From Kiritimatiellia bacterium (GTDB taxonomy: Bacteria > Verrucomicrobiota > Kiritimatiellia > CAIQIC01 > Lenti-01), in contig JAFXQI010000027.1 in the NCBI GenBank assembly GCA_017527155.1, forward strand, positions 12,628 to 76,627: a stretch of 64,000 nucleotides of DNA, given 5' to 3'. Positions 1-64,000 of the stretch are shown here, piece by piece (position 1 is the first letter of the stretch; the number at the start of each line of letters is the position of its first letter). Position numbers and translations under genes: made by a program. The notes below the pieces were generated by a model that was given only the letters and a program-made list of their open reading frames with translations, did no database searches and was not told the DNA's origin.

Positions 1-2878
1 GGAGGAACTTGCCGGCCTGGCCCGCGGGGATGTCGAGGGTGCCGACCCAGAAGTTGTTGGGGCCGTCGTCGGGGCGGCATTCCCAGTTCAGGTCCACGCT
101 CTGCCAGGCGGTCCAGGTGTCGCCCGCGCCGAAGCGGTAGAAGAGCTTGCCGGCGTTCATGTCGAGCGGGTTGTCGCCGGAGGCGTCGGAACCCTGGTAG
201 TTGCCGACGCGCAGGTACATCGTCCAGCCTTCCTTCGGGGTGACCGGGAAGCGCATGCTGTAGTCGGCGAAGGGCTCGTGGTTGGTCGGGCAGTGCCAGC
301 AGACGCCGGTGACGCCCGTGACGTTGCCGGTGATCTTGGTTTCGTAGGCGTTGCCGCCGTTGGCCTGGATCTTGTCGGTGCCGCCGTTGGTGGCTTCGAG
401 CTTGTAGATCAGGTACTTGCCGCCGGGGAGGTCGGAGATGGCGTGGGTGAAGTTGACGGTGTCGCCGGAGGCGGTGCCCTTGGCGAGGGTCACGTGCGTC
501 CATTCGCTGGTGGTGCTGCCGGTGATGGACTTGGTCACGAAGGCGTAGTCCATCGTGACGGAGAGGGCGCTGACATCGGCGCCGTCGTCGGGCTTCATCG
601 TCGCGGTGATGGTGACGCTGCCGCCGTCATCCGGCTCGACGGGGTTCGCCGCGACGGTCTGGAACTTGGCGCCGATGCTCGCCGGGGGCTCGCTGATGGT
701 CAGCTGGTAGTTGGCGCCGTTCCGGCTGTCGAAGATTTCGTTGCCGTCCTCGTCGCGGGCGCAGAGGAAGTAGTGGAGCGTGCCGCTGCTGGTGATGGCG
801 CTGGCGGGGATTTCCGCGTGCCACCAGTTGCCGGCCTGGGAGGTCCAGTCGGGGTTGATTGCCATCATCACGCTGGAACCCTTCTCGGAGGAAGGCCAGT
901 CGCCGCCGATGGTCGGGTTCAGGTAGTAGAAGACCTCGATTTCCTTGACCGTGTCCGCGGGACCGGCTTCGGTGTTGATGTAGATGGTGTCGTCGGTGGT
1001 CGCGCTCTCGGTCGGCCAGCCGTAGGTGCCGGCCATCCACATGCCGGAGGAGCCGCCGCCGGAACCGCCGACATCGGCGCTGTTGTCCACGAAGTTGCAG
1101 ATGTAGACCTTGCTGCCCTTGCCGTCCAGCGAGACGTGGATGTTGCCGTCGGCGCCGGAAGTGACGGAATCGCCCGTGCCGTTTTCCTTGAATTCGGTGT
1201 TGGGGCGTCCGGTGTTGATCCAGGCATCCTGGGCGCCGTCGGCGGTGTTCAGGACCACCAGGGCGGTTTCGTCGTCGTACCATTTGGTGAAGGCGTACAG
1301 GCCCTGCCCGCCGCTGTAGTAGCGCTGTTCGAAGCCGCCGCGGCGGAGGGCGCGGCACTTGTTGCGCAGGCCGTTCAGCCAGGCGATGTGGTAGTACAGG
1401 CCGCGTTCCTTGGCCCAGTCGGCGAACATGTCGCCGCCGGCGTTGCCGGGCTGGAAGCCGCGGTCGAACATGCATTCGCGCTGCCAGTCGCTGTCATCCG
1501 CGTTGGAGTCGTCCCAGCTGCGGTTGGAGCCGTTGCCGTGGCCGCCCTGGTCGAACATGTGCTCGGTGCCGTAGTAGAGGAGCGGGACGGGGGGCGCCAG
1601 GTAGAGGAAGGTCATGGCCGGGGCCATGATGCGCTTGGCGTTGGCGGCGTTGTTCGGCGCATAGGCCTGCGCGAAGCGGTTGACGTCGTGGTTGTCCAGG
1701 AAGGCGATGACGTTGTCCTTGCCCTGTCCGTACTGCTGGAGGCGGTACATTTCCTCGCCCAGCTGGTAGGTGCTGTAGCCGTTGCCGAACGCGTTGTTCA
1801 TCGCCTGCATCAGCGGGAAGAGGAGGGCGGAGTTGAAGCCGTAACCGTCGGAGCACCAGCTGGCCAGGGCGCCGGTGTCGTAGCTGAAGAGTTCGCCGAA
1901 CATCAGGAAGTTCTTCTTGCCGCGCCAGGCCGCGTGGTCGCGCATCGCCTGCGCCCAGTTGCGGCACCAGTCGTACGGGATGTGCTTGATGGCGTCCACG
2001 CGGAAGCCGTCGCAGTCCGTCGCGTCGATCAGGTTCTTGAAAGCCTTGTAGAGGATGTCGGAGGTCGTCGGGTCTTCCTGCTTCAGGTCGTCCGTGCCCT
2101 TGAACTGGCCGATCTTGTTCTCGGGGTCCTGGTCCCAGTTGTTGATCGTGCCCTGGACGTGGAAGCGGTCGAGGTTGTCGAACGGCACGCAGTGCTTGTT
2201 GTTGTTGTCCCACCAGTGCTTGCCGGAATCGTCCCAGTGGAACTGCTTGTCCTCCTCCTTCGTGCCCCAGCCGTTCTTGTCGCACATGTGGTTCGGGGCG
2301 ACGTCGAGGATGACCGCGATGTTGGCCGCGTGCAGGGCGTCGATCAGGTCCTTGAGGTCCTGGAAGGTGCCCATCGCGGGGTCGCAGCGGAAGAAGTTGT
2401 CAACGTGGTACTGGTGGTACGGAGTCCAGCGGTTGTCCGTGACGGACTGGTCGTTCTGCTGGACGCCGCTGATCCAGACGGCGGTCACGCCCATGCCCTG
2501 GAGGTAGGGGATCTGGTACTGGAGGCCCTTCCAGCTGCCGCCGTGGTGGTAGTTGCGGTTGAAGGGGTACTGGCGGTTGAGGCCGTCGCCCGTGTACTCG
2601 CAGTCCCAGGCCGGCCGGTAGCTCTTGACGCGGATGTTGCCGTCGGTCGCGAAGCGGTCGGTGAACAGCTGGTAGATGTTGCGGTCGCGCCACTGCTCGG
2701 GGGAGGGGGTGTAGGGGTAGGAGTTGTCGCCCTTCGTGTCGCGAGAAACCAGCGCGTAGTCGTCGACGACCCCGCCGGCACCGTACCAAGACGGATCGAA
2801 TTCTTCGTTTGCAAACGCCGCTCCGGCGAGCATGGCCAGCCCGCAGACGGCGATCCCGATGGCTTTCATGTGTTTCAT
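1..2878 (-). CDS. Secreted alpha-amylase family glycoside hydrolase (GH13) with C-terminal beta-sandwich/CBM-like extensions. The 3' end lies beyond the window start.
   Basis: Manual translation of the minus strand from ATG 2876-2878 (AGGAG SD upstream) gives MKHMKAIGIAVCGLAMLAGAAFA signal peptide. GH13 motifs follow: GFRVDAIKHI, FLDNHDVNRF, YYGTEHMFDQGG. The reading frame stays open to position 1. Confidence 0.85.
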   Translation of the reverse strand, partial: MKHMKAIGIAVCGLAMLAGAAFANEEFDPSWYGAGGVVDDYALVSRDTKGDNSYPYTPSPEQWRDRNIYQLFTDRFATDGNIRVKSYRPAWDCEYTGDGLNRQYPFNRNYHHGGSWKGLQYQIPYLQGMGVTAVWISGVQQNDQSVTDNRWTPYHQYHVDNFFRCDPAMGTFQDLKDLIDALHAANIAVILDVAPNHMCDKNGWGTKEEDKQFHWDDSGKHWWDNNNKHCVPFDNLDRFHVQGTINNWDQDPENKIGQFKGTDDLKQEDPTTSDILYKAFKNLIDATDCDGFRVDAIKHIPYDWCRNWAQAMRDHAAWRGKKNFLMFGELFSYDTGALASWCSDGYGFNSALLFPLMQAMNNAFGNGYSTYQLGEEMYRLQQYGQGKDNVIAFLDNHDVNRFAQAYAPNNAANAKRIMAPAMTFLYLAPPVPLLYYGTEHMFDQGGHGNGSNRSWDDSNADDSDWQRECMFDRGFQPGNAGGDMFADWAKERGLYYHIAWLNGLRNKCRALRRGGFEQRYYSGGQGLYAFTKWYDDETALVVLNTADGAQDAWINTGRPNTEFKENGTGDSVTSGADGNIHVSLDGKGSKVYICNFVDNSADVGGSGGGSSGMWMAGTYGWPTESATTDDTIYINTEAGPADTVKEIEVFYYLNPTIGGDWPSSEKGSSVMMAINPDWTSQAGNWWHAEIPASAITSSGTLHYFLCARDEDGNEIFDSRNGANYQLTISEPPASIGAKFQTVAANPVEPDDGGSVTITATMKPDDGADVSALSVTMDYAFVTKSITGSTTSEWTHVTLAKGTASGDTVNFTHAISDLPGGKYLIYKLEATNGGTDKIQANGGNAYETKITGNVTGVTGVCWHCPTNHEPFADYSMRFPVTPKEGWTMYLRVGNYQGSDASGDNPLDMNAGKLFYRFGAGDTWTAWQSVDLNWECRPDDGPNNFWVGTLDIPAGQAGKFL

Positions 2879-2984
2879 GGCAACTCCTGGATACAGTTCC
2901 TCTGTTTGGGGGCATCCTACCCCCTCCCCCCACCCCATTGCAAGCCCCGATTCCGCCCGTTCCAGACGCGGCCGCCAAGGGAGG

Positions 2985-4035
2985 CGGTCCAGGGTCGGGG
3001 GATGCCGCCCGTGGTAGGGCGAGCACTCCGTGCGAGCCGCCGGGTCGCTTGCCCCGGCTCGCTCGGAGAGCTCGCCCTACCCTCGCGGGAAACCAACCCC
3101 GGCGGTGTGCTGCCAAGTGGTTTTCATGGGCGTTTGCGTGGTGGAAAAAGGAGAAAATGTCATGTATTTTCCGTAATCTCAAATGATGTTCGGCAGGAAG
3201 GCAAAAAGGGGGCCAGGCGAACCGTTTGGCGCGGCCACCGACGGCGGCGGGGTTAGGTCGGGGGATGTGGTGTTCTCCGCCCGCCCGCGGTGGTGTGGTA
3301 GGGCGAGCACTCCGTGCGAGCCGCCGGACCGCCTGCCCCGGCTCGCTCGGAGAGCTCGCCCTACCCTCGCGGGCAACCAACCCCGGCGGCGTGTTGCCGG
3401 GTGGTTTTCATGGGCGTTTGCGTGGTGGAAAACGGAGATAATGTCATGTCTTTTCCGTAATCTCAAATGATGGTCGGCAGGAAGGCACAAGGAGGGCCAG
3501 GCGAACCGTTCGGCGCGGTCGCCGACGGCGGCGGGGTTAGGTCGGGGGATGCGGTCTTCCCCGCCCGCCCGCGGTGGTGGGGCGAGCACTCCGTGCGAGC
3601 CGCCGGGTCGCTTGCCCCGGCTCGCTCGGAGAGCTCGCCCTACCCTCGCGGGCGACCAACCACGGCGGCGTGTTGCCGGGTGGTTTTCATGGGCGTTTGC
3701 GTTGTGGAAAACGGAGAAAATGTCAGGTCTTTTCCGTAATCTCAAATGATGGTCGGCAGGAAGGCAAAAAGGAGGGCCAGGCGAACCGTTCGGCGCGGTC
3801 GCCGGCGGCGGCGGGGTTAGGTCGGGGGATGCGGTCTTCCCCGCCCGCCCGTGGTGGTGTGGTAGGGCGAGCACTCCGTGCGAGCCGCCGCGCCGCCTGC
3901 CCCGGCTCGCTCGGAGAGCTCGCCCTACCCTAGCGGGCGACCAACTACGGAGGGGTGTTGCAGGGTGGTTTTCATGGGCGGTTGTATGGTGGAAAATGGA
4001 GAAAATGTCATGTATTTTCCGTAATCTCACGTGAT
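2985..4035. repeat. Tandem array of about 3.7 copies of a ~284-bp unit. Each unit carries a ~70-bp imperfect-palindrome hairpin element, a TTTTCCGTAATCTCA motif and an SD + 9-codon micro-ORF (MSCIFRNLK).
   Basis: GTAGGGCGAGCACTCCGTGCGAGCCGCC...CGGCTCGCTCGGAGAGCTCGCCCTACC recurs at ~3013, 3296, 3580 and 3858. AAAGGAGAAAATGTCATGTATTTTCCGTAATCTCAAATGATG recurs in every unit. Confidence 0.85.
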
Positions 4036-4084
4036 GGATCGGCAGGGGGGCACCAGGCGAAAAACGGGACCGCGGGGAGGCGGG

Positions 4085-5011
4085 TCAGGGGAGGGCGGCG
4101 AGGACGGTGGGGAGGGCGAGGTCGGAGAGGTCGCCGGAGGGGGGGCGGAGGAGGGTCGGGGGGATGCGGCCGCGGGGGGACCAGGTGGCAGGTTCGGTGG
4201 GACCGAAGAGGGCCACGACCGGGATGCCGACGGCGGCGGCGAGGTGGGTGATGCCGCTGTCGTTGCCGATGTGGAGGGAACAGGTGGCGAGCGCGGGGGC
4301 GAGATCGGTCAGGGGGAGGGAGTCCAGGCGGGGGATGTCGGGGAGGGCGGCGTCAAGGGCGGGGCGGAGGGGGGCGTCGGCTTCGCCCAGGACGAGGACC
4401 ACTTCGCGGCCGCGGGAACGGAGGGTTTTTATGAGGTCGATGTAGCGGTCGAGGGGCCAGTTCTTTTTGGGGGAGCCGCTGCCGGGATGGATGGTGACGG
4501 GTTTGCCTTGGATGCCGAGGGCGCGGAGGCGGGCGGCGGCGCGGTCGAGGGTTCCTTTTGGGAAGTCGAGGGCGGGGGCGAGGCCGGTTTCGTAGAGGGC
4601 GAGCGCCATCAGGGGCTCGAGGAGGAAGTCGACGGCGTGGCCGCGCTTGATGAGGGGGGAGCCGGACAGGACTTGTTTGGCGCCGGCCATGTGGAGGTTG
4701 CTGCGGATCTGGCCTTCGGGGTCGTGGAGGTAGTTGAGGATGAGGTCGAAGGATTGGATGGCCGCTTCCTGCCCGGGGGCGAAGTCGGGGACGGGGACGA
4801 AGAAGCGGACCATTTCGGCGCGGTCGAGGGAGACGACTTTTTTGGCAAGGCCGGCGGCGACGGCTAGGTCGGCGATGTGGGGGTAGCCCCAGATTTCGAT
4901 TTCGGCGTCGGGCCAGCGGGCGAGGAGAGTCTGCAGGACGGGGAGGGTGACGATGAAGTCGCCGATGGCGCCGCCGCGGAGAATCAATATACGGGGGGCG
5001 TGAGGGGTCAT
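4085..5011 (-). CDS. Glycosyltransferase family 9 (ADP-heptose:LPS heptosyltransferase-like)
   Basis: 308-aa ORF with RILILRGGAIGDFIVTLPVLQTL...GNDSGITHLAAAVGIPVVALFGPT, typical of the GT9 heptosyltransferase fold. Confidence 0.85.
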   Translation of the reverse strand: MTPHAPRILILRGGAIGDFIVTLPVLQTLLARWPDAEIEIWGYPHIADLAVAAGLAKKVVSLDRAEMVRFFVPVPDFAPGQEAAIQSFDLILNYLHDPEGQIRSNLHMAGAKQVLSGSPLIKRGHAVDFLLEPLMALALYETGLAPALDFPKGTLDRAAARLRALGIQGKPVTIHPGSGSPKKNWPLDRYIDLIKTLRSRGREVVLVLGEADAPLRPALDAALPDIPRLDSLPLTDLAPALATCSLHIGNDSGITHLAAAVGIPVVALFGPTEPATWSPRGRIPPTLLRPPSGDLSDLALPTVLAALP

Positions 5012-5054
5012 GGGAGTGAAAAGTGAAAAGTGGGAGGAATTCCGCCGGAGGAGA

Positions 5055-5600
5055 TCAGTAGGTCATGACGACGCCGACGAAGAAGGCCACGGCGAGGACG
5101 AGCCAGAAGGCGGTCCAGAGGTGCCAGCGGAGGGGGGTCTTTGTCAGGCGTTCGTGGGTTTTGCGGAAGGTCCAGGGCCAGAGGACCCAGACGGCGCCGA
5201 CGATGACGAGGATGTAGGCGAGGATGGCGACGGCGATGGGCCAGGCGCCGCCGGTCCAGCGGACGGCGTCGAGGATGGGGTCGCCGAGGAGGAGGAGGAG
5301 TCCGCCGAGGGCGCGGACGGCGAGGAGTTCGTCGAGGCCCCACACGATGGCGGCGAAGGTGGCGACGCCGGCGAGGGGGAGGTAGGGTTTGAGGATGTCG
5401 AAGCGTCCGAGGGAGGCGCCGCGCATGATGAGGACGACCCAGACCAGGTCGAGGGCGGTCAGGACCCACGCGGCGGCGCGGCTCCGCGGGAAGGCGGACA
5501 GGGCGCGTTGGGCGGCGGCGGGGGCGAGGAGCATGGGAAGGCCGATCGCGAGGGCGAGGACGGCGGAGATGGCGAGGAGGATGGGGAGGGTCGGGGTCAT
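5055..5600 (-). CDS. Hypothetical polytopic membrane protein
   Basis: 181-aa ORF with ~5 hydrophobic helices, coding-like composition, and a 4-nt gap to the downstream heptosyltransferase. The overlapping + ORF is G/E/D-rich shadow. Confidence 0.5.
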   Translation of the reverse strand: MTPTLPILLAISAVLALAIGLPMLLAPAAAQRALSAFPRSRAAAWVLTALDLVWVVLIMRGASLGRFDILKPYLPLAGVATFAAIVWGLDELLAVRALGGLLLLLGDPILDAVRWTGGAWPIAVAILAYILVIVGAVWVLWPWTFRKTHERLTKTPLRWHLWTAFWLVLAVAFFVGVVMTY

Positions 5601-5654
5601 GGGGGGAATTTCGGGTTGCCGGAGGTTCGGGGGTTCGGGGGGGAGGTGGCGGGG

Positions 5655-6578
5655 TCAGCGGGGGGCGGGTTCGGGGGCGCCGAGGGTGGTGGGGTAGTTG
5701 TGGGAGGGGGGGAGGTTGGGGGCGGTGAGTTTGCCGGGGGCGTCGGGGTCGGGCTCGAAGCGCATGCCGCCGGTGACGGTGACGGCGCCTTCGGGGGAGC
5801 GCACGAGGCGGATGGAGCTGGAGGTGCCGACGTAATACTCGGTTCCGCGGGGTTCGCCGTTGCGGGTGAACATGGCGTGGGAGAAGCGGTCGGGCTGGAA
5901 TTGGTGGAGGACGTGGAAGACGCCCGCGGAGTCGAGTTCGAGGGCGGGCGGGATGAAGCGGATGAGGCTGCCGAGGTCGACGGCGCAGAGGCAGTAGCCG
6001 CTGGCGGGGTCGTCGAGACGGAAGAAGAGGCGGTCGCCGCGGTCGCGGTTGAGGGAGCGCAGGGAGACTTTGCGGCCGGTACCGGCGGTGGGGATGCCGT
6101 AGGTGCGGGTGAGGATTTCGAGGCCGGGGAGGACTTCGAGGGAGAGGCGGCGGCCGGAAAAGCGCATTCCGCCGAAGGCGACTTCGGGCTGGAGCATGTA
6201 GGATTGGCCGCGGACGACGCGGTAGGCCTGGAGGATGTCCACGGTGACGGTGCGGGATTCGCCGTCGGGGACCAGGAGGGGCTCGGCCAGAAGGGGCTTG
6301 CCGCTCGCGCGGACGTAGGAGGAGGGGTCGTCTTCGACGGTGAAGAGGAGCCGGGCGTTGCCGGTGCCGGGCGCGAAGTCGAGGGGGACGCCGGTGTAGT
6401 TGGCGATGGTGACGTCGGCGCGGATGGGTTCCATCAGGAGGGTGCGGTTGTGGGCGAGGGTCCAGTCGAGTTCGATTTGGGCGAGGGCGGGGAGGGGGAG
6501 GAGGAAGAAGAGGAGGGATAGGACGACTAGAGCGGATTCAAAAATAGTGTGGCCGCAAGCCGTTGTCCCACCAGCCAT
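5655..6578 (-). CDS. Hypothetical secreted protein, with the start chosen at an internal Met that gives a signal peptide
   Basis: The ORF 5655..6827 reads through repeat sequence at its 5' end. MAGGTTACGHTIFESALVVLSLLFFLLPLPALAQ begins at 6578 and looks like a signal peptide. Confidence 0.4.
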   Translation of the reverse strand: MAGGTTACGHTIFESALVVLSLLFFLLPLPALAQIELDWTLAHNRTLLMEPIRADVTIANYTGVPLDFAPGTGNARLLFTVEDDPSSYVRASGKPLLAEPLLVPDGESRTVTVDILQAYRVVRGQSYMLQPEVAFGGMRFSGRRLSLEVLPGLEILTRTYGIPTAGTGRKVSLRSLNRDRGDRLFFRLDDPASGYCLCAVDLGSLIRFIPPALELDSAGVFHVLHQFQPDRFSHAMFTRNGEPRGTEYYVGTSSSIRLVRSPEGAVTVTGGMRFEPDPDAPGKLTAPNLPPSHNYPTTLGAPEPAPR

Positions 6579-6740
6579 TTCCCACTGCGGACGCGCAGAA
6601 GCGCGTCCCTCCCCGTGGAGAGCGCAACGGGAGGGTCGCGCTTCCGCGCGACCTTGTGGTGGGAAAACGTCTGGGAAGCTACAGAAAAACTTAAACCGAT
6701 CCAAGACGGGGAGGACGGGGAGGACGGGACGGGGAAAAAG

Positions 6741-6804
6741 TTTTCCAATGGTTGGAAAAAAAGTTTCCAATGGTTGGAAAATTTTTTTCCAATGGTTGGA
6801 AAAC
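6741..6804. repeat. Array of 3 copies of the 19-bp palindrome TTTTCCAATGGTTGGAAAA with ~22-bp period, read as a candidate operator or protein-binding array
   Basis: Direct reading. It is AT-rich in GC-rich DNA. The same palindrome is arrayed at 47.6 kb and 57.4 kb. Confidence 0.7.
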
Positions 6805-6839
6805 TTTGGGGCTTGAAGATTGGTCATGGCGGGGGCGGG

Positions 6840-7580
6840 TCAGCGGCCGACGGCGAGGCGGGAGGCGGCGCGTTCGGGGAGGCCGGCTTCGCGGATCTTG
6901 GCCTGGGCGCCCGCGATGTCGTATTCGACGCGGCGGAGTTCGACGACGTTCGCCGCCATGTCGTAGATGGCGTAGGCGGCGCGCGGGTCGCCGTCGCGCG
7001 GCTGGCCGACGGAACCGACGTTGATGAAGTATTTGCGGCCGGCCACGATCTGCAGGCGGTTGTAGAGGCCGCCGCGGACGATGCCCGCCTTCTCGAACGC
7101 CAGCGGGACGTGGGTGTGGCCGAAGAAGCAGACGGAGCACATCTGGTAGGCGAAGTTGGCCTCGGCTTCGAGTTTGTCGAAGACGTAGCCCCACATCTCG
7201 GGGTTGTCCAGGGTGCCGTGGACCATCATGAAGGTCTCGACGCCGCGGGAGTAGCGGAGGGAGCGGAGCCATCCGCGTTCGGCGTCGTCGAGCTGCCGGC
7301 GGGTCCATTTGACGACGTCGGCGGCGAGGGGATGGAAGCCGGTCAGGGGGTCGTCGTAGGCGCAGTAGTGGTCGTGGTTGCCGCGGACGACGGCGTCGCC
7401 CGCCAGCTCGCGGACCTTCGCCAGGCACCACTTGGGGTCGGCGTTGTAGCCGACGACGTCGCCGACGCACGCGTAGCGCTCGACGCCCTGGGATTCGGCG
7501 TCGGCCAGGACGGCCTCGAGCGCTTCGCGGTTGGCGTGGACGTCGCCCAGGATCGCGTACTTGAGGCCCCGCATCATCAT
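6840..7580 (-). CDS. Calcineurin-like metallophosphoesterase (YfcE/MJ0936 family)
   Basis: MMMRGLKYAILGDVHANREALEAVL...VVRGNHD...FFGHTHVP motifs. Its start overlaps the stop of the upstream gene. Confidence 0.8.
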   Translation of the reverse strand: MMMRGLKYAILGDVHANREALEAVLADAESQGVERYACVGDVVGYNADPKWCLAKVRELAGDAVVRGNHDHYCAYDDPLTGFHPLAADVVKWTRRQLDDAERGWLRSLRYSRGVETFMMVHGTLDNPEMWGYVFDKLEAEANFAYQMCSVCFFGHTHVPLAFEKAGIVRGGLYNRLQIVAGRKYFINVGSVGQPRDGDPRAAYAIYDMAANVVELRRVEYDIAGAQAKIREAGLPERAASRLAVGR

Positions 7581-9577
7581 GGTGCGGGTGCCTCGGGGGC
7601 GGGGGACTCGGGTTCGGCGGCGGCGGGGGGAACGGCTTCGGCCAGGCGTCCGGCGAGGTCGCCGACGGTCGCGGCCGCGGCGTCGAGTTCGGCGGCGCGG
7701 TTGGCGATTTCGTCCGCGAGGGCGGCTACGGCGGCGGGGGTGGCTTCGGGAGAAGCGGCTTTTTCTGGCGTTTCCGCGGATTCGTCCTGTCCGGCGGCTT
7801 CGGCGGGCGCGGATTCCGCTTCCGCGGGGGCCGCGGGGGCTTCTTCCGCCGGCGTTCCGGCCGGGGCCTCGGCGGGCTTGCCGGCCTCGGCCTTGGGCTT
7901 TTCGGCCTGGGCGCGGGGGAGTCCGAGGGTGCCGTTGTAGAAGGCGATGACGCCGCCGTTGGCGACGAGGTTGTCGAGGTGCCGCAGGAGGTCCTGCACT
8001 TCCTTGGACTCGGCGTCGGCGCCGGGACGCAGCCCGTCGCGCAGGCTCTGGCGGGTGGCGCCGGGGTTGGCTTCCAGGAAGGCGACGATCTCCTTCACGA
8101 TGTCCGGCGCGGTGGCCAGGTCCACCGGGGAGGGGGCGATGGCGGTGACGTAGGTTTCGCGGGCGTTGATCTTGAAGAGGTGCATCTTCATGTGCCGGAA
8201 CGCCGGGCGCAGGGCGAGGGAGAGGGTGAAGGGGAAGCGGGTTTCGCGCTGCCACGCCATCGAGACTTCACGGCGGAGCGACGGGTCGTCGAAGCGGCGG
8301 GACACGGCGCCCGGCAGCATGCAGCGGGCGGACTCGCGGAGCATGCCGTTCACGCGGTTGCGCATCCAGTCCTGGGCCTCGGCCTTCGTCATCGCGGGGC
8401 CCTTCGGGGGCTCGGGGGCGGGGGCGGCTTCGGCGGCCGGGGCTTCGGCGGGGGCCGCTTCGGGGGCAGGTTCCGCGGGGGCTTCCGCTTCCGCGGCGGG
8501 CGCGGGGGCGGGAGCCGGGGCGGCGGCGGGTTCGCCTTCGGCGGGCTTGGGCTTGGGGAGGTACTCGGCCTTGAGGCGGTAGACGGTCTTCTTGCGCATG
8601 GACTCTTTCCACTGCTCCACCAGCGCCTCGTCGCGGACGGTCTCGATGTGCGAGAGGTACTCGGACTTGGGCATGTGGGAGAAGCGGGTGGACCAGAGTT
8701 CCTGGAGGCGCTCGTTGTAGCTGTGGTCGTTGGGCGGGCCGAGGAGTTCGCCGCTGAGCTGGCAGCGGGCGACGCAGGTGTAGGTGCCGGAGGGCGGCTC
8801 GACTTCGATTTCCTCGATGTCGAAGAACTTGCCGATGTGCTCGTTGAGCACGTGCGCTTCCGCGTTGGCGCGGGACAGGAACGCCCGGTGGCAGTCCAGG
8901 CATTGCGCGAAGAGTTTGCGCGGCTCGCCTTCCTGTTTCGGGGGCGGGAGTTCGAGCTTCACGAGATAGCGGTCGTCGCCGCCGAGGAAGAGGTTCGCGA
9001 TGTGGATCAGCGGAAACGCGCGGCGGCTCGCCTGGATGTCGCGCGCCACCAGCGCCAGGCGCTCGCGGTCGGGCAGGAACGAGACGTTCACGTCCAGGCG
9101 CGGCAACGGCTCGCGCGGGGGACCGCGGCGGTCGCCGCGGCGGTCGCCTTCGCGGCGGGGGCCGCGTTCGCCGTCGCGGCGCGGAGGACGTTCGCCTTCG
9201 GGCCGGTCCTTGCGGAAGCCGCCGGGGCCGCCGGCGGGAGCGCCGTCGCGCCGCGGACCGCGGTCGCGGAAGCCGCCGCCCTCGCGGCGCGGGCCGCGGT
9301 CGCCGTCACGGCGCTCGCGGTTGCCGCCATCCCTGCGGAACCCGCCCTCGCGGCGGTCCCCGTCGCGGCGGTCTCCGCCCCTGCGGAAGCCGCCGCCCCC
9401 GCCGCGGCGGAAGGGCGGACGCCCGCCACCATCCCCGAACTCCGCGCCCGCGTCCTCGCGGCCGGCGTACGGGTTCTCGGGCGGTTTGCGCGCCCAGTCC
9501 GGCGTGAAATCAAAATCGAGGGCCAGTTCCGGCTTTTCGTCCTTCGGCCCGTTTTCGGGGATGTTTTCGTTTTCCAT
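7577..9577 (-). CDS. Hypothetical protein with an Arg/Gly-rich (RGG-like) disordered N-terminus, a Cys/His-containing central domain and Ala/Pro/Glu-rich linkers
   Basis: Starts MENENIPENGPKDEK at 9577. A conserved-looking core (CLDCHRAF...YTCVARCQ) is in frame. The first ~275 codons of ORF 7577..10402 are shadow sequence. Confidence 0.55.
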   Translation of the reverse strand: MENENIPENGPKDEKPELALDFDFTPDWARKPPENPYAGREDAGAEFGDGGGRPPFRRGGGGGFRRGGDRRDGDRREGGFRRDGGNRERRDGDRGPRREGGGFRDRGPRRDGAPAGGPGGFRKDRPEGERPPRRDGERGPRREGDRRGDRRGPPREPLPRLDVNVSFLPDRERLALVARDIQASRRAFPLIHIANLFLGGDDRYLVKLELPPPKQEGEPRKLFAQCLDCHRAFLSRANAEAHVLNEHIGKFFDIEEIEVEPPSGTYTCVARCQLSGELLGPPNDHSYNERLQELWSTRFSHMPKSEYLSHIETVRDEALVEQWKESMRKKTVYRLKAEYLPKPKPAEGEPAAAPAPAPAPAAEAEAPAEPAPEAAPAEAPAAEAAPAPEPPKGPAMTKAEAQDWMRNRVNGMLRESARCMLPGAVSRRFDDPSLRREVSMAWQRETRFPFTLSLALRPAFRHMKMHLFKINARETYVTAIAPSPVDLATAPDIVKEIVAFLEANPGATRQSLRDGLRPGADAESKEVQDLLRHLDNLVANGGVIAFYNGTLGLPRAQAEKPKAEAGKPAEAPAGTPAEEAPAAPAEAESAPAEAAGQDESAETPEKAASPEATPAAVAALADEIANRAAELDAAAATVGDLAGRLAEAVPPAAAEPESPAPEAPAP

Positions 9578-9871
9578 GTCTGCCTGTTCCGTTTGGACCC
9601 TGCCGGGGGTTGGCCGGCAACGCCTGTGCGGGAGCCGCCGGCGGGCCGCTCCCGTGTTGTGTTTGTACCTCCGAACACCGGTGTCCCCGGCGTTCTCCTT
9701 TTCCATTACCACATTCCCCTTGCGCGCAAAAGTTTTTTCGCACGCACGCGGAAATGGGGTGCGGCCCCGCTCCCGGAGCCCTCCCGGTGCGGCGGCATGC
9801 TTTGCACTTGACGGCGCGGGGGGGGGTCGGGGTAAAACGCGCGCCGCAAGAAAACCCCTTCCAGAAAAGGA

Positions 9872-10522
9872 ATGCACATGAAACACAGCAACTTCCTCGC
9901 CTGCCTGCTGGCCCTCGCGACCGTCGCGGTCGCGCCCTCCGCGTTGGCCGGTGACCACCCCTTGTTCAGCATCGGCCTCGGCGGACAGTACTGGCTCGTC
10001 AAGGATGCCAAGGATGTCCTCGACGAAAACGGCCTGTGGGGCGGGAACATCCTCTTCCGCATCCAGCCCGTCGAATACATCGGAATCGACCTGCGGGCCG
10101 GTGCGTCCGGAGCCTGGGACACCGAATCCTGGCATGGTCCCCGCGGACGCAAGTACGAAGAGACCGCGACGTTCATGTGCTGCCCGGTCGAGGCCGGCCT
10201 GGTCCTGATCATCCCGATCGGCGACCGGTTCCAGATCTACGGCGGAGGCGGGGTCGGCTACTACTATTACGACATCGACATCAAGACCACCTCCCACCGG
10301 CACGGCCACTCCTACCGATCCGAATGGCACGACCACATCGACCTCGAGGACGACGTGGGCTGGTATGCGCTCGGGGGCCTGAAGATTTCCCTGGCGCCCC
10401 ACTTCGCGCTGTTCGGCGAAGCCCGCTACACCGGTACCGAAACCCGCTTCGAGGATGCCGACGACATCAAGATCGATTGCAGCGGCGTTGCCTTCCAGGC
10501 CGGCTTCATGTTCGATTTCTGA
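9872..10522 (+). CDS. Outer-membrane beta-barrel protein (OmpA-like / porin family)
   Basis: Signal peptide MHMKHSNFLACLLALATVAVAPSALA, alternating amphipathic strands, and a C-terminal GFMFDF with terminal Phe. Confidence 0.7.
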   Translation: MHMKHSNFLACLLALATVAVAPSALAGDHPLFSIGLGGQYWLVKDAKDVLDENGLWGGNILFRIQPVEYIGIDLRAGASGAWDTESWHGPRGRKYEETATFMCCPVEAGLVLIIPIGDRFQIYGGGGVGYYYYDIDIKTTSHRHGHSYRSEWHDHIDLEDDVGWYALGGLKISLAPHFALFGEARYTGTETRFEDADDIKIDCSGVAFQAGFMFDF

Positions 10523-10585
10523 GTGACCCGACCATCCGCGCAGGCAACGGCTCCGCCCCCCGGGCGGGGCCGTTTCCGTGCCCCT

Positions 10586-11521
10586 CTACCGTTCCGGCGG
10601 ACGGCGGCGTTCCAGCGTCGAGAGCCAATGCCGGAGCCGGTGTTGCAGATGAAGGACGCGGCCGTCCGGGTTTTCCTCCGCGAGAACACGGAGGATGGCC
10701 GCCTTCGTCGCCTCCGTCCGCTCTTCCGTCGCATGGGCGCTCCACTCATGCGAGATTCCAGAAAAACATGTGTGTTCCCTTCTGTTTTCTGCTCCTGCCC
10801 GCCGTCTCCCTCTCCCCCTCCGAACGGTGACGAGGCGCACGATGCCCAGCTTGGCTTCGACGGTACGGACGAGCGAGGCCAGCGACCGGTTCTCGCGGAG
10901 GATGGCGGCGAGACGGTGGCGGGCGGTGGAGAACGGCGCGGCGAGAGCGGTGGGGAGGGAGCGGTCGGCGGGGATGCCGTCCATCACCCATTCGAGGGGA
11001 ATGCGGTCGTCGAGGGAGAGGAGTTGGCGGAGGCGTTGGGCGGTTTTCTTGTAGCGCATGACCGTGGAATAGGGGACGGCGACGCGGCGGTCGGAGAGCC
11101 ATTGCTTGACGCCGCCGGGGTTCGACCGGATGACGGTCTTGCCGTTGCGGAGGGTGCGGCGGGCGATGGTTCGGTCGAGCGTGGGATCGAGGTCGGCCAG
11201 GCGGGAGCCGAGGCGCAGGCGTGTCTCCAGGGTGCGCGGGTCGGCGGTCCAGAGGTCTTCGAGGTCGGCGGGGGTGGGCGTGCCGCGGAGGGAGGGGGAT
11301 TCGGGGCGCCTTTCGCGGAGGCGGGCCCGGCGGCGGAGTTCGCCGATGGCCCAGGCGCCGATTTCGGTGACGGCAAAGGCGGCGAGGACGGCCGGGGTGA
11401 GGGCGAGGACGACCAGCGGGGCGTTGCGGCCGCCGGCGGCGTTGATGTCGCGGACCGCGCCGCCGATGGCGCCGAGCGCGCGGCCGGTGTTGTCGAGGAC
11501 GTTGGAGAGGTGGGTGTTCAT
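10586..11521 (-). CDS. Hypothetical membrane-anchored protein, paralog of 43094..43942
   Basis: Shared blocks with the 43-kb paralog: SLRGTPTPADLEDLW/SLRGAPTAAELAADCG, RLRLGSRLADLDPTLDR, YSTVMRYKKTAQRLRQLL. Start taken at ATG (MNTHLSNV); the listed ORF start is TTG. Confidence 0.55.
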   Translation of the reverse strand: MNTHLSNVLDNTGRALGAIGGAVRDINAAGGRNAPLVVLALTPAVLAAFAVTEIGAWAIGELRRRARLRERRPESPSLRGTPTPADLEDLWTADPRTLETRLRLGSRLADLDPTLDRTIARRTLRNGKTVIRSNPGGVKQWLSDRRVAVPYSTVMRYKKTAQRLRQLLSLDDRIPLEWVMDGIPADRSLPTALAAPFSTARHRLAAILRENRSLASLVRTVEAKLGIVRLVTVRRGRGRRRAGAENRREHTCFSGISHEWSAHATEERTEATKAAILRVLAEENPDGRVLHLQHRLRHWLSTLERRRPPER

Positions 11522-11641
11522 GGGGGGAAGGATGGAGGAAAACGATGGGGAATGCAAGGAGTTTTCTGGAATCTCTCATGATGGGAAGGGAGGGTGCATT
11601 TTGTGGTGGGGGGGGATGGCGGTTTCTGGTAGAGTCGGGGC

Positions 11642-12166
11642 ATGACGAAGAGAACGGATATCTCGGTACGCAACGCCTCGTTCGCCGACAGCGCGGGCAT
11701 CTTCCGGTGCATCAAGGCCTGGCCCGACGAGCTGGTGCCGCGGTCGATGAGCAACATCCTGCAGAACATCGACCGCTTCCTCGTGGCGGAGCGCGGCGGG
11801 GAGATCGTCGGGACGATCGCGTGGTCGATCCTGCCGGAACTGGACCCGGAGGCGAGCCCGTCGATCGAGATCCAGTCGGTGTCGGTGCGGCGCGACCTGC
11901 AGCGCGAGGGCATCGGCCGGCGGCTGGTGGAGCGGGCGATCCGGCGGGTGTCGAAGTACCGGCCGGGGCAGGTCATCGTGCTGACGTTCGCGCCGGAGTT
12001 CTTCGGGCGGCTCGGCTTCGTCCGCGTGTCGAAGGAAACGCTGATGTACAAGCTCTACAAAGGGTGCATGAACTGCGCGAAGTACTCCTCGCCGTTCACC
12101 TGCCCGGAAATCGCGATGGCGCTCCCCCTCGGCGGCGCCCGCAAGGCGAAGGGGGGCGAGGGATGA
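11642..12166 (+). CDS. GNAT family N-acetyltransferase
   Basis: IVGTIAWSIL...IQSVSVRRDLQREGIGRRLVERA is the acetyl-CoA-binding motif A region. Confidence 0.8.
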   Translation: MTKRTDISVRNASFADSAGIFRCIKAWPDELVPRSMSNILQNIDRFLVAERGGEIVGTIAWSILPELDPEASPSIEIQSVSVRRDLQREGIGRRLVERAIRRVSKYRPGQVIVLTFAPEFFGRLGFVRVSKETLMYKLYKGCMNCAKYSSPFTCPEIAMALPLGGARKAKGGEG

Positions 12167-13395
12167 GGGCGTTCCGGTTTTTCCCTGGCCTGTTGCTGGC
12201 CTCCGCGCTGCTGCTGGCGCCCCCCGCGGCGCGGGCGTGGAGCGGCAAGCACCACTACACGATCAACCGCGCGGCGATCTCGGCGGCGCCGCAGGAGATG
12301 GCGTCGGCGGGCTGGAAGTGGTTCGCCCAGCCGATGGCGTTCCCGGGCATCTACCCCGACCTCTGGAAGGGCGCCGACCCGGAGGAGGGTCCCCGCCACT
12401 ACTTCGAGCCGGACCGTCTCCCCCGCCATTTCGACCTCCAGACCCTGACGCGCGACGAGGCGGCGGAATTGAAACGCTTCCGCCTCTCGGCGGCGGACCT
12501 GGGCGAGGCCCCGTGGGTCATCGCGGACCTCGCGGACCGCATGACGGACGGCATGCGCAAGGGCGACTGGCTGGACGCCGCGCGCGCCGGCGCGACCCTC
12601 GGCCACTACGTCGGGGACATCCACGTCGCCCTGCACTGCACGAAGAACTTCAACGGCCAGGAAACGCGCCAGCACGGCGTGCACACCCGCATCGAGAGCG
12701 ACATGGCCAAGGCGTTCATCCGCCCCGAGGACCTGGAACCGCCGCCCGCCGAGTACCTCCCGGACGTCTTCCATGCGACCCTCTCGTGGATCGCCGACTC
12801 CTACGCGCTGGTTCCCGTATGGCTCGAAGCCGACATCCGCGCGACCGCCGCCGCCGGCGACCGCACCGACACCGAAGACTACTACACCGAACTCTGGGCC
12901 CTGCTCGGCGACTCCGTCAAGGACCGCCAGGCGCAGGCCATCGGCCACCTCGCGTCCATCTGGTACACCGCGTGGGTGGATGCCGGGCGCCCGGCGATCC
13001 CGCGGCGCGACTTCGACGAACTGCCCACCGCGTCGATCTTCTCCGGCGTGGAAATCCCGACCGACGGCGAGGAAGCGGCGAAGCAGACGCGCAAGAAGCC
13101 GCGCGACCCGTCGGCGGAGAAGTACGACCTGATCATCCGCGCGGTGATCGCCGCCATCGCCCTCCTCGTGATGGGCCAGACCCTGGTGCGGAACATCCGC
13201 AAGGGCGGCCGGCGCGGCGGCGGCGGCGGCAACTGGCCCCGCGGCGGCGGGAACGGCGGCGGCAAGCGCAACAACGGCGGCGGTGGCGGCACTCCCTCCG
13301 GCAATTCCGGCAACTCCGGCAACCGCCGCCGCAACAACCACGGCGGCAACCCCTCGGCGGCGCGCGCCGCGGCCCGCACCGCGCGCCGGCCATGA
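12163..13395 (+). CDS. Secreted S1/P1 nuclease / zinc-dependent phospholipase C-like protein with a Gly/Asn/Arg-rich C-terminal tail
   Basis: Signal peptide MRAFRFFPGLLLASALLLAPPAARAWS followed by WSGKHHYTINRAAI...HYVGDIHVALHCT. A 4-bp start/stop overlap on each side suggests an operon with the GNAT gene and tlyA. Confidence 0.6.
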   Translation: MRAFRFFPGLLLASALLLAPPAARAWSGKHHYTINRAAISAAPQEMASAGWKWFAQPMAFPGIYPDLWKGADPEEGPRHYFEPDRLPRHFDLQTLTRDEAAELKRFRLSAADLGEAPWVIADLADRMTDGMRKGDWLDAARAGATLGHYVGDIHVALHCTKNFNGQETRQHGVHTRIESDMAKAFIRPEDLEPPPAEYLPDVFHATLSWIADSYALVPVWLEADIRATAAAGDRTDTEDYYTELWALLGDSVKDRQAQAIGHLASIWYTAWVDAGRPAIPRRDFDELPTASIFSGVEIPTDGEEAAKQTRKKPRDPSAEKYDLIIRAVIAAIALLVMGQTLVRNIRKGGRRGGGGGNWPRGGGNGGGKRNNGGGGGTPSGNSGNSGNRRRNNHGGNPSAARAAARTARRP

Positions 13396-14144
13396 AGAAG
13401 CGCCGCCTGGACGTGCTGGTCGCCGCGCGCGGCCTCGCCGAGAGCCGCGAAAAGGCCCAGCGGCTCATCCTCGCCGGCGAAGTGCTCGTCGACGACGCGC
13501 CCGCCGGCAAGCCCGGCCACGAATATCCCGAGGACTGCGCCATCCGCGTCCGGCATCCCGAACGCTACGTCGGGCGCGGCGGACTCAAGCTCGACGGCGC
13601 CTTCGAGTCGTTCGCGGGGTTCGACCCGACGGGGGTGGTTTGCGCCGACGTCGGCGCCAGCACCGGCGGCTTCACCGACTGCCTCCTCCAGCACGGCGCG
13701 GCCAAGGTGTACGCCATCGACGTCGGCCACGGCCTGTTGCATCCGCGCATCGCCAACGACCCGCGCGTCGTCGTCATGGATGGCGTCAACGCCCGCAACC
13801 TCCAGGCCGCCGACCTGCCCGAAGCCGTCGATTGCGCCGTCACCGACGTCTCGTTCATCTCCCTCAAACTCATCCTTCCCGCCATCGACCGCATCCTGCG
13901 TCCCGGCGGCCAGGTCGTCGCCCTCATCAAGCCCCAGTTCGAAGCCGGACGCGAAGACGTCGGCCGCGGCGGCGTCGTTCGCGACGAAGCCGTCCGAGCC
14001 CGCGTCGTCGAGGAAATCCGCGCTTTCGGGACGGGAGAGGTCGGCTGGGAGTGGCTTGCCTGCCGCGAATCGCCCATCAAGGGGCCCGCGGGCAACGTGG
14101 AGTTCTTGAGCTGGTGGAGGAAGAAGGAGGGGGGGGCCAACTAG
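13392..14144 (+). CDS. tlyA: TlyA family rRNA (cytidine-2'-O)-methyltransferase
   Basis: S4 domain N-terminus (RLDVLVAARGLAESREKAQRLI) plus FtsJ-like MTase (CADVGASTGGFTDCLLQHGAAKVYAIDVGHG). The conserved tlyA-nadK order is kept. Confidence 0.85.
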   Translation: MKKRRLDVLVAARGLAESREKAQRLILAGEVLVDDAPAGKPGHEYPEDCAIRVRHPERYVGRGGLKLDGAFESFAGFDPTGVVCADVGASTGGFTDCLLQHGAAKVYAIDVGHGLLHPRIANDPRVVVMDGVNARNLQAADLPEAVDCAVTDVSFISLKLILPAIDRILRPGGQVVALIKPQFEAGREDVGRGGVVRDEAVRARVVEEIRAFGTGEVGWEWLACRESPIKGPAGNVEFLSWWRKKEGGAN

Positions 14145-14185
14145 ATATCTAGATATCTAGATATCTAGATTTCTAGGTATCTAGG
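14141..14185. repeat. (CTAGATAT)3-CTAGATTTCTAGGTATCTAGG palindromic repeat overlapping the tlyA TAG stop. It places stops in all six frames.
   Basis: Direct reading. CTAG is otherwise rare in this GC-rich DNA. Related TCTAGATATCTAG copies lie at 42013-42050 and 60024-60040, each at a TAG stop. Confidence 0.7.
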
Positions 14186-14219
14186 GGCGGGAAGAGGCCA
14201 TCGAAAAAGGAAAGCCCAC

Positions 14220-15089
14220 ATGATCATCGGAATCCAAGCCAACCTCGGCAAACCCGCCGCCGTCCCCGTGCTCGCGGAGCTCGCGGCCACGGCCAAGCGG
14301 CTCGGCGTGGAGCTGCGAGCCGCCGATCCCGCCGTCGCCAAGCTCGCCCCGGGATGCAAGACCGTCGCCCCGAGCCGCTTCGCGAAGGGCCTCGGCGGAC
14401 TCCTCTCCCTCGGCGGCGACGGCACCGTGCTGGCCGCCGTGCGCGCCCTCGACGGCGCCCCGGTGCCGATCCTCGGCGTCAACCTCGGCCACCTCGGCTT
14501 CCTGGCCGGCATGGGGGCCGGCGAAGCCCCGGCCGCGCTCGAACTGCTCGCCTCCGGCCACTACGAAACCGCCGAATACCCGCTTCTGGAAGCCCGCCTC
14601 CGCCGCGGAAAACCCGCGAAGACCCTCGTACGCGTCCGCGCCCTCAACGACATCGTCGTCGGGTGGGGCGTTTCCCCGCGCGTGACCGAGATCGAACTCG
14701 GCGTCGATGGCCGCGCGGCCACCTCCTACGTCTGCGACGGCCTGATCGTCGCCACGCCGGTCGGCTGCACGGGCCATGCCCTCAGCGCGGGCGGACCGAT
14801 CCTCGACCGTACCCTGCCGGCGGTGGTCGTCGAACCCATCTGCCCCCACACCCTGTCCAACCGTCCGCTGGTGTTGCCGAACGACCGCGTCCTGACTCTC
14901 CGCGTCTGCGGCCGTGCGAAGAAGCTGGTCCTCTCCGTGGACGGCCGCGACCAGGGCTGGGTCGAACCCGGCGACCGGCTGGAAATCCGCAAGGCCCCGT
15001 GCGGGGCCCGGTTCGTGCACCGCCCCGGCACCTGGTTCAACCACCTCTCCATCAAACTCCACTGGAGCGGCTCCAGCATCGAGCCCTGA
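14220..15089 (+). CDS. nadK: NAD(+) kinase
   Basis: GGDGTVLAAVRAL...NDIVV...DGLIVATPVGCTGHALSAGGPI motifs. Confidence 0.9.
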   Translation: MIIGIQANLGKPAAVPVLAELAATAKRLGVELRAADPAVAKLAPGCKTVAPSRFAKGLGGLLSLGGDGTVLAAVRALDGAPVPILGVNLGHLGFLAGMGAGEAPAALELLASGHYETAEYPLLEARLRRGKPAKTLVRVRALNDIVVGWGVSPRVTEIELGVDGRAATSYVCDGLIVATPVGCTGHALSAGGPILDRTLPAVVVEPICPHTLSNRPLVLPNDRVLTLRVCGRAKKLVLSVDGRDQGWVEPGDRLEIRKAPCGARFVHRPGTWFNHLSIKLHWSGSSIEP

Positions 15090-15125
15090 AGGGATGGAGA
15101 AAAGACGCGGGAGGGCGTATCCGGT

Positions 15126-16619
15126 TCAGGGGCCGAGGAGCCGGAGGTTGTTCTGCAGGACGGGGGAGTCGGGGGCGAGGGCGAGGGCGCGCTGCCAGTA
15201 GTCGCGGGCGCGGTCGCGGTCGCCGGCCTGGTAGGCGAGGGAGCCGAGGTTCGTCAGGACGTCGGGTTGGCCGGGCTGGATGTCGAGGCTCGCGCGCCAC
15301 TGCTCCAGCGCGGCCTGGACGTGGCCGCGCCTGGCGAGCAGCATCGCGGCGCGGTTTCGGGGGAGGACGGTCTTGGGATAGAGCTGGACGAGCTGGGCGT
15401 AGCAGGCGAGCGCGCCTTCTTCGTCGCCCGTCAGTTCGAGGGCGTGCGCGAGGTCTTCCAGCGCGGATTCGTCGCCGGGATGGATTTCCAGGGCGCGGCG
15501 GAAGTGGCGGATGGCGCGGGGCCAGTCTTCCTTTTCCGCGGCGCGGATGCCGGCCTGCAGGGCGGCGGTGAGCTGTCCGATGGGGTCGGCCTTGACGACG
15601 GGCGCGAGGAGGTTCTCGACCGGCGCCCAGTCGTCGGTGAGGACGCATTCGCCGTTGCGGGAGGCGAGGTCGGCGAACTGCGCGTCGGTGAAGGGGAGGC
15701 CCTCGAAGGCGGTCCCGGGGCGCATCCACGCGAGGACGTTTTCGAGGTCGAGGGGGGACTCGGCGCCCGCGAAGACGGTGGTGTTGCGGTTGTCGGGATC
15801 GGTGGTGACGGAGACGGCGCCGCGCCAGGGGAAGACGGACGCGAAGGTCTGGGCGACGGCGTTCATGAAGGCGCCGGGACGGAAGGCGTCGATGAGGTTC
15901 ATGACGTACAGGCCGCCGCCTCCGCCGGGCGCGCCGGGCTTGAGGAGGGCTTTGACGTCGGAGATGAATTCGCGGGTCGTCAGCTGGAAGGGGACGGAGT
16001 AGTCGCTCACGGAATCGCAGACGACGAGGTCGAAGGACGGGACGCTGCCGGGGGCTTCCTTGTTGCGGCGGACGGCGTCGGCGACGTAGTTGCGCGCGTC
16101 CATGTGGTGGATCTCGACGGGGGCGTCGGCGGGGAAGCCGAAGGCGTCGATGGCGGCGCGCGTGACGCCGGGGTCGATCTCGACGACGACGATTTCGCTG
16201 CCGGGGCGGGTGCGGGCGAGGTAGTTGGGGAAGACGTAGCCGCCGCCGCCGAGGAGCAGCAGCCGGACGGGCGCGGGGGCAGGGCCGGCGATGCGCGTGA
16301 CGAGGGCGTCGTAGACGCGCATGTAGGGGTACTTGAGGTCGGTGATGTCGTGGAGGTCCACTTCGCTGTGGCGGAGCTTGTCCTGGTAGAAGGCGCGGTG
16401 GTCGGGGTTGCCCGGTTCGGCGGTGACGGTCAGGATCTGGTACTGGGTCTCGGCGTAGTAGATGGCGTCGGGCTCGGACGGGGCGTCGCGCAGGAGCAGC
16501 CTGGAGCCGAGGCGGGCGGAGGGGGTGCCGTCGGGGGCGCACGCGAGCCAGAGCGCCGCCAGGAAGAGCAGCGCCAGCGCGGCGGCCGCCGCCGGCCAGA
16601 GGTCGCGGCGGGCGGTCAT
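15126..16619 (-). CDS. Spermidine/spermine synthase-like aminopropyltransferase domain fused to C-terminal TPR repeats
   Basis: LLLGGGGYVFPNYLAR...VVVEIDPGVTRAA...DLVVCDSVSD is the spermidine synthase fold. TPR repeats make up the last ~150 aa. The start overlaps the stop of the upstream membrane module. Confidence 0.7.
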   Translation of the reverse strand: MTARRDLWPAAAAALALLFLAALWLACAPDGTPSARLGSRLLLRDAPSEPDAIYYAETQYQILTVTAEPGNPDHRAFYQDKLRHSEVDLHDITDLKYPYMRVYDALVTRIAGPAPAPVRLLLLGGGGYVFPNYLARTRPGSEIVVVEIDPGVTRAAIDAFGFPADAPVEIHHMDARNYVADAVRRNKEAPGSVPSFDLVVCDSVSDYSVPFQLTTREFISDVKALLKPGAPGGGGGLYVMNLIDAFRPGAFMNAVAQTFASVFPWRGAVSVTTDPDNRNTTVFAGAESPLDLENVLAWMRPGTAFEGLPFTDAQFADLASRNGECVLTDDWAPVENLLAPVVKADPIGQLTAALQAGIRAAEKEDWPRAIRHFRRALEIHPGDESALEDLAHALELTGDEEGALACYAQLVQLYPKTVLPRNRAAMLLARRGHVQAALEQWRASLDIQPGQPDVLTNLGSLAYQAGDRDRARDYWQRALALAPDSPVLQNNLRLLGP

Positions 16620-17257
16620 CGGGCGCCGGCCTCCGCGCGGCGGGCGGCGAGGGGCGGGACGATGGCGTAGGCGAGGCCGAGGACCGCCATCAGCGCCGCC
16701 ATGCACACGACGATGCGGACGCTGCCGAGGTGCGCCGTCAGGTAGAAGCCCGTCAGGAAGGTCCCGAAGATGCTGCCCACCGCGTTCCAGGCGTAGAGGT
16801 TGCCGATGGCGCGGCCGGTGTTGGAGGGGCAGCGGTCGATGGCCAGCTTGGCCACCATCGGGCTGATCGTGCCGAGGACGATGGTCGGCAGCAGGAACAC
16901 CCACGACATGTGGATCAGGATGCGCAGCGGCCAGTTCAGGGACATCAGCCAGAGCGCGCGGCCCGCCCACGCGTTCAGGGCCAGGATCGCCAGGCACGCG
17001 GCGGCGCAGGCGAAGAACATCTTCGAGATGCGGCGGGGGAGCGGTCCGGGGCGGTCGGCGAGGCGGCCGCCGATGGCATTGCCGATGCTCATGCCGGCGA
17101 GGATGACGCCCATGACGCCCGTCCACGTGTAGAGGGAGGAGCCGAGGAAGCGCGCGATGAGGCGGCTGGCCACCAGCTCGACGGTCATCATGCCGGCGCC
17201 CGTCAGGAAAACGGTGGCGTTGAGTTCGAAGGTGCGGTGGGATGCGGAGGATTTCAT
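16616..17257 (-). CDS. Polytopic membrane protein (MFS-like N-terminal module commonly fused to spermidine synthase domains)
   Basis: 213 aa with 6 hydrophobic helices. There is a 4-bp overlap with the downstream aminopropyltransferase gene. Confidence 0.6.
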   Translation of the reverse strand: MKSSASHRTFELNATVFLTGAGMMTVELVASRLIARFLGSSLYTWTGVMGVILAGMSIGNAIGGRLADRPGPLPRRISKMFFACAAACLAILALNAWAGRALWLMSLNWPLRILIHMSWVFLLPTIVLGTISPMVAKLAIDRCPSNTGRAIGNLYAWNAVGSIFGTFLTGFYLTAHLGSVRIVVCMAALMAVLGLAYAIVPPLAARRAEAGAR

Positions 17258-17370
17258 GGTGGGGGAGTATAGGCGGTCGCGGGGCGCGGCGGAAGCGGAA
17301 AGTGGGGATCGCCGAGGCGAAAGCGGGGAATGGGTTGCGGAAACGGGACGGGGAGTGTATCACGGAGGAC

Positions 17371-18810
17371 ATGGATTCCCCTACCCTTCCAGAAGATGCA
17401 GAAGACACGATCGTGGCGCCGGCGACTCCGCCCGGCGAAGGGGGGATTGCGGTCGTCCGCATTTCCGGTCCGGAGGCGCTCCCCCTGGCGGACCGGCTGT
17501 TCCGCCCCCGTGGCGGTCCCCTGCCCTCCCGGACGCCGGAGAGGACGTTCCGGTTCGGACACGTCCTTTCGGGACCCGGCGGGGCCGTCCTCGACGAGGC
17601 CCTCCTGCTCGTCTTCCGCGCGCCGCGGTCCTACACCGGCGAGGATTCCGTCGAAATCCAGTGCCACGGATCGCCCCGCACCGTGCAGGCCATCGTGCAG
17701 GCCGTCCTCGACGGCGGGGCCCGCATGGCCGAGCCGGGGGAATTCACGAAACGTTCGTTCTTGAACGGCAAAATGGATTTGACCCAGGCCGAAGCCGTCG
17801 GCGACCTCATCCACGCCCGGAGCGAACGCGCCGCGCGCCTGGCCGCCGCCCAGCTCGGCGATGCCCTGGGCCACCGCATCCGCGGACTGTACGACGACCT
17901 GGTCCGCCTTTCCGCCGACACCGAGGCCATGCTGGATTTTCCCGACGACGAGCTGCCGCAGGAAGTGCCCGCCGAACTGCTGGGGCGGCTCCGCGGGACC
18001 ATGGATAGGCTCGAAGCGCTGCTCGCGACGTGGCACGAGGGGCGCGTTCTCCGGGACGGCCTCCGGATCACCATCGCAGGGACGCCGAACACCGGGAAAT
18101 CCACGTTGCTGAATCTGCTCTGCGGGGAAGGCAAAGCAATTGTATCTCCTTATCCCGGAACGACCAGGGACATCATAGAGGTCGAGACGAGCCTCCATGG
18201 GTACCCCATCCGGCTCCAAGATACCGCCGGGTTGCGGGAGGCCCCGGACCCCGTGGAACGGGAAGGCATCCGGCGGGCCCGCGAAGCGGTCGAGGCGGCC
18301 GACCTGCTGGTCTGCCTGGTGGACGCCTCGAAGCCGCTGTCGGAGGAGGAGGTCGCATTCCTTTCGGGACGCGATCCCGCCACGACCCTCTGCCTGGCCA
18401 ACAAGGCGGACCTGGGCGACGGCTCGTCCGGGTTCCGGGTGGGAGGGCACGTTTTCCATGCCGTGTCGCTGGTGGACCCGGAAGCGCGCGAGCCGGTGGT
18501 CGGGATGATCCTGCGGAAGGCGGGGCTGGAACCGGATGACGGGGCCCCCTTCCCCATCCAGAGAGCCGCCGGGACGTCCGCCGAGTCCGGCGAGGTCGCG
18601 GTGTCGGCGCGCCACGGAAAGGCCCTGCGCGAGGCCTTGGAGGAGCTCCGCAAGGCGGAGGGACGGCTGGAAACCGGACGGGAGGAAGACTGGCTGCCGG
18701 CCGCCATGGGACTCCGGGAGGCGGCCGTGCGGATGGCCACCATCCTCGGGCGGCAATGGGACGAAGATACGCTGGACGCGGTGTTCTCGCGGTTCTGCGT
18801 GGGGAAATGA
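17371..18810 (+). CDS. mnmE: tRNA modification GTPase MnmE
   Basis: GIAVVRISG...TIAGTPNTGKSTLLN...DTAGLRE...C-terminal CVGK motif. Confidence 0.9.
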   Translation: MDSPTLPEDAEDTIVAPATPPGEGGIAVVRISGPEALPLADRLFRPRGGPLPSRTPERTFRFGHVLSGPGGAVLDEALLLVFRAPRSYTGEDSVEIQCHGSPRTVQAIVQAVLDGGARMAEPGEFTKRSFLNGKMDLTQAEAVGDLIHARSERAARLAAAQLGDALGHRIRGLYDDLVRLSADTEAMLDFPDDELPQEVPAELLGRLRGTMDRLEALLATWHEGRVLRDGLRITIAGTPNTGKSTLLNLLCGEGKAIVSPYPGTTRDIIEVETSLHGYPIRLQDTAGLREAPDPVEREGIRRAREAVEAADLLVCLVDASKPLSEEEVAFLSGRDPATTLCLANKADLGDGSSGFRVGGHVFHAVSLVDPEAREPVVGMILRKAGLEPDDGAPFPIQRAAGTSAESGEVAVSARHGKALREALEELRKAEGRLETGREEDWLPAAMGLREAAVRMATILGRQWDEDTLDAVFSRFCVGK

Positions 18811-18879
18811 GCGCGGGCGCCCCCTTGTTCCTCCCCCGGACGGCCGAAGCAACCACCCTCTTTGCAAAGGAAGAAACAG

Positions 18880-20826
18880 ATGAATACCCCAGAAAAGAAG
18901 ACCTTCCAGCTGATCGTCATCGGGGCCGGCCATGCGGGCTGCGAGGCGGCGCTGGCGGCGGCGCGGATGGGCGTGGATACGGCGCTGGTGACCATGAAGG
19001 CGGAAAACGCCGCCAAGATGTCGTGCAACCCCTCCATCGGCGGCATCGCGAAGTCCCACATGGTGTTCGAGCTGGACGCCTTGGGCGGGGAGATGGCGAG
19101 GAACACCGACTGCACGGGCATCCAGTTCCGGGTGCTGAACCGCCGCAAGGGGCCCGCCGTGCAGGCCAACCGGGCGCAGTGCGACAAGCCGGCGTATTCC
19201 GCGCGCATGGCGGAGGTGCTGCGGCGGCAGGAGCACCTGGCGGTCGTGGAGGACACCGTGCGGGAAATCCTCGTGGAAAACGGCCGCGCGGCAGGCGTCC
19301 TGGGCATCCGGTCGGGGCGGCTGGAGGCGCGGTGCGTGGTCCTGACGGCGGGGACGTTCCTCAACGGAAAAATCTTCGTCGGCAAGCACGCCGTGGATGC
19401 CGGGCGGCTGGGCGAGCCCGCGGCGCTGGAGCTGAGCGACAAGTTGCGGGATCTGGGGTTCCACGTGGAACGTCTCAAGACCGGCACCCCGCCGCGCCTG
19501 CACAAGGATTCCATCGACTACGCGGCCATGGCCGTGGAGCCAGGCGAGACCGATCCCGTGCCGTTCTTTTCCTGGGAGGGCCGGGAGGGATTGTTCCACG
19601 TGGAACAACCGGGGAATCCATCCGGCGGCGATGACGCCGCGGAACGCGCCGGCGAGTCGATGGTTCCACGTGGAACATCGGGTTCCGCGCTCTTCCCGTG
19701 GGTTCCGGGGAGCGACCCCATTCCCTGCCACCTGACGCACACGAACGCGGGGACGGTCGGCATCATCTCCGCCCACCTCGCGGATTCGGCGCTCTACGGT
19801 GGGCTGATCGACGCCCCGGGCGCGCGGTACTGTCCCTCCATCGAGGACAAGGTGGTGAAGTTTTCCTCCCACACGGACCACCACGTCTTCGTGGAGCCGG
19901 AGGGGCGGTCGGTCTTGGAGGTGTATCCGAACGGGACGTCGAACAGCCTTCCCCTGGAGGTCCAGCTGCGGATGATCCGGTCGATCCGCGGCCTGGAGCG
20001 CGCGGAGTTCCTCGCCCCCGGGTATGCCATCGAGTACGACTACTTCGACCCGACGCAGCTCAAGCCGACGCTGGAGACGAAGCGGGTGGAGGGCCTGTAT
20101 TTCGCCGGACAGGTCAACGGCACGACCGGCTACGAGGAGGCGGCCGCCCAGGGCGTGATGGCCGGCATCAACGCGGCGTTGGCCGTCCTCGGCAAAGGGG
20201 AGCTGGTCTTCGCCCGGCACGAGGCGTACATCGGGGTGATGATCGACGACCTGGTGACGAAGGGGGTCACGGAGCCCTACCGGATGTTCACCTCCCGCGC
20301 GGAGCACCGCCTGCTCCTCCGGCAGGACAACGCGGTGTTCCGCCTGGCCGGTGCCGCGGAGAGGGTGGGGATCGTCCCCGCCGCCCGGTTGCGGACCATC
20401 CGGGAGCGGGAGGGGCAGATCCGCGCCGAGCTCGCCCGGCTGGACCGGGAACGCGCCCCCGACGGGGCGACCCTCGCGCAGTGGCTGCGCCGCCCGGAAA
20501 TCGGATACGATGCGATGCCCGGGCATCGCGGCGACCTGCCGCGGATGGTCCGGGAGCAGGTGGAGTTCGAGACGAAGTACGCGGGCTACATCGAGCGGGA
20601 ACTGCGCAATGTAAAAAAGTCACAACACATTGCGGAACAACAGATTCCAGCCGATTTCGACTACCATTCCATCGCCGCCCTCCGCTACGAGTCCCGGGAA
20701 AAGCTCTCCGCGATCCGCCCCCGCGACCTCGGCCAGGCCTCCCGCGTATCGGGCGTCACCCCCGCCGACATCGCCATCCTCTCGGTATGGCTCAAGCGTC
20801 TCGGTGGAGGGGAACGGACCGAGTAG
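18880..20826 (+). CDS. mnmG: tRNA uridine-5-carboxymethylaminomethyl synthesis enzyme MnmG (GidA). It carries a ~40-codon in-frame insertion with two extra copies of a 14-bp palindrome.
   Basis: [61 protein letters not shown] precedes ATG 18880. Confidence 0.9.
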
Positions 20827-20858
20827 GGCCTGTACCGGAGCGTCCGGCGGTGCCGCCC

Positions 20859-21332
20859 TCAACCCCGCCGGTCCGGGCGGGTCCAGCGGGCAAGGGTCCG
20901 ATCCAGCCAGCGGAGGGTGGAGGGGAGGCGGGCGGCGTCGAGGGCGCAGGTCCAGAGGACGACGACGTTCCAGCCGGCATCGTGCCAGAGCTGTTCGTTG
21001 CGGGCGTCGCGGCGGACGTTGGTGCGGAATTTCGCGTTCCAGAAGGGGCGGTTGGTTTTCGGGGTCGTGGCGGCGGGACATTCGGTTTCGTGAACGAGCT
21101 TGCGGCCATCCCACGTCCAGCCATGGCGGTGCCAGAAGCATCCGCGGACCTCGATGATGGCCCGGGCGCGCGGGATGACGATGTCGGGGTGGCCCGGCAG
21201 GCGGCGGTCGCAGACGCGGTAGCGCCAGCCGGCGTGCCAGAGGTGGTGGCGGACCAGCCGCTCGGGGCGCGTGTCGCGTCCGTGGATGGCGGCCATCATG
21301 CGGGAGCGGACGGCGGGTGGGACGGTATCCAT
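20859..21332 (-). CDS. vsr: Very short patch repair endonuclease
   Basis: RSRMMAAIHGRDTRPERLVR...GHPDIVI...GCFWHRHG...FWNAKFRTNVRRDARNEQLWHDAGWNVVVLWTCAL aligns with E. coli Vsr motifs. Confidence 0.85.
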   Translation of the reverse strand: MDTVPPAVRSRMMAAIHGRDTRPERLVRHHLWHAGWRYRVCDRRLPGHPDIVIPRARAIIEVRGCFWHRHGWTWDGRKLVHETECPAATTPKTNRPFWNAKFRTNVRRDARNEQLWHDAGWNVVVLWTCALDAARLPSTLRWLDRTLARWTRPDRRG

Positions 21333-21390
21333 GGGTGGGGTTTTACGCCGGGCGGGTCCGGGGCGCAATCCCGATTCGCGTTCGCGGGGC

Positions 21391-23145
21391 TCAGGCGAAG
21401 CCGGAGGCGCGGGTGACAGGGCGGGAGATGCAGGTGCGGAGGGAGGGGATGGAGGTCCAGAGGCGGGCGGTGCGGCGGGTGCGGGTGACGGCGGTGTAGA
21501 GGATTTCGCGGGTCAGGAGGGGGCAGGCGGGGTCGGCAGGGAGGACGATCGCGATGTCGTCGTACTCGGAGCCCTGGCTCTTGTGGATGGTGGTCGCCCA
21601 GGCGGATTCGAGGCCGGTCAGGAGCAGGCGGGGCAGGCTGCGGGGGGGGGAGTCGGGGGTGGCGCCGGGAAGCCAGACGAGGTCGGGGTCGGCGGGCAGG
21701 ATGACGCCGAGGTCGCCGTTGTGGACGTCGAGGGACGGGTCGTTGTGCGTGACCATGACGGGCATGGGGGCCGTCGGGGGCAGCCAGGCGCGGATGGCGG
21801 CGTTGGCGCGGTCGACGCCGAAAGGGCCGCGGCGGACGGCGCAGAGGACGCGGTAGGCGTTGATGCGGGACAGGGCGTCGGCCGGGGTGGCGGCGCGGGA
21901 GAGGGCGTCGAAGCCCGCCAGGACAGCGGCGCGGAAGCCGGGCCAGGCGTCGGGGCCGCGGGAGGCGTCGGCGGGATGGGGGGTGCAGGCGAGGGGGGAG
22001 GACGGGGAAGAGGAGGCCTCCGGGAGGAGAGAAAGGGCGGCGGGGGCGTCGCCGGCGTTGACGGCGGCGGCGAAGAGGGCGATGGGGCCGTCGGCGCCGA
22101 ACCGGTGGCTGGTGGCGAGGCGGGTGAGCGGGTAGCGGCCGGAGTCGCAGAGGTCGCGGAGGATGCGTCCGCGTTCGACGGAGGCCAGCTGGTGGGGGTC
22201 GCCGATGAGGAGGAGCCGGGCGGAGGACGGAAGGGCGTCGAGGACGTGGCCGAAGAGGAGGAGGTCGACCATGCTGGCTTCGTCGATGACCAGCCAGTCG
22301 GCGGGAAGCGGGTTGGCGGCGTCATGGCGGCAGCGGCCGGTGACGGGATTCTGGCCGATGAGATGCTGGAGGGTGGTCGGGGAATCGGGCAGGACGACAC
22401 CGGCGGCGGACAGGCTTTCGGCCATGCGGGCGGCGGCTTTGCCGGTCGGGGCGGCCAGGCGGATGCGGAGGGAGGGATCGGAGCGGAGGGCGAGCTGCAC
22501 GGCGCGGGCGAGGACGTGGGTCTTGCCGGTACCGGGGCCGCCGGTCAGGATGGCGAAGGGGTGCGAGAGGATGGTTTGAAGGGCGGCGAGCTGTTCGGGG
22601 AAGAGCGTGGAGCTTCCAGGGGGACAAGGGGCATCGGTTTGCGGTGCGCCGTGCGGGCGGGCCATGGTGTCGAGGCGGTCGCGGATGCGGCGTTCGCAGC
22701 GGTGGTTGCGGCGGGTGTAGAGGCGGTCGCGGTCGAGGATGAAGGGGGCGAAGGCAGGGGTGTCGGGCGGGGCGACGATGGCGGGGAAGGAGAGGAGGGC
22801 CGCGGTCAGGTCGGGAAGGGAAGGAAAGCGGAAGGCGGCGGCGGCGGGGGGCGCGGCGGGGGCAGGGTCGGAATCGGGGAAGGCGGGGGAGGTTTCGGGG
22901 TCGGAGGCGACGTCCTGGCGGAGGAGGTCGTCGTGGGTGAGGCCGGCGATGCGGTCGAGGGGGAGGCAGACGTCGCCGCCGGCGATGGCGCGCACGGCTT
23001 CGGCGCAGATGCGGGCGACGAGGGCAGCGTCGGCGGGATCGGCGGCGGGGCCGGCCATGCGGCGGACGAGGTCGGCGACGGCGGAGGGGAGGGAGGAGGC
23101 GGTGGAGGGGGATGAGGAGGGGGATGAGGAGGGCTTGGGGAACAT
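21391..23145 (-). CDS. recD: Exodeoxyribonuclease V alpha subunit
   Basis: AILTGGPGTGKTHVLARAV, WLVIDEASMVDLL, LLLIGDPHQLASVE, TIHKSQGSEYDDIAIVL are the SF1 helicase motifs of RecD. Confidence 0.85.
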   Translation of the reverse strand: MFPKPSSSPSSSPSTASSLPSAVADLVRRMAGPAADPADAALVARICAEAVRAIAGGDVCLPLDRIAGLTHDDLLRQDVASDPETSPAFPDSDPAPAAPPAAAAFRFPSLPDLTAALLSFPAIVAPPDTPAFAPFILDRDRLYTRRNHRCERRIRDRLDTMARPHGAPQTDAPCPPGSSTLFPEQLAALQTILSHPFAILTGGPGTGKTHVLARAVQLALRSDPSLRIRLAAPTGKAAARMAESLSAAGVVLPDSPTTLQHLIGQNPVTGRCRHDAANPLPADWLVIDEASMVDLLLFGHVLDALPSSARLLLIGDPHQLASVERGRILRDLCDSGRYPLTRLATSHRFGADGPIALFAAAVNAGDAPAALSLLPEASSSPSSPLACTPHPADASRGPDAWPGFRAAVLAGFDALSRAATPADALSRINAYRVLCAVRRGPFGVDRANAAIRAWLPPTAPMPVMVTHNDPSLDVHNGDLGVILPADPDLVWLPGATPDSPPRSLPRLLLTGLESAWATTIHKSQGSEYDDIAIVLPADPACPLLTREILYTAVTRTRRTARLWTSIPSLRTCISRPVTRASGFA

Positions 23146-23333
23146 GATTTAAAACAAGTTTGTCAATGAAACAAAGATTTCAACAAATGGGACTTGCGGA
23201 AAACCGAAAGCCTTCCATTGGATGTACTTTTGTTTGTTGTCTGGTTTGGTCAATTTTATCTTGAAATATTTATGAAAGATTTATTCCTTGAAGAGTTGTT
23301 TTTTGAGTTGTTTCGGGTTGTTTTCCATCGGTT
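23146..23333. other. ~190-bp AT-rich (~30% GC) spacer between recB and recD. It contains TTGACA immediately upstream of the recD ATG.
   Basis: Direct reading: ttaaaacaagtttgtcaatgaaacaaagatttcaacaaatggg... within ~70% GC surroundings. Confidence 0.6.
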
Positions 23334-26300
23334 TCACGGGAGGCCGAGGGCGGTGGCGAGGTCGTCGAGGAGAGGGGCGGAGGGGTGGTCGGTGTAGACG
23401 GCGGTGCGGTGGATGGCGGCGCCGCGGAGGAAGATGTAGCGGATGCCGCCGAAGTGGTCGCTCCAGTCGTATCCGGGGAGGGTGGCGCGGAGGTGGCGGT
23501 GGAGGACGGCGGAATAGATGAGGTACTGGAGGAAGTAGGCGTGGGAGGCCATCTCGTCGCGCAGGCCGGCGGGCGTGAAGGAGGATTCGCGGCGGCCGAG
23601 GGCGTTGGACTTCCAGTCGACGATGTAGTAGCGGCCGGCGTGGCGGAAGAGGAGGTCGAGGTAGCCCATCAGGAAGCCTTTGGGAATGGGGCGGTCCCAA
23701 TGGTCGAGGGTGTGCAGGAAGTGGCGGTGGTCGCTGTCGGCGGATTCGGCGTCCCAATGGGCGTGGAGGATGTCGCGCAGGACGGCGGTGGAGGGGGCGG
23801 CGGCGCGGGTGGAGAAGTCGAATTCCCATTCGCTGGCGCGGTCGGTCCAGGGGATGTCGCGGAGGCGGAAGGCGGGGGCGCCGTCGGGGGGCGCGAGGGG
23901 GAGGTCGAGGGTGGCGCGGACCATCGCGAGGACGGTATCGATGCGGGCGGCGCGCGCGTCGTCGGTGCCGCGCAGGAGGCCGCCGGCGAGGAGGTGTTTG
24001 GCGACGAGGGGGCGGAGGTCGGCGTCGGTAGCGCGGAAGTCGGCGTCTTCGAAGATGTCGTGCCAGCAGTTGCCGATGGCGGTACCGGGAGGGAAGGCGA
24101 AGATGGGGTGCGTGGAAGGGGGCTCGGCGGTGGGCGGGTCGGCGGCGGGGTCGGCGGCGGACGGGGCGGCGTCGTGGTCGCGGGGGTCGGCGGCGGCGGG
24201 GCCGTCGGCGGCCTCGGCGGCGGGGGTGAGGGAGGAGTAGCTGCCGCGGCCGCGGGGCGGCGGGAGGGAGGGGGGCGCGGGCGGGGGGACGAACGGGGCG
24301 GAAGCCGTGGCGGGGAGAGCGGGCGGGGCGTCCGCGCTCCCGACGAGGGCGGGTCGGACGAGGTGGTGGGCACGGGCGCGGTCGAGTAGGGTGGAGAAGG
24401 CGCGGTTGGGGATCTTGGCGCCGTCGGGGGGAGCAAGGACGATGCAACGGTAGGCGGCGCGGGTGAGGCCGACGTAGAGGATGCGCATGTCCTCGGCGAT
24501 GGATTCGCGGTCTTCGGCGGCGGCGGCGTCCGCGGAGGTGCCGATGCGCAGGGTGCCGGCGGCGTCGTGGTAGATGTGCAACGGGGCCCCGGTGTTGCCT
24601 TTTTCGCCTTGCCAGCGCCAGAAGGCGTCGGGCAGGACGGTGACGGGGAATTCGAGGCCCTTGGCGGCGTGGTGGGTGAGGATCTGGACGGCCGCGGAGT
24701 CGGATTCGAGCCGCAGGCAGGCTTCGTCGCCGGCGTCGGGGGCGGCGCGGCGCAGGTACCAGTCGAGGACGGCCGCGGGCTGGGCGGCGGTGGCCCCGGC
24801 ATGGGCGTGGATGAGTTCGGCCAGGTGCAGGATGTTGACGAGGGCGCGTTCGCCGCCGGACGCCGCGGCGATGCGGGGCCGGAAGGCGAGGTCGGCTTCC
24901 ATGCGGGCGAAGGCGGCCAGGAATCCGCGGTCGTGCCAGAGAAGGGTCCACTCGCGGAAGGCGCGGAGGAAGTCGGTCATGGTCGCGGGGGCGCCGGGGT
25001 CGGGGCGGCGGGCGAGGAAGGGATAGCGACTGCGCCCTGCGGGCGAGTGACAAGTGAAAAGTGAAAAGTGAAAAGTGGGCGGTGCGCCCTGCGGGCGGCA
25101 TGCAGGAGGATTTTCCGGGGGGAGGGCGCCGTCGGGGCGGGCGAGGAGGGAGACCTCGGCGGCGGTGAGGCCGAAGAAGGGGGTGAGGAGGGCGGCGCGG
25201 ACGGTCGCGGCGTGGGAGGGATTGGCGAAGGCGGCGAGGAGCAGGCGGAAGGCTTCGGCTTCGGCGGTACGGAAGACGGAATGCTTTTTGTCGAGGACGA
25301 CGGCGGGGATTCCGAGAGCGCGCAGGCGGGCGGCGATGGCGGGGCCCTTGTCCTTGATGCCGGCGCGCACGAGCACGGCGATGTCGCCGGGCGCGAGCGG
25401 GCGGGCGCCGTCTTCGTCGCACAGCTCGGGCCGGGCGGCCAGGAGGGCGGCGATTTCGGCGGCGGTGGCGTCGGTCGCCGCGTCGTCGTCTGGCAGCGTG
25501 GCGAACTGGATGGCGGGCGCGCCGTCGGCGAGGTCGGCCTTGGCGCTGCCGGCGCGGATGGTTCCGGGGTACGGGATGGCGCCGTCGCCGAAGGTCCAGG
25601 CATCGGGACCCGTGCCGCCGGGATCGCGGAAGAGGTCGTTGACGGCGGCGACGAGGCCGGGCGCGGAGCGGTGGTTCTCGCCGAGGGTGTAGCGGCGGTC
25701 GGGCGGGACGGCGGCGGCGGCGGCGCGGTAGGCGTGGATGTCGCCGCCGCGGAAGGCGTAGATGGACTGCTTGGGGTCGCCGATGAAGTAGACGGGCGGG
25801 GAGCCGGGAGCGTCGAGGAAGGCATCGCGGAAGATGGCGTACTGGACGGGGTCGGTGTCCTGGAACTCGTCGACCAGCACCGCCGCGTATTCCTCGCGCA
25901 GGGCCGCCGCGAAGGCGTCGCGCCGCGGCCCGCGCAGGGCGTCGCGCATCCCCAGCAGGATGTCGTCGAAGTCCGGCCGGCGGCGGTCCGGGCGCTCCGC
26001 GTCCCAGAGCGCCTGGAGGTCGAAGGCCACGCGCAGGGCGCACGCGGCGGGCGTGGTGCCGTCGAGGTCCGGGTCGGGTTGGATGCCGGGACGCGAGATG
26101 GTCTTGAGCGCGGAGAGGAGGTCGCCGAAGGCGAATCCGGGCGCGGCCGCTTCCGCGCCGCCCGGGGCGAGGGCGACGTTGCGGCGCCACCAGTCGCGGG
26201 CGGCGGCGGCGAGCTGGGCCTCGCGCACGGCGTCGGGCGGATCGGCGTCGAAGGCGAGGCCGGACTCGAAGGCGTAGCGGTCGAGGGCGCGACTGCAGAA

Positions 26301-26723
26301 GGCATGGATGGTCGAGATCGCGGCGCGGTCGAATTCCGCCAGCGCGGCCTCCACGGCCTGGCGGGCTCGGCGGAGGGTGTCCACGTCCGGCGGCAGGAGC
26401 GAAACGAGGAGGTTCGCCTGGGCGGTCTCGCGTCCGTCGGGGTCGGCCTGGCCGCGGAAGACGTCCTGGAGGGTGCCGAGCAGGCGGCGGAGGCGGTCGC
26501 GGAGTTCGCGCGTCGCGGCTTCGGTGAAGGTCACGACCAGCAGCCGCTCCACGCCGAGCCCCCGCGCCATGAGGAGGCGGGCGTAGAGGTTGCCGATGTT
26601 CCACGTCTTGCCCGTACCCGCCGAGGCCGCGACGAGATGCACGCCGTCGAGCGGAAAGTCGGGGTCCGCGAAGGCTTGCGCGAAGTCCTGGAAGTCCCGG
26701 GGATGGCGGAGGGGCGGGGTCAT
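23334..26723 (-). CDS. recB: Exodeoxyribonuclease V beta subunit (UvrD-like helicase + C-terminal PD-(D/E)xK nuclease). It carries an in-frame ~44-codon insertion of a (GTGAAAA)3 repeat element.
   Basis: LVAASAGTGKTWNIGNLYARLL, VVTFTEAATRELRDR, LVDEFQDTDPVQYAIF, YIVDWKSN nuclease motif. The repeat lies at 25020-25105 in frame. The ORF is continuous over 1,129 codons. Confidence 0.85.
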   Translation of the reverse strand: MTPPLRHPRDFQDFAQAFADPDFPLDGVHLVAASAGTGKTWNIGNLYARLLMARGLGVERLLVVTFTEAATRELRDRLRRLLGTLQDVFRGQADPDGRETAQANLLVSLLPPDVDTLRRARQAVEAALAEFDRAAISTIHAFCSRALDRYAFESGLAFDADPPDAVREAQLAAAARDWWRRNVALAPGGAEAAAPGFAFGDLLSALKTISRPGIQPDPDLDGTTPAACALRVAFDLQALWDAERPDRRRPDFDDILLGMRDALRGPRRDAFAAALREEYAAVLVDEFQDTDPVQYAIFRDAFLDAPGSPPVYFIGDPKQSIYAFRGGDIHAYRAAAAAVPPDRRYTLGENHRSAPGLVAAVNDLFRDPGGTGPDAWTFGDGAIPYPGTIRAGSAKADLADGAPAIQFATLPDDDAATDATAAEIAALLAARPELCDEDGARPLAPGDIAVLVRAGIKDKGPAIAARLRALGIPAVVLDKKHSVFRTAEAEAFRLLLAAFANPSHAATVRAALLTPFFGLTAAEVSLLARPDGALPPENPPACRPQGAPPTFHFSLFTCHSPAGRSRYPFLARRPDPGAPATMTDFLRAFREWTLLWHDRGFLAAFARMEADLAFRPRIAAASGGERALVNILHLAELIHAHAGATAAQPAAVLDWYLRRAAPDAGDEACLRLESDSAAVQILTHHAAKGLEFPVTVLPDAFWRWQGEKGNTGAPLHIYHDAAGTLRIGTSADAAAAEDRESIAEDMRILYVGLTRAAYRCIVLAPPDGAKIPNRAFSTLLDRARAHHLVRPALVGSADAPPALPATASAPFVPPPAPPSLPPPRGRGSYSSLTPAAEAADGPAAADPRDHDAAPSAADPAADPPTAEPPSTHPIFAFPPGTAIGNCWHDIFEDADFRATDADLRPLVAKHLLAGGLLRGTDDARAARIDTVLAMVRATLDLPLAPPDGAPAFRLRDIPWTDRASEWEFDFSTRAAAPSTAVLRDILHAHWDAESADSDHRHFLHTLDHWDRPIPKGFLMGYLDLLFRHAGRYYIVDWKSNALGRRESSFTPAGLRDEMASHAYFLQYLIYSAVLHRHLRATLPGYDWSDHFGGIRYIFLRGAAIHRTAVYTDHPSAPLLDDLATALGLP

Positions 26724-29700
26724 TTCTTCCTCCTGGCGCCGCTCTGGGCCAGATATCCGTCCCAGAAGACATGGGCGGCGGCCGCGAAACGCCCGAGATC
26801 GCCGTCGGTGAGGACGGCGGGGGACGCGGGCCAGAGTGCGATGTCGGCCGCTCGCGTGTCGGGCCGGCCGGGGGCCGGTGGTTCCGCGGTATTGTGCAGT
26901 CGGGGAAACCAGGCGCGGCGGAGAAGGCCCCGGACCTCTTCCGGCGAGGGGAGGGCGGCGGCCTTGGCGATCTGCATGGAAACGGAGGGATGGAACGGAA
27001 TCGCCCCCGGGAAGGGTTCGCAGAGCAGCGCGAGGATGCGGGCGAGGATGGCCGCGGCATCGGCGGGAGGGAGCGGAGGAAGGACTTGGGTGTTCTTCTT
27101 GTCGACGCTGAAAGCGCCGGTTCCGGTGCGGGGCGTTGCGCCGTTGACCGCGATGCTGGCGAGCCGGTAGCCGGCCGCATTGGCCGCCAGATGGCGCACC
27201 CAGTCGGCGGCCTGCCGGAAGGGCTTCTCGATGTGCTTCGTCAGGTTCGGCGCATACCATGCTTCGCCACCGTCCACGGTGTGCCGCCGTACCGCCGCCA
27301 GCCGGCCCGTGATGCGCACCCGGCGCGTGGTTCCGTCGTGCAACAGCACGGGAACGTCCAGATTGACGGGCACGCCGGCTTCCGCGTCGTCCGCGTCCTC
27401 GAGCATGTCGAGGATGAGGTCTTCGCCCGCCACCGGGACCGGACCCGGCGGCCCCTTGTAATCTTTCGCCAGAAGGGGCCGCTCGCAAAATGCCCGGCGG
27501 GTTGGGGTGTCCCACCCTTCCCGGATGGCCTGCGCGGCGGACGCCGGGTCCGGCGACAGCCCGTTCTCCGCGGCGATGCCGCCGCGGCGCTCCGCCTCGG
27601 CCTCGGACATGTCGCGGACGAGCGAGAGATGGACGTCGGAGGCCAGCGAGGGATCCGGTTCGATCGGGTCGTCGGAATCGACGAGGTCGTATCGCGGATC
27701 GGCCACGCCGGCCATCTGTTTCAGGACCGCCTTGGCGGGATCGGCAAACGCCTTCGCCAGCTCGTCCAGCGGAATTTCCGCGCGGTCTTCCGGCAGATAC
27801 GCGAACGCCCCCCCGGCGGCGGGCGCGTCGGCGGCCCCCTCCGCGATGGCGAGCGCGGCGGCGCGGTCGGCCGCGGAGTAGGCGGGAGGGAGGGCCGGGT
27901 CGGTGAAGCGGGCCGGGGAGAAGCCTTGCAGCGGATGGGTGAAGTCGAGGTAGGGCGTCTTGCTCCCCTCCACGGCGAAATGCCCCGCCAGGTAGTCCAT
28001 CAGCGCGCCCGCCAGCGGCGCCGGGGGGACCGCCGCCCCCGAGCGGACGTCGCGGCCGACATGGCTCAGTACCAGCGTTTCGCGCGCGCCGCACACGGCT
28101 TCCAGCAGCGCCAGCGCGTCGTCGTCGCGCGGCGAGGGGTCGGTCCGCTGCGGATGCCGCCCCATCAGGTCGAACGCCGGGCGCGGCTGGAAACGCGGGA
28201 ACCGCCCGTCGGCCAGCCCGCATACCCACGTCAGCCGGCGCGGCGACGGGATTCCCGCCCGCAGCGGCGCGAACAGTACCGCGTCCGGCGTGCGCCGCGG
28301 TCGCGCCCCGGCGGCCTTGGCCAGCTCCGCCACCGCGTCCGCCATCACCCGCCAGCCGTGGCGCGCCGGCTCCCCCGCCATCGCGTCCGCCTCCCGCATC
28401 CGCGCCGCCACCGTCGCCACCGCCTCGCGCAGGGCCGCGACGGACCGGTGGTTCGCGTCCGTCTCCACGAAGAATTCCGCCACCAGCCGCAGCAGCCGGT
28501 CCTGCCACCAATCGGCCGTTCCCGACGCGCCGCACAGCGCGTGCAGGCGTCCCAGCGCCGCGACGTAGCCGCACAGCCGGCCCAGCAGCGACGCGCGCCC
28601 CGCCTCCGCATCGCCCGCCGGCAGCAGTTCACCCAGCGCACCCGCCTCCACCCGGCCGCCGTCCCCCGCGTCCGGACCGCCCAGCGCCGACAGCAGCAGC
28701 CGGTCCAGGCCGCGGCGCCATGTGAAGGCGTAGGGGCCGGGCGGGGGATCCGGCGCCATCGCTTCCGCCGCGTGCGCGTCGTCCAGACCCCACCGGATGT
28801 TCGCCTGCCGCACGAAGTCACGGAGCGTCTGCAGCTCCTCCGCGGCGATCCCGAACGCCGACGCCACCGCCGGCTCCTCCAGCACGTCCAGCACCGCGTC
28901 CGCCTCCATGCGGCCCTCCGCCATCTCCAGCAGCGACAGGAACGATTCCGCGATCGGGTCGTCCGCCGCCCCGCGTCCCAGCAGCGTGCACGGCAGCGCC
29001 GCCTCCGCCTCCGCACCGGCCCCCGAGCCGAATACCGCCTCCGCATGCGGCGCGTACGTCTCCCAGTCCGCGCACAGCACCACCGCATCCCGCGGATGCG
29101 ACCCCGGATGCGCCGCGAACCACGCCAGCAGGCCGTCCCGCACGATCTCCATCTCGCGCCGCGGCGTGCTCGCGCGGTGTACCGCCACCGAGGCGTCCCC
29201 CGCCGGAAGCGGCTTTTCCCGCCCGTCCTCCGCTTTCCTCTCCAGCAACTGCCGCTGCAGGCGCGACAGCACCGTGTCCGCCGCCGCTTCCGGTTCCGGC
29301 AGGTCCTCGTGGCGGCCTTCCAGCCGATCCACCCACTCCGCCAGCAACCCCTGGCATCCCATCGCCAGCGTGCCCAGCAGCGGATGCGCCAGCTGCAGCG
29401 CCTCCTTCATGCCGCCGCCCCCCTCGCGGGCCTCCCGGAGCGCCTTCCGCCAGCGGGGGTCCTCCAGCCAGAACTCCCCGCACGGATTGAACGCGTACGC
29501 CGTCACCGGCAGCACCGCCGCCAGACGGTCGAAGAACGCCACGTACGGCCGCGGCATCGACGAGACCCCGAACACGAACACCGCCCGGTAGCGCGGAATC
29601 CCGTGCGCGAACGCCGCCGACAGGTCCGCCGGCGATCCCTCCAGCCCCTCCACCCGCGCGAACTGCTTCCAGAGCGGCTCCCCGCCCTGCGCCCGCAGAC

Positions 29701-30286
29701 TCCGCCACAGCGCCGCCTGCCAGCGCTCCGCCGCGTCCGGTTCCGCCCCGCCGCCGCGCCCCGACTCCCAGCGCGCCAGCATCTCCGGGCGGTGGACCTG
29801 GTAATCGCCGTAGAGCGAGGCCAGCTTCCCCGCCAGCGCCGAGCGCCGCGCCTCCCGCGCCGCCGCGCCGCCGCTCCCCGCCAGATAGCCCGCCAGCTCC
29901 GGGTACGCCCCCGCCAGCTCCCCCGACGCCTCCAGCGCCGCCAACCGCGCGTCGATGCGCCAGCGCAGCACCTCCATCGAATACGGATGCGACGACGGCC
30001 GCCGCTGCCGCGGATCCTTCCCCTCCAGCGCCGCGTACAGCCAGTCCCCCACGAACGGATGCAGCAGCCGGACGTCCATCCCGGCGAGGATCGCCCGTCC
30101 CCGCCCCGCCCGGTCGAACAGATGGTATTCCTTGAGCCACTCCCCGCGCATCGGATGCCCCACCACGACCGCGACCCGCGCCAGCGGATCCCCCTCCAGC
30201 CGCACCTCCGCATCCCGGTACAGCCGCTCCGCCAGGTCTTCCAGCCGTTGCGACAAGACCCATTCCATGCGCCCTTCCATTGCCAT
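26720..30286 (-). CDS. recC: Exodeoxyribonuclease V gamma subunit
   Basis: ~1,188 aa, immediately upstream of recB with a 4-bp overlap. It is RecC-like throughout (for example YQVHRPEMLARWESG). The exact start is uncertain: Met codons at 30286, 30280 or 30268. Confidence 0.8.
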   Translation of the reverse strand: MAMEGRMEWVLSQRLEDLAERLYRDAEVRLEGDPLARVAVVVGHPMRGEWLKEYHLFDRAGRGRAILAGMDVRLLHPFVGDWLYAALEGKDPRQRRPSSHPYSMEVLRWRIDARLAALEASGELAGAYPELAGYLAGSGGAAAREARRSALAGKLASLYGDYQVHRPEMLARWESGRGGGAEPDAAERWQAALWRSLRAQGGEPLWKQFARVEGLEGSPADLSAAFAHGIPRYRAVFVFGVSSMPRPYVAFFDRLAAVLPVTAYAFNPCGEFWLEDPRWRKALREAREGGGGMKEALQLAHPLLGTLAMGCQGLLAEWVDRLEGRHEDLPEPEAAADTVLSRLQRQLLERKAEDGREKPLPAGDASVAVHRASTPRREMEIVRDGLLAWFAAHPGSHPRDAVVLCADWETYAPHAEAVFGSGAGAEAEAALPCTLLGRGAADDPIAESFLSLLEMAEGRMEADAVLDVLEEPAVASAFGIAAEELQTLRDFVRQANIRWGLDDAHAAEAMAPDPPPGPYAFTWRRGLDRLLLSALGGPDAGDGGRVEAGALGELLPAGDAEAGRASLLGRLCGYVAALGRLHALCGASGTADWWQDRLLRLVAEFFVETDANHRSVAALREAVATVAARMREADAMAGEPARHGWRVMADAVAELAKAAGARPRRTPDAVLFAPLRAGIPSPRRLTWVCGLADGRFPRFQPRPAFDLMGRHPQRTDPSPRDDDALALLEAVCGARETLVLSHVGRDVRSGAAVPPAPLAGALMDYLAGHFAVEGSKTPYLDFTHPLQGFSPARFTDPALPPAYSAADRAAALAIAEGAADAPAAGGAFAYLPEDRAEIPLDELAKAFADPAKAVLKQMAGVADPRYDLVDSDDPIEPDPSLASDVHLSLVRDMSEAEAERRGGIAAENGLSPDPASAAQAIREGWDTPTRRAFCERPLLAKDYKGPPGPVPVAGEDLILDMLEDADDAEAGVPVNLDVPVLLHDGTTRRVRITGRLAAVRRHTVDGGEAWYAPNLTKHIEKPFRQAADWVRHLAANAAGYRLASIAVNGATPRTGTGAFSVDKKNTQVLPPLPPADAAAILARILALLCEPFPGAIPFHPSVSMQIAKAAALPSPEEVRGLLRRAWFPRLHNTAEPPAPGRPDTRAADIALWPASPAVLTDGDLGRFAAAAHVFWDGYLAQSGARRKK

Positions 30287-30550
30287 CGCCTCGCTCACCT
30301 TCCCGACCCTACCACGCCCCGCCCCCCCGCCGCAAGCCACCAGACGGGCCCGCCGGAAGGATTTGCGTTCATGGGCGGCTCACTGCACGGAAAGAAGGGG
30401 AAATCAAAGGGTTTTCCTTGATATCGCGTTTGGTTTGAACCGGAAGCCGGAGCTCAGCGGAAAACGGGAATGCCGGAAATTCCGTCCCATCCGGAACCTC
30501 CGGCCCATCCGGCCGGTGCCCCCCCTCCTCCTCCTCCCGCCCGTTCCCCT

Positions 30551-31645
30551 TCAACGGCACCGCCGCAGCATCAGCAGGCCGAGGGCGAGGAAGCAGAGGG
30601 CGGGGAGCCATCCGGCCAGGGCCGGGGAGATGATCTGGCGCTTGCCCCAGGTGAGGAAGACGCCCATCATCACGTAGTAGCCGAAGAAGATGAGGAGCGC
30701 CGAGAGGATGCCCACCCCCATCCCGCGGCGGCCGGTCTGCATCCCGAAAGGAATGCCCACCAGGATGACGATCAGGCACAGCCACGGCGCCGCCAGCCGG
30801 TAGTTCCAGTCCACCCACAGGCGCGCGCGCGTCGCCTCGGAGATGTCCGGATGCCCCTGGATGAAGGCCCGGATGTCGGAGGCGGAGCTCTCGTTGTTCT
30901 CGATGTCCTTGGTCTCGTTGAGGAAGTCGTCCGGCGTCTCGGTCAGCATCGTCATGTCCATGGCGGGGCGCTTCTCGGCGGCGCCGACGGGGTCGTTGAG
31001 CGCGGTGTAGCGGTGGATGTCGAGCCGCTCGAACCACCAGTGGCCGTTGATCCAGCGGGCGCGGTCGGCGTCGATGCGGTACTCGTCCGAGCCGTCCGGC
31101 CGCTGCTGCGTGAGGCTCACGCCGCGCATCTCGTGGGCGTTCTCCGGGCGGATGTCGAAGGTGTTGATGCGCCAGACCCGGCGGGCGGCGGTGTTCTTGT
31201 AGGCGACGGGGACGAGGCACGCCTTCTCGCCGTCATCCTGGCGGTTGCGGAACTGGCGGGCCCAGCGGGCGGCGCGCGGGTTGAAGCGTTCGTTGACGGC
31301 GAGCAGGACGAGGGAGCAGCCCAGGCCGAGCGCGAGGTAGGGGCGGGCGAGCTGCCAGAGGCTCAGGCCGCAGGCGCGCATGGCGGTGATTTCGGAGTTC
31401 TTGCCGAGCTTCCACAGCGCGTAGAGCAGCGCCAGCAGCAGGGAGACCGGCAGCATGAAGGGGAGGTACGTCGGGACGAACGCGGCGTAGTAGAGCAGGA
31501 CGGACCCGATGGGCGTCCCGGCCTCCATGAACGACACGAAGTGGTCGAACAGGTCCACCAGCACGGCAATGGCACTGAACCCGAAGAGGATGTACAGCCA
31601 AGGCCGTACCAGGTTGGCGAGCAGGTAGCGGGGGATCAGCTTCAT
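30551..31645 (-). CDS. LptF/LptG family lipopolysaccharide export permease
   Basis: MKLIPRYLLANLVRPWLYILFGFSAIAVLVDLFD... 6 TM helices plus a periplasmic beta-jellyroll, the YjgP/YjgQ architecture. Confidence 0.8.
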   Translation of the reverse strand: MKLIPRYLLANLVRPWLYILFGFSAIAVLVDLFDHFVSFMEAGTPIGSVLLYYAAFVPTYLPFMLPVSLLLALLYALWKLGKNSEITAMRACGLSLWQLARPYLALGLGCSLVLLAVNERFNPRAARWARQFRNRQDDGEKACLVPVAYKNTAARRVWRINTFDIRPENAHEMRGVSLTQQRPDGSDEYRIDADRARWINGHWWFERLDIHRYTALNDPVGAAEKRPAMDMTMLTETPDDFLNETKDIENNESSASDIRAFIQGHPDISEATRARLWVDWNYRLAAPWLCLIVILVGIPFGMQTGRRGMGVGILSALLIFFGYYVMMGVFLTWGKRQIISPALAGWLPALCFLALGLLMLRRCR

Positions 31646-31697
31646 GAAGCCGGAACGGGCGCGCCGGCGGGAGTGTCCCCGCGCGGCCCCGACGGAA

Positions 31698-31961
31698 TCA
31701 CTGCGCGAACTTCTTGAGCTTCAGGTTCTCGACGTCGTACTGCGTCGGGTCGAGCCAGACGAAGCCGGTCTGGCCGCATTTTTCGCACGTCGGCCGGTCC
31801 TCGTCGCGGTTCTCGCAGCGCGGGCAGAGGTACTTCTCCAGCCGGCTCGTGTGCTGGCCGATGGGGCGCTTGCCCAGGACGCCGCCCTTCTCCAGCAGGA
31901 GGATGGTGGCGATGATGACGACGGCAAGGGCGATGAATCCGAGTGTCTTTTTCGTGTTCAT
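31698..31961 (-). CDS. Small membrane-anchored zinc-ribbon protein (CxxC...CxxC)
   Basis: MNTKKTLGFIALAVVIIATILLLEKGG...CPRCENRDEDRPTCEKCGQTGFVW. The upstream 75 codons of the listed ORF look non-coding. Confidence 0.45.
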   Translation of the reverse strand: MNTKKTLGFIALAVVIIATILLLEKGGVLGKRPIGQHTSRLEKYLCPRCENRDEDRPTCEKCGQTGFVWLDPTQYDVENLKLKKFAQ

Positions 31962-32164
31962 GAAGTTGATTCCAAAGGGTTCACCCAACTGATATCGGTT
32001 CGCCGCCGGAAAGTCAATGCGGCATTTCGGCCTCGGCGGACGCCGCGCCGCCATCCCGCGGCACGGAGCGGAGGACGGAAGCCGCGACGGCGGAAAAGGG
32101 GGAGGGGATTCATGGGGGAATGAATGACGGAAAACGGCTGGAAATCCAATGTTTTTCCGTAATC

Positions 32165-32232
32165 TCACGTCTGGCAGGGCGTGCACTCCGTGCGAGCCGA
32201 ACAGGGCCGGAGCGGCTCGCTCGGAGAGCTCG
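32165..32232. repeat. Solitary copy of the imperfect-palindrome hairpin element (GCGTGCACTCCGTGCGAGCCG...CGGCTCGCTCGGAGAGCTCGCC), 12 bp after a TTTTCCGTAATCTCA motif
   Basis: Same family as the units of the 3-4 kb tandem array and the 47.4/49.3 kb copies (reverse orientation). Confidence 0.7.
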
Positions 32233-32301
32233 CCCCACCCGACAACGGAAACGCCCGCCGGGAAACCGGCGGGCGGGTTGCGCGTTGGGTTGTTGCGCGG
32301 C

Positions 32302-35049
32302 TTACTTGCCGAGGGCGGCCTGGGCGGCGGCGAGGCGCGCGATCGGCACGCGGTACGGCGAGCAGCTGACGTAGTTCAGGCCCACCTTGCAGCAGAACTT
32401 GACGGAAGCGGGATCGCCGCCGTGTTCGCCGCAGATGCCGCACTTGAGGTTCGGGCGCGTGGCGCGGCCCTTCTTGACCGCCATCTCCACCAGCTGGCCG
32501 ACGCCCACCGTGTCCAGCGACTGCGTCGGGTCGAACGGCAGGATCTTCTTCGCCAGGTAGTCCGGCAGGAAGCTCCCGGCGTCGTCGCGGCTGTAGCCGA
32601 ACGTCATCTGGGTCAGGTCGTTGGTGCCGAACGAGAAGAATTCGGCCGTCTCGGCGATCGCGTCCGCCGTCAGCGCGGCGCGCGGGATCTCGATCATGGT
32701 GCCGATCTTGTAGGCGACGGTGGTCTTCTTGGCCTTGAAGACTTCGTCGGCGACGCGGCGGACGATCTCGGCGCAGTAGTCGAGTTCGGTCTTGGCGCCC
32801 ACGAGCGGGATCATGATCTCGGGCTCGACCTTGATCTTCTTCTTGGCGACGTTGCACGCGGCCTCGAGGATCGCGCGGGCCTGCATCTCGCAGAGCTCGG
32901 GGTAGGTGATCGCCAGGCGGCAGCCGCGGTGCCCGAGCATGGGGTTGGCTTCGTGGATCTGCTTGACGCGCGCGGCGACGGCTTCGACGGGGATGCCGAG
33001 GCGCTTGGCCATCTCGGCCTGCGTGGCGGCGTCCTGCGGGGCGAACTCGTGCAGCGGCGGGTCGATGAGGCGGATCGTGACGCCGTAGCCGTCCATGGCC
33101 TTGAAGATGCCTTCGAAGTCGGCCCGCTGGAGCGGGAGGAGCTTCTTGAGGGCGGCTTGGCGCGCGGCGAGGTCCTTGGCGAGGATGAATTCGCGGATGG
33201 ACCAGATGCGGTCGCCTTCGAAGAACATGTGCTCGGTCCGGCACAGGCCCACGCCCTTGGCGCCGAACGCGCGGGCGGCGAGGGCGTCCTTGGGGGAGTC
33301 GGCGTTGGTGCGCACGTAGATCTTCATGTACTTGTCGGACCAGTCGCTGATCTGCTTGTACATCTTGTAGATGGGGTGCCCGAGCGCGGCCTTCTTGCCG
33401 TTGACGACGCCGTTGACGACCGGGGAGGCCTCGGTGGGGATCTGCCCGAGGTACACGGTGCCGGTGGAGCCGTTGAGGCTGATCCAGTCGCCGGCCTTCA
33501 GGACGGTGGAGCCGACGGTGAGGGTCTTCTTGGCGTAGTCGATGACCATCTCGCTGGCGCCGGTGATGCAGCACTTGCCCCAGCCGCGCGCGACGACGGC
33601 CGCGTGGGAGGTCATGCCGCCGGTGGTGGTCAGGATGCCCTGCGCGGCCCACATGCCGCCGACGTCCTCGGGGGAGGTTTCGTGGCGGACGACGATGAGC
33701 TTGGCGTCCTTGTTTTCCTTGATGATCTTCTCGGCCTCGCCGGCGTCGAAGACGATCTGCCCGACGCCCGCGCCGGGGCCGGCGGGGAGGCCCTTGGTGA
33801 GGACCTTGGCCTTCTTCTCGGCCGCGATGTCGAAGATCGGGAACAGCAGCTGGTTGAGGTCGTCGCCGGTGACGGTGCAGAGGGCTTCCTCGGGCTTGAG
33901 GAGCTTCTTCTGGGCCTTGCCGGTGTAGACGTCCTTGCCGGTGGCCATCTCGACGGCCCAGCGGATGCCCGCGATGCCGGTGCGCTTGGCGTTGCGGGTC
34001 TGGAGCATGTAGAGCTTGCCTTCCTGGACGGTGAACTCGACGTCCTGCGGATACTTGTAGTGGGCCTCGAGCTGCTTCATGATCTTGATGAGCTGCTTGT
34101 GGGCGGCGGCCCAGATCTTGTTCTTCTCGTTGGGCATCTCGTCGATGTGCTTGGGCGTGCGGATGCCGGCCACGACGTCCTCGCCCTGGGCGTTGATGAG
34201 GTACTCGCCCATGGGGGTTTCGTCGCCGGTGGAGCCGTTGCGGGTGAAGGCGACGCCGGTGCCGGAGGTTTCGCCCATGTTGCCGAAGACCATCGTGCAG
34301 ACGTTCACGGCGGTGCCGAGCAGGCCGGTGATCTTGTTGATCTGGCGGTACTTCTGCGCGCGGTCGCTGTCCCAGGAACCGAACACCGCGTTGATGGCGG
34401 CGAGCAGCTGGTCCTTCGGGTCCTGCGGGAAGGGTTTCTTGACCTTCTGGAGGTAGACCTTCTTGTAGATTTCGCAGAGTTCCTTGAGCTGCTCGGCGGT
34501 GAGGTCGGTGTCCTGCTTCGCGCCGTACTTCTTCTTGAGGGCGGTCATCGCGACTTCGAAATCCTCGTGCGTGATGCCGGTGGTCGGGCCCATGACCACG
34601 TCGCCGAACATGTCGATGAAGCGGCGGTAGCAGTCCCAGCCGGTGCGTTCGTTGCCGGTGGACTCGATGAAGCCGAGGACGGACTTGTCGTTGAGGCCGA
34701 GGTTCAGGACGGTGTCCAACATGCCGGGCATGGAGATGGCGGCGCCGGAGCGTACGGAGACGAGGAGGGGATTCTTGGCGTCGCCGAGCTTCTTGCCCAT
34801 GCGGGATTCGAGGAGCTTGAGCTGCTTCCAGACCTGGTCGAGCATGCCGACGGGGTACTGGCCGTTCTTGGAGTAGTAGGCGCAGGCCTCGGTGGAGATG
34901 GTGAAGCCGGGGGGCACGGGCAGGTCGGCCTTGGCCATTTCGGCGAGGTTGGCGCCCTTGCCGCCGAGGATGGCCTTCATGGAGGCGTCGCCTTCGGTGT
35001 TGGCCTTGCCGCAGCCGTAGAAGTACACGTATTGTTTCTTGGTAGCCAT
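32302..35049 (-). CDS. ppdK: Pyruvate, phosphate dikinase
   Basis: MATKKQYVYFYGCGKANTEGDASMKAILGGKGANLAEM, catalytic His region GGMTSHAAVVARGWGKCCITG, C-terminal PEP-utilising domain. Confidence 0.9.
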   Translation of the reverse strand: MATKKQYVYFYGCGKANTEGDASMKAILGGKGANLAEMAKADLPVPPGFTISTEACAYYSKNGQYPVGMLDQVWKQLKLLESRMGKKLGDAKNPLLVSVRSGAAISMPGMLDTVLNLGLNDKSVLGFIESTGNERTGWDCYRRFIDMFGDVVMGPTTGITHEDFEVAMTALKKKYGAKQDTDLTAEQLKELCEIYKKVYLQKVKKPFPQDPKDQLLAAINAVFGSWDSDRAQKYRQINKITGLLGTAVNVCTMVFGNMGETSGTGVAFTRNGSTGDETPMGEYLINAQGEDVVAGIRTPKHIDEMPNEKNKIWAAAHKQLIKIMKQLEAHYKYPQDVEFTVQEGKLYMLQTRNAKRTGIAGIRWAVEMATGKDVYTGKAQKKLLKPEEALCTVTGDDLNQLLFPIFDIAAEKKAKVLTKGLPAGPGAGVGQIVFDAGEAEKIIKENKDAKLIVVRHETSPEDVGGMWAAQGILTTTGGMTSHAAVVARGWGKCCITGASEMVIDYAKKTLTVGSTVLKAGDWISLNGSTGTVYLGQIPTEASPVVNGVVNGKKAALGHPIYKMYKQISDWSDKYMKIYVRTNADSPKDALAARAFGAKGVGLCRTEHMFFEGDRIWSIREFILAKDLAARQAALKKLLPLQRADFEGIFKAMDGYGVTIRLIDPPLHEFAPQDAATQAEMAKRLGIPVEAVAARVKQIHEANPMLGHRGCRLAITYPELCEMQARAILEAACNVAKKKIKVEPEIMIPLVGAKTELDYCAEIVRRVADEVFKAKKTTVAYKIGTMIEIPRAALTADAIAETAEFFSFGTNDLTQMTFGYSRDDAGSFLPDYLAKKILPFDPTQSLDTVGVGQLVEMAVKKGRATRPNLKCGICGEHGGDPASVKFCCKVGLNYVSCSPYRVPIARLAAAQAALGK

Positions 35050-35235
35050 GTTGGTTTTGTTCTCCGTTGATGCCCTTCCGGGCGTTGCTTTTTTAAATCG
35101 GTATGGCGGTTTTCCCCCGCGCGCGCGGGCGCAGGAAAATTGCATCCATCATCATCCCTTCGGGCCGGATTGTCAAGGACAACGGCGCCGCGCGGACGTT
35201 TTCCAACCATTAGGCCGGAAAACGTCCTGCCGCGG

Positions 35236-36048
35236 TCAGGCGGCGGCGGGGCGGGGGCCCTTCTCGCGGAGGACGGCGCGGTAGAAGGCCCCCATGGTGA
35301 TCGACTGGTAGGGGATCAGCCAGAAGAGGAGGAGGCCGAACGTCAGGATGGCCAGCAGCCACCAGCCGATGAAGCTCAGGCCCAGGCCGAACGCCCGCCA
35401 CTTGTTGCCGTCCATCAGGCGGCGGCTTTCGTCGATCGCTTCCATCACCGCCATCTGCGGGTTCTCGATCACGAGGTACGGCGCAAGCATGTAGGAAAAG
35501 GCCTTGATGATGCCCGGGATGACCAGCAGCAGCGACCACAGGAAGGTGAACAACCCCATCATGAAAAGGCACCCGAAGGCGCGCCCGAACTGGTTGAAGC
35601 CGATGAACGCGTCGCCGACCGACAGCTGCCGGTGGTCGGCCGCCCGCAGGGCCATGTTCGCGAACCCGTAATTCTGGAGGCACGTGAACGCGATCGCGGC
35701 CACGATGCCGAGGAAGGGGATCAGGTTCACGCATCCCGACAGGATGGCCCACAGGATCCACCCGCCGAGGAAGGTCCAGTAGTTGCCCTTGGGACCGGTC
35801 CGGGCGCAGGTCTTGAGTTCGGCGAAGGTGGCGCGGGCGCCGGCCGGCACGAACACCTCGGGGACGGGCGGCGGCTGGCCCCCGGCGGCGTACGACGGGG
35901 CGGCGGCGGACAGCGGCTGCCACTCGGACATGCCGTCGTGCCAGACGAGCGTGTCGGGACGGATGGTCCCGTCGGCGATCTTCGCGCGGAAAACTTCCTC
36001 GGATACCGGCCCCTGGGCCGCGTTGTCTTGCTGGTAATACCATTCCAT
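35236..36048 (-). CDS. Membrane protein with an N-terminal DUF4339 (GYF-like) domain
   Basis: MEWYYQQDNAAQGPVSEEVFRAKIADGTIRPDTLVWHDGMSEWQPL followed by 4-5 TM helices. Confidence 0.6.
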   Translation of the reverse strand: MEWYYQQDNAAQGPVSEEVFRAKIADGTIRPDTLVWHDGMSEWQPLSAAAPSYAAGGQPPPVPEVFVPAGARATFAELKTCARTGPKGNYWTFLGGWILWAILSGCVNLIPFLGIVAAIAFTCLQNYGFANMALRAADHRQLSVGDAFIGFNQFGRAFGCLFMMGLFTFLWSLLLVIPGIIKAFSYMLAPYLVIENPQMAVMEAIDESRRLMDGNKWRAFGLGLSFIGWWLLAILTFGLLLFWLIPYQSITMGAFYRAVLREKGPRPAAA

Positions 36049-36252
36049 GGCGTTCCTCCTGGTCGCCCCGCATCAAAACAATCCCTTCCCCGGAATGCAA
36101 GCGCGTTTTCGCTCCGCCCCCCGGCACGGCCCAAGGAAGGTCCGGAGGCGGGACGGGCGGGACGGAAGTTCCGACGGCAATCGATTGCACTCGAAAAAAG
36201 GAAAGGCGCGGCCGCAAAGGCCGCGCCCCGGGGGAAGAACCCCGCCGCGCGC

Positions 36253-37347
36253 TCAGCTCAGGCGGATGGGCATGAGGACGTAGACGAAGCTGACGGTGGA
36301 GCGGATGACGCCGGGGGAGGTGTCGTCGATGAGGTCGAGGTAGACTTCGTCGGTCGTCAGGTTCTTCAAGGGGTCCATCAGGAAGGCCGGGTTGAAGGAG
36401 ATGGTGACGTCCTTGCCGGAGTACTTGACGGCCATGCGTTCGCGGGCTTCGCCGATGTCGGGGGCCGTGGCGAGGATTTCGAGCTGGTCGGCGCCGAAGG
36501 TGAGCTTGACGCCGCTCACCGCGTCGCTGACGAGCTGGGAGGTGCGCCGGATCGCCGTCAGGAAGCTGTCGCGGTCGAGGGTGACGCGCTCGCCGCTGGC
36601 CTGGGGGACGACCTGGCGGAAGTTGGGATAGACGCCTTCGACGAGTTTGCTGGTGACGAGGATGCTGCCGTATTCGAAGGCCGCCAGCTTGGGCGTGGCG
36701 GAGATGCGGATTTCGCCTTCGCTGCCCAGGGTGCGGAGGAGTTCGTCGACGGTCTTGAGCGGGACGATGAGGTCGGCTTCGTCGCTCTCGGGGATGGCGA
36801 GTTCCTGCTCGACGAGGGCCAGGCGGCGGCTGTCGGTGGCGACGGCGCTCAGCCGTCCGCCCTTGAAGCTCAGCAGGACGCCGTTGAGCAGGGTGCGGTT
36901 GGCGTCGGTGCTGGCGGCGTAGCTGGTCAGGCGGAGCATGTTCTTGAAGACGCCCTGGTCGAGGGTGAAGGTCTTGGCGCCGTCGAGGGCGACCTGCGCG
37001 GGGTAGTCCTCGGCCCCGAGGCCGTTGATCTTGAAGTCGCTGCTGCCGGAGTGGATGGAGGCGACGTTCTCGGGGCTGATGTCGAGTTCGGCGGTGTCGA
37101 CGGGCAGTTCGCGCACGACGCCGAAGATGCGCTTGGGCGGCAGGGTGGTGGTGCCGGGTTCGGCGACTTCGGCCTCGATGGCGGTCTTGACGGTGAGGCT
37201 GGTGTCGGTGCCGGTCAGTTCGAGGTGGCCGTCCGCCGCGCGGAAGAGTACGTTGGACAGCACGGGCAGGGGGTTGCGGGTGTTGATCACCGACTGGACC
37301 TGCTGCAGGGCCGTGATGAAGGCGTCCTTGTTGACTTTGATTTTCAT
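36253..37347 (-). CDS. dnaN: DNA polymerase III beta sliding clamp
   Basis: [21 protein letters not shown]... 364 aa with three-domain clamp similarity. It lies directly downstream of dnaA. Confidence 0.9.
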
Positions 37348-37611
37348 GTGCCGTCTCCGGTTGGGATACTGTTGGTTTTCAAAAAGAGTTTTTGATTTCT
37401 CTTATTCTTATGTCCTGTTCACGCTGTGCATATCATCACAACGCCTTGTTTTCAAGGGGCTTTTGCGGTCCCGCGGCTGTTCGCAACAGGCCCCCTCCCC
37501 CCTGTGCGGAATGTGCGCAACCCGGCGTTGTCCACAGGGCGGGGAGGTTTTCGACAGGTTGTGCACCGCCGGTGCACGCGGTTGTCGACAGGGTTGCCGG
37601 GCGCGCGCGCA
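37348..37611. promoter_or_regulatory. Candidate oriC in the dnaA-dnaN intergenic region: an AT-rich unwinding element plus a cluster of high-GC-type DnaA boxes
   Basis: The AT-rich stretch is 37350-37440 (ttggttttcaaaaagagtttttgatttctcttattcttatg). TTGTCCACA, TTTTCGACA, TTGTGCACC and TTGTCGACA fall within 37525-37600. Confidence 0.55.
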
Positions 37612-39009
37612 TCAGTTGGGGGCCGCGACGGTGCCGAGGCGCTGCTCGAGGGAGAGGATGGTCTGGCGCAGGGCGGCGTCGGTCTTCATCTTCTGGCCGA
37701 TGAGGCGGTGGGCGTGCAGGACGGTGGCGTGGTTGCGGCCGAAGGCGTTGCCGATGGCCGGCAGCGACTGGCCCGTCATCTCGCGGCACAGGTACATCGC
37801 CACCTGGCGCGGGAAGGCGATGTTCTGCGGCCGCTGCTTGCTCGTCATGTCGCCGAGGCGGATGTCGTAGTGCTCGGCGACGAGCCGCTGGATGCCCTCG
37901 ATGGTGAGCGCCGTCTGGTTCTCCTGCTCCAGCGTGTCGCGCAGGAGGTACTCGAGGGTTTCCTGCGTGAGCGCCTTCTTGGTGAGCGAGAGGTACGAGG
38001 TCACGCGCAGCAGCGACCCCTCCAGCTTGCGGATGTTCGAGCGGATGTGCTCGGCGATGAAGAAGAGCGCGTCGTCCGGCACCTGCAAATCCATCTGTTC
38101 GCGCTTGCGGCGGAGGATCGCCACGCGCGTTTCGAGGTTGGCCATCTCCATCTCGGTGACGAGGCCCCACTCGAAGCGCGAGACGAGGCGCTTCTGGAGG
38201 TTCGCGATTTCGCTCACCGGCCGGTCGCTCGTCAGGACGATCTGCTTCTGGTTCTCGTAGAGGGTGTTGAAGGTGTGGAAGAACTCCTCCTGGATGCCCT
38301 CCTTGCCGGCGAGGAAATGGATGTCGTCGATCAGCAGCATGTCGATCCCGCGGTACTTCTTGCGGAAGTCCGCGATGGCGTGCTGCTGGATGGCCTGGAT
38401 GTACTCGTTGGTGAACTTCTCGCTGGAGATGTAGCAAACGGTCCCCTTCTTCCCCTTGAGCACCGCGTCGCCCATCGCCTGGATGAGGTGCGTCTTGCCC
38501 AGCCCCGTCCCGCCGTGGATGAAGAGCGGATTGTACGCCCTGCCCGGCGCCTCCACCACCGCCAGCGCCGCCGCGTGCGCGAACGTGTTCGACGGCCCCA
38601 CCACGAAGTTCTCGAACGTGTTCTTCGGGTTCAGCGGACTCCCCACGTTGCAGCTGCGGACCGCGGCCTTGCGCGAGGGGGACTTCGCCGGCGCGGCCGG
38701 CGGCACCCCGCCCTGGAGCCGCTCCTCCGGCATCTCCCGCAGCTGGCGCGAGGCGTCGACCGCGAAGTGGATCGCCGGATTCTCGCACCCCGCCGCCGAG
38801 AGCGCCTTGCGGATGTGGGGCATGAAATTCTCCACCAGCCAATCCTGGTAGAAATCATTGGGCACGGTGAGCGTCAGCTGGCTCTCCCCGAGGTCGTCCC
38901 CGGCGGCGTCGATGACGCCGATCCAGCGCTCGTATATGTCCGGCGACAGCACTTCCGCGAGGAACTCCCGCGCCTTCTTCCAATATTCAATTGCCTGTTT
39001 CTCTTGCAC
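37612..39009 (-). CDS. dnaA: Chromosomal replication initiator DnaA. Start called at GTG 39009; an alternative GTG is at 39072.
   Basis: Domain I ([13 protein letters not shown]), AAA+ Walker A ([10 protein letters not shown]), and the domain IV DNA-binding helix ([16 protein letters not shown]). Confidence 0.9.
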
Positions 39010-39099
39010 GACACAAACCCTGTTACCCGGCGGGCGACGCACGCAACTATCGCACGAAACCCCGCGCGGCACAAACCAAATGGTGACCGGACGCCGATG

Positions 39100-39586
39100 A
39101 CTCCCGCCGTCCGCCGTTCCGTCGCCCCGGAAAAGTTATCAACAGGTTGTTCACACTGCCCATCCTTTCCTTGGCTCCGAAAACGGCCCCGACGATAACG
39201 GCCGACCGCCCCCTTGGCAAGCCCGGGCCGCATCCCGATGGCAAAAACCGAAACGCCACAACATCCAGCGATGCCAAACTGGCACACCCACAACATCCTG
39301 TATCTTGAAAAAACTTCCCGCAAACCGCTTGACAGCACCGCTTCCCCACCTAACTGCTTGATAACAGCCCCCGATAGACCGCGGCTTCCCCGTTTTCCGG
39401 CCCTTTTCCGGCAAGTAATCCACAACGGCCTCCGCTCCGCCGTTCCAACTCCTTGTCCCGTCCGCGCATCCGTCCACGCCGCTTTCCGCCCGCGTTTTTG
39501 GACTTGCAAAACCCGCCCCCCGCGCGCACCTTCCCGCGTGGCGCGACGGTGCGCCTCCAACCACAACGTCCAACAGGGAGAACAAG
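39100..39586. promoter_or_regulatory. Divergent promoter region between dnaA and the rubrerythrin gene, with scattered DnaA-box-like 9-mers
   Basis: TTATCAACA (39135), TTGTTCACA (39146) and TAATCCACA (39414). This could be a second origin cluster or DnaA autoregulation sites. Confidence 0.4.
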
Positions 39587-40138
39587 ATGAAAATGTACGT
39601 TTGCAGCGTCTGCGGATACGTCCACTACGGCGACGAGCCCCCGGCCAACTGCCCCCAGTGCAAGGCCCCCGCCTCGAAGTTCCAGGAACAGACCCCCGGC
39701 GAAGGCAAGCTCGTGTTCGCCGACGAACACCGCGTCGGCGTCGCCAAGGGCCTCGACGAGCGCGTCGTCCAGGGCCTCAAGGAGAACTTCAACGGCGAGT
39801 GCTGCGAAGTCGGCATGTACCTGGCCATGAGCCGCCAGGCCGACCGCGACGGCTATCCCGAAGTCGCCGAGGCCTTCAAGCGCTACGCCTGGGAAGAAGC
39901 CGAGCACGCCGCCAAGTTCTGCGAACTCCTCGGCGAACTCCTCGCCCCCTGCACCAAGACGAACCTGACCATGCGCGTCGCCGCCGAACACGGCGCCACC
40001 GCCGGCAAGCTCAAGCTCGCCAAGCTGGCCAAGGAACTCGGCTACGACGCCGTCCACGACACCGTCCACGAGATGGCCAAGGACGAAGCCCGCCACGGCA
40101 AGGGCTTCGAAGGCCTCCTCGCCCGCCACTTCAAGTAA
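39587..40138 (+). CDS. Reverse rubrerythrin (N-terminal rubredoxin-like CxxC...CxxC, C-terminal diiron four-helix bundle)
   Basis: [28 protein letters not shown] then ferritin-like E...EXXH motifs ([18 protein letters not shown]). AGGGAG SD upstream. Confidence 0.9.
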
Positions 40139-40310
40139 GGCGGCCCCCAATCAGGCCTCCGCGCGCGCGGGACCCCGGTCCCGCGCGTTTTTGCACCCCG
40201 CACCCCGCGGCGGCAATCGATGGCAACCGTCTTTCCCCGAGCGGATTTTCTTTCGCCGCGGCCCGGTTTGTGGCAGGATGGTTCCCCACCAACCCAAAGG
40301 AGACCGTCCC

Positions 40311-41129
40311 ATGATCCATCCCACCGCCATCATCGAAAAAGGCGCCCAGCTCGGCACCAACTGCGAAATCGGCCCCTTCGCCTACGTCGCGGCCAAGGCC
40401 CGCCTCGGCGACGGCTGCCGCCTCGGCCCCCACGCCTGCGTCCTCGACTACGCCACCCTCGGCGCCCGCTGCGTCCTCCACGCCGGGGCCGTCGTCGGCG
40501 ACCTCCCCCAGGACCTCTCCTACGGCGGCTGGGCCTCCTACCTCGAAGTCGGCGACGACTGCACCTTCCGCGAAGGCGCGACCGTCCACCGCGGCGCCGG
40601 CGAAGGCACCACCACCCGCCTCGGCCACCACGTCTACATGATGGCCAACAGCCACTTCGGCCACAACACCCAGATCGGCGACCACGTCATCGCCGCCAAC
40701 TGCGCCCTCATCGCCGGGCACGTCCACGTCGGCGAGCACACCTTCCTCGGCGGCGGATGCGCCATCCACCAGCACGTCCACCTCGGCCGCTACGTCATGA
40801 TTTCCGGCGTCCTCGGCGTCGTCAAGGACGTCCCCTCCTTCTGCAGCACCTCCGTCATGACCCTCGGCGGCGTCATCGCCGGCCTCAACGTCGTGGGCCT
40901 CCGCCGCGGCGGCTTCACCCCCGCCCAGCGCGCCGAGATCAAGAAAGTCTACACCATCGTCTTCCGCAGCGGCCTCAACGTCCACCAGGCCGCCGAGCGC
41001 CTGCGCACCGACATGCCCGATAGCCCCTTCGCCGCCGAATACCTCGCCTTCATCGCCGACAGCGAGCGCGGCCTCGGCTCCGAAGCCCGGCGCCACACCA
41101 CCGCCGTCTCCGCCCCGGCCGATGCCTGA
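40311..41129 (+). CDS. lpxA: Acyl-ACP--UDP-N-acetylglucosamine O-acyltransferase
   Basis: Left-handed beta-helix hexapeptide repeats throughout, MIHPTAIIEKGAQLG, and a C-terminal helical domain. Confidence 0.85.
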   Translation: MIHPTAIIEKGAQLGTNCEIGPFAYVAAKARLGDGCRLGPHACVLDYATLGARCVLHAGAVVGDLPQDLSYGGWASYLEVGDDCTFREGATVHRGAGEGTTTRLGHHVYMMANSHFGHNTQIGDHVIAANCALIAGHVHVGEHTFLGGGCAIHQHVHLGRYVMISGVLGVVKDVPSFCSTSVMTLGGVIAGLNVVGLRRGGFTPAQRAEIKKVYTIVFRSGLNVHQAAERLRTDMPDSPFAAEYLAFIADSERGLGSEARRHTTAVSAPADA

Positions 41130-42012
41130 CGGCGCCCCCAGCCTGCGCGTCGCCCCCGGCGGCTTCCGCGGCTACGAACTCCTCGACTCCGGCGACCGCC
41201 TCAAACTCGAGCGCTTCGGCCCCGTCACCGTCATCCGCGGCGAACCCAAGGCCTGGTGGTCGCCCCGTCTCCCCCGCGCCGACTGGGACCGCGCCGACGC
41301 CATCCACGACGAAGACCGCGGCTGGCGCCTCCGCCCCCGTACCCCGCGCCAGTGGGAGATGGACTGCGAAGGCCTGCGCCTGCTCCTCCGCATCGCCGAC
41401 ACCAGCAAACACCTCGGCGTATTCCCCGAGCAATCCCCCCACTGGCGCGCCATCCGCGCCGCCGGCAAGGCCGCCGCCCGCGGCGGCGGGGAACCGCCGC
41501 GCCTGCTGAACCTCTTCGGCTACACCGGCGCCGCCACCCTCGCCGCCGCCCGGTCCGGATGGCACGCCACCCACGTCGACGCCTCCAAGCCCGCCATCGC
41601 CTGGGGCCGCGAAAACCAGCGCCTGTCCGGCCTCTCCGACGCCCCCATCCGCTGGATCCTCGAAGACGCCGTCAAATACGTCCAGCGCGAAATCCGCCGC
41701 GGCTCCCGCTACGAAGGCATCCTCCTCGACCCGCCCGCCTTCGGCCGCTCCCCCACCGGCAAGGTCTGGAAGGTCGAATACCATCTCGCCGACCTCCTCT
41801 CCCTCTGCCGACAGGCCCTCTCCGACCGCCCCCTCCTCCTCATCCTCACCACCTACAACATCGAAGCCTCCGCCCTCATGCTCAAAAACCTCCTCTCCGA
41901 CACCCTCCACGGCCTCCCCGGCACCATCGAAGCCGGCGAACTCGTCCTCCCCCACGCCTCCTCCCCCGCCCGCCTCCTCCCCCTCTCCATCTACGCGAGG
42001 TGGCAAGCCTAG
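41122..42012 (+). CDS. Class I SAM-dependent RNA methyltransferase (RlmI/RlmK-like)
   Basis: LLNLFGYTGAATLAAARSG...ILLDPPAFGRS is the SAM-binding fold. The ORF overlaps the lpxA stop. Confidence 0.7.
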   Translation: MPDGAPSLRVAPGGFRGYELLDSGDRLKLERFGPVTVIRGEPKAWWSPRLPRADWDRADAIHDEDRGWRLRPRTPRQWEMDCEGLRLLLRIADTSKHLGVFPEQSPHWRAIRAAGKAAARGGGEPPRLLNLFGYTGAATLAAARSGWHATHVDASKPAIAWGRENQRLSGLSDAPIRWILEDAVKYVQREIRRGSRYEGILLDPPAFGRSPTGKVWKVEYHLADLLSLCRQALSDRPLLLILTTYNIEASALMLKNLLSDTLHGLPGTIEAGELVLPHASSPARLLPLSIYARWQA

Positions 42013-42050
42013 CCCTTCTAGAAATCTAGAGTCTCTAGATATCTAGTTCC
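42013..42050. repeat. TCTAGAAATCTAGAGTCTCTAGATATCTAG palindromic CTAG cluster directly after a TAG stop
   Basis: Direct reading. Same family as 14141-14185 and 60024-60040. Confidence 0.65.
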
Positions 42051-42061
42051 CCCTCCAAGCC

Positions 42062-43006
42062 ATGCCCGCCAACCCCCAAACTCTCCTCCGCGACCTCGGC
42101 GAAAACGCCCTCCTCCGCCGCATCCTCCCCCTCCTCCCTCCCGGCCGCCACGTCGCCGTCGGCCCCGGCGACGACTGCGCCGTCGTCCGCCTCCCCGGCT
42201 CCCCGACCGACCTCCTCTACACCACCGACGCCGTCATCGAGCGCCGCCACTTCCCCGCCTGGCGCGATTGCGCCCCCTCCGGCGTCACCCCCGCGATGAT
42301 CGGCCGCAAGGCCCTCGCCCGCACCCTCTCCGACATCGCCGCCATGGGAGGCACCCCCCTGCACGCCCTCGTCGACCTCGTCGCGCCCGCCGACCTCCCC
42401 GTCCCCTTCGCCCTCGGCCTCTTCCGCGGAATGCGCACCCTCGCCCACCAACACGCCGTCGGCATCATCGGCGGCGACACCGCCGAAGGCCCCGCCCTCG
42501 AACTCCACCTCACCGCCGTCGGCACCGTCCCCCGCCGCCGCGCCATCCTCCGCTCCGGCGCCCGCCCCGGCGATATCCTGTACGTCACCGGCCGCCTCGG
42601 CGCCTCCTGGCGCCCCGGCAACAAAAAACACTACACCTTCCTCCCCCGCCTCGCCGAAGGCCGCTTCCTGCTCCCCTGGGCCACCTCCATGATGGACCTC
42701 TCCGACGGCCTTTCCACCGACCTCCCCCGCCTTCTCGACGCCTCCCGTGCCGGCGCCGCCCTCGACTTCGAGTCCATCCCCCTCTCCCCTGCCGCCCGCC
42801 GCACCCCCGACCCACTCGCCTCCGCCCTCGCCGACGGCGAAGACTTCGAACTCCTCTTCACCATCCCCGAGAAGAAGCAGCCCGCCTTCGCCCGCGCCTG
42901 GCGCGCCGCCTTCCCCCGCCTCCCCGCCACCCCCATCGGCCGCATCCTCGCCGATCCGGCCGCCCGCCCCCTCCCTCCCGGCGGTTGGCAGCACTTCCGT
43001 TCCTGA
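42062..43006 (+). CDS. thiL: Thiamine-monophosphate kinase
   Basis: AIR-synthase-related fold: VGPGDDCAVV, GIIGGDTAEGP, LDFESIPL. Confidence 0.8.
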   Translation: MPANPQTLLRDLGENALLRRILPLLPPGRHVAVGPGDDCAVVRLPGSPTDLLYTTDAVIERRHFPAWRDCAPSGVTPAMIGRKALARTLSDIAAMGGTPLHALVDLVAPADLPVPFALGLFRGMRTLAHQHAVGIIGGDTAEGPALELHLTAVGTVPRRRAILRSGARPGDILYVTGRLGASWRPGNKKHYTFLPRLAEGRFLLPWATSMMDLSDGLSTDLPRLLDASRAGAALDFESIPLSPAARRTPDPLASALADGEDFELLFTIPEKKQPAFARAWRAAFPRLPATPIGRILADPAARPLPPGGWQHFRS

Positions 43007-43093
43007 CCCCGTGATGCCGGGCTTCAGTCCATCCCATATTTGGCACCACGGTTTTCTTGACAAAACACCCCCATTCCCCCACACTCCCCTCCC

Positions 43094-43942
43094 ATGAAAA
43101 CCATCCTCCGCAACGCCTCCCGCGCCACCCAGCCCGTCTACGACATCGTCTCCGGCCTGTTCACCGGCCCCGGCGCCATCGGCCTCGCCTTCCTCCCCCT
43201 CGTCCTCGGCGTCACCACGACCGCGTTCCTCGGCTTCGTCGCCACCGAAACCGGCCGCGCCATCCTCGACGAAGTCCGCCGCCGCGGCCGCCCCGCGGCC
43301 CCGCGTCCCGCCGCCCCCTCCCTCCGCGGCGCCCCGACCGCCGCCGAACTCGCCGCCGACTGCGGAACATCCCCCCGCACCCTCGCCGTCCGCCTGCGCC
43401 TCGGCTCCCGCCTGGCCGATCTCGAACCCACGCTCGACCGCGGTCTCGAGCGCAAAACCGGCCGCATCCGCGGTCGCGCCCCCGGCATGAAGGGCTACAT
43501 CGCCGCCGCCCGCCTCTCCGTCTCCTACCGCACCCTGATGCGCTACAAACTCCTTGCCAACCGCCTCCGCCAACTCCTTGTCCTCGATCCCCGCCTCCCC
43601 CTCGAATGGCTCCTCCCCGGCACCGTCCCCGACCGCGAGCTCCCCGCCGACCTCCAGTCCCGATACCACGCCGCCCGCCGCCGCCTCGCCCGCCTTCTCC
43701 GCGACCACCGGAACTTCGACCGCCTGCGCAAGCACGTCGATGCCAAGCTCGGCATCCCCGAACTCCTGGCCGTCCGCCGCGCGGAATCGGCGGCCCGCGG
43801 CGACTACGCCGTCACCGCGACTCCCGACCGCATCGACGCGACGCGGCGCGCCTTTGCCCGCTTCCTGTGCGAGCGCGGCCTTCCACGGAAACCCGCCGCC
43901 TGCCGCGGGCCCTTCCCCGCGTGGCTCCTCTCCCGCGGCTAA
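43094..43942 (+). CDS. Hypothetical membrane-anchored protein, paralog of 10586..11521
   Basis: N-terminal TM helices and the conserved blocks shared with the 10.6-kb paralog. Confidence 0.55.
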   Translation: MKTILRNASRATQPVYDIVSGLFTGPGAIGLAFLPLVLGVTTTAFLGFVATETGRAILDEVRRRGRPAAPRPAAPSLRGAPTAAELAADCGTSPRTLAVRLRLGSRLADLEPTLDRGLERKTGRIRGRAPGMKGYIAAARLSVSYRTLMRYKLLANRLRQLLVLDPRLPLEWLLPGTVPDRELPADLQSRYHAARRRLARLLRDHRNFDRLRKHVDAKLGIPELLAVRRAESAARGDYAVTATPDRIDATRRAFARFLCERGLPRKPAACRGPFPAWLLSRG

Positions 43943-44015
43943 ACCATTGCGGGGCCGTCCCCGGCGTGGTACAACCTCCCTGCTCCGCCACTGGGCGGAG
44001 GAAAGGACCCCCAAC

Positions 44016-44321
44016 ATGGCCATGGACTTTTCGGAAACCGCGGACCGCATGGACGTCCGCTACGTCGCGGCCCTCGCGCGCATCTCGCTCGACGGCGCCG
44101 AGGCGGAGGAACTGCAGTCCCAGCTCGACGGCATCCTCGCCTACGTCGGCGAGCTCAAGAAGCTCGACGTCGAGGGCGTGCCCGCGTTCGACGACGCCAG
44201 CGGCGTCGAAGGCGCCTGGCACGAGGACGAACCCGGCGAATGCCTGCCGCACGACGTCGCGATGTCGCTCGCGCCCCTGGAGCGGCACGGGCAGTTCGTG
44301 GTGCCGAAGATCATCGAGTAG
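44016..44321 (+). CDS. gatC: Asp-tRNA(Asn)/Glu-tRNA(Gln) amidotransferase subunit C
   Basis: MAMDFSETADRMDVRYVAALARISLDGAEAEELQSQLDGILAYVGEL. Confidence 0.8.
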   Translation: MAMDFSETADRMDVRYVAALARISLDGAEAEELQSQLDGILAYVGELKKLDVEGVPAFDDASGVEGAWHEDEPGECLPHDVAMSLAPLERHGQFVVPKIIE

Positions 44322-44336
44322 GCGGAGGATTCTGCG

Positions 44337-45854
44337 ATGCGCAAGGACGAATTGATCGAATTGGGCGTGGGGGACGCGCTGGACGCGATGGCGGCGGGCC
44401 GCACGTCGTCGGAGGAACTGACGGCGGCGCTCCTGGAGCGCATGGACGCACTGCAGCCGCAGCTCAACGCCCTGACGTGGTACGACGCGGAGGACGCGCT
44501 CGCCCAGGCCCGCGCGGCGGACGCGGAGCGGGCGGCCGGCGCCGCGGAAACCAAACCGCTGCTCGGCGTGCCGATCGCCATCAAGGACCTCCTGAACGTC
44601 CGTGGCCAGCCCTGCACCGCGGGTTCGAACATCCTCAAGGGCTACACCGCCCCCTACGATGCGACGGTCATCGCCCGCCTGCGCGCGGCCGGCGCGGTGA
44701 TGGTCTCGCGCGCGAACACCGACGAATTCGCGATGGGCGGCAGCACGGAAACCAGCGCCTACGGTCCGTCGAAAAACCCCTGGGACCCGACCCGCATCCC
44801 GGGCGGCAGCAGCGGCGGCAGCGCGGCGGCGGTGGCGGCGCGCCTGGCCCCGGCGGCGCTGGGGTCGGACACGGGGGGGAGCATCCGCCAGCCGGCGTCC
44901 TTCTGCGGCATCACGGGGCTCAAGCCGACCTACGGCCGTGTCTCGCGCTACGGCTGCACGGCCTTCGCGTCGTCCCTCGACCAGGTGGGCCCGATGGCGC
45001 GCACCGTCGAGGACGCCGCCCGCGTCTACGCCGTCATCGCCGGCGCCGACCCCCACGACGCCACGACCCGCGCCGAGCCGCTCGGCGACCCCGTGGGCGC
45101 GGCCCGCGGCGGCGCCGCGTCGCGCTCGCTCAAGGGCGTCCGCATCGGCCTCCCGCGCGAATACTTCTCGAGCGGCACCGACCCCGAAGTCGAATCCCTG
45201 GTGCGCGCCGCCGTCGAAGAGTGCCGCCGCCTCGGCGCCGAGACGGTGGACGTCTCCCTCCCGCACACCCAATACGGCATCGCCTGCTACTACATCCTGG
45301 CCCCGGCCGAAGCCTCCGCGAACCTGGCCCGCTACGAAGGCGTCCGCTACGGCGCCCGCGCCCGCGACGCCGAAGACCTCCTCGCCCTCTACGAACAGAC
45401 CCGCTCCCGCGGCTTCGGCGCCGAAGTCAAGCGCCGCGTCATCCTGGGCACCTACGTCCTCGGCAGCGGTTTCTACGACGCCTACTACGCGCGCGCCCAG
45501 AAAGTCCGCACCCTCGTCCGCCGCGACTTCGAGGCCGCCTTCGCCGGCGGCGGGTGCGACGTCCTGCTGGGCCCCGTCGCGCCGACGCCCGCGTTCCGGC
45601 TCGGCGAGCGCACGGCCGACCCGCTGCAGATGTACCTCGGCGACATCTTCACCGTGAACGTCAACCTCGCCGGCGTCTGCGCCATGAGCGTCCCCTGCGG
45701 CTTCACCGCGGCGGGACTCCCCGTCGGCCTGCACCTCGTCGGCCCCGCCTTCGGCGAAGACCGCCTCCTCTCCGTCGCCGCCGCCTACCAGGCCTCCACC
45801 GACTGGCACCTCCGGCGGCCGCCGGAAGAAACGTTGGATGGTGCGATGGTTTGA
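44337..45854 (+). CDS. gatA: Glutamyl-tRNA(Gln) amidotransferase subunit A
   Basis: Amidase signature GGSSGGSAAAVAA, catalytic Ser-cisSer-Lys region. Confidence 0.9.
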   Translation: MRKDELIELGVGDALDAMAAGRTSSEELTAALLERMDALQPQLNALTWYDAEDALAQARAADAERAAGAAETKPLLGVPIAIKDLLNVRGQPCTAGSNILKGYTAPYDATVIARLRAAGAVMVSRANTDEFAMGGSTETSAYGPSKNPWDPTRIPGGSSGGSAAAVAARLAPAALGSDTGGSIRQPASFCGITGLKPTYGRVSRYGCTAFASSLDQVGPMARTVEDAARVYAVIAGADPHDATTRAEPLGDPVGAARGGAASRSLKGVRIGLPREYFSSGTDPEVESLVRAAVEECRRLGAETVDVSLPHTQYGIACYYILAPAEASANLARYEGVRYGARARDAEDLLALYEQTRSRGFGAEVKRRVILGTYVLGSGFYDAYYARAQKVRTLVRRDFEAAFAGGGCDVLLGPVAPTPAFRLGERTADPLQMYLGDIFTVNVNLAGVCAMSVPCGFTAAGLPVGLHLVGPAFGEDRLLSVAAAYQASTDWHLRRPPEETLDGAMV

Positions 45855-45962
45855 TGGTGCGATGGTTTTCCAGCCCCACAGGCAACCATCCAACCCGCGA
45901 ATCATCCACCCATCCACCCATCAAACTATCAAACTATCAAACCATCCAACCATCCAACCATC
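45855..45962. repeat. gatA-gatB intergenic imperfect palindrome/microsatellite built from CCATC(A/C)AAC(T/C) 9-mers. Its left arm overlaps the gatA 3' end.
   Basis: Left arm tggatggtgcgatggtttgatggtgcgatggtt. Right arm catcaaactatcaaactatcaaaccatccaaccatccaaccatc. Confidence 0.6.
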
Positions 45963-47390
45963 ATGACCTACATCGCCTCCATCGGCCTCGAAGTCCACGT
46001 CCAGCTCAAGACGCGCACCAAGATGTTCTGCTCCTGCCCCGCGCACCGCGAAGACGACCCGCCGAACACCAACGTCTGCCCCGTCTGCCTGGGCCTGCCC
46101 GGCGCCCTGCCGGTACCCAACCGCGAAGCCATCCGCAAGACCGTCAAGACCGGCCTCATGATGGGTTCCACCATCTCCCTGCGCAGCCGCTTCGACCGCA
46201 AGAACTACTTCTATCCCGACATGCCCAAGAACTACCAGATCACCCAGCAGGAGCGCCCCCTCTGCATCGGCGGCGGCCTCGAGATCGAAGTCAACGGCAA
46301 AAAGAAATACATCCGCCTCAACCACATCCACCAGGAAGAAGACGCCGCCAAGATCACCCACCTCGAGCACTCCTCCGAGATCGACTACAACCGCGCTTCC
46401 ACCCCCCTCATGGAGATGGTCACCGAGCCCGACATGTCCACCCCCGACGAAGCCATCGCCTTCCTGACCGCCCTGCGCGAAATGCTCATCTATGCCGGCA
46501 TCAGCGAATGCGACCTCGAGCGCGGCCACATGCGCTGCGACGTCAACTCCTCCATCCGACCCGCCGGAACCGACCGCCTCGGCGTCAAGTGCGAGATCAA
46601 GAACATGAACACCTTCCGCGGCATCCACCGCGCCCTCGAGTACGAACTCCGCCGCCAGCAATCCGTCCTCGAGAGCGGCGGCACCCTCCGCCAGGAAACC
46701 CGCCGCTGGGACGACGAAGCCGGGGCCACCTTCCCCATGCGCTCCAAGGAATACGCCCACGACTACCGCTACTTCAACGAACCCGACCTCCCGCCCGTCG
46801 TCCTCGACCAGGCCACAATCGACCAATGGCGCACCGAGATCCCCGAACTCCCGCGCGCCCGCCGCGCCCGGTTCGTCGCCGACTACGGCCTGCCCGAATA
46901 CGACGCCGGCGTCCTGACCGCCGACCGTGCCATCGCCGACTGGTACGAAGCCGCCGCGCGCGCCTCCAAAAACCCCAAAGCCGTCTCCAACTGGGTCATG
47001 GGCGAACTCCTCCGAGCCCTGGGCGAAAAAGGCCTTTCCATCACCGACGCCAAGATCACGCCCGCCGCCCTGGCCTCCCTCCTCGACCTCCTCGACAAAA
47101 AGACCATCAACGGCCCGGCCGCCAAGGAAGTCTTCCAGATCCTCTTCGACCAGGGCGGCGACCCCGCCGAAATCGTGAAAGCCAAAGGCCTTGCCCAGGT
47201 CAGCGACACCGGCGCCATGGAAACCTTCGCCGAGCAGGCCATCGCCGCCAACCCCAAATCCGTCGACGACTACCGCAGCGGCAAACAAGCCGCCCTCATG
47301 TACCTGGTCGGCCAAGTCATGAAACTCTCCCGCGGCAAAGCCAACCCCCAGCTCGCCGCCGAAATCCTCCGCTCCAAACTCGCCCCGTAA
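45963..47390 (+). CDS. gatB: Aspartyl/glutamyl-tRNA amidotransferase subunit B
   Basis: MTYIASIGLEVHVQLKTRTKMFCSCP, and the C-terminal GatB/YqeY domain. Confidence 0.9.
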   Translation: MTYIASIGLEVHVQLKTRTKMFCSCPAHREDDPPNTNVCPVCLGLPGALPVPNREAIRKTVKTGLMMGSTISLRSRFDRKNYFYPDMPKNYQITQQERPLCIGGGLEIEVNGKKKYIRLNHIHQEEDAAKITHLEHSSEIDYNRASTPLMEMVTEPDMSTPDEAIAFLTALREMLIYAGISECDLERGHMRCDVNSSIRPAGTDRLGVKCEIKNMNTFRGIHRALEYELRRQQSVLESGGTLRQETRRWDDEAGATFPMRSKEYAHDYRYFNEPDLPPVVLDQATIDQWRTEIPELPRARRARFVADYGLPEYDAGVLTADRAIADWYEAAARASKNPKAVSNWVMGELLRALGEKGLSITDAKITPAALASLLDLLDKKTINGPAAKEVFQILFDQGGDPAEIVKAKGLAQVSDTGAMETFAEQAIAANPKSVDDYRSGKQAALMYLVGQVMKLSRGKANPQLAAEILRSKLAP

Positions 47391-47424
47391 GGCGGCTCAA
47401 GAAACAGCGTAGCTTCTGCTTGGT

Positions 47425-47545
47425 CTTCCAGACAGGTGGGGCGAGCTCTCCGAGCGAGCCGTTCCAACCGATTGAGCGGCTCGCACGGAGTGCTCGCCCC
47501 ACCACGGGGCGGCCACCGCTCCAACGCCGTTCGCCGAAGCGGAAT
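47425..47545. repeat. 122-bp repeat containing the imperfect-palindrome hairpin element. It is the left copy of a direct-repeat pair.
   Basis: ~95% identical to 49265-49386: cttccagac-ggtggggcgagctctccgagcgagccgttccaaccg-ttgagcggctcgcacggagtgctcgccccaccacggggcggccaccgctccaacgccgttcg-cgaagcggaa. Confidence 0.8.
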
Positions 47546-47595
47546 CCGCCCCCGTTCCGTGCGCCTCCCCTGACGCATACCCGCCCCGGAAAATT

Positions 47596-47729
47596 TTTTC
47601 CAATCATTGGAAAACCGCCGAAAAATTTTTCCAATCATTGGAAAATTCCGGCCATTTTTTCCAACCATTGGAAAAATGTTTTCCAATCATTGGAAAACTG
47701 GCGTACAATTTTTCCGATCATTGGAAAAC
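47596..47729. repeat. Array of 5 copies of the 19-bp palindrome TTTTCCAATCATTGGAAAA with ~25-30 bp period, immediately upstream of a small ORF
   Basis: Direct reading. Same palindrome as at 6741-6804 and 57410-57513. Confidence 0.75.
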
Positions 47730-47740
47730 GGGAAACGGAC

Positions 47741-48052
47741 ATGGACAACAAGGAAACCGGGCAGGACCGGCCAGAGGGCAACTGGGCCGCGGACATGGGG
47801 GTGGGGTGTCTGCTGGATGTGGCGTTGCTGGTCGGGTTGGTGGTGGTGCTGGACTCGGACCGGGGCGCCCAGGCCATCGTCTACATGCTGTTGCTGGGAG
47901 TGCCGTCGCTGATCGCCCGCTGGCTCCTCCACCGGGCCGGCATCCTGCATCGGACGCTGGGCGGATGGGGCGGACGGCTGCTGGGACCGGGGTTCGTGCT
48001 GCTGGCGGTCGCGCTCGCGCATCTCGCGCCGTTGCCGCTGGAGGAGGACTGA
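47741..48052 (+). CDS. Small hypothetical membrane protein (103 aa)
   Basis: MDNKETGQDRPEGNWAADMGVGCLLDVALLVGLVVVLD... has two hydrophobic helices and starts directly after the palindrome array. It might be a shadow ORF. Confidence 0.35.
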   Translation: MDNKETGQDRPEGNWAADMGVGCLLDVALLVGLVVVLDSDRGAQAIVYMLLLGVPSLIARWLLHRAGILHRTLGGWGGRLLGPGFVLLAVALAHLAPLPLEED

Positions 48053-48132
48053 CCGGGAACCATGCACAACCGCTCCGACGGCAGAAAACAAGACGGCGGG
48101 CCACGGCGGCAACCGCAACGGAAAGGCGGAAC

Positions 48133-49230
48133 ATGAACAGGGATAAAACGCTGGATTGTCTCAGGGGCTTCGCGATGCTGCAGGTCGTGTTCGTCCATGC
48201 CATGTACTGGCTGTACTCCATCAAGCCGACCGTCGCCAGGTCCTTCCTGCTGTTCGAGATGCTGGTGTTCTTCTTCGTGACCGGCGCCGTCAACAGCATG
48301 AAGGAACACCGCTCCTACGGCGAATTCTGCCTCAAGCGCATCAAGGGGCTCATGATCCCCTATTACATCTACGCGGCCATCTGCATGGTGATTGCCGCCG
48401 TCTGCTACCGCAATGCCGGCGAATTCACGCCCGCGCTCGCGTTCCGGATGGTCCTCTCCTGGCTCGTTCCCCTCAACACCCAGATGATTCCCCTGTGGTT
48501 CTACCCCTGGGCCTTGTGGTTCGTTCCCGTCTACCTCCTCGGCATCCTCCTGTTCCCCCCCATCCGGAAAGCCGTCCGGCGGTTTGGATGGATGGCGATC
48601 GCCGCCATGGTCCTGCTTTTCGTCGCGGTGGAAATCGTGCTGCCCCTGGCGGTCCGGAACGTGCCCGGCGAAGGGGGCGGCCTCTACGTCCACCGGCTGT
48701 CCGACATCCTCCAGGAAACGGTCTTCTACTCCGTCTTCATGGCCGCCGGCGCCCTCCATTCCAGACTCAAGCTCCGGGAAAAGCGCGATGGGCTCCTGGC
48801 GCTGGCCATCCTGGTCCTCTCCGTGGCCGGACTGTGGATTTCGAGCTCCGTGTTCGGCCGGACGCTCGACATGCAGGAAAACAAGTTCCCTCCGAACCAC
48901 GTCTTCCTGTTCTACGCCTCCGCCGTCATGACGCTCCTGTATCTGGCGCTCCCGGTGCTGAAAACCCTCTACCGCCTGCTCGTCCGGGCCGTCCCGCCGG
49001 TGGACAAATGGATCGCCCTGTTCTCCGCGAACAGCATGACGGTGTTCCTCTACCAGCCGTTCGCCTTCTGGGGAACCTACCTCCTCCTGCGCCGGTACGG
49101 CCTGCGGAAGACCGCCTGGGAGCCGTATGCCGCCATCCTGCTGCTCTACCTGCTCGTGTGGCTCATCATCCTGCTCGCGAACCTCCTCAAGGCCGCGCGG
49201 AACGCCCTCGCCCGGCGCCTGGCCGGCTAG
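48133..49230 (+). CDS. Acyltransferase family 3 (OafA/OatA-like) integral membrane O-acyltransferase
   Basis: MNRDKTLDCLRGFAMLQVVFVHAMYW, ~10 TM helices, local GC lower (~60%). Confidence 0.7.
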   Translation: MNRDKTLDCLRGFAMLQVVFVHAMYWLYSIKPTVARSFLLFEMLVFFFVTGAVNSMKEHRSYGEFCLKRIKGLMIPYYIYAAICMVIAAVCYRNAGEFTPALAFRMVLSWLVPLNTQMIPLWFYPWALWFVPVYLLGILLFPPIRKAVRRFGWMAIAAMVLLFVAVEIVLPLAVRNVPGEGGGLYVHRLSDILQETVFYSVFMAAGALHSRLKLREKRDGLLALAILVLSVAGLWISSSVFGRTLDMQENKFPPNHVFLFYASAVMTLLYLALPVLKTLYRLLVRAVPPVDKWIALFSANSMTVFLYQPFAFWGTYLLLRRYGLRKTAWEPYAAILLLYLLVWLIILLANLLKAARNALARRLAG

Positions 49231-49264
49231 CGCGGTTCGGGAAATGGCATAGCGCCTGTTTCGC

Positions 49265-49386
49265 CTTCCAGACTTGGTGGGGCGAGCTCTCCGAGCGAGC
49301 CGTTCCAACCGTTTGAGCGGCTCGCACGGAGTGCTCGCCCCACCACGGGGCGGCCACCGCTCCAACGCCGTTCGTCGAAGCGGAAA
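49265..49386. repeat. Right copy of the 122-bp hairpin-element direct repeat
   Basis: See 47425-47545. Confidence 0.8.
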
Positions 49387-49468
49387 ACTCCGGTGCCGCG
49401 AAAAACCGGCGTTCCCGCATCCCGGAATCCCCTTGCCGGACGAATCCCCGCCGTGGTAGAACGCCGCC

Positions 49469-49927
49469 ATGAAAGACGACTTGCTATCGGCCCCCGTGGA
49501 AGGCGGAAGGGAAATCCTTTCGGGCCTGGCCGCCTGGTTGGCGGGACTCACGTGGGGCTACGCCCTCTTGACCGGGGACATGCTCTGGGAGCTGCGAGGG
49601 GGCGAATGGATGGTGGGCTGGCTGGGAGCGGTGTTCCTGCCGCCCGGCATGTCGGGCTGGGGCTGGCTGGCGTTCCCGTTCGAGCTCGTGATGCTGTACG
49701 GGGCGGTCTGGCGGGGATGGAACGCCTGTCTCGTGATCGGCCTGCTGGCGCTGGCGGCGGGGCTCCTCGCGCTCCCCGAATACGGCCCCTGGTACCTCCT
49801 GCGCCTGGTCCTGCCCTTGGTGCTCGTCCTTTTCGGCCTCGCCGTGGAGCGTGGCTGGTTCATCCCGCGCCGCCGTCCCCGTCCGCCCGCGCCGCCGTCC
49901 ACCGAAGAGGCGCCCACGGGCCGATAG
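49469..49927 (+). CDS. Hypothetical membrane protein
   Basis: 152 aa with 4 hydrophobic helices rich in W/G/L. No recognisable family. Confidence 0.4.
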   Translation: MKDDLLSAPVEGGREILSGLAAWLAGLTWGYALLTGDMLWELRGGEWMVGWLGAVFLPPGMSGWGWLAFPFELVMLYGAVWRGWNACLVIGLLALAAGLLALPEYGPWYLLRLVLPLVLVLFGLAVERGWFIPRRRPRPPAPPSTEEAPTGR

Positions 49928-49971
49928 GGCGATTCAGGAAAAAGTGTGGCAGCGGCCCATGTCGTCGCCAC

Positions 49972-50010
49972 CTTTCCCAGTGCGGACGCGCAGAAGCGCG
50001 TCCCTCCCCG
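49972..50010. terminator. GGACGCGC-AGAA-GCGCGTCC perfect hairpin within a 38-bp repeat, between convergent genes. Read as a likely bidirectional terminator.
   Basis: 8-bp GC stem with tetraloop. It has no U-tract, which is common in high-GC genomes. A second copy of the 38-bp repeat sits at 6578-6614. Confidence 0.4.
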
Positions 50011-50078
50011 AGCAGATAGCCCCACCTGCAAAACCGGTATGACCCGCCCTCCGGGAGGGCGGGCCGGTGCGGGATGCC

Positions 50079-50462
50079 TTACGGCAGGACGCGGAAGGAC
50101 TTGACGTCGATCTTCGGCGTCTCGAACATTTCCTTGTCCAGTTCGCCGGAGATTTCGAGGTTGGTTTCGGGCGTCACGGTGATGCCGCGCCATTCGTCGT
50201 CGTCGATTTCGACCATGACCGACCCGGTGGCATCCTGGAACGTGTACTTCTCGTCGCCCAGGCTGGCCACGATCCGGCCTTGCAGGACGACCCAGGAATC
50301 ATCGCGCTGCTTGAGCGCGTCCCGGACCGTCAGGGCGGAATTCCCGGGCCCCGGACCGGCGAACCCGCCGGGATTGGGATTGGCGAACCCGCCGCCCGTC
50401 TGCGCCTGGGCCGTTGCAACGACGGCAACCGCCGCAAAGAGAGCCATCATCGTTTTCTTCAT
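50079..50462 (-). CDS. BOF (YgiW/YdeI) family OB-fold periplasmic protein
   Basis: Signal peptide MKKTMMALFAAVAVVATAQA, then SWVVLQGRIVASLGDEKYTFQDATGSVMVEIDDDEW. Confidence 0.7.
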   Translation of the reverse strand: MKKTMMALFAAVAVVATAQAQTGGGFANPNPGGFAGPGPGNSALTVRDALKQRDDSWVVLQGRIVASLGDEKYTFQDATGSVMVEIDDDEWRGITVTPETNLEISGELDKEMFETPKIDVKSFRVLP

Positions 50463-50595
50463 GTCCGATCTCCTTGTTTTGTTTCGGATACGCCGCAACC
50501 CTAAAGCGACTCACTCCTCCCTGTCCAGATGAAAATGGAGCAGTTGGATCAAACGCCCGCCCTCGGATGGCTTCCTGGGCGCCCCGTCCGCGGCG

Positions 50596-53500
50596 TCACG
50601 TCCTGCGCAGGGTGAGGACGGGGAGAAGGATGGCGGATTCTTCGGTGGCGTCCTTGGCTTTCCAGGCGACGATGAAGCCGACGTGGGCTTCGCGGACGGC
50701 ATAGCCCCGGGCTTCGCGCTTGCGGATTTCGGCCAGGGCGGCCTTGGAGAGGCGGGCCACCCGCACGCCGGTGGCGGACACCAGGTCGCCGTCTTCGTAC
50801 GCCAGCGGGCTGCCGCTGCGGAGGCGGAAGATGTCCTTCTTGCGGTCCTTCGAGAAGTCCAGCCAGACGTCCTTGTGGGAAAGGTGCAGGGTGAGTTCGG
50901 GCGGTTCGGGATAGGGGGTGTCGTCCCGGAGGAAGCGGGCGCCGGGCGTCCGGCACGCCCCGAAGAGGCCGCTGTTGCAGTGGATGTACAGGCGGTTCCG
51001 GGCGCGGGTGATGCCGACGTAGAGCTTGCGCCGGGCGTCGTCGTCCGCCGCCGCTTCGTCCCGCAGCAGCATGTACACGGTGTCGAATTCCCGCCCCTTG
51101 GCCTTGTGGATGGTCGAGACGAAGACGGTCCCCTTGCCGCCGCCGCAGAAGTCTTCCAGCCTGGACTCGAAGGCGAATTCCCGCAAATCGCTCCGGTAGC
51201 GGATCCGCTGGACGCTTTCGAACTGCCGGAAGAACTCGCGGACGGCGTCGATGCAGGCGCTGTCGGCGTAGCGCGAAAGGGTTTCCTCCTTGGCTTCTTC
51301 CCATGCGTCGGCGCCGATGGCGGGCGTCGCGGTCTTCCGGTCGATGCGCCGGAGGAAGTATCGCACTTCGGCCAGGTCGGAGAACCGGAATCCGTCCACC
51401 GACTGGATGAGCCGCGCGGGAATGCCGGCCCGCGCCAGGGCGCCCGCCGCCTGGGCGGCTTCGTCGTTGGTGCGGACGAGGACGCAGGCGGTTTCGCCGC
51501 GCCAGGTGCTTTTCACCTGTTCGACGAGGGGCAGCACCATCTCCGCGGAGGCGTGCCGGACGATTTCCACCTCCCCGGGGTCGTCGCGGACGGCGATGCC
51601 CGGACGGCGCTTCATCCGGTTGCCGATGGTTTGGGCGAAGGCGTTGGCGAATTCGACGATGGCGCGGGCGCTGCGGTGGTTTTCGACCAGCTCGTAGCGG
51701 CCTTCCGGCCCGCCGCCGGCGAGCGCGGCCATGTAGCGGCTGTCGGAGCCGCGGAAGGCGTAGATGTTCTGGTCGTCGTCGCCCACGGCGATCACGCGCA
51801 TTTCCTCGTTGGCCCGCATCAGGGCCCGCACCAGGGCGTACTCGCCGGCGTCCATGTCCTGCGCCTCGTCGATGACCAGCACCGACTTGGCGATGCGGTT
51901 CGGCTCCACCCCGCCGCTTTCGATCAGCCGGACGGCCTCGCCGACCACGTCCCCGGCCTCTTCCAGGTTGCCGACGCGTCCCAGGAGGTCGAAGCTGTAG
52001 GAGTGGAAGGTCTTGATTTCGACGAAGTGGGCGGCGTTGCCGACGAGGTCGAGCAGGCGGCGCTTGAATTCGGTGGCGGCGGCGCGCGAGAAGGTCAGCA
52101 TGAGCAGCTGCTCGTGCTTGACGTCTTCGAGCAGCAGCAGCGAGGCGAGCTTGTGGACCAGGACGCGGGTCTTGCCGCTGCCGGGGCCGGCGGCGACGAC
52201 GATGCGCGCCGACCGCTTGTCGCCGATGATGGCCCGCTGGGTGTCCGAGAGCGCGCCTAAGAGCTGTTGGTGCTTGCGCGGGGTGATGTTCCTGCCGATT
52301 TCCGCCAGGCGATCGCCCTTGAAGTACTTGGCGATGAACTTGCGGAAATCCATCTGGAAGTAGTCCCGCACGTACCGCAGGGCGGCGGCGTAGTCCTTCA
52401 CCATCAGGTTGGCGTATTCGCCGACGATGTGGATCTGCCGGATCTTCTGCTTGTAGAACTCGTCGAGCATCCGGTAGTCCTCGACCTTGTACCGGTTTTT
52501 CATGTCGGCGAGACGGTGGATTTCCATGGCGTTGTAGATGACCAGGAAGCCGCCCTCCAGCTTCATGGCGCCGATTTTCGAGAGGTAGAGCAGCGCGTCC
52601 TCGATTTCGTCGATGCGGAAGGGGCCGCCCTCGGCGAACAGCGCGCGTTCCCGCCGCGCGGAGAGTTTCTCCAGCAGCTCCGTGACCGAGAACTGGATCG
52701 GCACCGCCCCGCCGCCGCCGCCGGAACCGGACGCGGCGCCGGCCGGCGCGTGGAGTTCGTGGACGGCGAAGCGGCAGATTCCGATGCGGCGGGCCTGTTG
52801 CCGGAGCGTCCGCTCCGCATCCAGCGCCGTCACCATGCGGAGCCGCCCCGTAGCGGCGTCTTCCTGCTTGCGGATGATGGATTTGACGGTCAGGAAGTAG
52901 AGGAGCGTGCGGATGTTTTTCACCGAACTGCCGGCGATGCCGCCTTCGAGGGCCCGCTCGTTGAGGGCCTTGAGGGTCAGGTCGGCCTCCTGCCGGGCGA
53001 TCTCGCCGAGCAGGAAGCGCTCGAGCGCGGCGAAGCGTTCCAGGGTCCTGGAGGTGGCGGCCTCCGAGCGGTCGATCCAGGCGGACAGGTCGCGCGAGTC
53101 GGCGAGGATGCCTTCCTGGCGCATGCGGGTGATGGCGCCGATGACGGCGGCCTTGTCCAGCCCGAGGATGTCGGCGAGGTAGTCCACCCGCGAATCGGCT
53201 TCCCCGTCCTGCCGCGCCCCGGCGATCTGCTTGCTCGAAATCAGCGACTTGATGATCCGGATGGCGTCCTGCCGCCCCCCGTCGTCGAACAGGGGCGATT
53301 CCGCGATGCGGCGGCGCGCCTCGTCCATGTTCCGGACCATGATGCCGGTGGCGAAGACGTGCGGGACGTTGTTGCCGCGGCGCACGTAGCCGGCCTCCTC
53401 CAGGGCGGCGACGGCGGTCCGCACGCGGGTCTCGACGTCCGGCACCTCGTCGTTCCAGCCCGCCTGCCGCGCGATTTCGAGGGCGCTGCAGGCCACCTGC

Positions 53501-55452
53501 GGGCGCTGGCGGGTGAGGGTCTTGATGGCGCTCCAGACCTGCTGGATTTCGCTCAGGCTCAGCTTGGTCTGGTTGAGCAGGATGAAGTGCTTGTCCAGGT
53601 CCTGGTCGCTGTAGAGCACGTGGCACTTGGCGGAGGTCTGCGGGTCGCGGCCGGCACGGCCGGCCTCCTGGACGTAGTTTTCGAGCGAGTCGGAGATGTC
53701 GTAGTGCACCACCAGGCCCACGTCCTTCTTGTCCACGCCCATGCCGAAGGCGGACGTGGCGACGATGGCGCGGACTTCGTTGAGGATGAAGGCGTTCTGG
53801 TTCGCGATCTTCTCGGCGGGGTCCATCTTGCCGTTGAACGGCAGCGCGGGGATGCCGTCCCGCGTCAGCTTGTCCGCGAGGTCGCGCGTCCGCTTCGTGC
53901 GCGAGACGTACACGATGGCCGGGCATCCGCCGCCGAGCAGCAGGCTGCGCAGGTGCCGGTACTTCTCCTCCTCGGTGTCCGCGTGGATGACCGAATACTG
54001 CAGGTTTTCCCGGGTGGCGGACGACGCGAAGAGCCGCAGGTCCAGCCCCAGCTTCGCCCGGAAGTAGTCGCGGATGTCGGAGACCACCTTCTGCTTCGCC
54101 GTCGCCGTGAAGCACGAGACGGGAATCGCCGCACCCTCCCCCTTCTTCTCCCGCAGCTTGCGGATGAAGTCGCCGATGTAGAGGTAATCGACGCGGAAAT
54201 CCTGCCCCCACGCGGAAAAACAGTGCGCCTCGTCGATGACGAACCGCACCACGTTGCGCGAGAGCAGCAGCTTCTCGACCGTCTTCGACCGCAGCATTTC
54301 CGGCGAGATGTACAGCAGCGACGCCGATCCGTCCGCCACCCGCCCGATCGCCTCCGCGCGGCTCAGCGGGTCGAGCAGGCCGTTGACGGTGACCGCTTCC
54401 GTGACGCCCCGCGCCGCCAGGTTGTCCACCTGGTCCTTCATCAGCGACTGCAAGGGCGAAATGACCACCGTCAGGCCGTGCACCGCCCGCCCCTGCATGA
54501 GCGCCGGCAGCTGGAAGGTGAGCGACTTGCCGCCGCCCGTCGGGAAAATGGCCAGCAGCGACTCGCCGTCCACCGCCGCCTGCACCGCCCGCTCCTGCAT
54601 GGGCTCGCCGTCGAAGAGGCGGAAGGCGTCGTAGCCGAAGATGCTCCGCAGCCCCTTGTGGATGTCCAGCTTGTCGCGGCAGTACGCGCACCCTTCCCGG
54701 CAGGGCGTGCCGCACAGGGCCTTCAGGACATGCTCCACGCGCGGGAATTGGTGCAGCACCCACGGCGGCGTCGCGGAACTCCCGTCGCCCGTGTTGACCA
54801 GCGCCAGCGCGTAGGCCAGTTCGCGCGGCATGGCGTCCGCGAGCCCCGCCAGGTCCGCGTGGGCGCAGATCCGCCCCGCGAAGGCTTTTTCGACGAGATC
54901 CGCGGCATCCCCACCGCCTGGCGCCATCCCCAGGAAGGCGAAAAACCCGCCGAACTCCTCGAAGGGCGACAGCAGCGCGCGGAAAACCGCCTGCAACTCC
55001 CCCGGCAGCGCCCGGAATGCATTCACCTCGTCGAAGAAAAGGTCCCGCGCCTTCTTCGCGTCGTTGAGCGGATTGTTCAGCTCCTCGGTCTGCAGCTTGT
55101 CGTCCTTCAGCAGCCGGTGGTAGGGCCGTTTCGGGAACAGGAGGGGCGAAAGATACAGCGTGTCGATGGCCGGTTTGCCGCGGATTCCCGGAACGGGACC
55201 CGCCAGGTACTTCAAATCGTGGTGCACGATGTTGTGCCCGCAGAGGAACCCGGCGCCGGCCGTGAACCGCGCGAACTCCGCCGCCGAAGCCGTGTGCAAC
55301 TTCCGGTTCGCCCCCTGGCACGCCCCGTAATCATGGATCCGCCCGTCCGCCACCCCGACTTCGACATCGATGAACGCGACCTCGTCGAACCGCCCGCCGC
55401 CGTCCCCGCCCAACGCCTTGTTGCCCTGCACTTCCATGTCGCACCCGTCCAT
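50596..55452 (-). CDS. ~1,618-aa tri-domain protein: N-terminal DnaQ-like DEDDh 3'-5' exonuclease + RecQ-family helicase core + C-terminal UvrD/Rep-like SF1 helicase
   Basis: Exo motifs FIDVEVGV (I), GHNIVHHDLKYL (II), NPLNDAKKA (III). RecQ motifs LAIFPTGGGKSLTFQLPAL and VIDEAHCFSAWGQDFR. SF1 motifs VVAAGPGSGKTRVL, VIDEAQDM, VENHRSARAIV, TIHKAKGREFDTVYML, LYVGITRARNRL. Confidence 0.8.
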   Translation of the reverse strand: MDGCDMEVQGNKALGGDGGGRFDEVAFIDVEVGVADGRIHDYGACQGANRKLHTASAAEFARFTAGAGFLCGHNIVHHDLKYLAGPVPGIRGKPAIDTLYLSPLLFPKRPYHRLLKDDKLQTEELNNPLNDAKKARDLFFDEVNAFRALPGELQAVFRALLSPFEEFGGFFAFLGMAPGGGDAADLVEKAFAGRICAHADLAGLADAMPRELAYALALVNTGDGSSATPPWVLHQFPRVEHVLKALCGTPCREGCAYCRDKLDIHKGLRSIFGYDAFRLFDGEPMQERAVQAAVDGESLLAIFPTGGGKSLTFQLPALMQGRAVHGLTVVISPLQSLMKDQVDNLAARGVTEAVTVNGLLDPLSRAEAIGRVADGSASLLYISPEMLRSKTVEKLLLSRNVVRFVIDEAHCFSAWGQDFRVDYLYIGDFIRKLREKKGEGAAIPVSCFTATAKQKVVSDIRDYFRAKLGLDLRLFASSATRENLQYSVIHADTEEEKYRHLRSLLLGGGCPAIVYVSRTKRTRDLADKLTRDGIPALPFNGKMDPAEKIANQNAFILNEVRAIVATSAFGMGVDKKDVGLVVHYDISDSLENYVQEAGRAGRDPQTSAKCHVLYSDQDLDKHFILLNQTKLSLSEIQQVWSAIKTLTRQRPQVACSALEIARQAGWNDEVPDVETRVRTAVAALEEAGYVRRGNNVPHVFATGIMVRNMDEARRRIAESPLFDDGGRQDAIRIIKSLISSKQIAGARQDGEADSRVDYLADILGLDKAAVIGAITRMRQEGILADSRDLSAWIDRSEAATSRTLERFAALERFLLGEIARQEADLTLKALNERALEGGIAGSSVKNIRTLLYFLTVKSIIRKQEDAATGRLRMVTALDAERTLRQQARRIGICRFAVHELHAPAGAASGSGGGGGAVPIQFSVTELLEKLSARRERALFAEGGPFRIDEIEDALLYLSKIGAMKLEGGFLVIYNAMEIHRLADMKNRYKVEDYRMLDEFYKQKIRQIHIVGEYANLMVKDYAAALRYVRDYFQMDFRKFIAKYFKGDRLAEIGRNITPRKHQQLLGALSDTQRAIIGDKRSARIVVAAGPGSGKTRVLVHKLASLLLLEDVKHEQLLMLTFSRAAATEFKRRLLDLVGNAAHFVEIKTFHSYSFDLLGRVGNLEEAGDVVGEAVRLIESGGVEPNRIAKSVLVIDEAQDMDAGEYALVRALMRANEEMRVIAVGDDDQNIYAFRGSDSRYMAALAGGGPEGRYELVENHRSARAIVEFANAFAQTIGNRMKRRPGIAVRDDPGEVEIVRHASAEMVLPLVEQVKSTWRGETACVLVRTNDEAAQAAGALARAGIPARLIQSVDGFRFSDLAEVRYFLRRIDRKTATPAIGADAWEEAKEETLSRYADSACIDAVREFFRQFESVQRIRYRSDLREFAFESRLEDFCGGGKGTVFVSTIHKAKGREFDTVYMLLRDEAAADDDARRKLYVGITRARNRLYIHCNSGLFGACRTPGARFLRDDTPYPEPPELTLHLSHKDVWLDFSKDRKKDIFRLRSGSPLAYEDGDLVSATGVRVARLSKAALAEIRKREARGYAVREAHVGFIVAWKAKDATEESAILLPVLTLRRT

Positions 55453-56159
55453 TCGCCCCAAGAAGCTACAAGGAGAGCCCGCCCCCCGTCAACGCCATTT
55501 GCCCCGCTTTCGCCTTGGGGCCAAGTCGACCTCGGAAAGGAGGAATGCCGGAGCGCGGGCGGCCCGCCCGCTTTCCTTTCGCAAATCGACCGCATCCCCT
55601 CACTATCCCCTCCCTTCCGCCCCACTCCCAAGGCCCCATGGTTTTCCATGGTGGTGAGGATGCATGGAATCATGGAGAAAACAAGGGGTTTCCCGTAATT
55701 GCAAATGAGTCTCCCCGGCCTCCGTTTTGTGGTCCGGGCGGCAAGCGGGAGGAAAGAACCGACATGGATGTCTCGAATGCCGCTTCGCGGACACGAATGG
55801 CTTCTACGAGGAAGGGTGGATTGTGTAAGTGAAAGCGGGCGGGCTGGGAGCGCGGGCGTCCCGCCCGCGAAGCTTTTGGAAAGGGGAAAACAAGCGAAAA
55901 GGCCCATGTTTTCCATAATCTCGCATCCAGCGGCGCGGCTGAAAGACCGTACCGCATCTTTTCACTTTTCACTGGTCACTTGTCACTGCGCCCGAAGGGC
56001 GCTACGGCATCCTGCCGCGCCCTTGCGGATGGAGAGCGGGAGGGGAGAAAAAGACAAACAGGACACAGGGGACAAGGTTGCGGGAGGGGAGAGGGAGGGA
56101 TGGGGAAGCGGGCAGGCCGCCCGCGTTCCGATAAAGGGGACTTGAAGGGAAACAGGCCG

Positions 56160-56993
56160 CTACTTCAGGTATTTGCGGGTGCCGACTTCGGAGAGGATGC
56201 GCATTTGCTGGATGGCGATGGCATTGAGTTTCTGCAGGCGCTGGGACTGGGGGAGGCCGTCGTGGATCAGGACGGCATTGATGTTTTCCAGGTTGGATAG
56301 GCAGATGAGCTGGTCGACGGTGGCATGGTCGCGCTGGTTGCCCTTGAGGGAAGGATTCGCTTCCTGCCACTGCCGGTGGGTTTGTCCGAAGAGGGCGACG
56401 TTGAGCACGTCCGCTTCGCTGGCGTAAATGACGCTCGTCTGGGCACGGGAAACGGCGGGCGGCACGAGATTGCGCAGGATGGCGTCGGTGTGGATGCGGT
56501 AGTTGATCTTGGCGAGTTCTCGCTTGGCCGACCAGCCGACGAGTTCCTGCTCCCGGGCTTTGAGGCGCTGGAATTCCCTGACGATGTAGATCTTGAATTC
56601 CGCCGAAATCCACATCGCGAACTCGAAGGCAATGTCTTTGTGCGCGAATGTCCCGCCATAACGCCCGGCCCTCGAAACCAGGCAGGCGGCGTTCGTGCGT
56701 TCCGTGAATTCCTGCACCCCGATCTTGAAGGAGTGGAGGCCAGCCTGGTTTCTAATTGTGGCGAATTCGCCATAATTGAAGGCCGGGTTGTAGATGCGTT
56801 CCCAGATGCCGATGTACTCCAGGGTATTGCGGTTGCGCAACCAGTCCGTGATGAAAAACTCGCCATCCTTCGCCTTGAGCATGTCGGTGAGGCAGATGTA
56901 GTCTTCGTCCCCGACTTTGGCCACGCGGACAAGGGTGCCGCGGATGTCGAGTTCTCCCGAGGTCTTTGGTGGCATGTTCGTGGGCTTTTGCAT
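56160..56993 (-). CDS. KilA-N domain-containing protein (phage/plasmid-type DNA-binding domain)
   Basis: LVRVAKVGDEDYICLTDMLKAKDGEFFITDWLRNRNTLEYIGIWE is the KilA-N fold. The gene is ~56-58% GC against a ~70% background. Confidence 0.8.
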   Translation of the reverse strand: MQKPTNMPPKTSGELDIRGTLVRVAKVGDEDYICLTDMLKAKDGEFFITDWLRNRNTLEYIGIWERIYNPAFNYGEFATIRNQAGLHSFKIGVQEFTERTNAACLVSRAGRYGGTFAHKDIAFEFAMWISAEFKIYIVREFQRLKAREQELVGWSAKRELAKINYRIHTDAILRNLVPPAVSRAQTSVIYASEADVLNVALFGQTHRQWQEANPSLKGNQRDHATVDQLICLSNLENINAVLIHDGLPQSQRLQKLNAIAIQQMRILSEVGTRKYLK

Positions 56994-57268
56994 GATTGGA
57001 ACTTTTCTGGATTCTTGGGGATGGCGTTGGGCGGCATCATGGCATGTTCCGTACTGGGTTCAAGCATAAAAGAGAACGTTTAGACAACAAATCGGGATTG
57101 TACGCAACGGTGCAGGTTCCGCAATGCGGGGAGAGCGCTGCAGGCGGGGAGTGGGCGTGGCTGAAAGCCGCACATCCCGAGTGGGGGATTGCAGTGGGGG
57201 GATTGGAGAGCAAGGGCGGGCCGTCCGCGTTCCGACCAAAAAGGCGAGGCGCCCGCGGGCCGGCGGGG

Positions 57269-57355
57269 TCACTCGTCGGGCATGGCGGCTTCGATGCGGT
57301 TGTCGAAGAGGGTGCAGTCGGCGAAGAAGTCGAGGCGGACTTCGCCGGTGGGGGC
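57269..57355. other. Displaced duplicate of the dnaB 3' end (last ~28 codons + stop), ~85% identical to 60501-60587. Read as an att-like target duplication.
   Basis: tcactcgtcgggcatggcggcttcgatgcggttgtcgaagagggtgcagtcggcgaagaagtcgaggcggacttcgccggtggg versus the dnaB end. The translated fragment PTGEVRLDFFADCTLFDNRIEAAMPDE matches PTGEVRLNFFADYTRFDNRIETASPDE. Confidence 0.75.
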
Positions 57356-57409
57356 GTCGATCCCGGCTTGGGTTTTGCACAATCCGGCAGCCCGGCGGGG
57401 GAGGGCGGG

Positions 57410-57513
57410 TTTTCCAATGATTGGAAAAAATTTTTCCAATGGTTGGAAAAAATGGGACGGATTTTCCAATGGTTGGAAAAAATTTTCGCGCATTTTCCAA
57501 TGATCGGAAAAGT
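57410..57513. repeat. Array of 4 copies of the 19-bp palindrome TTTTCCAAT(G/C)RTYGGAAAA
   Basis: Direct reading. Third array of this family. Confidence 0.75.
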
Positions 57514-58157
57514 TTTTCGGGTCGTTTTTGGGAAACAAAAGGAACAAAGGGGGCAACAAAACAAGGGGTGGACAAGGAATGTCAGACAATCATGACCATT
57601 TCCGGCAATTCATCGAGAAGGCAACTTGGACAACTACAAGAATGTCTCGAATGCCGCTTTGCGGACTTGAATGGCTGGGAGACGGGAGGAATGCCTACAT
57701 GAAAACAAAGAAAACCGCTTGGCGGACAGGAACGCTTGGAGGGCGGATGGGGGGAGACAACTTGGAGACGGAAAGGGGCGGAGCCTTTTTCCCGGGGCGC
57801 GGCTGAAAGCCGCTCCTCCCAACCGCGGGCGGGACGCCCGCGCTCCCAGTGAGCGCGGCTGGAAGCCGCACATCCGGAGGAGGGGGGTGGGAGGGATTTC
57901 AGCCGCAAAGGACACAAAGGGCACAGAGGGGGGGGAGGCGGGAGGGAGGCGGATGGACCGTCGGGGGGAAAAAGGGGGCAGAGCGCGAAACACCCGACCC
58001 TTGGAAAACTCCCGCGCGGGGACGGGATTCGGGCTTGCCAGGCAACGGTTGTTTTGGGTAAAAGAGCGGCGTGTACAGGAAATCCGGAAATGGAGGAAAG
58101 CCCGTGGATTTGAAGGCGAAATGGAATCGGTGGAGGCCGGTCGGGAGCGCGGAAACG

Positions 58158-60032
58158 ATGGCGGCGGGGCTGGCGCTTTGGTTCGCCGCGGTGAGCGTGC
58201 TGTTCGCGACGCCGATGGCCGTCGAGGGAATCGGCGGGACACGGGCGTTGTGGCCGATGGGGGTCGGTGTCGTCACGGGGGGCTTGCTGGGCGGGGCGGG
58301 CATGCTTTTCGCGGCATTCGGCGGAGGGGGGTTCGCGGTGGAGGAGTACGGGCGCAAGCGCGGCGGATGGAGGGTCTTGGCGTGGTGGCTGGCCGGGGCG
58401 CTGCCGGCGTTGGTGCTGGGATGCGCCTGGAACGGGGTTCTGGCGGCGCCCGCGGCGTGGCGCCGGGGGGACCGTCGCGGGACGGCGGCGGCGGCGGCGG
58501 GAGCGGTGTTGCTGGGCGGGGTCGCGCTGGCAACCCGTTTTTCCCGCGATGTGCGGGCGGGCGCGTGGCCGGTGCCGCTGTGGGCGGTAACGGCGCTCAA
58601 CGCGGTCTCGGCGGCCCTGCTGCTGCGGGGGCTGTGGCGTTTGGGCGGCCGCGCGGATTTCCTGCGGCGCACGGCGTGGACGATGGCCGCGCTGGCGGCG
58701 GCGGGGCTGGCGCTCTGGCCGGGATGGCGCGTCGGGCGGCAGGTCCGCCGCGCGGAGGATGCGATGGCGGTGCTTTGGGCGGAGACGGAATGGCCGGGCG
58801 GTCGGGCGATGCCGCCGGTGGCGGAAGCGGACGACCCCGTGGCGGCCCTGGATGCCACCGCGCTGGAGGCCTCGGAGGGCGAATGGCGCCGCTTCGCGGA
58901 GGAGCTTGATGCCGGACGGCGTCCCGGATGCCCGGCTTACCCGCTGGCGGACGCCGAGTGCGCGGCGGCGGAGGCGTGGCTCGCGGCGCATCCGGACGCG
59001 CTGGGGAAGGCGGTGGCGGTGTCGTCTCCCGGCTACCGCTCGTGCCTGCCGGGCGCGGCGGCGCCGGAGGATTACGGTCCCGCAGGCATCGCCTGGCTGG
59101 AACCGCGGCTGGACGGCTGCCTGGACTGGTGCCGCCCGCTCCTGCTCCGGGCGGCGGTGGCGCTGGCGCGGGGCGATACGGCGGCGGCCATGACGGACAT
59201 CCGGCTCGTCCATTCGCTGGCGGAGCGGCTGATGGGCGAGGGGTGCTTCATCGGACAGCTCATGGGGGTTGCCGTGGCGGACATGCTGCCCGCCGTGGCC
59301 GGACAGCGCTTCGACCTCTGGACGGACGGCGAACTGGAGGCGCTCGCGGCTCTCGCCGGCTCGTATGCCGGTGCGGCGGAGCGTTCGTGGCGGCTGGCGG
59401 TCGGAAACGAGGCGGCGTTTTTCGACGGGTGCCTGCGGGTGGTCGAAGCGGACTTCGCCAAAACCGGCATCGTGGACATCGACGGGGAGAAGGCGGAGGG
59501 GATGCGCATGGAGTCGCCTACCGCGCCGCGGCCGTCGCAGGATTTCGTGGCGTTCCGGCACTGGATGGCGACCGAGCGGCTGGCGTACGCCCGCGGGCTG
59601 CTGCGCCTGCATCGGTCCCTCGCGGCGGCGCTGGCGCTTCCGGCGGGGCCGGAGCGGGCGGCCGCGCTCTCCGCGCTCAAGGCCGACGCCGGGGAAACGG
59701 AAAAGCGCCTGCCGCATCTCGCGGCGTTGTGTTTTCCGACCGTGGACGGCTTCGTGAACCTGGGAACGCACGGCGGAAACCACGCGTCGGCCATGCGCGC
59801 CGCGGTGGCGGTGGAGCGCTGGCGGCGGACCCACGGCGGGGCGCTGCCGGAGTCGCTGGAGGTGCTGGTCCCGGACTGGCTGGACGCGGTGCCGTCCGAC
59901 GGGGAACTGGGCGCCCCGATGCATCTCGAAAAAGGGGAGGACGGGCGGAGCTTCGCAATCCGGCGCCCGGAGGGTGCCGGGTGGCGGCAGTTCAAGGGGT
60001 GGTTTCGGGTGGGTGGGGGTCAAGGTCTCTAG
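58158..60032 (+). CDS. Hypothetical membrane protein with a large soluble C-terminal domain. The start is uncertain (GTG 58071 or ATG 58158).
   Basis: N-terminal TM helices (AAGLALWFAAVSVLFATPMAV; WRVLAWWLAGALPALVLGCAWNGVLAAPAAW). Third-position GC codon bias is on the + strand, and the overlapping minus ORF is an Arg-rich shadow. It ends in the CTAG palindrome. Confidence 0.5.
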   Translation: MAAGLALWFAAVSVLFATPMAVEGIGGTRALWPMGVGVVTGGLLGGAGMLFAAFGGGGFAVEEYGRKRGGWRVLAWWLAGALPALVLGCAWNGVLAAPAAWRRGDRRGTAAAAAGAVLLGGVALATRFSRDVRAGAWPVPLWAVTALNAVSAALLLRGLWRLGGRADFLRRTAWTMAALAAAGLALWPGWRVGRQVRRAEDAMAVLWAETEWPGGRAMPPVAEADDPVAALDATALEASEGEWRRFAEELDAGRRPGCPAYPLADAECAAAEAWLAAHPDALGKAVAVSSPGYRSCLPGAAAPEDYGPAGIAWLEPRLDGCLDWCRPLLLRAAVALARGDTAAAMTDIRLVHSLAERLMGEGCFIGQLMGVAVADMLPAVAGQRFDLWTDGELEALAALAGSYAGAAERSWRLAVGNEAAFFDGCLRVVEADFAKTGIVDIDGEKAEGMRMESPTAPRPSQDFVAFRHWMATERLAYARGLLRLHRSLAAALALPAGPERAAALSALKADAGETEKRLPHLAALCFPTVDGFVNLGTHGGNHASAMRAAVAVERWRRTHGGALPESLEVLVPDWLDAVPSDGELGAPMHLEKGEDGRSFAIRRPEGAGWRQFKGWFRVGGGQGL

Positions 60033-60284
60033 ATATCTGGAGCCGGAAAGGGTCTGGCTCCTTTCCCCTGCGTTTCAAGCACTGGGAGGACGGGCGCCCT
60101 CGCCCGTCTTCGTGCATGGGGCGCGCAAAAGGGGCGGCCCGGATGCCAGTTGGAGAAGGCCCAAAGGGAAAGGCAAGGAAAAGAGGCCGGACTCCGAATC
60201 AGGTCCATTTCTCCCGTTATCCAGCCGTTTCCTCGCGGGCGGGAGGCTGGCGCTTTGGCAGGCCGGGCGCCTCCCTTTCGCTTT

Positions 60285-60357
60285 GGACGGGCGGGGGCGC
60301 CCGTCCTCCCAGTTCTGGGGCATCCCTTGCGCTTGGGACGGGCGGGGGCGCCCGTCC
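60285..60357. terminator. Two tandem GC-rich perfect hairpins (GGACGGGCG-GGGG-CGCCCGTCC) between a convergent hypothetical gene and dnaB
   Basis: Hairpins at 60285-60306 and 60336-60357 within ~50-bp tandem direct repeats (cgctttggacgggcgggggcgcccgtcc). Confidence 0.4.
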
Positions 60358-60500
60358 CCCCAGTCCGGGAGGGGCATTTGCAATTACGGGAAAAGCTGGG
60401 GTTTTCTGGGATTTTGGGGCATGGAAGAGGCCATGAAAATGTGCGGCCTGCCGGTGGGGGGTGGATGGGGAAGCGGGCGGGGTGGCCGCGCGCCGGCGGG

Positions 60501-61907
60501 TCACTCGTCGGGGGAGGCGGTTTCGATGCGGTTGTCGAAGCGGGTGTAGTCGGCGAAGAAGTTGAGGCGGACTTCGCCGGTGGGGCCGTTGCGGTGTTTG
60601 GCGACGTCGACGATGGCCAGGGTCAGGTCGTCGCTGTCTTTGCCTTCTTTGTAGTAGCTGGGACGGCGGAGGAGGAAGACGATGTCGGCGTCCTGTTCGA
60701 TGGCGCCGGAGTCGCGCAGGTCGGAGAGTTTGGGGATGGCGTCTTTTCCGCGGCTTTCGGGGGCGCGGGAGAATTGGCTGAGCACCAGGACGGGGACCTG
60801 GAGTTCCTTGGCCATGGCTTTGAGGTTCTGGGAGATGGCAGCGGTTTCCTGCTGGCGGCCGTCGCGGGCGCGAGCGGAGCAGTTCAACAGCTGGAGGTAG
60901 TCGACGACGATGAATTCGATGCCGTATTTGCGCTTGAGGCGGCGGGCGCGGGAGCGGAGTTCTTCGACTTCGAGGCCGGCGGTGTCGTCGACGTAGATGG
61001 GGGCGCGGGAGAGTTCGTCGGCGGCCTGGACGAGCTGGGCGTGGTCGCCGGCGCCGAGGCGTCCGGTGGAAAGGTCCTTGGCGGAGACGTGGGCGCGGCA
61101 GCAGATCATGCGGCGGACGAGGGCTTCGGCGGACATCTCCAGGCTGAAGACGGCGACGGGGCGGACGGGCTGGCGGCGGGCGCCGGTGGCGACGTTTTCG
61201 GCGATGTTGAGGGCAAGGGAGGTTTTGCCCATGGAGGGACGGGCGGCCAGGATGAGGAGGTCGCTCTTTTGCATGCCGAGGAGTTTGGCGTCGATGTCGA
61301 CGAAGCCGGTGGAGATGCCGGTGAGGGACTTTTTTTCGGAAAGGAGGCGCTCGGCTTCGACCATTTCCTGTTTGACGAGGTCGCGCCAGGGTTTTTCGGT
61401 GCCGGCACGGTTTTCGGAGAGGGCGAAGAAGGCGGATTCGGCGCGCTCGAGGACGCCTTCGGCGCCGAGGTCGGCGCGGTAGCAGGATTCGGTGACTTCG
61501 CGGGCGGCGTCGAGGACGCGCCGGAGGAGGTGGTTTTCGAAGACGCGCTTGATGTAGTATTCGGCGTAGGCGACGGAGGTGGCGCGGGAGACGATGGCCA
61601 GGAGGGCGTCTTCGCCGCCGGCGGCTTCGAGGCGCCCGGTCTGGGTGAGGTGTTCGACGAGGGCCGGGATTTCGAGGGGGCGGTGGGCGGCCGCCATCTC
61701 GAGCATGGCTTCGTAGATGGTGCGGTGGCCGCTGAGGTAGAAGGATTCGGGGACGAGTTGGTGGACGCGGCAGAGGTCGAGCATGGTCTCGGGGTCGAGG
61801 AGGACGGCCCCGAGGGCGATGGCCTCGGCTTCTTCGCTGTAGGGCGGGAGCAAAGCGCCGGGACGGGCGGCCGAAGCCTCCCGTCCCGTTGGGTCCGGAA
61901 TGGACAT
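60501..61907 (-). CDS. dnaB: Replicative DNA helicase
   Basis: N-terminal domain PPYSEEAEAIALGAVLLDP, Walker A ARPSMGKTSLALN, IVVDYLQLL, QFSRAPESR. Confidence 0.9.
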   Translation of the reverse strand: MSIPDPTGREASAARPGALLPPYSEEAEAIALGAVLLDPETMLDLCRVHQLVPESFYLSGHRTIYEAMLEMAAAHRPLEIPALVEHLTQTGRLEAAGGEDALLAIVSRATSVAYAEYYIKRVFENHLLRRVLDAAREVTESCYRADLGAEGVLERAESAFFALSENRAGTEKPWRDLVKQEMVEAERLLSEKKSLTGISTGFVDIDAKLLGMQKSDLLILAARPSMGKTSLALNIAENVATGARRQPVRPVAVFSLEMSAEALVRRMICCRAHVSAKDLSTGRLGAGDHAQLVQAADELSRAPIYVDDTAGLEVEELRSRARRLKRKYGIEFIVVDYLQLLNCSARARDGRQQETAAISQNLKAMAKELQVPVLVLSQFSRAPESRGKDAIPKLSDLRDSGAIEQDADIVFLLRRPSYYKEGKDSDDLTLAIVDVAKHRNGPTGEVRLNFFADYTRFDNRIETASPDE

Positions 61908-61940
61908 GGTGATGGGGCTGGCGCGGGGGTGAAGGGCGGG

Positions 61941-62429
61941 TTATTCCGCGGCTTCGGGGGCCGGCTCGGCCTTCTTTTCGGCGACGACCTTGACTTTGAG
62001 GTGGCCGTGGACTTCGGGATGGAGGTGCAGGGTGACTTCGTGGTCGCCGAGGGCCTTGAAGGGTTCGTAGATGACGAGCTGCTTCTTGTCCATCTCGATG
62101 CCCTTGGCGGCAAGGGCGGCGAGGATTTCGGGGGCGCCGACGGAGCCGAAGAGGCGGCCGTCTTCGTTGGCCTTGACGGGGCAGGTGACGGTGACTTTTT
62201 CGAGTTTCTTGAGGAGGGCTTCGGCGGCCTTCTTTTCTTCGGCAAGGCGGGCGGCGGCTTCTTCGCGCTTCTTTTCGATGAGGCGCTTGGTGCCGGGGGT
62301 CATGACGACGGCGGCCTTGCGGGGGAAGAGGTAGTTGCGGGCGTAGCCGGCCTTGACTTTGCAGGCGTCGCCGGAGCGGCCGAGGCCTTCGACATCTTCC
62401 AAGAGAATGACTTCGATGGGTTTGCCCAT
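61941..62429 (-). CDS. rplI: 50S ribosomal protein L9
   Basis: MGKPIEVILLEDVEGLGRSGDACKVKAGYARNYLFPRKAA. Confidence 0.9.
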   Translation of the reverse strand: MGKPIEVILLEDVEGLGRSGDACKVKAGYARNYLFPRKAAVVMTPGTKRLIEKKREEAAARLAEEKKAAEALLKKLEKVTVTCPVKANEDGRLFGSVGAPEILAALAAKGIEMDKKQLVIYEPFKALGDHEVTLHLHPEVHGHLKVKVVAEKKAEPAPEAAE

Positions 62430-62490
62430 GGTGGGTTGTGCTCCTTTCGGGGTGCGTTGTGTGTGTTGGGGGGATGGGTCCGCGCGCGGC

Positions 62491-62733
62491 TCAGGGCAAC
62501 AGGCCCATGACGCGGGCGCGGCGGATGGCGCGCTTGACCTGGCGCTGCTGGTGGGCGTTGGCGCCGGTGATGCGGCCGGGGAGGATCTTGCCGCGCTCGG
62601 TCATGAATTTCTTGAGGAATTCGTAGTCGCGGTAATCGACCTGCTGGTCGGCCTTGAGCATGCGGTTGCGTTTGCGGGAGCGCTCTTCGAGCGGGTCGCG
62701 GGCGGGGCGTTTCTTGCTGCTTTTCTTGATCAT
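62491..62733 (-). CDS. rpsR: 30S ribosomal protein S18
   Basis: [42 protein letters not shown]. Confidence 0.9.
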
Positions 62734-62751
62734 CGTGGTTTTACTCCATGT

Positions 62752-63204
62752 TTAGAAAGGGACGTCTTCTTCGTCGCCGGGTTTCGAGAGGGGCTCTTCG
62801 TAGGCGGGGGCCTGCGGGGGCGGCGGGGCGGAGGCGGCGGGGGCGGGCGCGGGTGCGCCGGCGGCGCCGCGGCGGCCGCCGAGGAACTGGACGCGGTCGG
62901 CACGGACTTTGAGGCGGGAGCGCTTGACGTGGGTCTCGCGGTCTTCCCACTGGTCCATCTGGAGGCGGCCCTCGATGAAGACGGGGGAGCCTTTGGACAG
63001 GTGCTGCTGGCAGTTCTCGGCCTGGCGGTCCCAGACGTCGACGTCGACGTAGACGGTGCGCTCGACGCGCTCGCCGGCCTTGGAGAGGTAGGCCTCGTTG
63101 ACGGCGAGCCGCAGGGTGGAGACGGCGGTGCCGGCGGGGATGCGGCGCAGGTCGGGGTCCTGGGTCAGGTTCCCGATGAGGAAGACTTTATTGAGCGACG
63201 CCAT
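62752..63204 (-). CDS. ssb: Single-stranded DNA-binding protein
   Basis: MASLNKVFLIGNLTQDPDLRR is the OB fold. The tail is Gly/Pro-rich and ends in the acidic DEEDVPF. Confidence 0.9.
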   Translation of the reverse strand: MASLNKVFLIGNLTQDPDLRRIPAGTAVSTLRLAVNEAYLSKAGERVERTVYVDVDVWDRQAENCQQHLSKGSPVFIEGRLQMDQWEDRETHVKRSRLKVRADRVQFLGGRRGAAGAPAPAPAASAPPPPQAPAYEEPLSKPGDEEDVPF

Positions 63205-63514
63205 CTGCGGGTTCCTTGGCGGGTGCGGCGGCAGGGGCGTGCACCACCTGGATGCGGAACACCTGCGGGTTGAGTTTGAGGCGGGCGTGCAGGGGGGCGA
63301 CCTGGGCGCCGTCGAGCTGGAAGGCGAGCAGGACGTAGTGGCCGCCCTGCTGTTTCTTCATTTCGCGGGCGAATTCGCGCTTGCCCAGGCGGGTGGCGCT
63401 GGTCATCTTGCCGCCGAGTTTTTCGATTTCCGCGCGGACGGCCTCGACGGCCTCGTCGCAGTCGGTGTCTTTCAGGGATTCCTGAAAGATGATCATGGCT
63501 TCGTATTTGTTCAC
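63188..63514 (-). CDS. rpsF: 30S ribosomal protein S6
   Basis: MNKYEAMIIFQESLKD...GKREFAREMKKQQGGHYVLLAFQ. The conserved rpsF-ssb-rpsR-rplI order is kept. Confidence 0.85.
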   Translation of the reverse strand: MNKYEAMIIFQESLKDTDCDEAVEAVRAEIEKLGGKMTSATRLGKREFAREMKKQQGGHYVLLAFQLDGAQVAPLHARLKLNPQVFRIQVVHAPAAAPAKEPADGVAQ

Positions 63515-63527
63515 GGTGTTGTTCTCC

Positions 63528-64000
63528 TCATCCGTTGTAGCGGTTCATGGCCGGCTCCACGCCCTCGGCAAGCAGGCAGTCGAGCGCTTCCGCGGCGCGG
63601 TCGGCCGTTTCGGCCAGCGTGCGGAAGGCGCCTGCATCCATACGTTCCAGGACGTGGTCCGTCAAACTTTTTCCTTCTTCCTGTTCGCCGACGCCGACGC
63701 GGATGCGGACGAAGGCGTCCGATCCGGCGCGCTCGATGACCGACTTGAGTCCGTTGTGCCCGCCGGCGCTGCCCTGCGCGCGGATGCGCAGGGTGCCGGC
63801 GGGGATGTGGACGTCGTCGACCACCACGACCAGGTCCTTCGCGGTCAGGCCGCCCTTGCGCATGAGGGAGGGGAGGATGTCCCCGCTGCAGTTCATGTAG
63901 GTGAGCGGTTTGACGAGCAGGACGGTCCCGGCGCCCTCGATGGAGCATTTGGCGGACTGGTAGGACTTGAGGCAGGGGCGGCGGAAGGCCGCGCCGTGCC
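63528..64000 (-). CDS. pth: Peptidyl-tRNA hydrolase. The 5' end lies beyond the window end.
   Basis: GAGTVLLVKPLTYMNCSGDILPSLMRKGG...VVVVDDVHIPAGTLRIRAQGSAGGHNGLKS. The frame stays open upstream of 63896 through to 64000. Confidence 0.8.
   Translation of the reverse strand, partial: HGAAFRRPCLKSYQSAKCSIEGAGTVLLVKPLTYMNCSGDILPSLMRKGGLTAKDLVVVVDDVHIPAGTLRIRAQGSAGGHNGLKSVIERAGSDAFVRIRVGVGEQEEGKSLTDHVLERMDAGAFRTLAETADRAAEALDCLLAEGVEPAMNRYNG

Follow-up and report, generated by a model that had tools for sequence, protein, structure and literature searches.

The dnaB locus and its duplicated 3′ end

The window analysed here, a 64-kb stretch of DNA, belongs to the genome of an uncultured rumen Kiritimatiellae with 68% GC. 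It is origin-proximal, with dnaA at 37612-39072, ~22 kb from dnaB. The dnaB gene is the last of an operon ordered rpsF-ssb-rpsR-rplI-dnaB, and its product scores 449.6 against TIGR00665 (cut-off 385), as expected of a true replicative helicase. Beyond its stop codon the window carries the following features, given in coordinate order.

56088-56139, minus strand: boundary module past the KilA-N stop codon; this copy and an inverted one at 55546-55595 give nhmmer E=1e-11 and 5e-11, respectively
56160-56993, minus strand: KilA-N domain gene, 277 aa (Pfam KilA-N; PADLOC PDC-S22, E=3e-119)
57201-57237, minus strand: weaker copy of the boundary module, after the displaced dnaB stop (nhmmer E=5e-4)
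57243-57357, minus strand: copy 1 of the repeat, a pseudogene fragment corresponding to the displaced dnaB tail (APTGEVRLDFFADCTLFDNRIEAAMPDE*)
57288-57309, minus strand: candidate crossover core, displaced copy, TCTTCGA-CAACCGCA-TCGAAGC
57358-57409: 52-nt linker from the displaced tail to the palindrome array, ~91% identical to sister-strain contig L001 16123-15961
57410-57511: array of four 19-bp palindromes TTTTCCAATSRTTGGAAAA, start-to-start spacing 22/30/31
57606-57952, plus strand: upstream intergenic modules common to the window and L001/L088, ~350 nt
58158-60032, plus strand: cargo gene for a membrane protein of 624 aa, the one convincing gene between the repeats
60039-60061, plus strand: terminator-like hairpin GGAGCC-N11-GGCTCC followed by TTTCCCCT, 7 nt past the TAG
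60078-60108, 60286-60316 and 60337-60364, no strand: three copies of a GC hairpin (GACGGGCG..CGCCCGTC)
60446-60497, minus strand: GC-rich palindromic boundary module directly past the dnaB stop (nhmmer E=2.7e-7)
60476-60589, minus strand: repeat copy 2, the working dnaB tail, comprising the last 29 codons (...RFDNRIETASPDE*) and 26 nt after the stop
60501-61907, minus strand: dnaB, chromosomal replicative helicase (Pfam DnaB and DnaB_C; TIGR00665)

The direct repeats of the dnaB end, proposed in an earlier reading of the sequence alone, are real. One alignment pairs 57266-57357 with 60498-60589 (92 nt, 91% identity), and a gapped alignment widens the repeat to ~115 nt (57243-57357 versus 60476-60589), reaching 26 nt beyond the stop at 88-91% identity. 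These two copies are the only ones in the window, where a 19-mer taken from the repeat occurs exactly twice (0.02 occurrences expected by chance), and they do not belong to some longer generic repeat. At the repeat the dnaB reading frame is restored, giving an intact product of 468 aa that ends in ...IETASPDE*, its last seven codons unlike those of sister strains, whose tail is IEAAMPDE. A pseudogene fragment, the displaced copy is a dead leftover of the last 29 codons that keeps the IEAAMPDE* end and the terminator seen on the working dnaB of sister strains; its old terminator-like hairpin lies at 57244-57256, and the sequence on its 3′ side matches that found beside the working dnaB of L002 and L069. 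Among the strains, the displaced tail is the common type and the window's working tail the unusual one. The arrangement is not an assembly artefact, because the same layout recurs in three independent ENA assemblies (L059, L060 and L061); the two copies, moreover, differ by 9%.

Beyond the displaced tail stands the KilA-N gene, which is 91% identical to the gene following dnaB in L068 and L071 and is probably the old downstream neighbour of dnaB. KilA-N proteins of this type are widespread, with >8000 homologues at E<1e-30 and copies 75-84% identical across many contigs (one labelled Thermoguttaceae), and the homologous genes occur inserted among housekeeping genes. PDC-S22 is a candidate single-gene phage-defence family in PADLOC. 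Neighbouring genes match the PADLOC candidates PDC-S22, PDC-S02 and PDC-S01, and the giant helicase is DpdF/GajB-like; the putative defence role of these neighbours is read from PADLOC candidate families, and the membrane protein has no defence match.

A boundary hairpin module of ~55 nt recurs 3′ of dnaB and of each co-oriented cassette gene in L068, L071, L088 and L001. It has no copy in the 64 kb outside this hotspot, and its inverted copy at 55546-55595 lies upstream of the giant helicase. We considered that the hairpin might travel with KilA-N genes and rejected this, as it is not found beside KilA-N homologues in other bacteria.

The membrane-protein gene and its surroundings

The single membrane-protein gene that the sequence-only reading had placed between the repeats is confirmed, encoding 624 aa, or 653 aa if started at an upstream GTG. 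That reading had also described the protein as belonging to no recognisable family. This stands for Pfam, NCBIfam and PADLOC, none of which returned a match, but the protein does have 5 homologues among 5.8 billion proteins, and its C-terminal ~280 aa match ~7,000 uncharacterised proteins; no Pfam domain was found in these distant relatives either. The N-terminus carries 5-6 hydrophobic helices; the soluble domain is all-helical, and there is a short beta motif at the C-terminus. An AlphaFold model of the protein (pLDDT 64) is all-helical, and a Foldseek search of the PDB with this model returned no significant fold (best E=0.14, mostly designed helical repeats). The gene has host-like codon usage (GC3 0.87) and no paralogue in the window. 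Its homologues elsewhere sit in ordinary, unrelated chromosomal contexts, never next to dnaB, and searches of the plasmid and phage collections gave no match to it. The membrane gene is probably passive cargo.

On its 3′ side, the GC hairpins listed above are confirmed, and the region that contains the three similar ones includes a 51-nt tandem pair at 60259-60360. The palindrome TCTAGATATCTGG (60028-60040), once taken for a stop in all frames, turns out to hold TAG in one frame per strand. Its plus-strand TAG is the gene's own stop codon (60030-60032), which sits inside TCTAGA. The all-frame property belongs to the tandem CTAGATAT array at 14141-14184 and to no other element.

The fourfold palindrome array is likewise genuine (0 matches expected by chance), but it is not particular to the segment as had been supposed. 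It is a copy of a ~115-bp dispersed repeat with related arrays in the window at 6741-6803 and 47596-47728, and both its spacers and its spacing are repeated at 47596-47728 and at L001 15961-16073. Neither of the two other array loci has a dnaB tail or crossover core nearby. Several functions for the array were tried and discarded: the boxes upstream of dnaA are of the ordinary TAATCCACA/TTGTTCACA type, and no copy of the palindrome occurs there, arguing against DnaA boxes or an origin feature; IMG/VR yielded single chance matches and no arrays, arguing against a phage or satellite source; and the same array stands in L001 and L088 with no downstream gene on either side, arguing against a promoter of the membrane gene. 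The arm sequence associated with the segment is GGATTGTGCAAAAMCCRAGCCGGGATCGAC.

Between array and gene, the upstream modules, which show no convincing RNA structure, contain the ATGTCTCGAATGCCGCTTYGCGGAC motif twice, at 57636-57676 and, in weaker form, at 57697-57737. The earlier observation of a motif pair, one near the giant helicase and one near the membrane gene, holds: the 41-nt copies at 55762-55802 and 57636-57676 are 88% identical, and the weaker copy makes a third. A structured RNA was rejected for the ATGTCTCGAATGCC motif, which folds into a 4-bp hairpin only and shows no real covariation. Rfam searches over 45-64 kb at E<=1 detected no family, with the palindromes giving sub-threshold miRNA-model matches only, and no tRNA was found in the intergenic modules.

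A strain-variable slot anchored on dnaB

Across strains, represented by metagenome contigs of 3-39 kb, dnaB is 96-99% identical and is followed by at least four different arrangements. Aligning the regions downstream of dnaB, as the sequence-only reading had proposed, showed that the stretch between the dnaB ends varies and that the relatives do not share one gene order. L068 and L071 possess just one dnaB end and lack both the membrane gene and the array; an orthologous KilA-N gene lies downstream. A DUF3791/DUF3990 cassette lies between dnaB and KilA-N in these two strains, so that the site is unoccupied there, though not strictly empty. L001 and L088 also lack the membrane gene and carry three dnaB fragments, two of them relics in tandem, and their slot is filled by a YhcG nuclease or KilA-N-like gene, a bPH protein and a stretch of 47-51% GC. 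The third relic in these strains has its left junction at DnaB residue ~272 and an internal deletion at a CCGCC microhomology. Cassettes of the hotspot have also been swapped without any dnaB duplication, and other breakpoints lie at the stop codon and at boundary hairpins. In L003, whose DnaB is 70% identical, bamA directly follows dnaB; no outgroup with the hotspot was found.

In the window the strain-specific portion is confined to ~57953-60458. The junction of array, linker and displaced tail is kept at 91-92% identity in L001 and L088, and the upstream modules at 85-97%. Because the array and ~550 nt beside it are kept in strains without the membrane gene, they are part of the fixed right boundary of the slot, not of its cargo, and dnaB is its fixed left anchor. 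The notion of a discrete element carrying array and membrane gene together therefore does not survive the comparison, array, linker, junction and modules being retained at 85-92% where the gene is missing. Divergence at the junction (~9%) agrees with the estimated synonymous-site divergence of dnaB in the same strains (40 differences in 1407 nt), a match that fits inheritance from a common ancestor.

The earlier reading had found no recombinase in the segment, and domain searches agree: there is no integrase, transposase or recombinase domain in the segment, in the ~45 window ORFs tested, or in the tested ORFs downstream of dnaB in L001, L068, L069, L071 and L088. Likewise, no excisionase or mobilisation gene appeared in the five strain variants or the window ORFs tested. 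A transposon or IS does not fit either: there is no transposase domain, there are no terminal inverted repeats at 57358/60475, and the 115-nt diverged duplication far exceeds the length of a target-site duplication. The same segment with the same ends was not found in other hosts, other sites, plasmids or phages. It is neither autonomous nor demonstrably mobilisable, and of the two proposals made earlier, a mobilisable miniature island or a remnant, a remnant in a hotspot fits better and the mobilisable island does not.

Origin of the segment

Over the 87 positions of the coding tail, the displaced copy differs from the working tails of sister strains at positions 2, 25, 41 and 47 only, all 4 of which change an amino acid, and positions 67 and 73-75 are the only ones at which the window's working tail departs from them. 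The differences between the two window copies all fall outside positions 48-66. By this comparison of sequences the two tails appear to form a reciprocal mosaic, a pattern of eight differences in which p is ~0.09 for 4/4 displaced-copy differences lying in the left half.

On balance, we think it probable that the segment is what now fills a strain-variable cargo slot within an accessory, candidate phage-defence hotspot that has the 3′ end of dnaB as its anchor. An old event would have put DNA into the last 29 codons of the gene, in the simplest form when the chromosomal dnaB tail and a look-alike tail on incoming circular DNA underwent one reciprocal crossover; we infer the single crossover, its direction and the later exchange by homologous recombination. 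The incoming tail (…IETASPDE*) would now complete dnaB, and the old tail (…IEAAMPDE* with its terminator) would have moved 3.2 kb downstream, where it would be decaying in front of the former neighbour, KilA-N. Since then the slot would have been bounded on the left by dnaB and the GC-rich boundary hairpin and on the right by the displaced tail together with the 52-nt linker, the palindrome array and the upstream modules; strains may have swapped the cargo between these boundaries by recombining within the conserved flanks. In one-copy strains the segment could have been lost through loop-out between the repeats.

The crossover interval inferred above encloses the candidate core. Its counterpart in the working copy, at 60520-60541, reads GCTTCGA-CAACCGCA-TCGAAAC, and in sister strains the same block, GCTTCGA-CAACCGCA-TCGAAGC, is a perfect 7-8-7 inverted repeat that encodes RFDNRIE. 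Among perfect 7-nt inverted repeats spaced by 6-8 nt, it is the sole one in the 1.4 kb of dnaB (background 0.72 per kb). The window and L001/L088 share one junction, with the 7-8-7 dyad inside the crossover interval; the junction of the third relic differs.

A less probable but still credible account starts from this core. The segment would be what is left of a genomic island that a site-specific tyrosine-type recombinase had inserted, with the 7-8-7 repeat as its att site and the recombinase gene either lost or acting from elsewhere in the genome; the palindromes beside the displaced tail would be candidate binding sites for accessory proteins on the arm of the element. The coincidence of positions 48-66 with the only perfect repeat of its kind in dnaB speaks for such an island, as do the two window copies, reciprocal hybrids that each combine one perfect and one variant arm of the dyad, and the core block itself, the best-kept part across all dnaB relics. 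Further, four different C-terminal tails occur among dnaB genes that are ~97-98% identical (32-40 nt differences/1407), all diverging from position 67 onward; the tandem relics of L001 and L088 are what repeated use of one site would give; and insertion at a conserved gene's 3′ end with restoration of the frame is generally known as a hallmark of these islands. The same dyad was, however, spotted post hoc, and the last seven codons may be merely unconstrained. Breakpoints are also less uniform than one site would predict, with the third relic beginning at DnaB residue ~272 instead of codon −29 and carrying its microhomology deletion, and others falling at the stop codon and boundary hairpins. 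The strain variants and window ORFs tested lack the integrase, excisionase and mobilisation genes of an island, IMG/VR yielded no dnaB-tail look-alike or attP-like form, and at two other loci the array stands without any dnaB tail or core in the vicinity.

Reversing the direction of events yields a distinctly unlikely scenario, in which the membrane gene and array are native beside dnaB and the displaced tail came in at the front of a chromosomal fragment from another strain (dnaB tail, terminator, KilA-N and beyond) that was joined illegitimately 52 nt from the array. The host-like GC3 of the membrane gene, the ordinary chromosomal setting of its homologues, the wide transfer of KilA-N as a solitary gene and the statistical weakness of the mosaic would all suit this order. 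However, L068 and L071, in which dnaB, a cassette and KilA-N follow one another without membrane gene or array, are more simply explained if the adjacency of dnaB and KilA-N is older; L001 and L088 carry the array/tail junction with different genes on both sides; and it is the working tail of the window that is unusual and the displaced one that is of the common type.

A purely local tandem duplication of the dnaB tail and downstream DNA by unequal sister-chromatid exchange, followed by divergence and replacement of one copy with no outside DNA, is very unlikely indeed: same-orientation repeats a few kb apart are its typical trace and the third relic shows that longer dnaB duplicates once existed, but beyond the tail and short boundary hairpin the DNA after the first copy is unlike that after the second, and the departure of the working tail from the species-typical form would be unexplained.

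Relation to known hotspots and islands

The strain-variable slot belongs to a well-documented, ordinary kind of genomic-island hotspot and is no new kind of mobile element. Its closest counterparts include cDHS1 and cDHS2 of Pseudomonas aeruginosa, defence hotspots flanked by core genes (Johnson et al. 2023, PMC10250203), of which 29-47% of sites have no detectable mobility gene and for which those authors propose successive insertions, each adding further target sites (PMC10250203). As there, a fixed core gene marks a locus that differs sharply between close strains; its content here includes candidate defence families, and the tandem dnaB relics are consistent with the successive-insertion model. 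Unlike the cDHS loci, the anchor is the 3′ end of dnaB itself, with coding sequence partly duplicated; the cassettes are small, most of them a single gene, with one shared GC hairpin between them; and the host is an uncultured Kiritimatiellae in which the hotspot is known from the dnaB flank alone.

Islands of the SGI1 type offer a second comparison. SGI1, an integrase-borne island, inserts at the 3′ end of trmE (PMC8409611). Direct repeats of the target gene's 3′ end, a frame restored by an element-borne look-alike, a displaced old end and relics that can stack are common to both. The segment described here differs in lacking an integrase, excisionase, relaxase and oriT-type module, in carrying a host-like gene as cargo and in the heterogeneous breakpoints of its hotspot. 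We found no precedent in the literature for dnaB as an island target.

The likeness to integrons is one of architecture only: mostly single-gene, co-oriented cassettes, each followed by a conserved imperfect palindrome, line up behind a fixed site. In contrast, an IntI integrase and an attI site are both absent, what follows the cassettes is not an attC but a 17-nt GC hairpin within a ~55-nt module, and the membrane gene lies in the opposite orientation. It is conceivable, if quite improbable, that the dnaB tail and the ~55-nt GC hairpin are recombination sites of an unrecognised gene-cassette platform without an integrase of its own; a recombinase encoded elsewhere would then load and swap single defence-type genes through the 7-8-7 core in the RFDNRIE block, with phages that carry an identical 22-nt hairpin taking part.

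As a hotspot, the locus is a clean example, from a poorly studied uncultured phylum, of the 3′ end of an essential gene anchoring a fast-changing accessory and defence slot. The combination of dnaB and the boundary hairpin provides a simple marker for collecting candidate defence genes from rumen Kiritimatiellae metagenomes. The displaced dnaB tail is an annotation trap: gene callers list it as a hypothetical protein of 74-92 aa, where it is really a pseudogene fragment.

A displaced dnaB end in a replication-gene neighborhood

The window (68% GC) encodes a DnaB that passes the NCBIfam replicative helicase equivalog cut-off and is 99% identical to those of a sheep-rumen Kiritimatiellae MAG, sister strain L001 (JAFYAC010000080.1), and of rumen MAG RUG11196. 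dnaA, dnaN, mnmE, mnmG and recBCD are also present; with dnaA in the same window, the dnaB locus lies ~22 kb away from it. Cumulative GC skew peaks near 38 kb, and the dnaN/dnaA region is probably the chromosomal origin region. The window search found no tRNA genes.

Features of the window
36253-39586: dnaN and dnaA, 514-nt upstream region with DnaA-box-like TAATCCACA and TTGTTCACA
50596-55461, minus: 1621-aa fusion helicase, RecQ/DpdF-like DEAD-box half and UvrD/GajB-like half
56160-56993, minus: KilA-N gene (PDC-S22-like)
57410-57511: four-palindrome array
58158-60032, plus: 624-aa membrane-protein gene, the only convincing gene between the dnaB-end copies
minus strand: rpsF-ssb-rpsR-rplI-dnaB, in this gene order

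The sequence-only reading had described two direct copies of the dnaB 3′ end, and alignment bears this out. The segments 57266-57357 and 60498-60589 match over 92 nt at 91% identity, a gapped alignment widens the repeat to about 115 nt (57243-57357 and 60476-60589), and no further copy occurs in the 64 kb. The working end codes for GPTGEVRLNFFADYTRFDNRIETASPDE and a stop, the displaced end for APTGEVRLDFFADCTLFDNRIEAAMPDE and a stop. Independent ENA assemblies (L059-L061) have the same layout, and shorter contigs with identical DnaB all lead into the same membrane-protein gene.

In sister strains L001, L002, L069 and L088, the working dnaB ends in IEAAMPDE, exactly the tail of the displaced copy in the window. 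Over 87 nt, the displaced copy differs from these tails at positions 2, 25, 41 and 47 only; all four changes alter an amino acid, and two hit the Y and R of a YTRF motif kept even in the relative L003 (DnaB 70% identical). A terminator-like hairpin lies 3′ of the displaced stop, whose flank matches the working-dnaB flank in L002 and L069. The displaced copy is thus a former working end, now a pseudogene, which gene callers annotate as a 74-92-aa protein.

A strain-variable slot behind dnaB

Sister strains L068 and L071 (dnaB 97-98% identical) have a single dnaB end, followed by a DUF3791-DUF3990-DUF3791 cassette, an orthologous KilA-N (91%), an ORF6N gene, a BspA/BACON surface protein and a GIY-YIG protein, with no membrane gene, array or second tail within 5-10 kb. 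L001 and L088 carry three dnaB fragments each. The second has the left junction of the window, including the 52-nt linker and the array (91-92%), together with upstream modules equivalent to 57606-57952 (85-97%). The slot there holds a bPH protein, a 47-51% GC stretch, and either a YhcG/DUF1016 nuclease (L001) or a KilA-N-like gene (L088, as in L069), and the gene past the displaced tail is an AAA_14/DUF4143 ATPase rather than KilA-N. Since junction and modules are kept with other genes, only about 57953-60458 is specific to the window lineage. The inserted element proposed from sequence alone gains from the single-end relatives that lack the membrane gene and loses the array as cargo, which belongs to the conserved right boundary. 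Junction divergence (~9%) is close to the neutral divergence estimated from dnaB in the same strains (40 differences in 1407 nt), which fits a junction inherited from a common ancestor whose cargo would have been replaced later. Positions 13000-15500 of L001, which code for a bPH-domain protein and ORFs with no annotation, have 47-51% GC against 68% for the genome and are clearly of foreign origin within the same slot.

In the third fragment of L001 and L088, which has a different left junction, DnaB residues 272-296 are fused to the tail at a CCGCC microhomology. This composite pseudogene (L001 17645-17779, equal to L088 6389-6523), formed by a deletion at the microhomology and lacking its stop codon, is evidence of an older, longer dnaB duplication. 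In L003, bamA lies directly 3′ of dnaB, so the hotspot is limited to this lineage.

Boundary modules and neighboring genes

In L068, L071, L088 and L001, a ~55-nt GC-rich palindromic module with core GGAGCGCGGGCGGCCCGCCCGC lies 3′ of the dnaB stop and again behind the stop of every co-oriented cassette gene. The window has it behind dnaB, the displaced tail and KilA-N. A further, inverted copy lies 5′ of the giant helicase, and 1-55 kb has none. Direct copies flank the DUF3791/DUF3990 cassette of L068 and L071 on both sides without dnaB duplication, and YhcG and the KilA-N-like gene are alternative occupants of the interval from the dnaB stop to the next module; breakpoints are therefore heterogeneous. 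The 22-nt core also occurs exactly in three IMG/VR phage contigs (L161 1776-1797, L162 1771-1792, L163 10076-10097). In two related phages it occupies different intergenic gaps (terminase/portal and portal/MuF) beside short tandem repeats, which would suit a small mobile hairpin.

PADLOC assigns KilA-N to PDC-S22 (3e-119), YhcG to PDC-S02 and the ATPase to PDC-S01. In the 1621-aa helicase it finds DpdF-like and GajB-like domains, where NCBIfam finds RecQ-family and UvrD/PcrA-type domains. This protein is 99% identical in L001 (1-4167), where its gene sits 5′ of prs and is inverted with respect to dnaB, indicating a large rearrangement around the dnaB operon between these strains. KilA-N has more than 8000 homologues at E<1e-30, which show 75-84% identity in many metagenome contigs (one labelled Thermoguttaceae) and recur as solitary genes amid housekeeping genes, a distribution that marks it as a very widely transferred single-gene module.

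Origin of the duplicated end

Against the same sister tails, the working tail of the window has changes at positions 67 and 73-75 alone. Such a reciprocal mosaic would result if the chromosomal dnaB tail had undergone one reciprocal crossover with a tail look-alike carried on circular DNA; the relic of that crossover would now sit inside a hotspot whose cargo is exchanged by recombination in conserved flanks. We lean, with somewhat more belief than doubt, towards this reading.

That the segment is instead the remnant of an integrase-driven island seems doubtful. The crossover interval (positions 48-66) coincides with GCTTCGA-CAACCGCA-TCGAAGC. No other perfect inverted repeat with 7-nt arms and a spacer of 6-8 nt exists in dnaB (background rate 0.72 per kb), and the site resembles a tyrosine-recombinase core. 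In either window copy, one arm is perfect and the other variant. From position 67 on, the four variants of the working tail all diverge: the final seven DnaB residues (window 60501-60521; equivalents in L001, L067-L071 and L088) read ETASPDE, EAAMPDE, ETTAPDE (TAA stop) or ETAGPDE in genes otherwise 94-98% identical. However, the core likeness was spotted after the fact in small numbers, the last seven codons may just lack constraint, and the core is not used at other junctions. Nor did any ORF tested contain a recombinase or transposase domain, in agreement with the sequence-only reading, whose observations largely stand and whose interpretation does in part. A reversed direction of events is improbable, and local duplication very improbable.

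The closest known kind is the core-gene-flanked defense hotspot of P. aeruginosa, where a mobility gene is lacking at 29-47% of sites and new target sites are proposed to arrive with successive insertions (PMC10250203). The dnaB repeats mimic islands that carry an integrase and insert at the 3′ end of a gene, such as SGI1 at trmE (PMC8409611), but the defining recombinase is missing here. The cassette and palindrome layout recalls integrons, without IntI, attI or attC. A literature search turned up no case in which dnaB serves as such an anchor.

The membrane protein

The 624-aa protein is predicted to have 5-6 N-terminal hydrophobic helices. In its AlphaFold model (pLDDT 64) these are followed by a domain made only of helices and a small beta element at the C-terminus, and no PDB fold matches significantly. 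Pfam, NCBIfam and PADLOC gave no hit, consistent with the first description of no recognizable family. Only five homologues appear among 5.8 billion proteins, at unrelated chromosomal sites beside prfA/rpmE, a UvrA-like gene or DUF975. A profile search returned 25 proteins at E<1e-30 and 6970 at E<1e-3, sharing the C-terminal ~280 residues; none of 10 matches checked had a Pfam domain over this region. The conserved motif ERWRR.HG.LP.SL..LVP..L.AVP.D...G.P presumably resembles a pseudopilin-type motif that is widespread in Planctomycetes, Verrucomicrobia and related phyla. We regard the protein as a passively carried envelope protein.

Palindromic repeats

The array, the 41-nt motif pair and the GC hairpins all occur in the window. 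The label "all-frame stop" does not suit TCTAGATATCTGG, which has one TAG per strand, that on the plus strand being the gene's own stop. CTAGATATCT is non-random in the window: a tandem array of 5.5 8-mers at 14141-14184 has stops in all frames on both strands, and the motif returns at 42018-42046. Palindromic CTAGATATCT(AG) recurs at gene boundaries (14141-14184, 42018-42046, 60029-60038), with 16 matches against 0.3 expected.

The 19-bp palindrome TTTTCCAATSRTTGGAAAA forms further arrays at 6741-6803, 47596-47728 and L001 15961-16073. The 47.6-kb, 57.4-kb and L001 arrays agree in spacer sequence and in their 31-30-22 spacing and so represent a single ~115-bp dispersed repeat, of which these two window copies are mutually inverted. 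The spacing of 2-3 helical turns suggests a candidate dimeric protein on one DNA face.

In a 284-nt tandem repeat at 3011-4046 (3.7 copies, 91% matches), each unit starts with a long GC hairpin. Judged visually, its arms are similar to ~70-nt hairpins after gatB (47436-47503) and near 49.3 kb (49275-49345). These hairpins may form a second family of long palindromic intergenic repeats.
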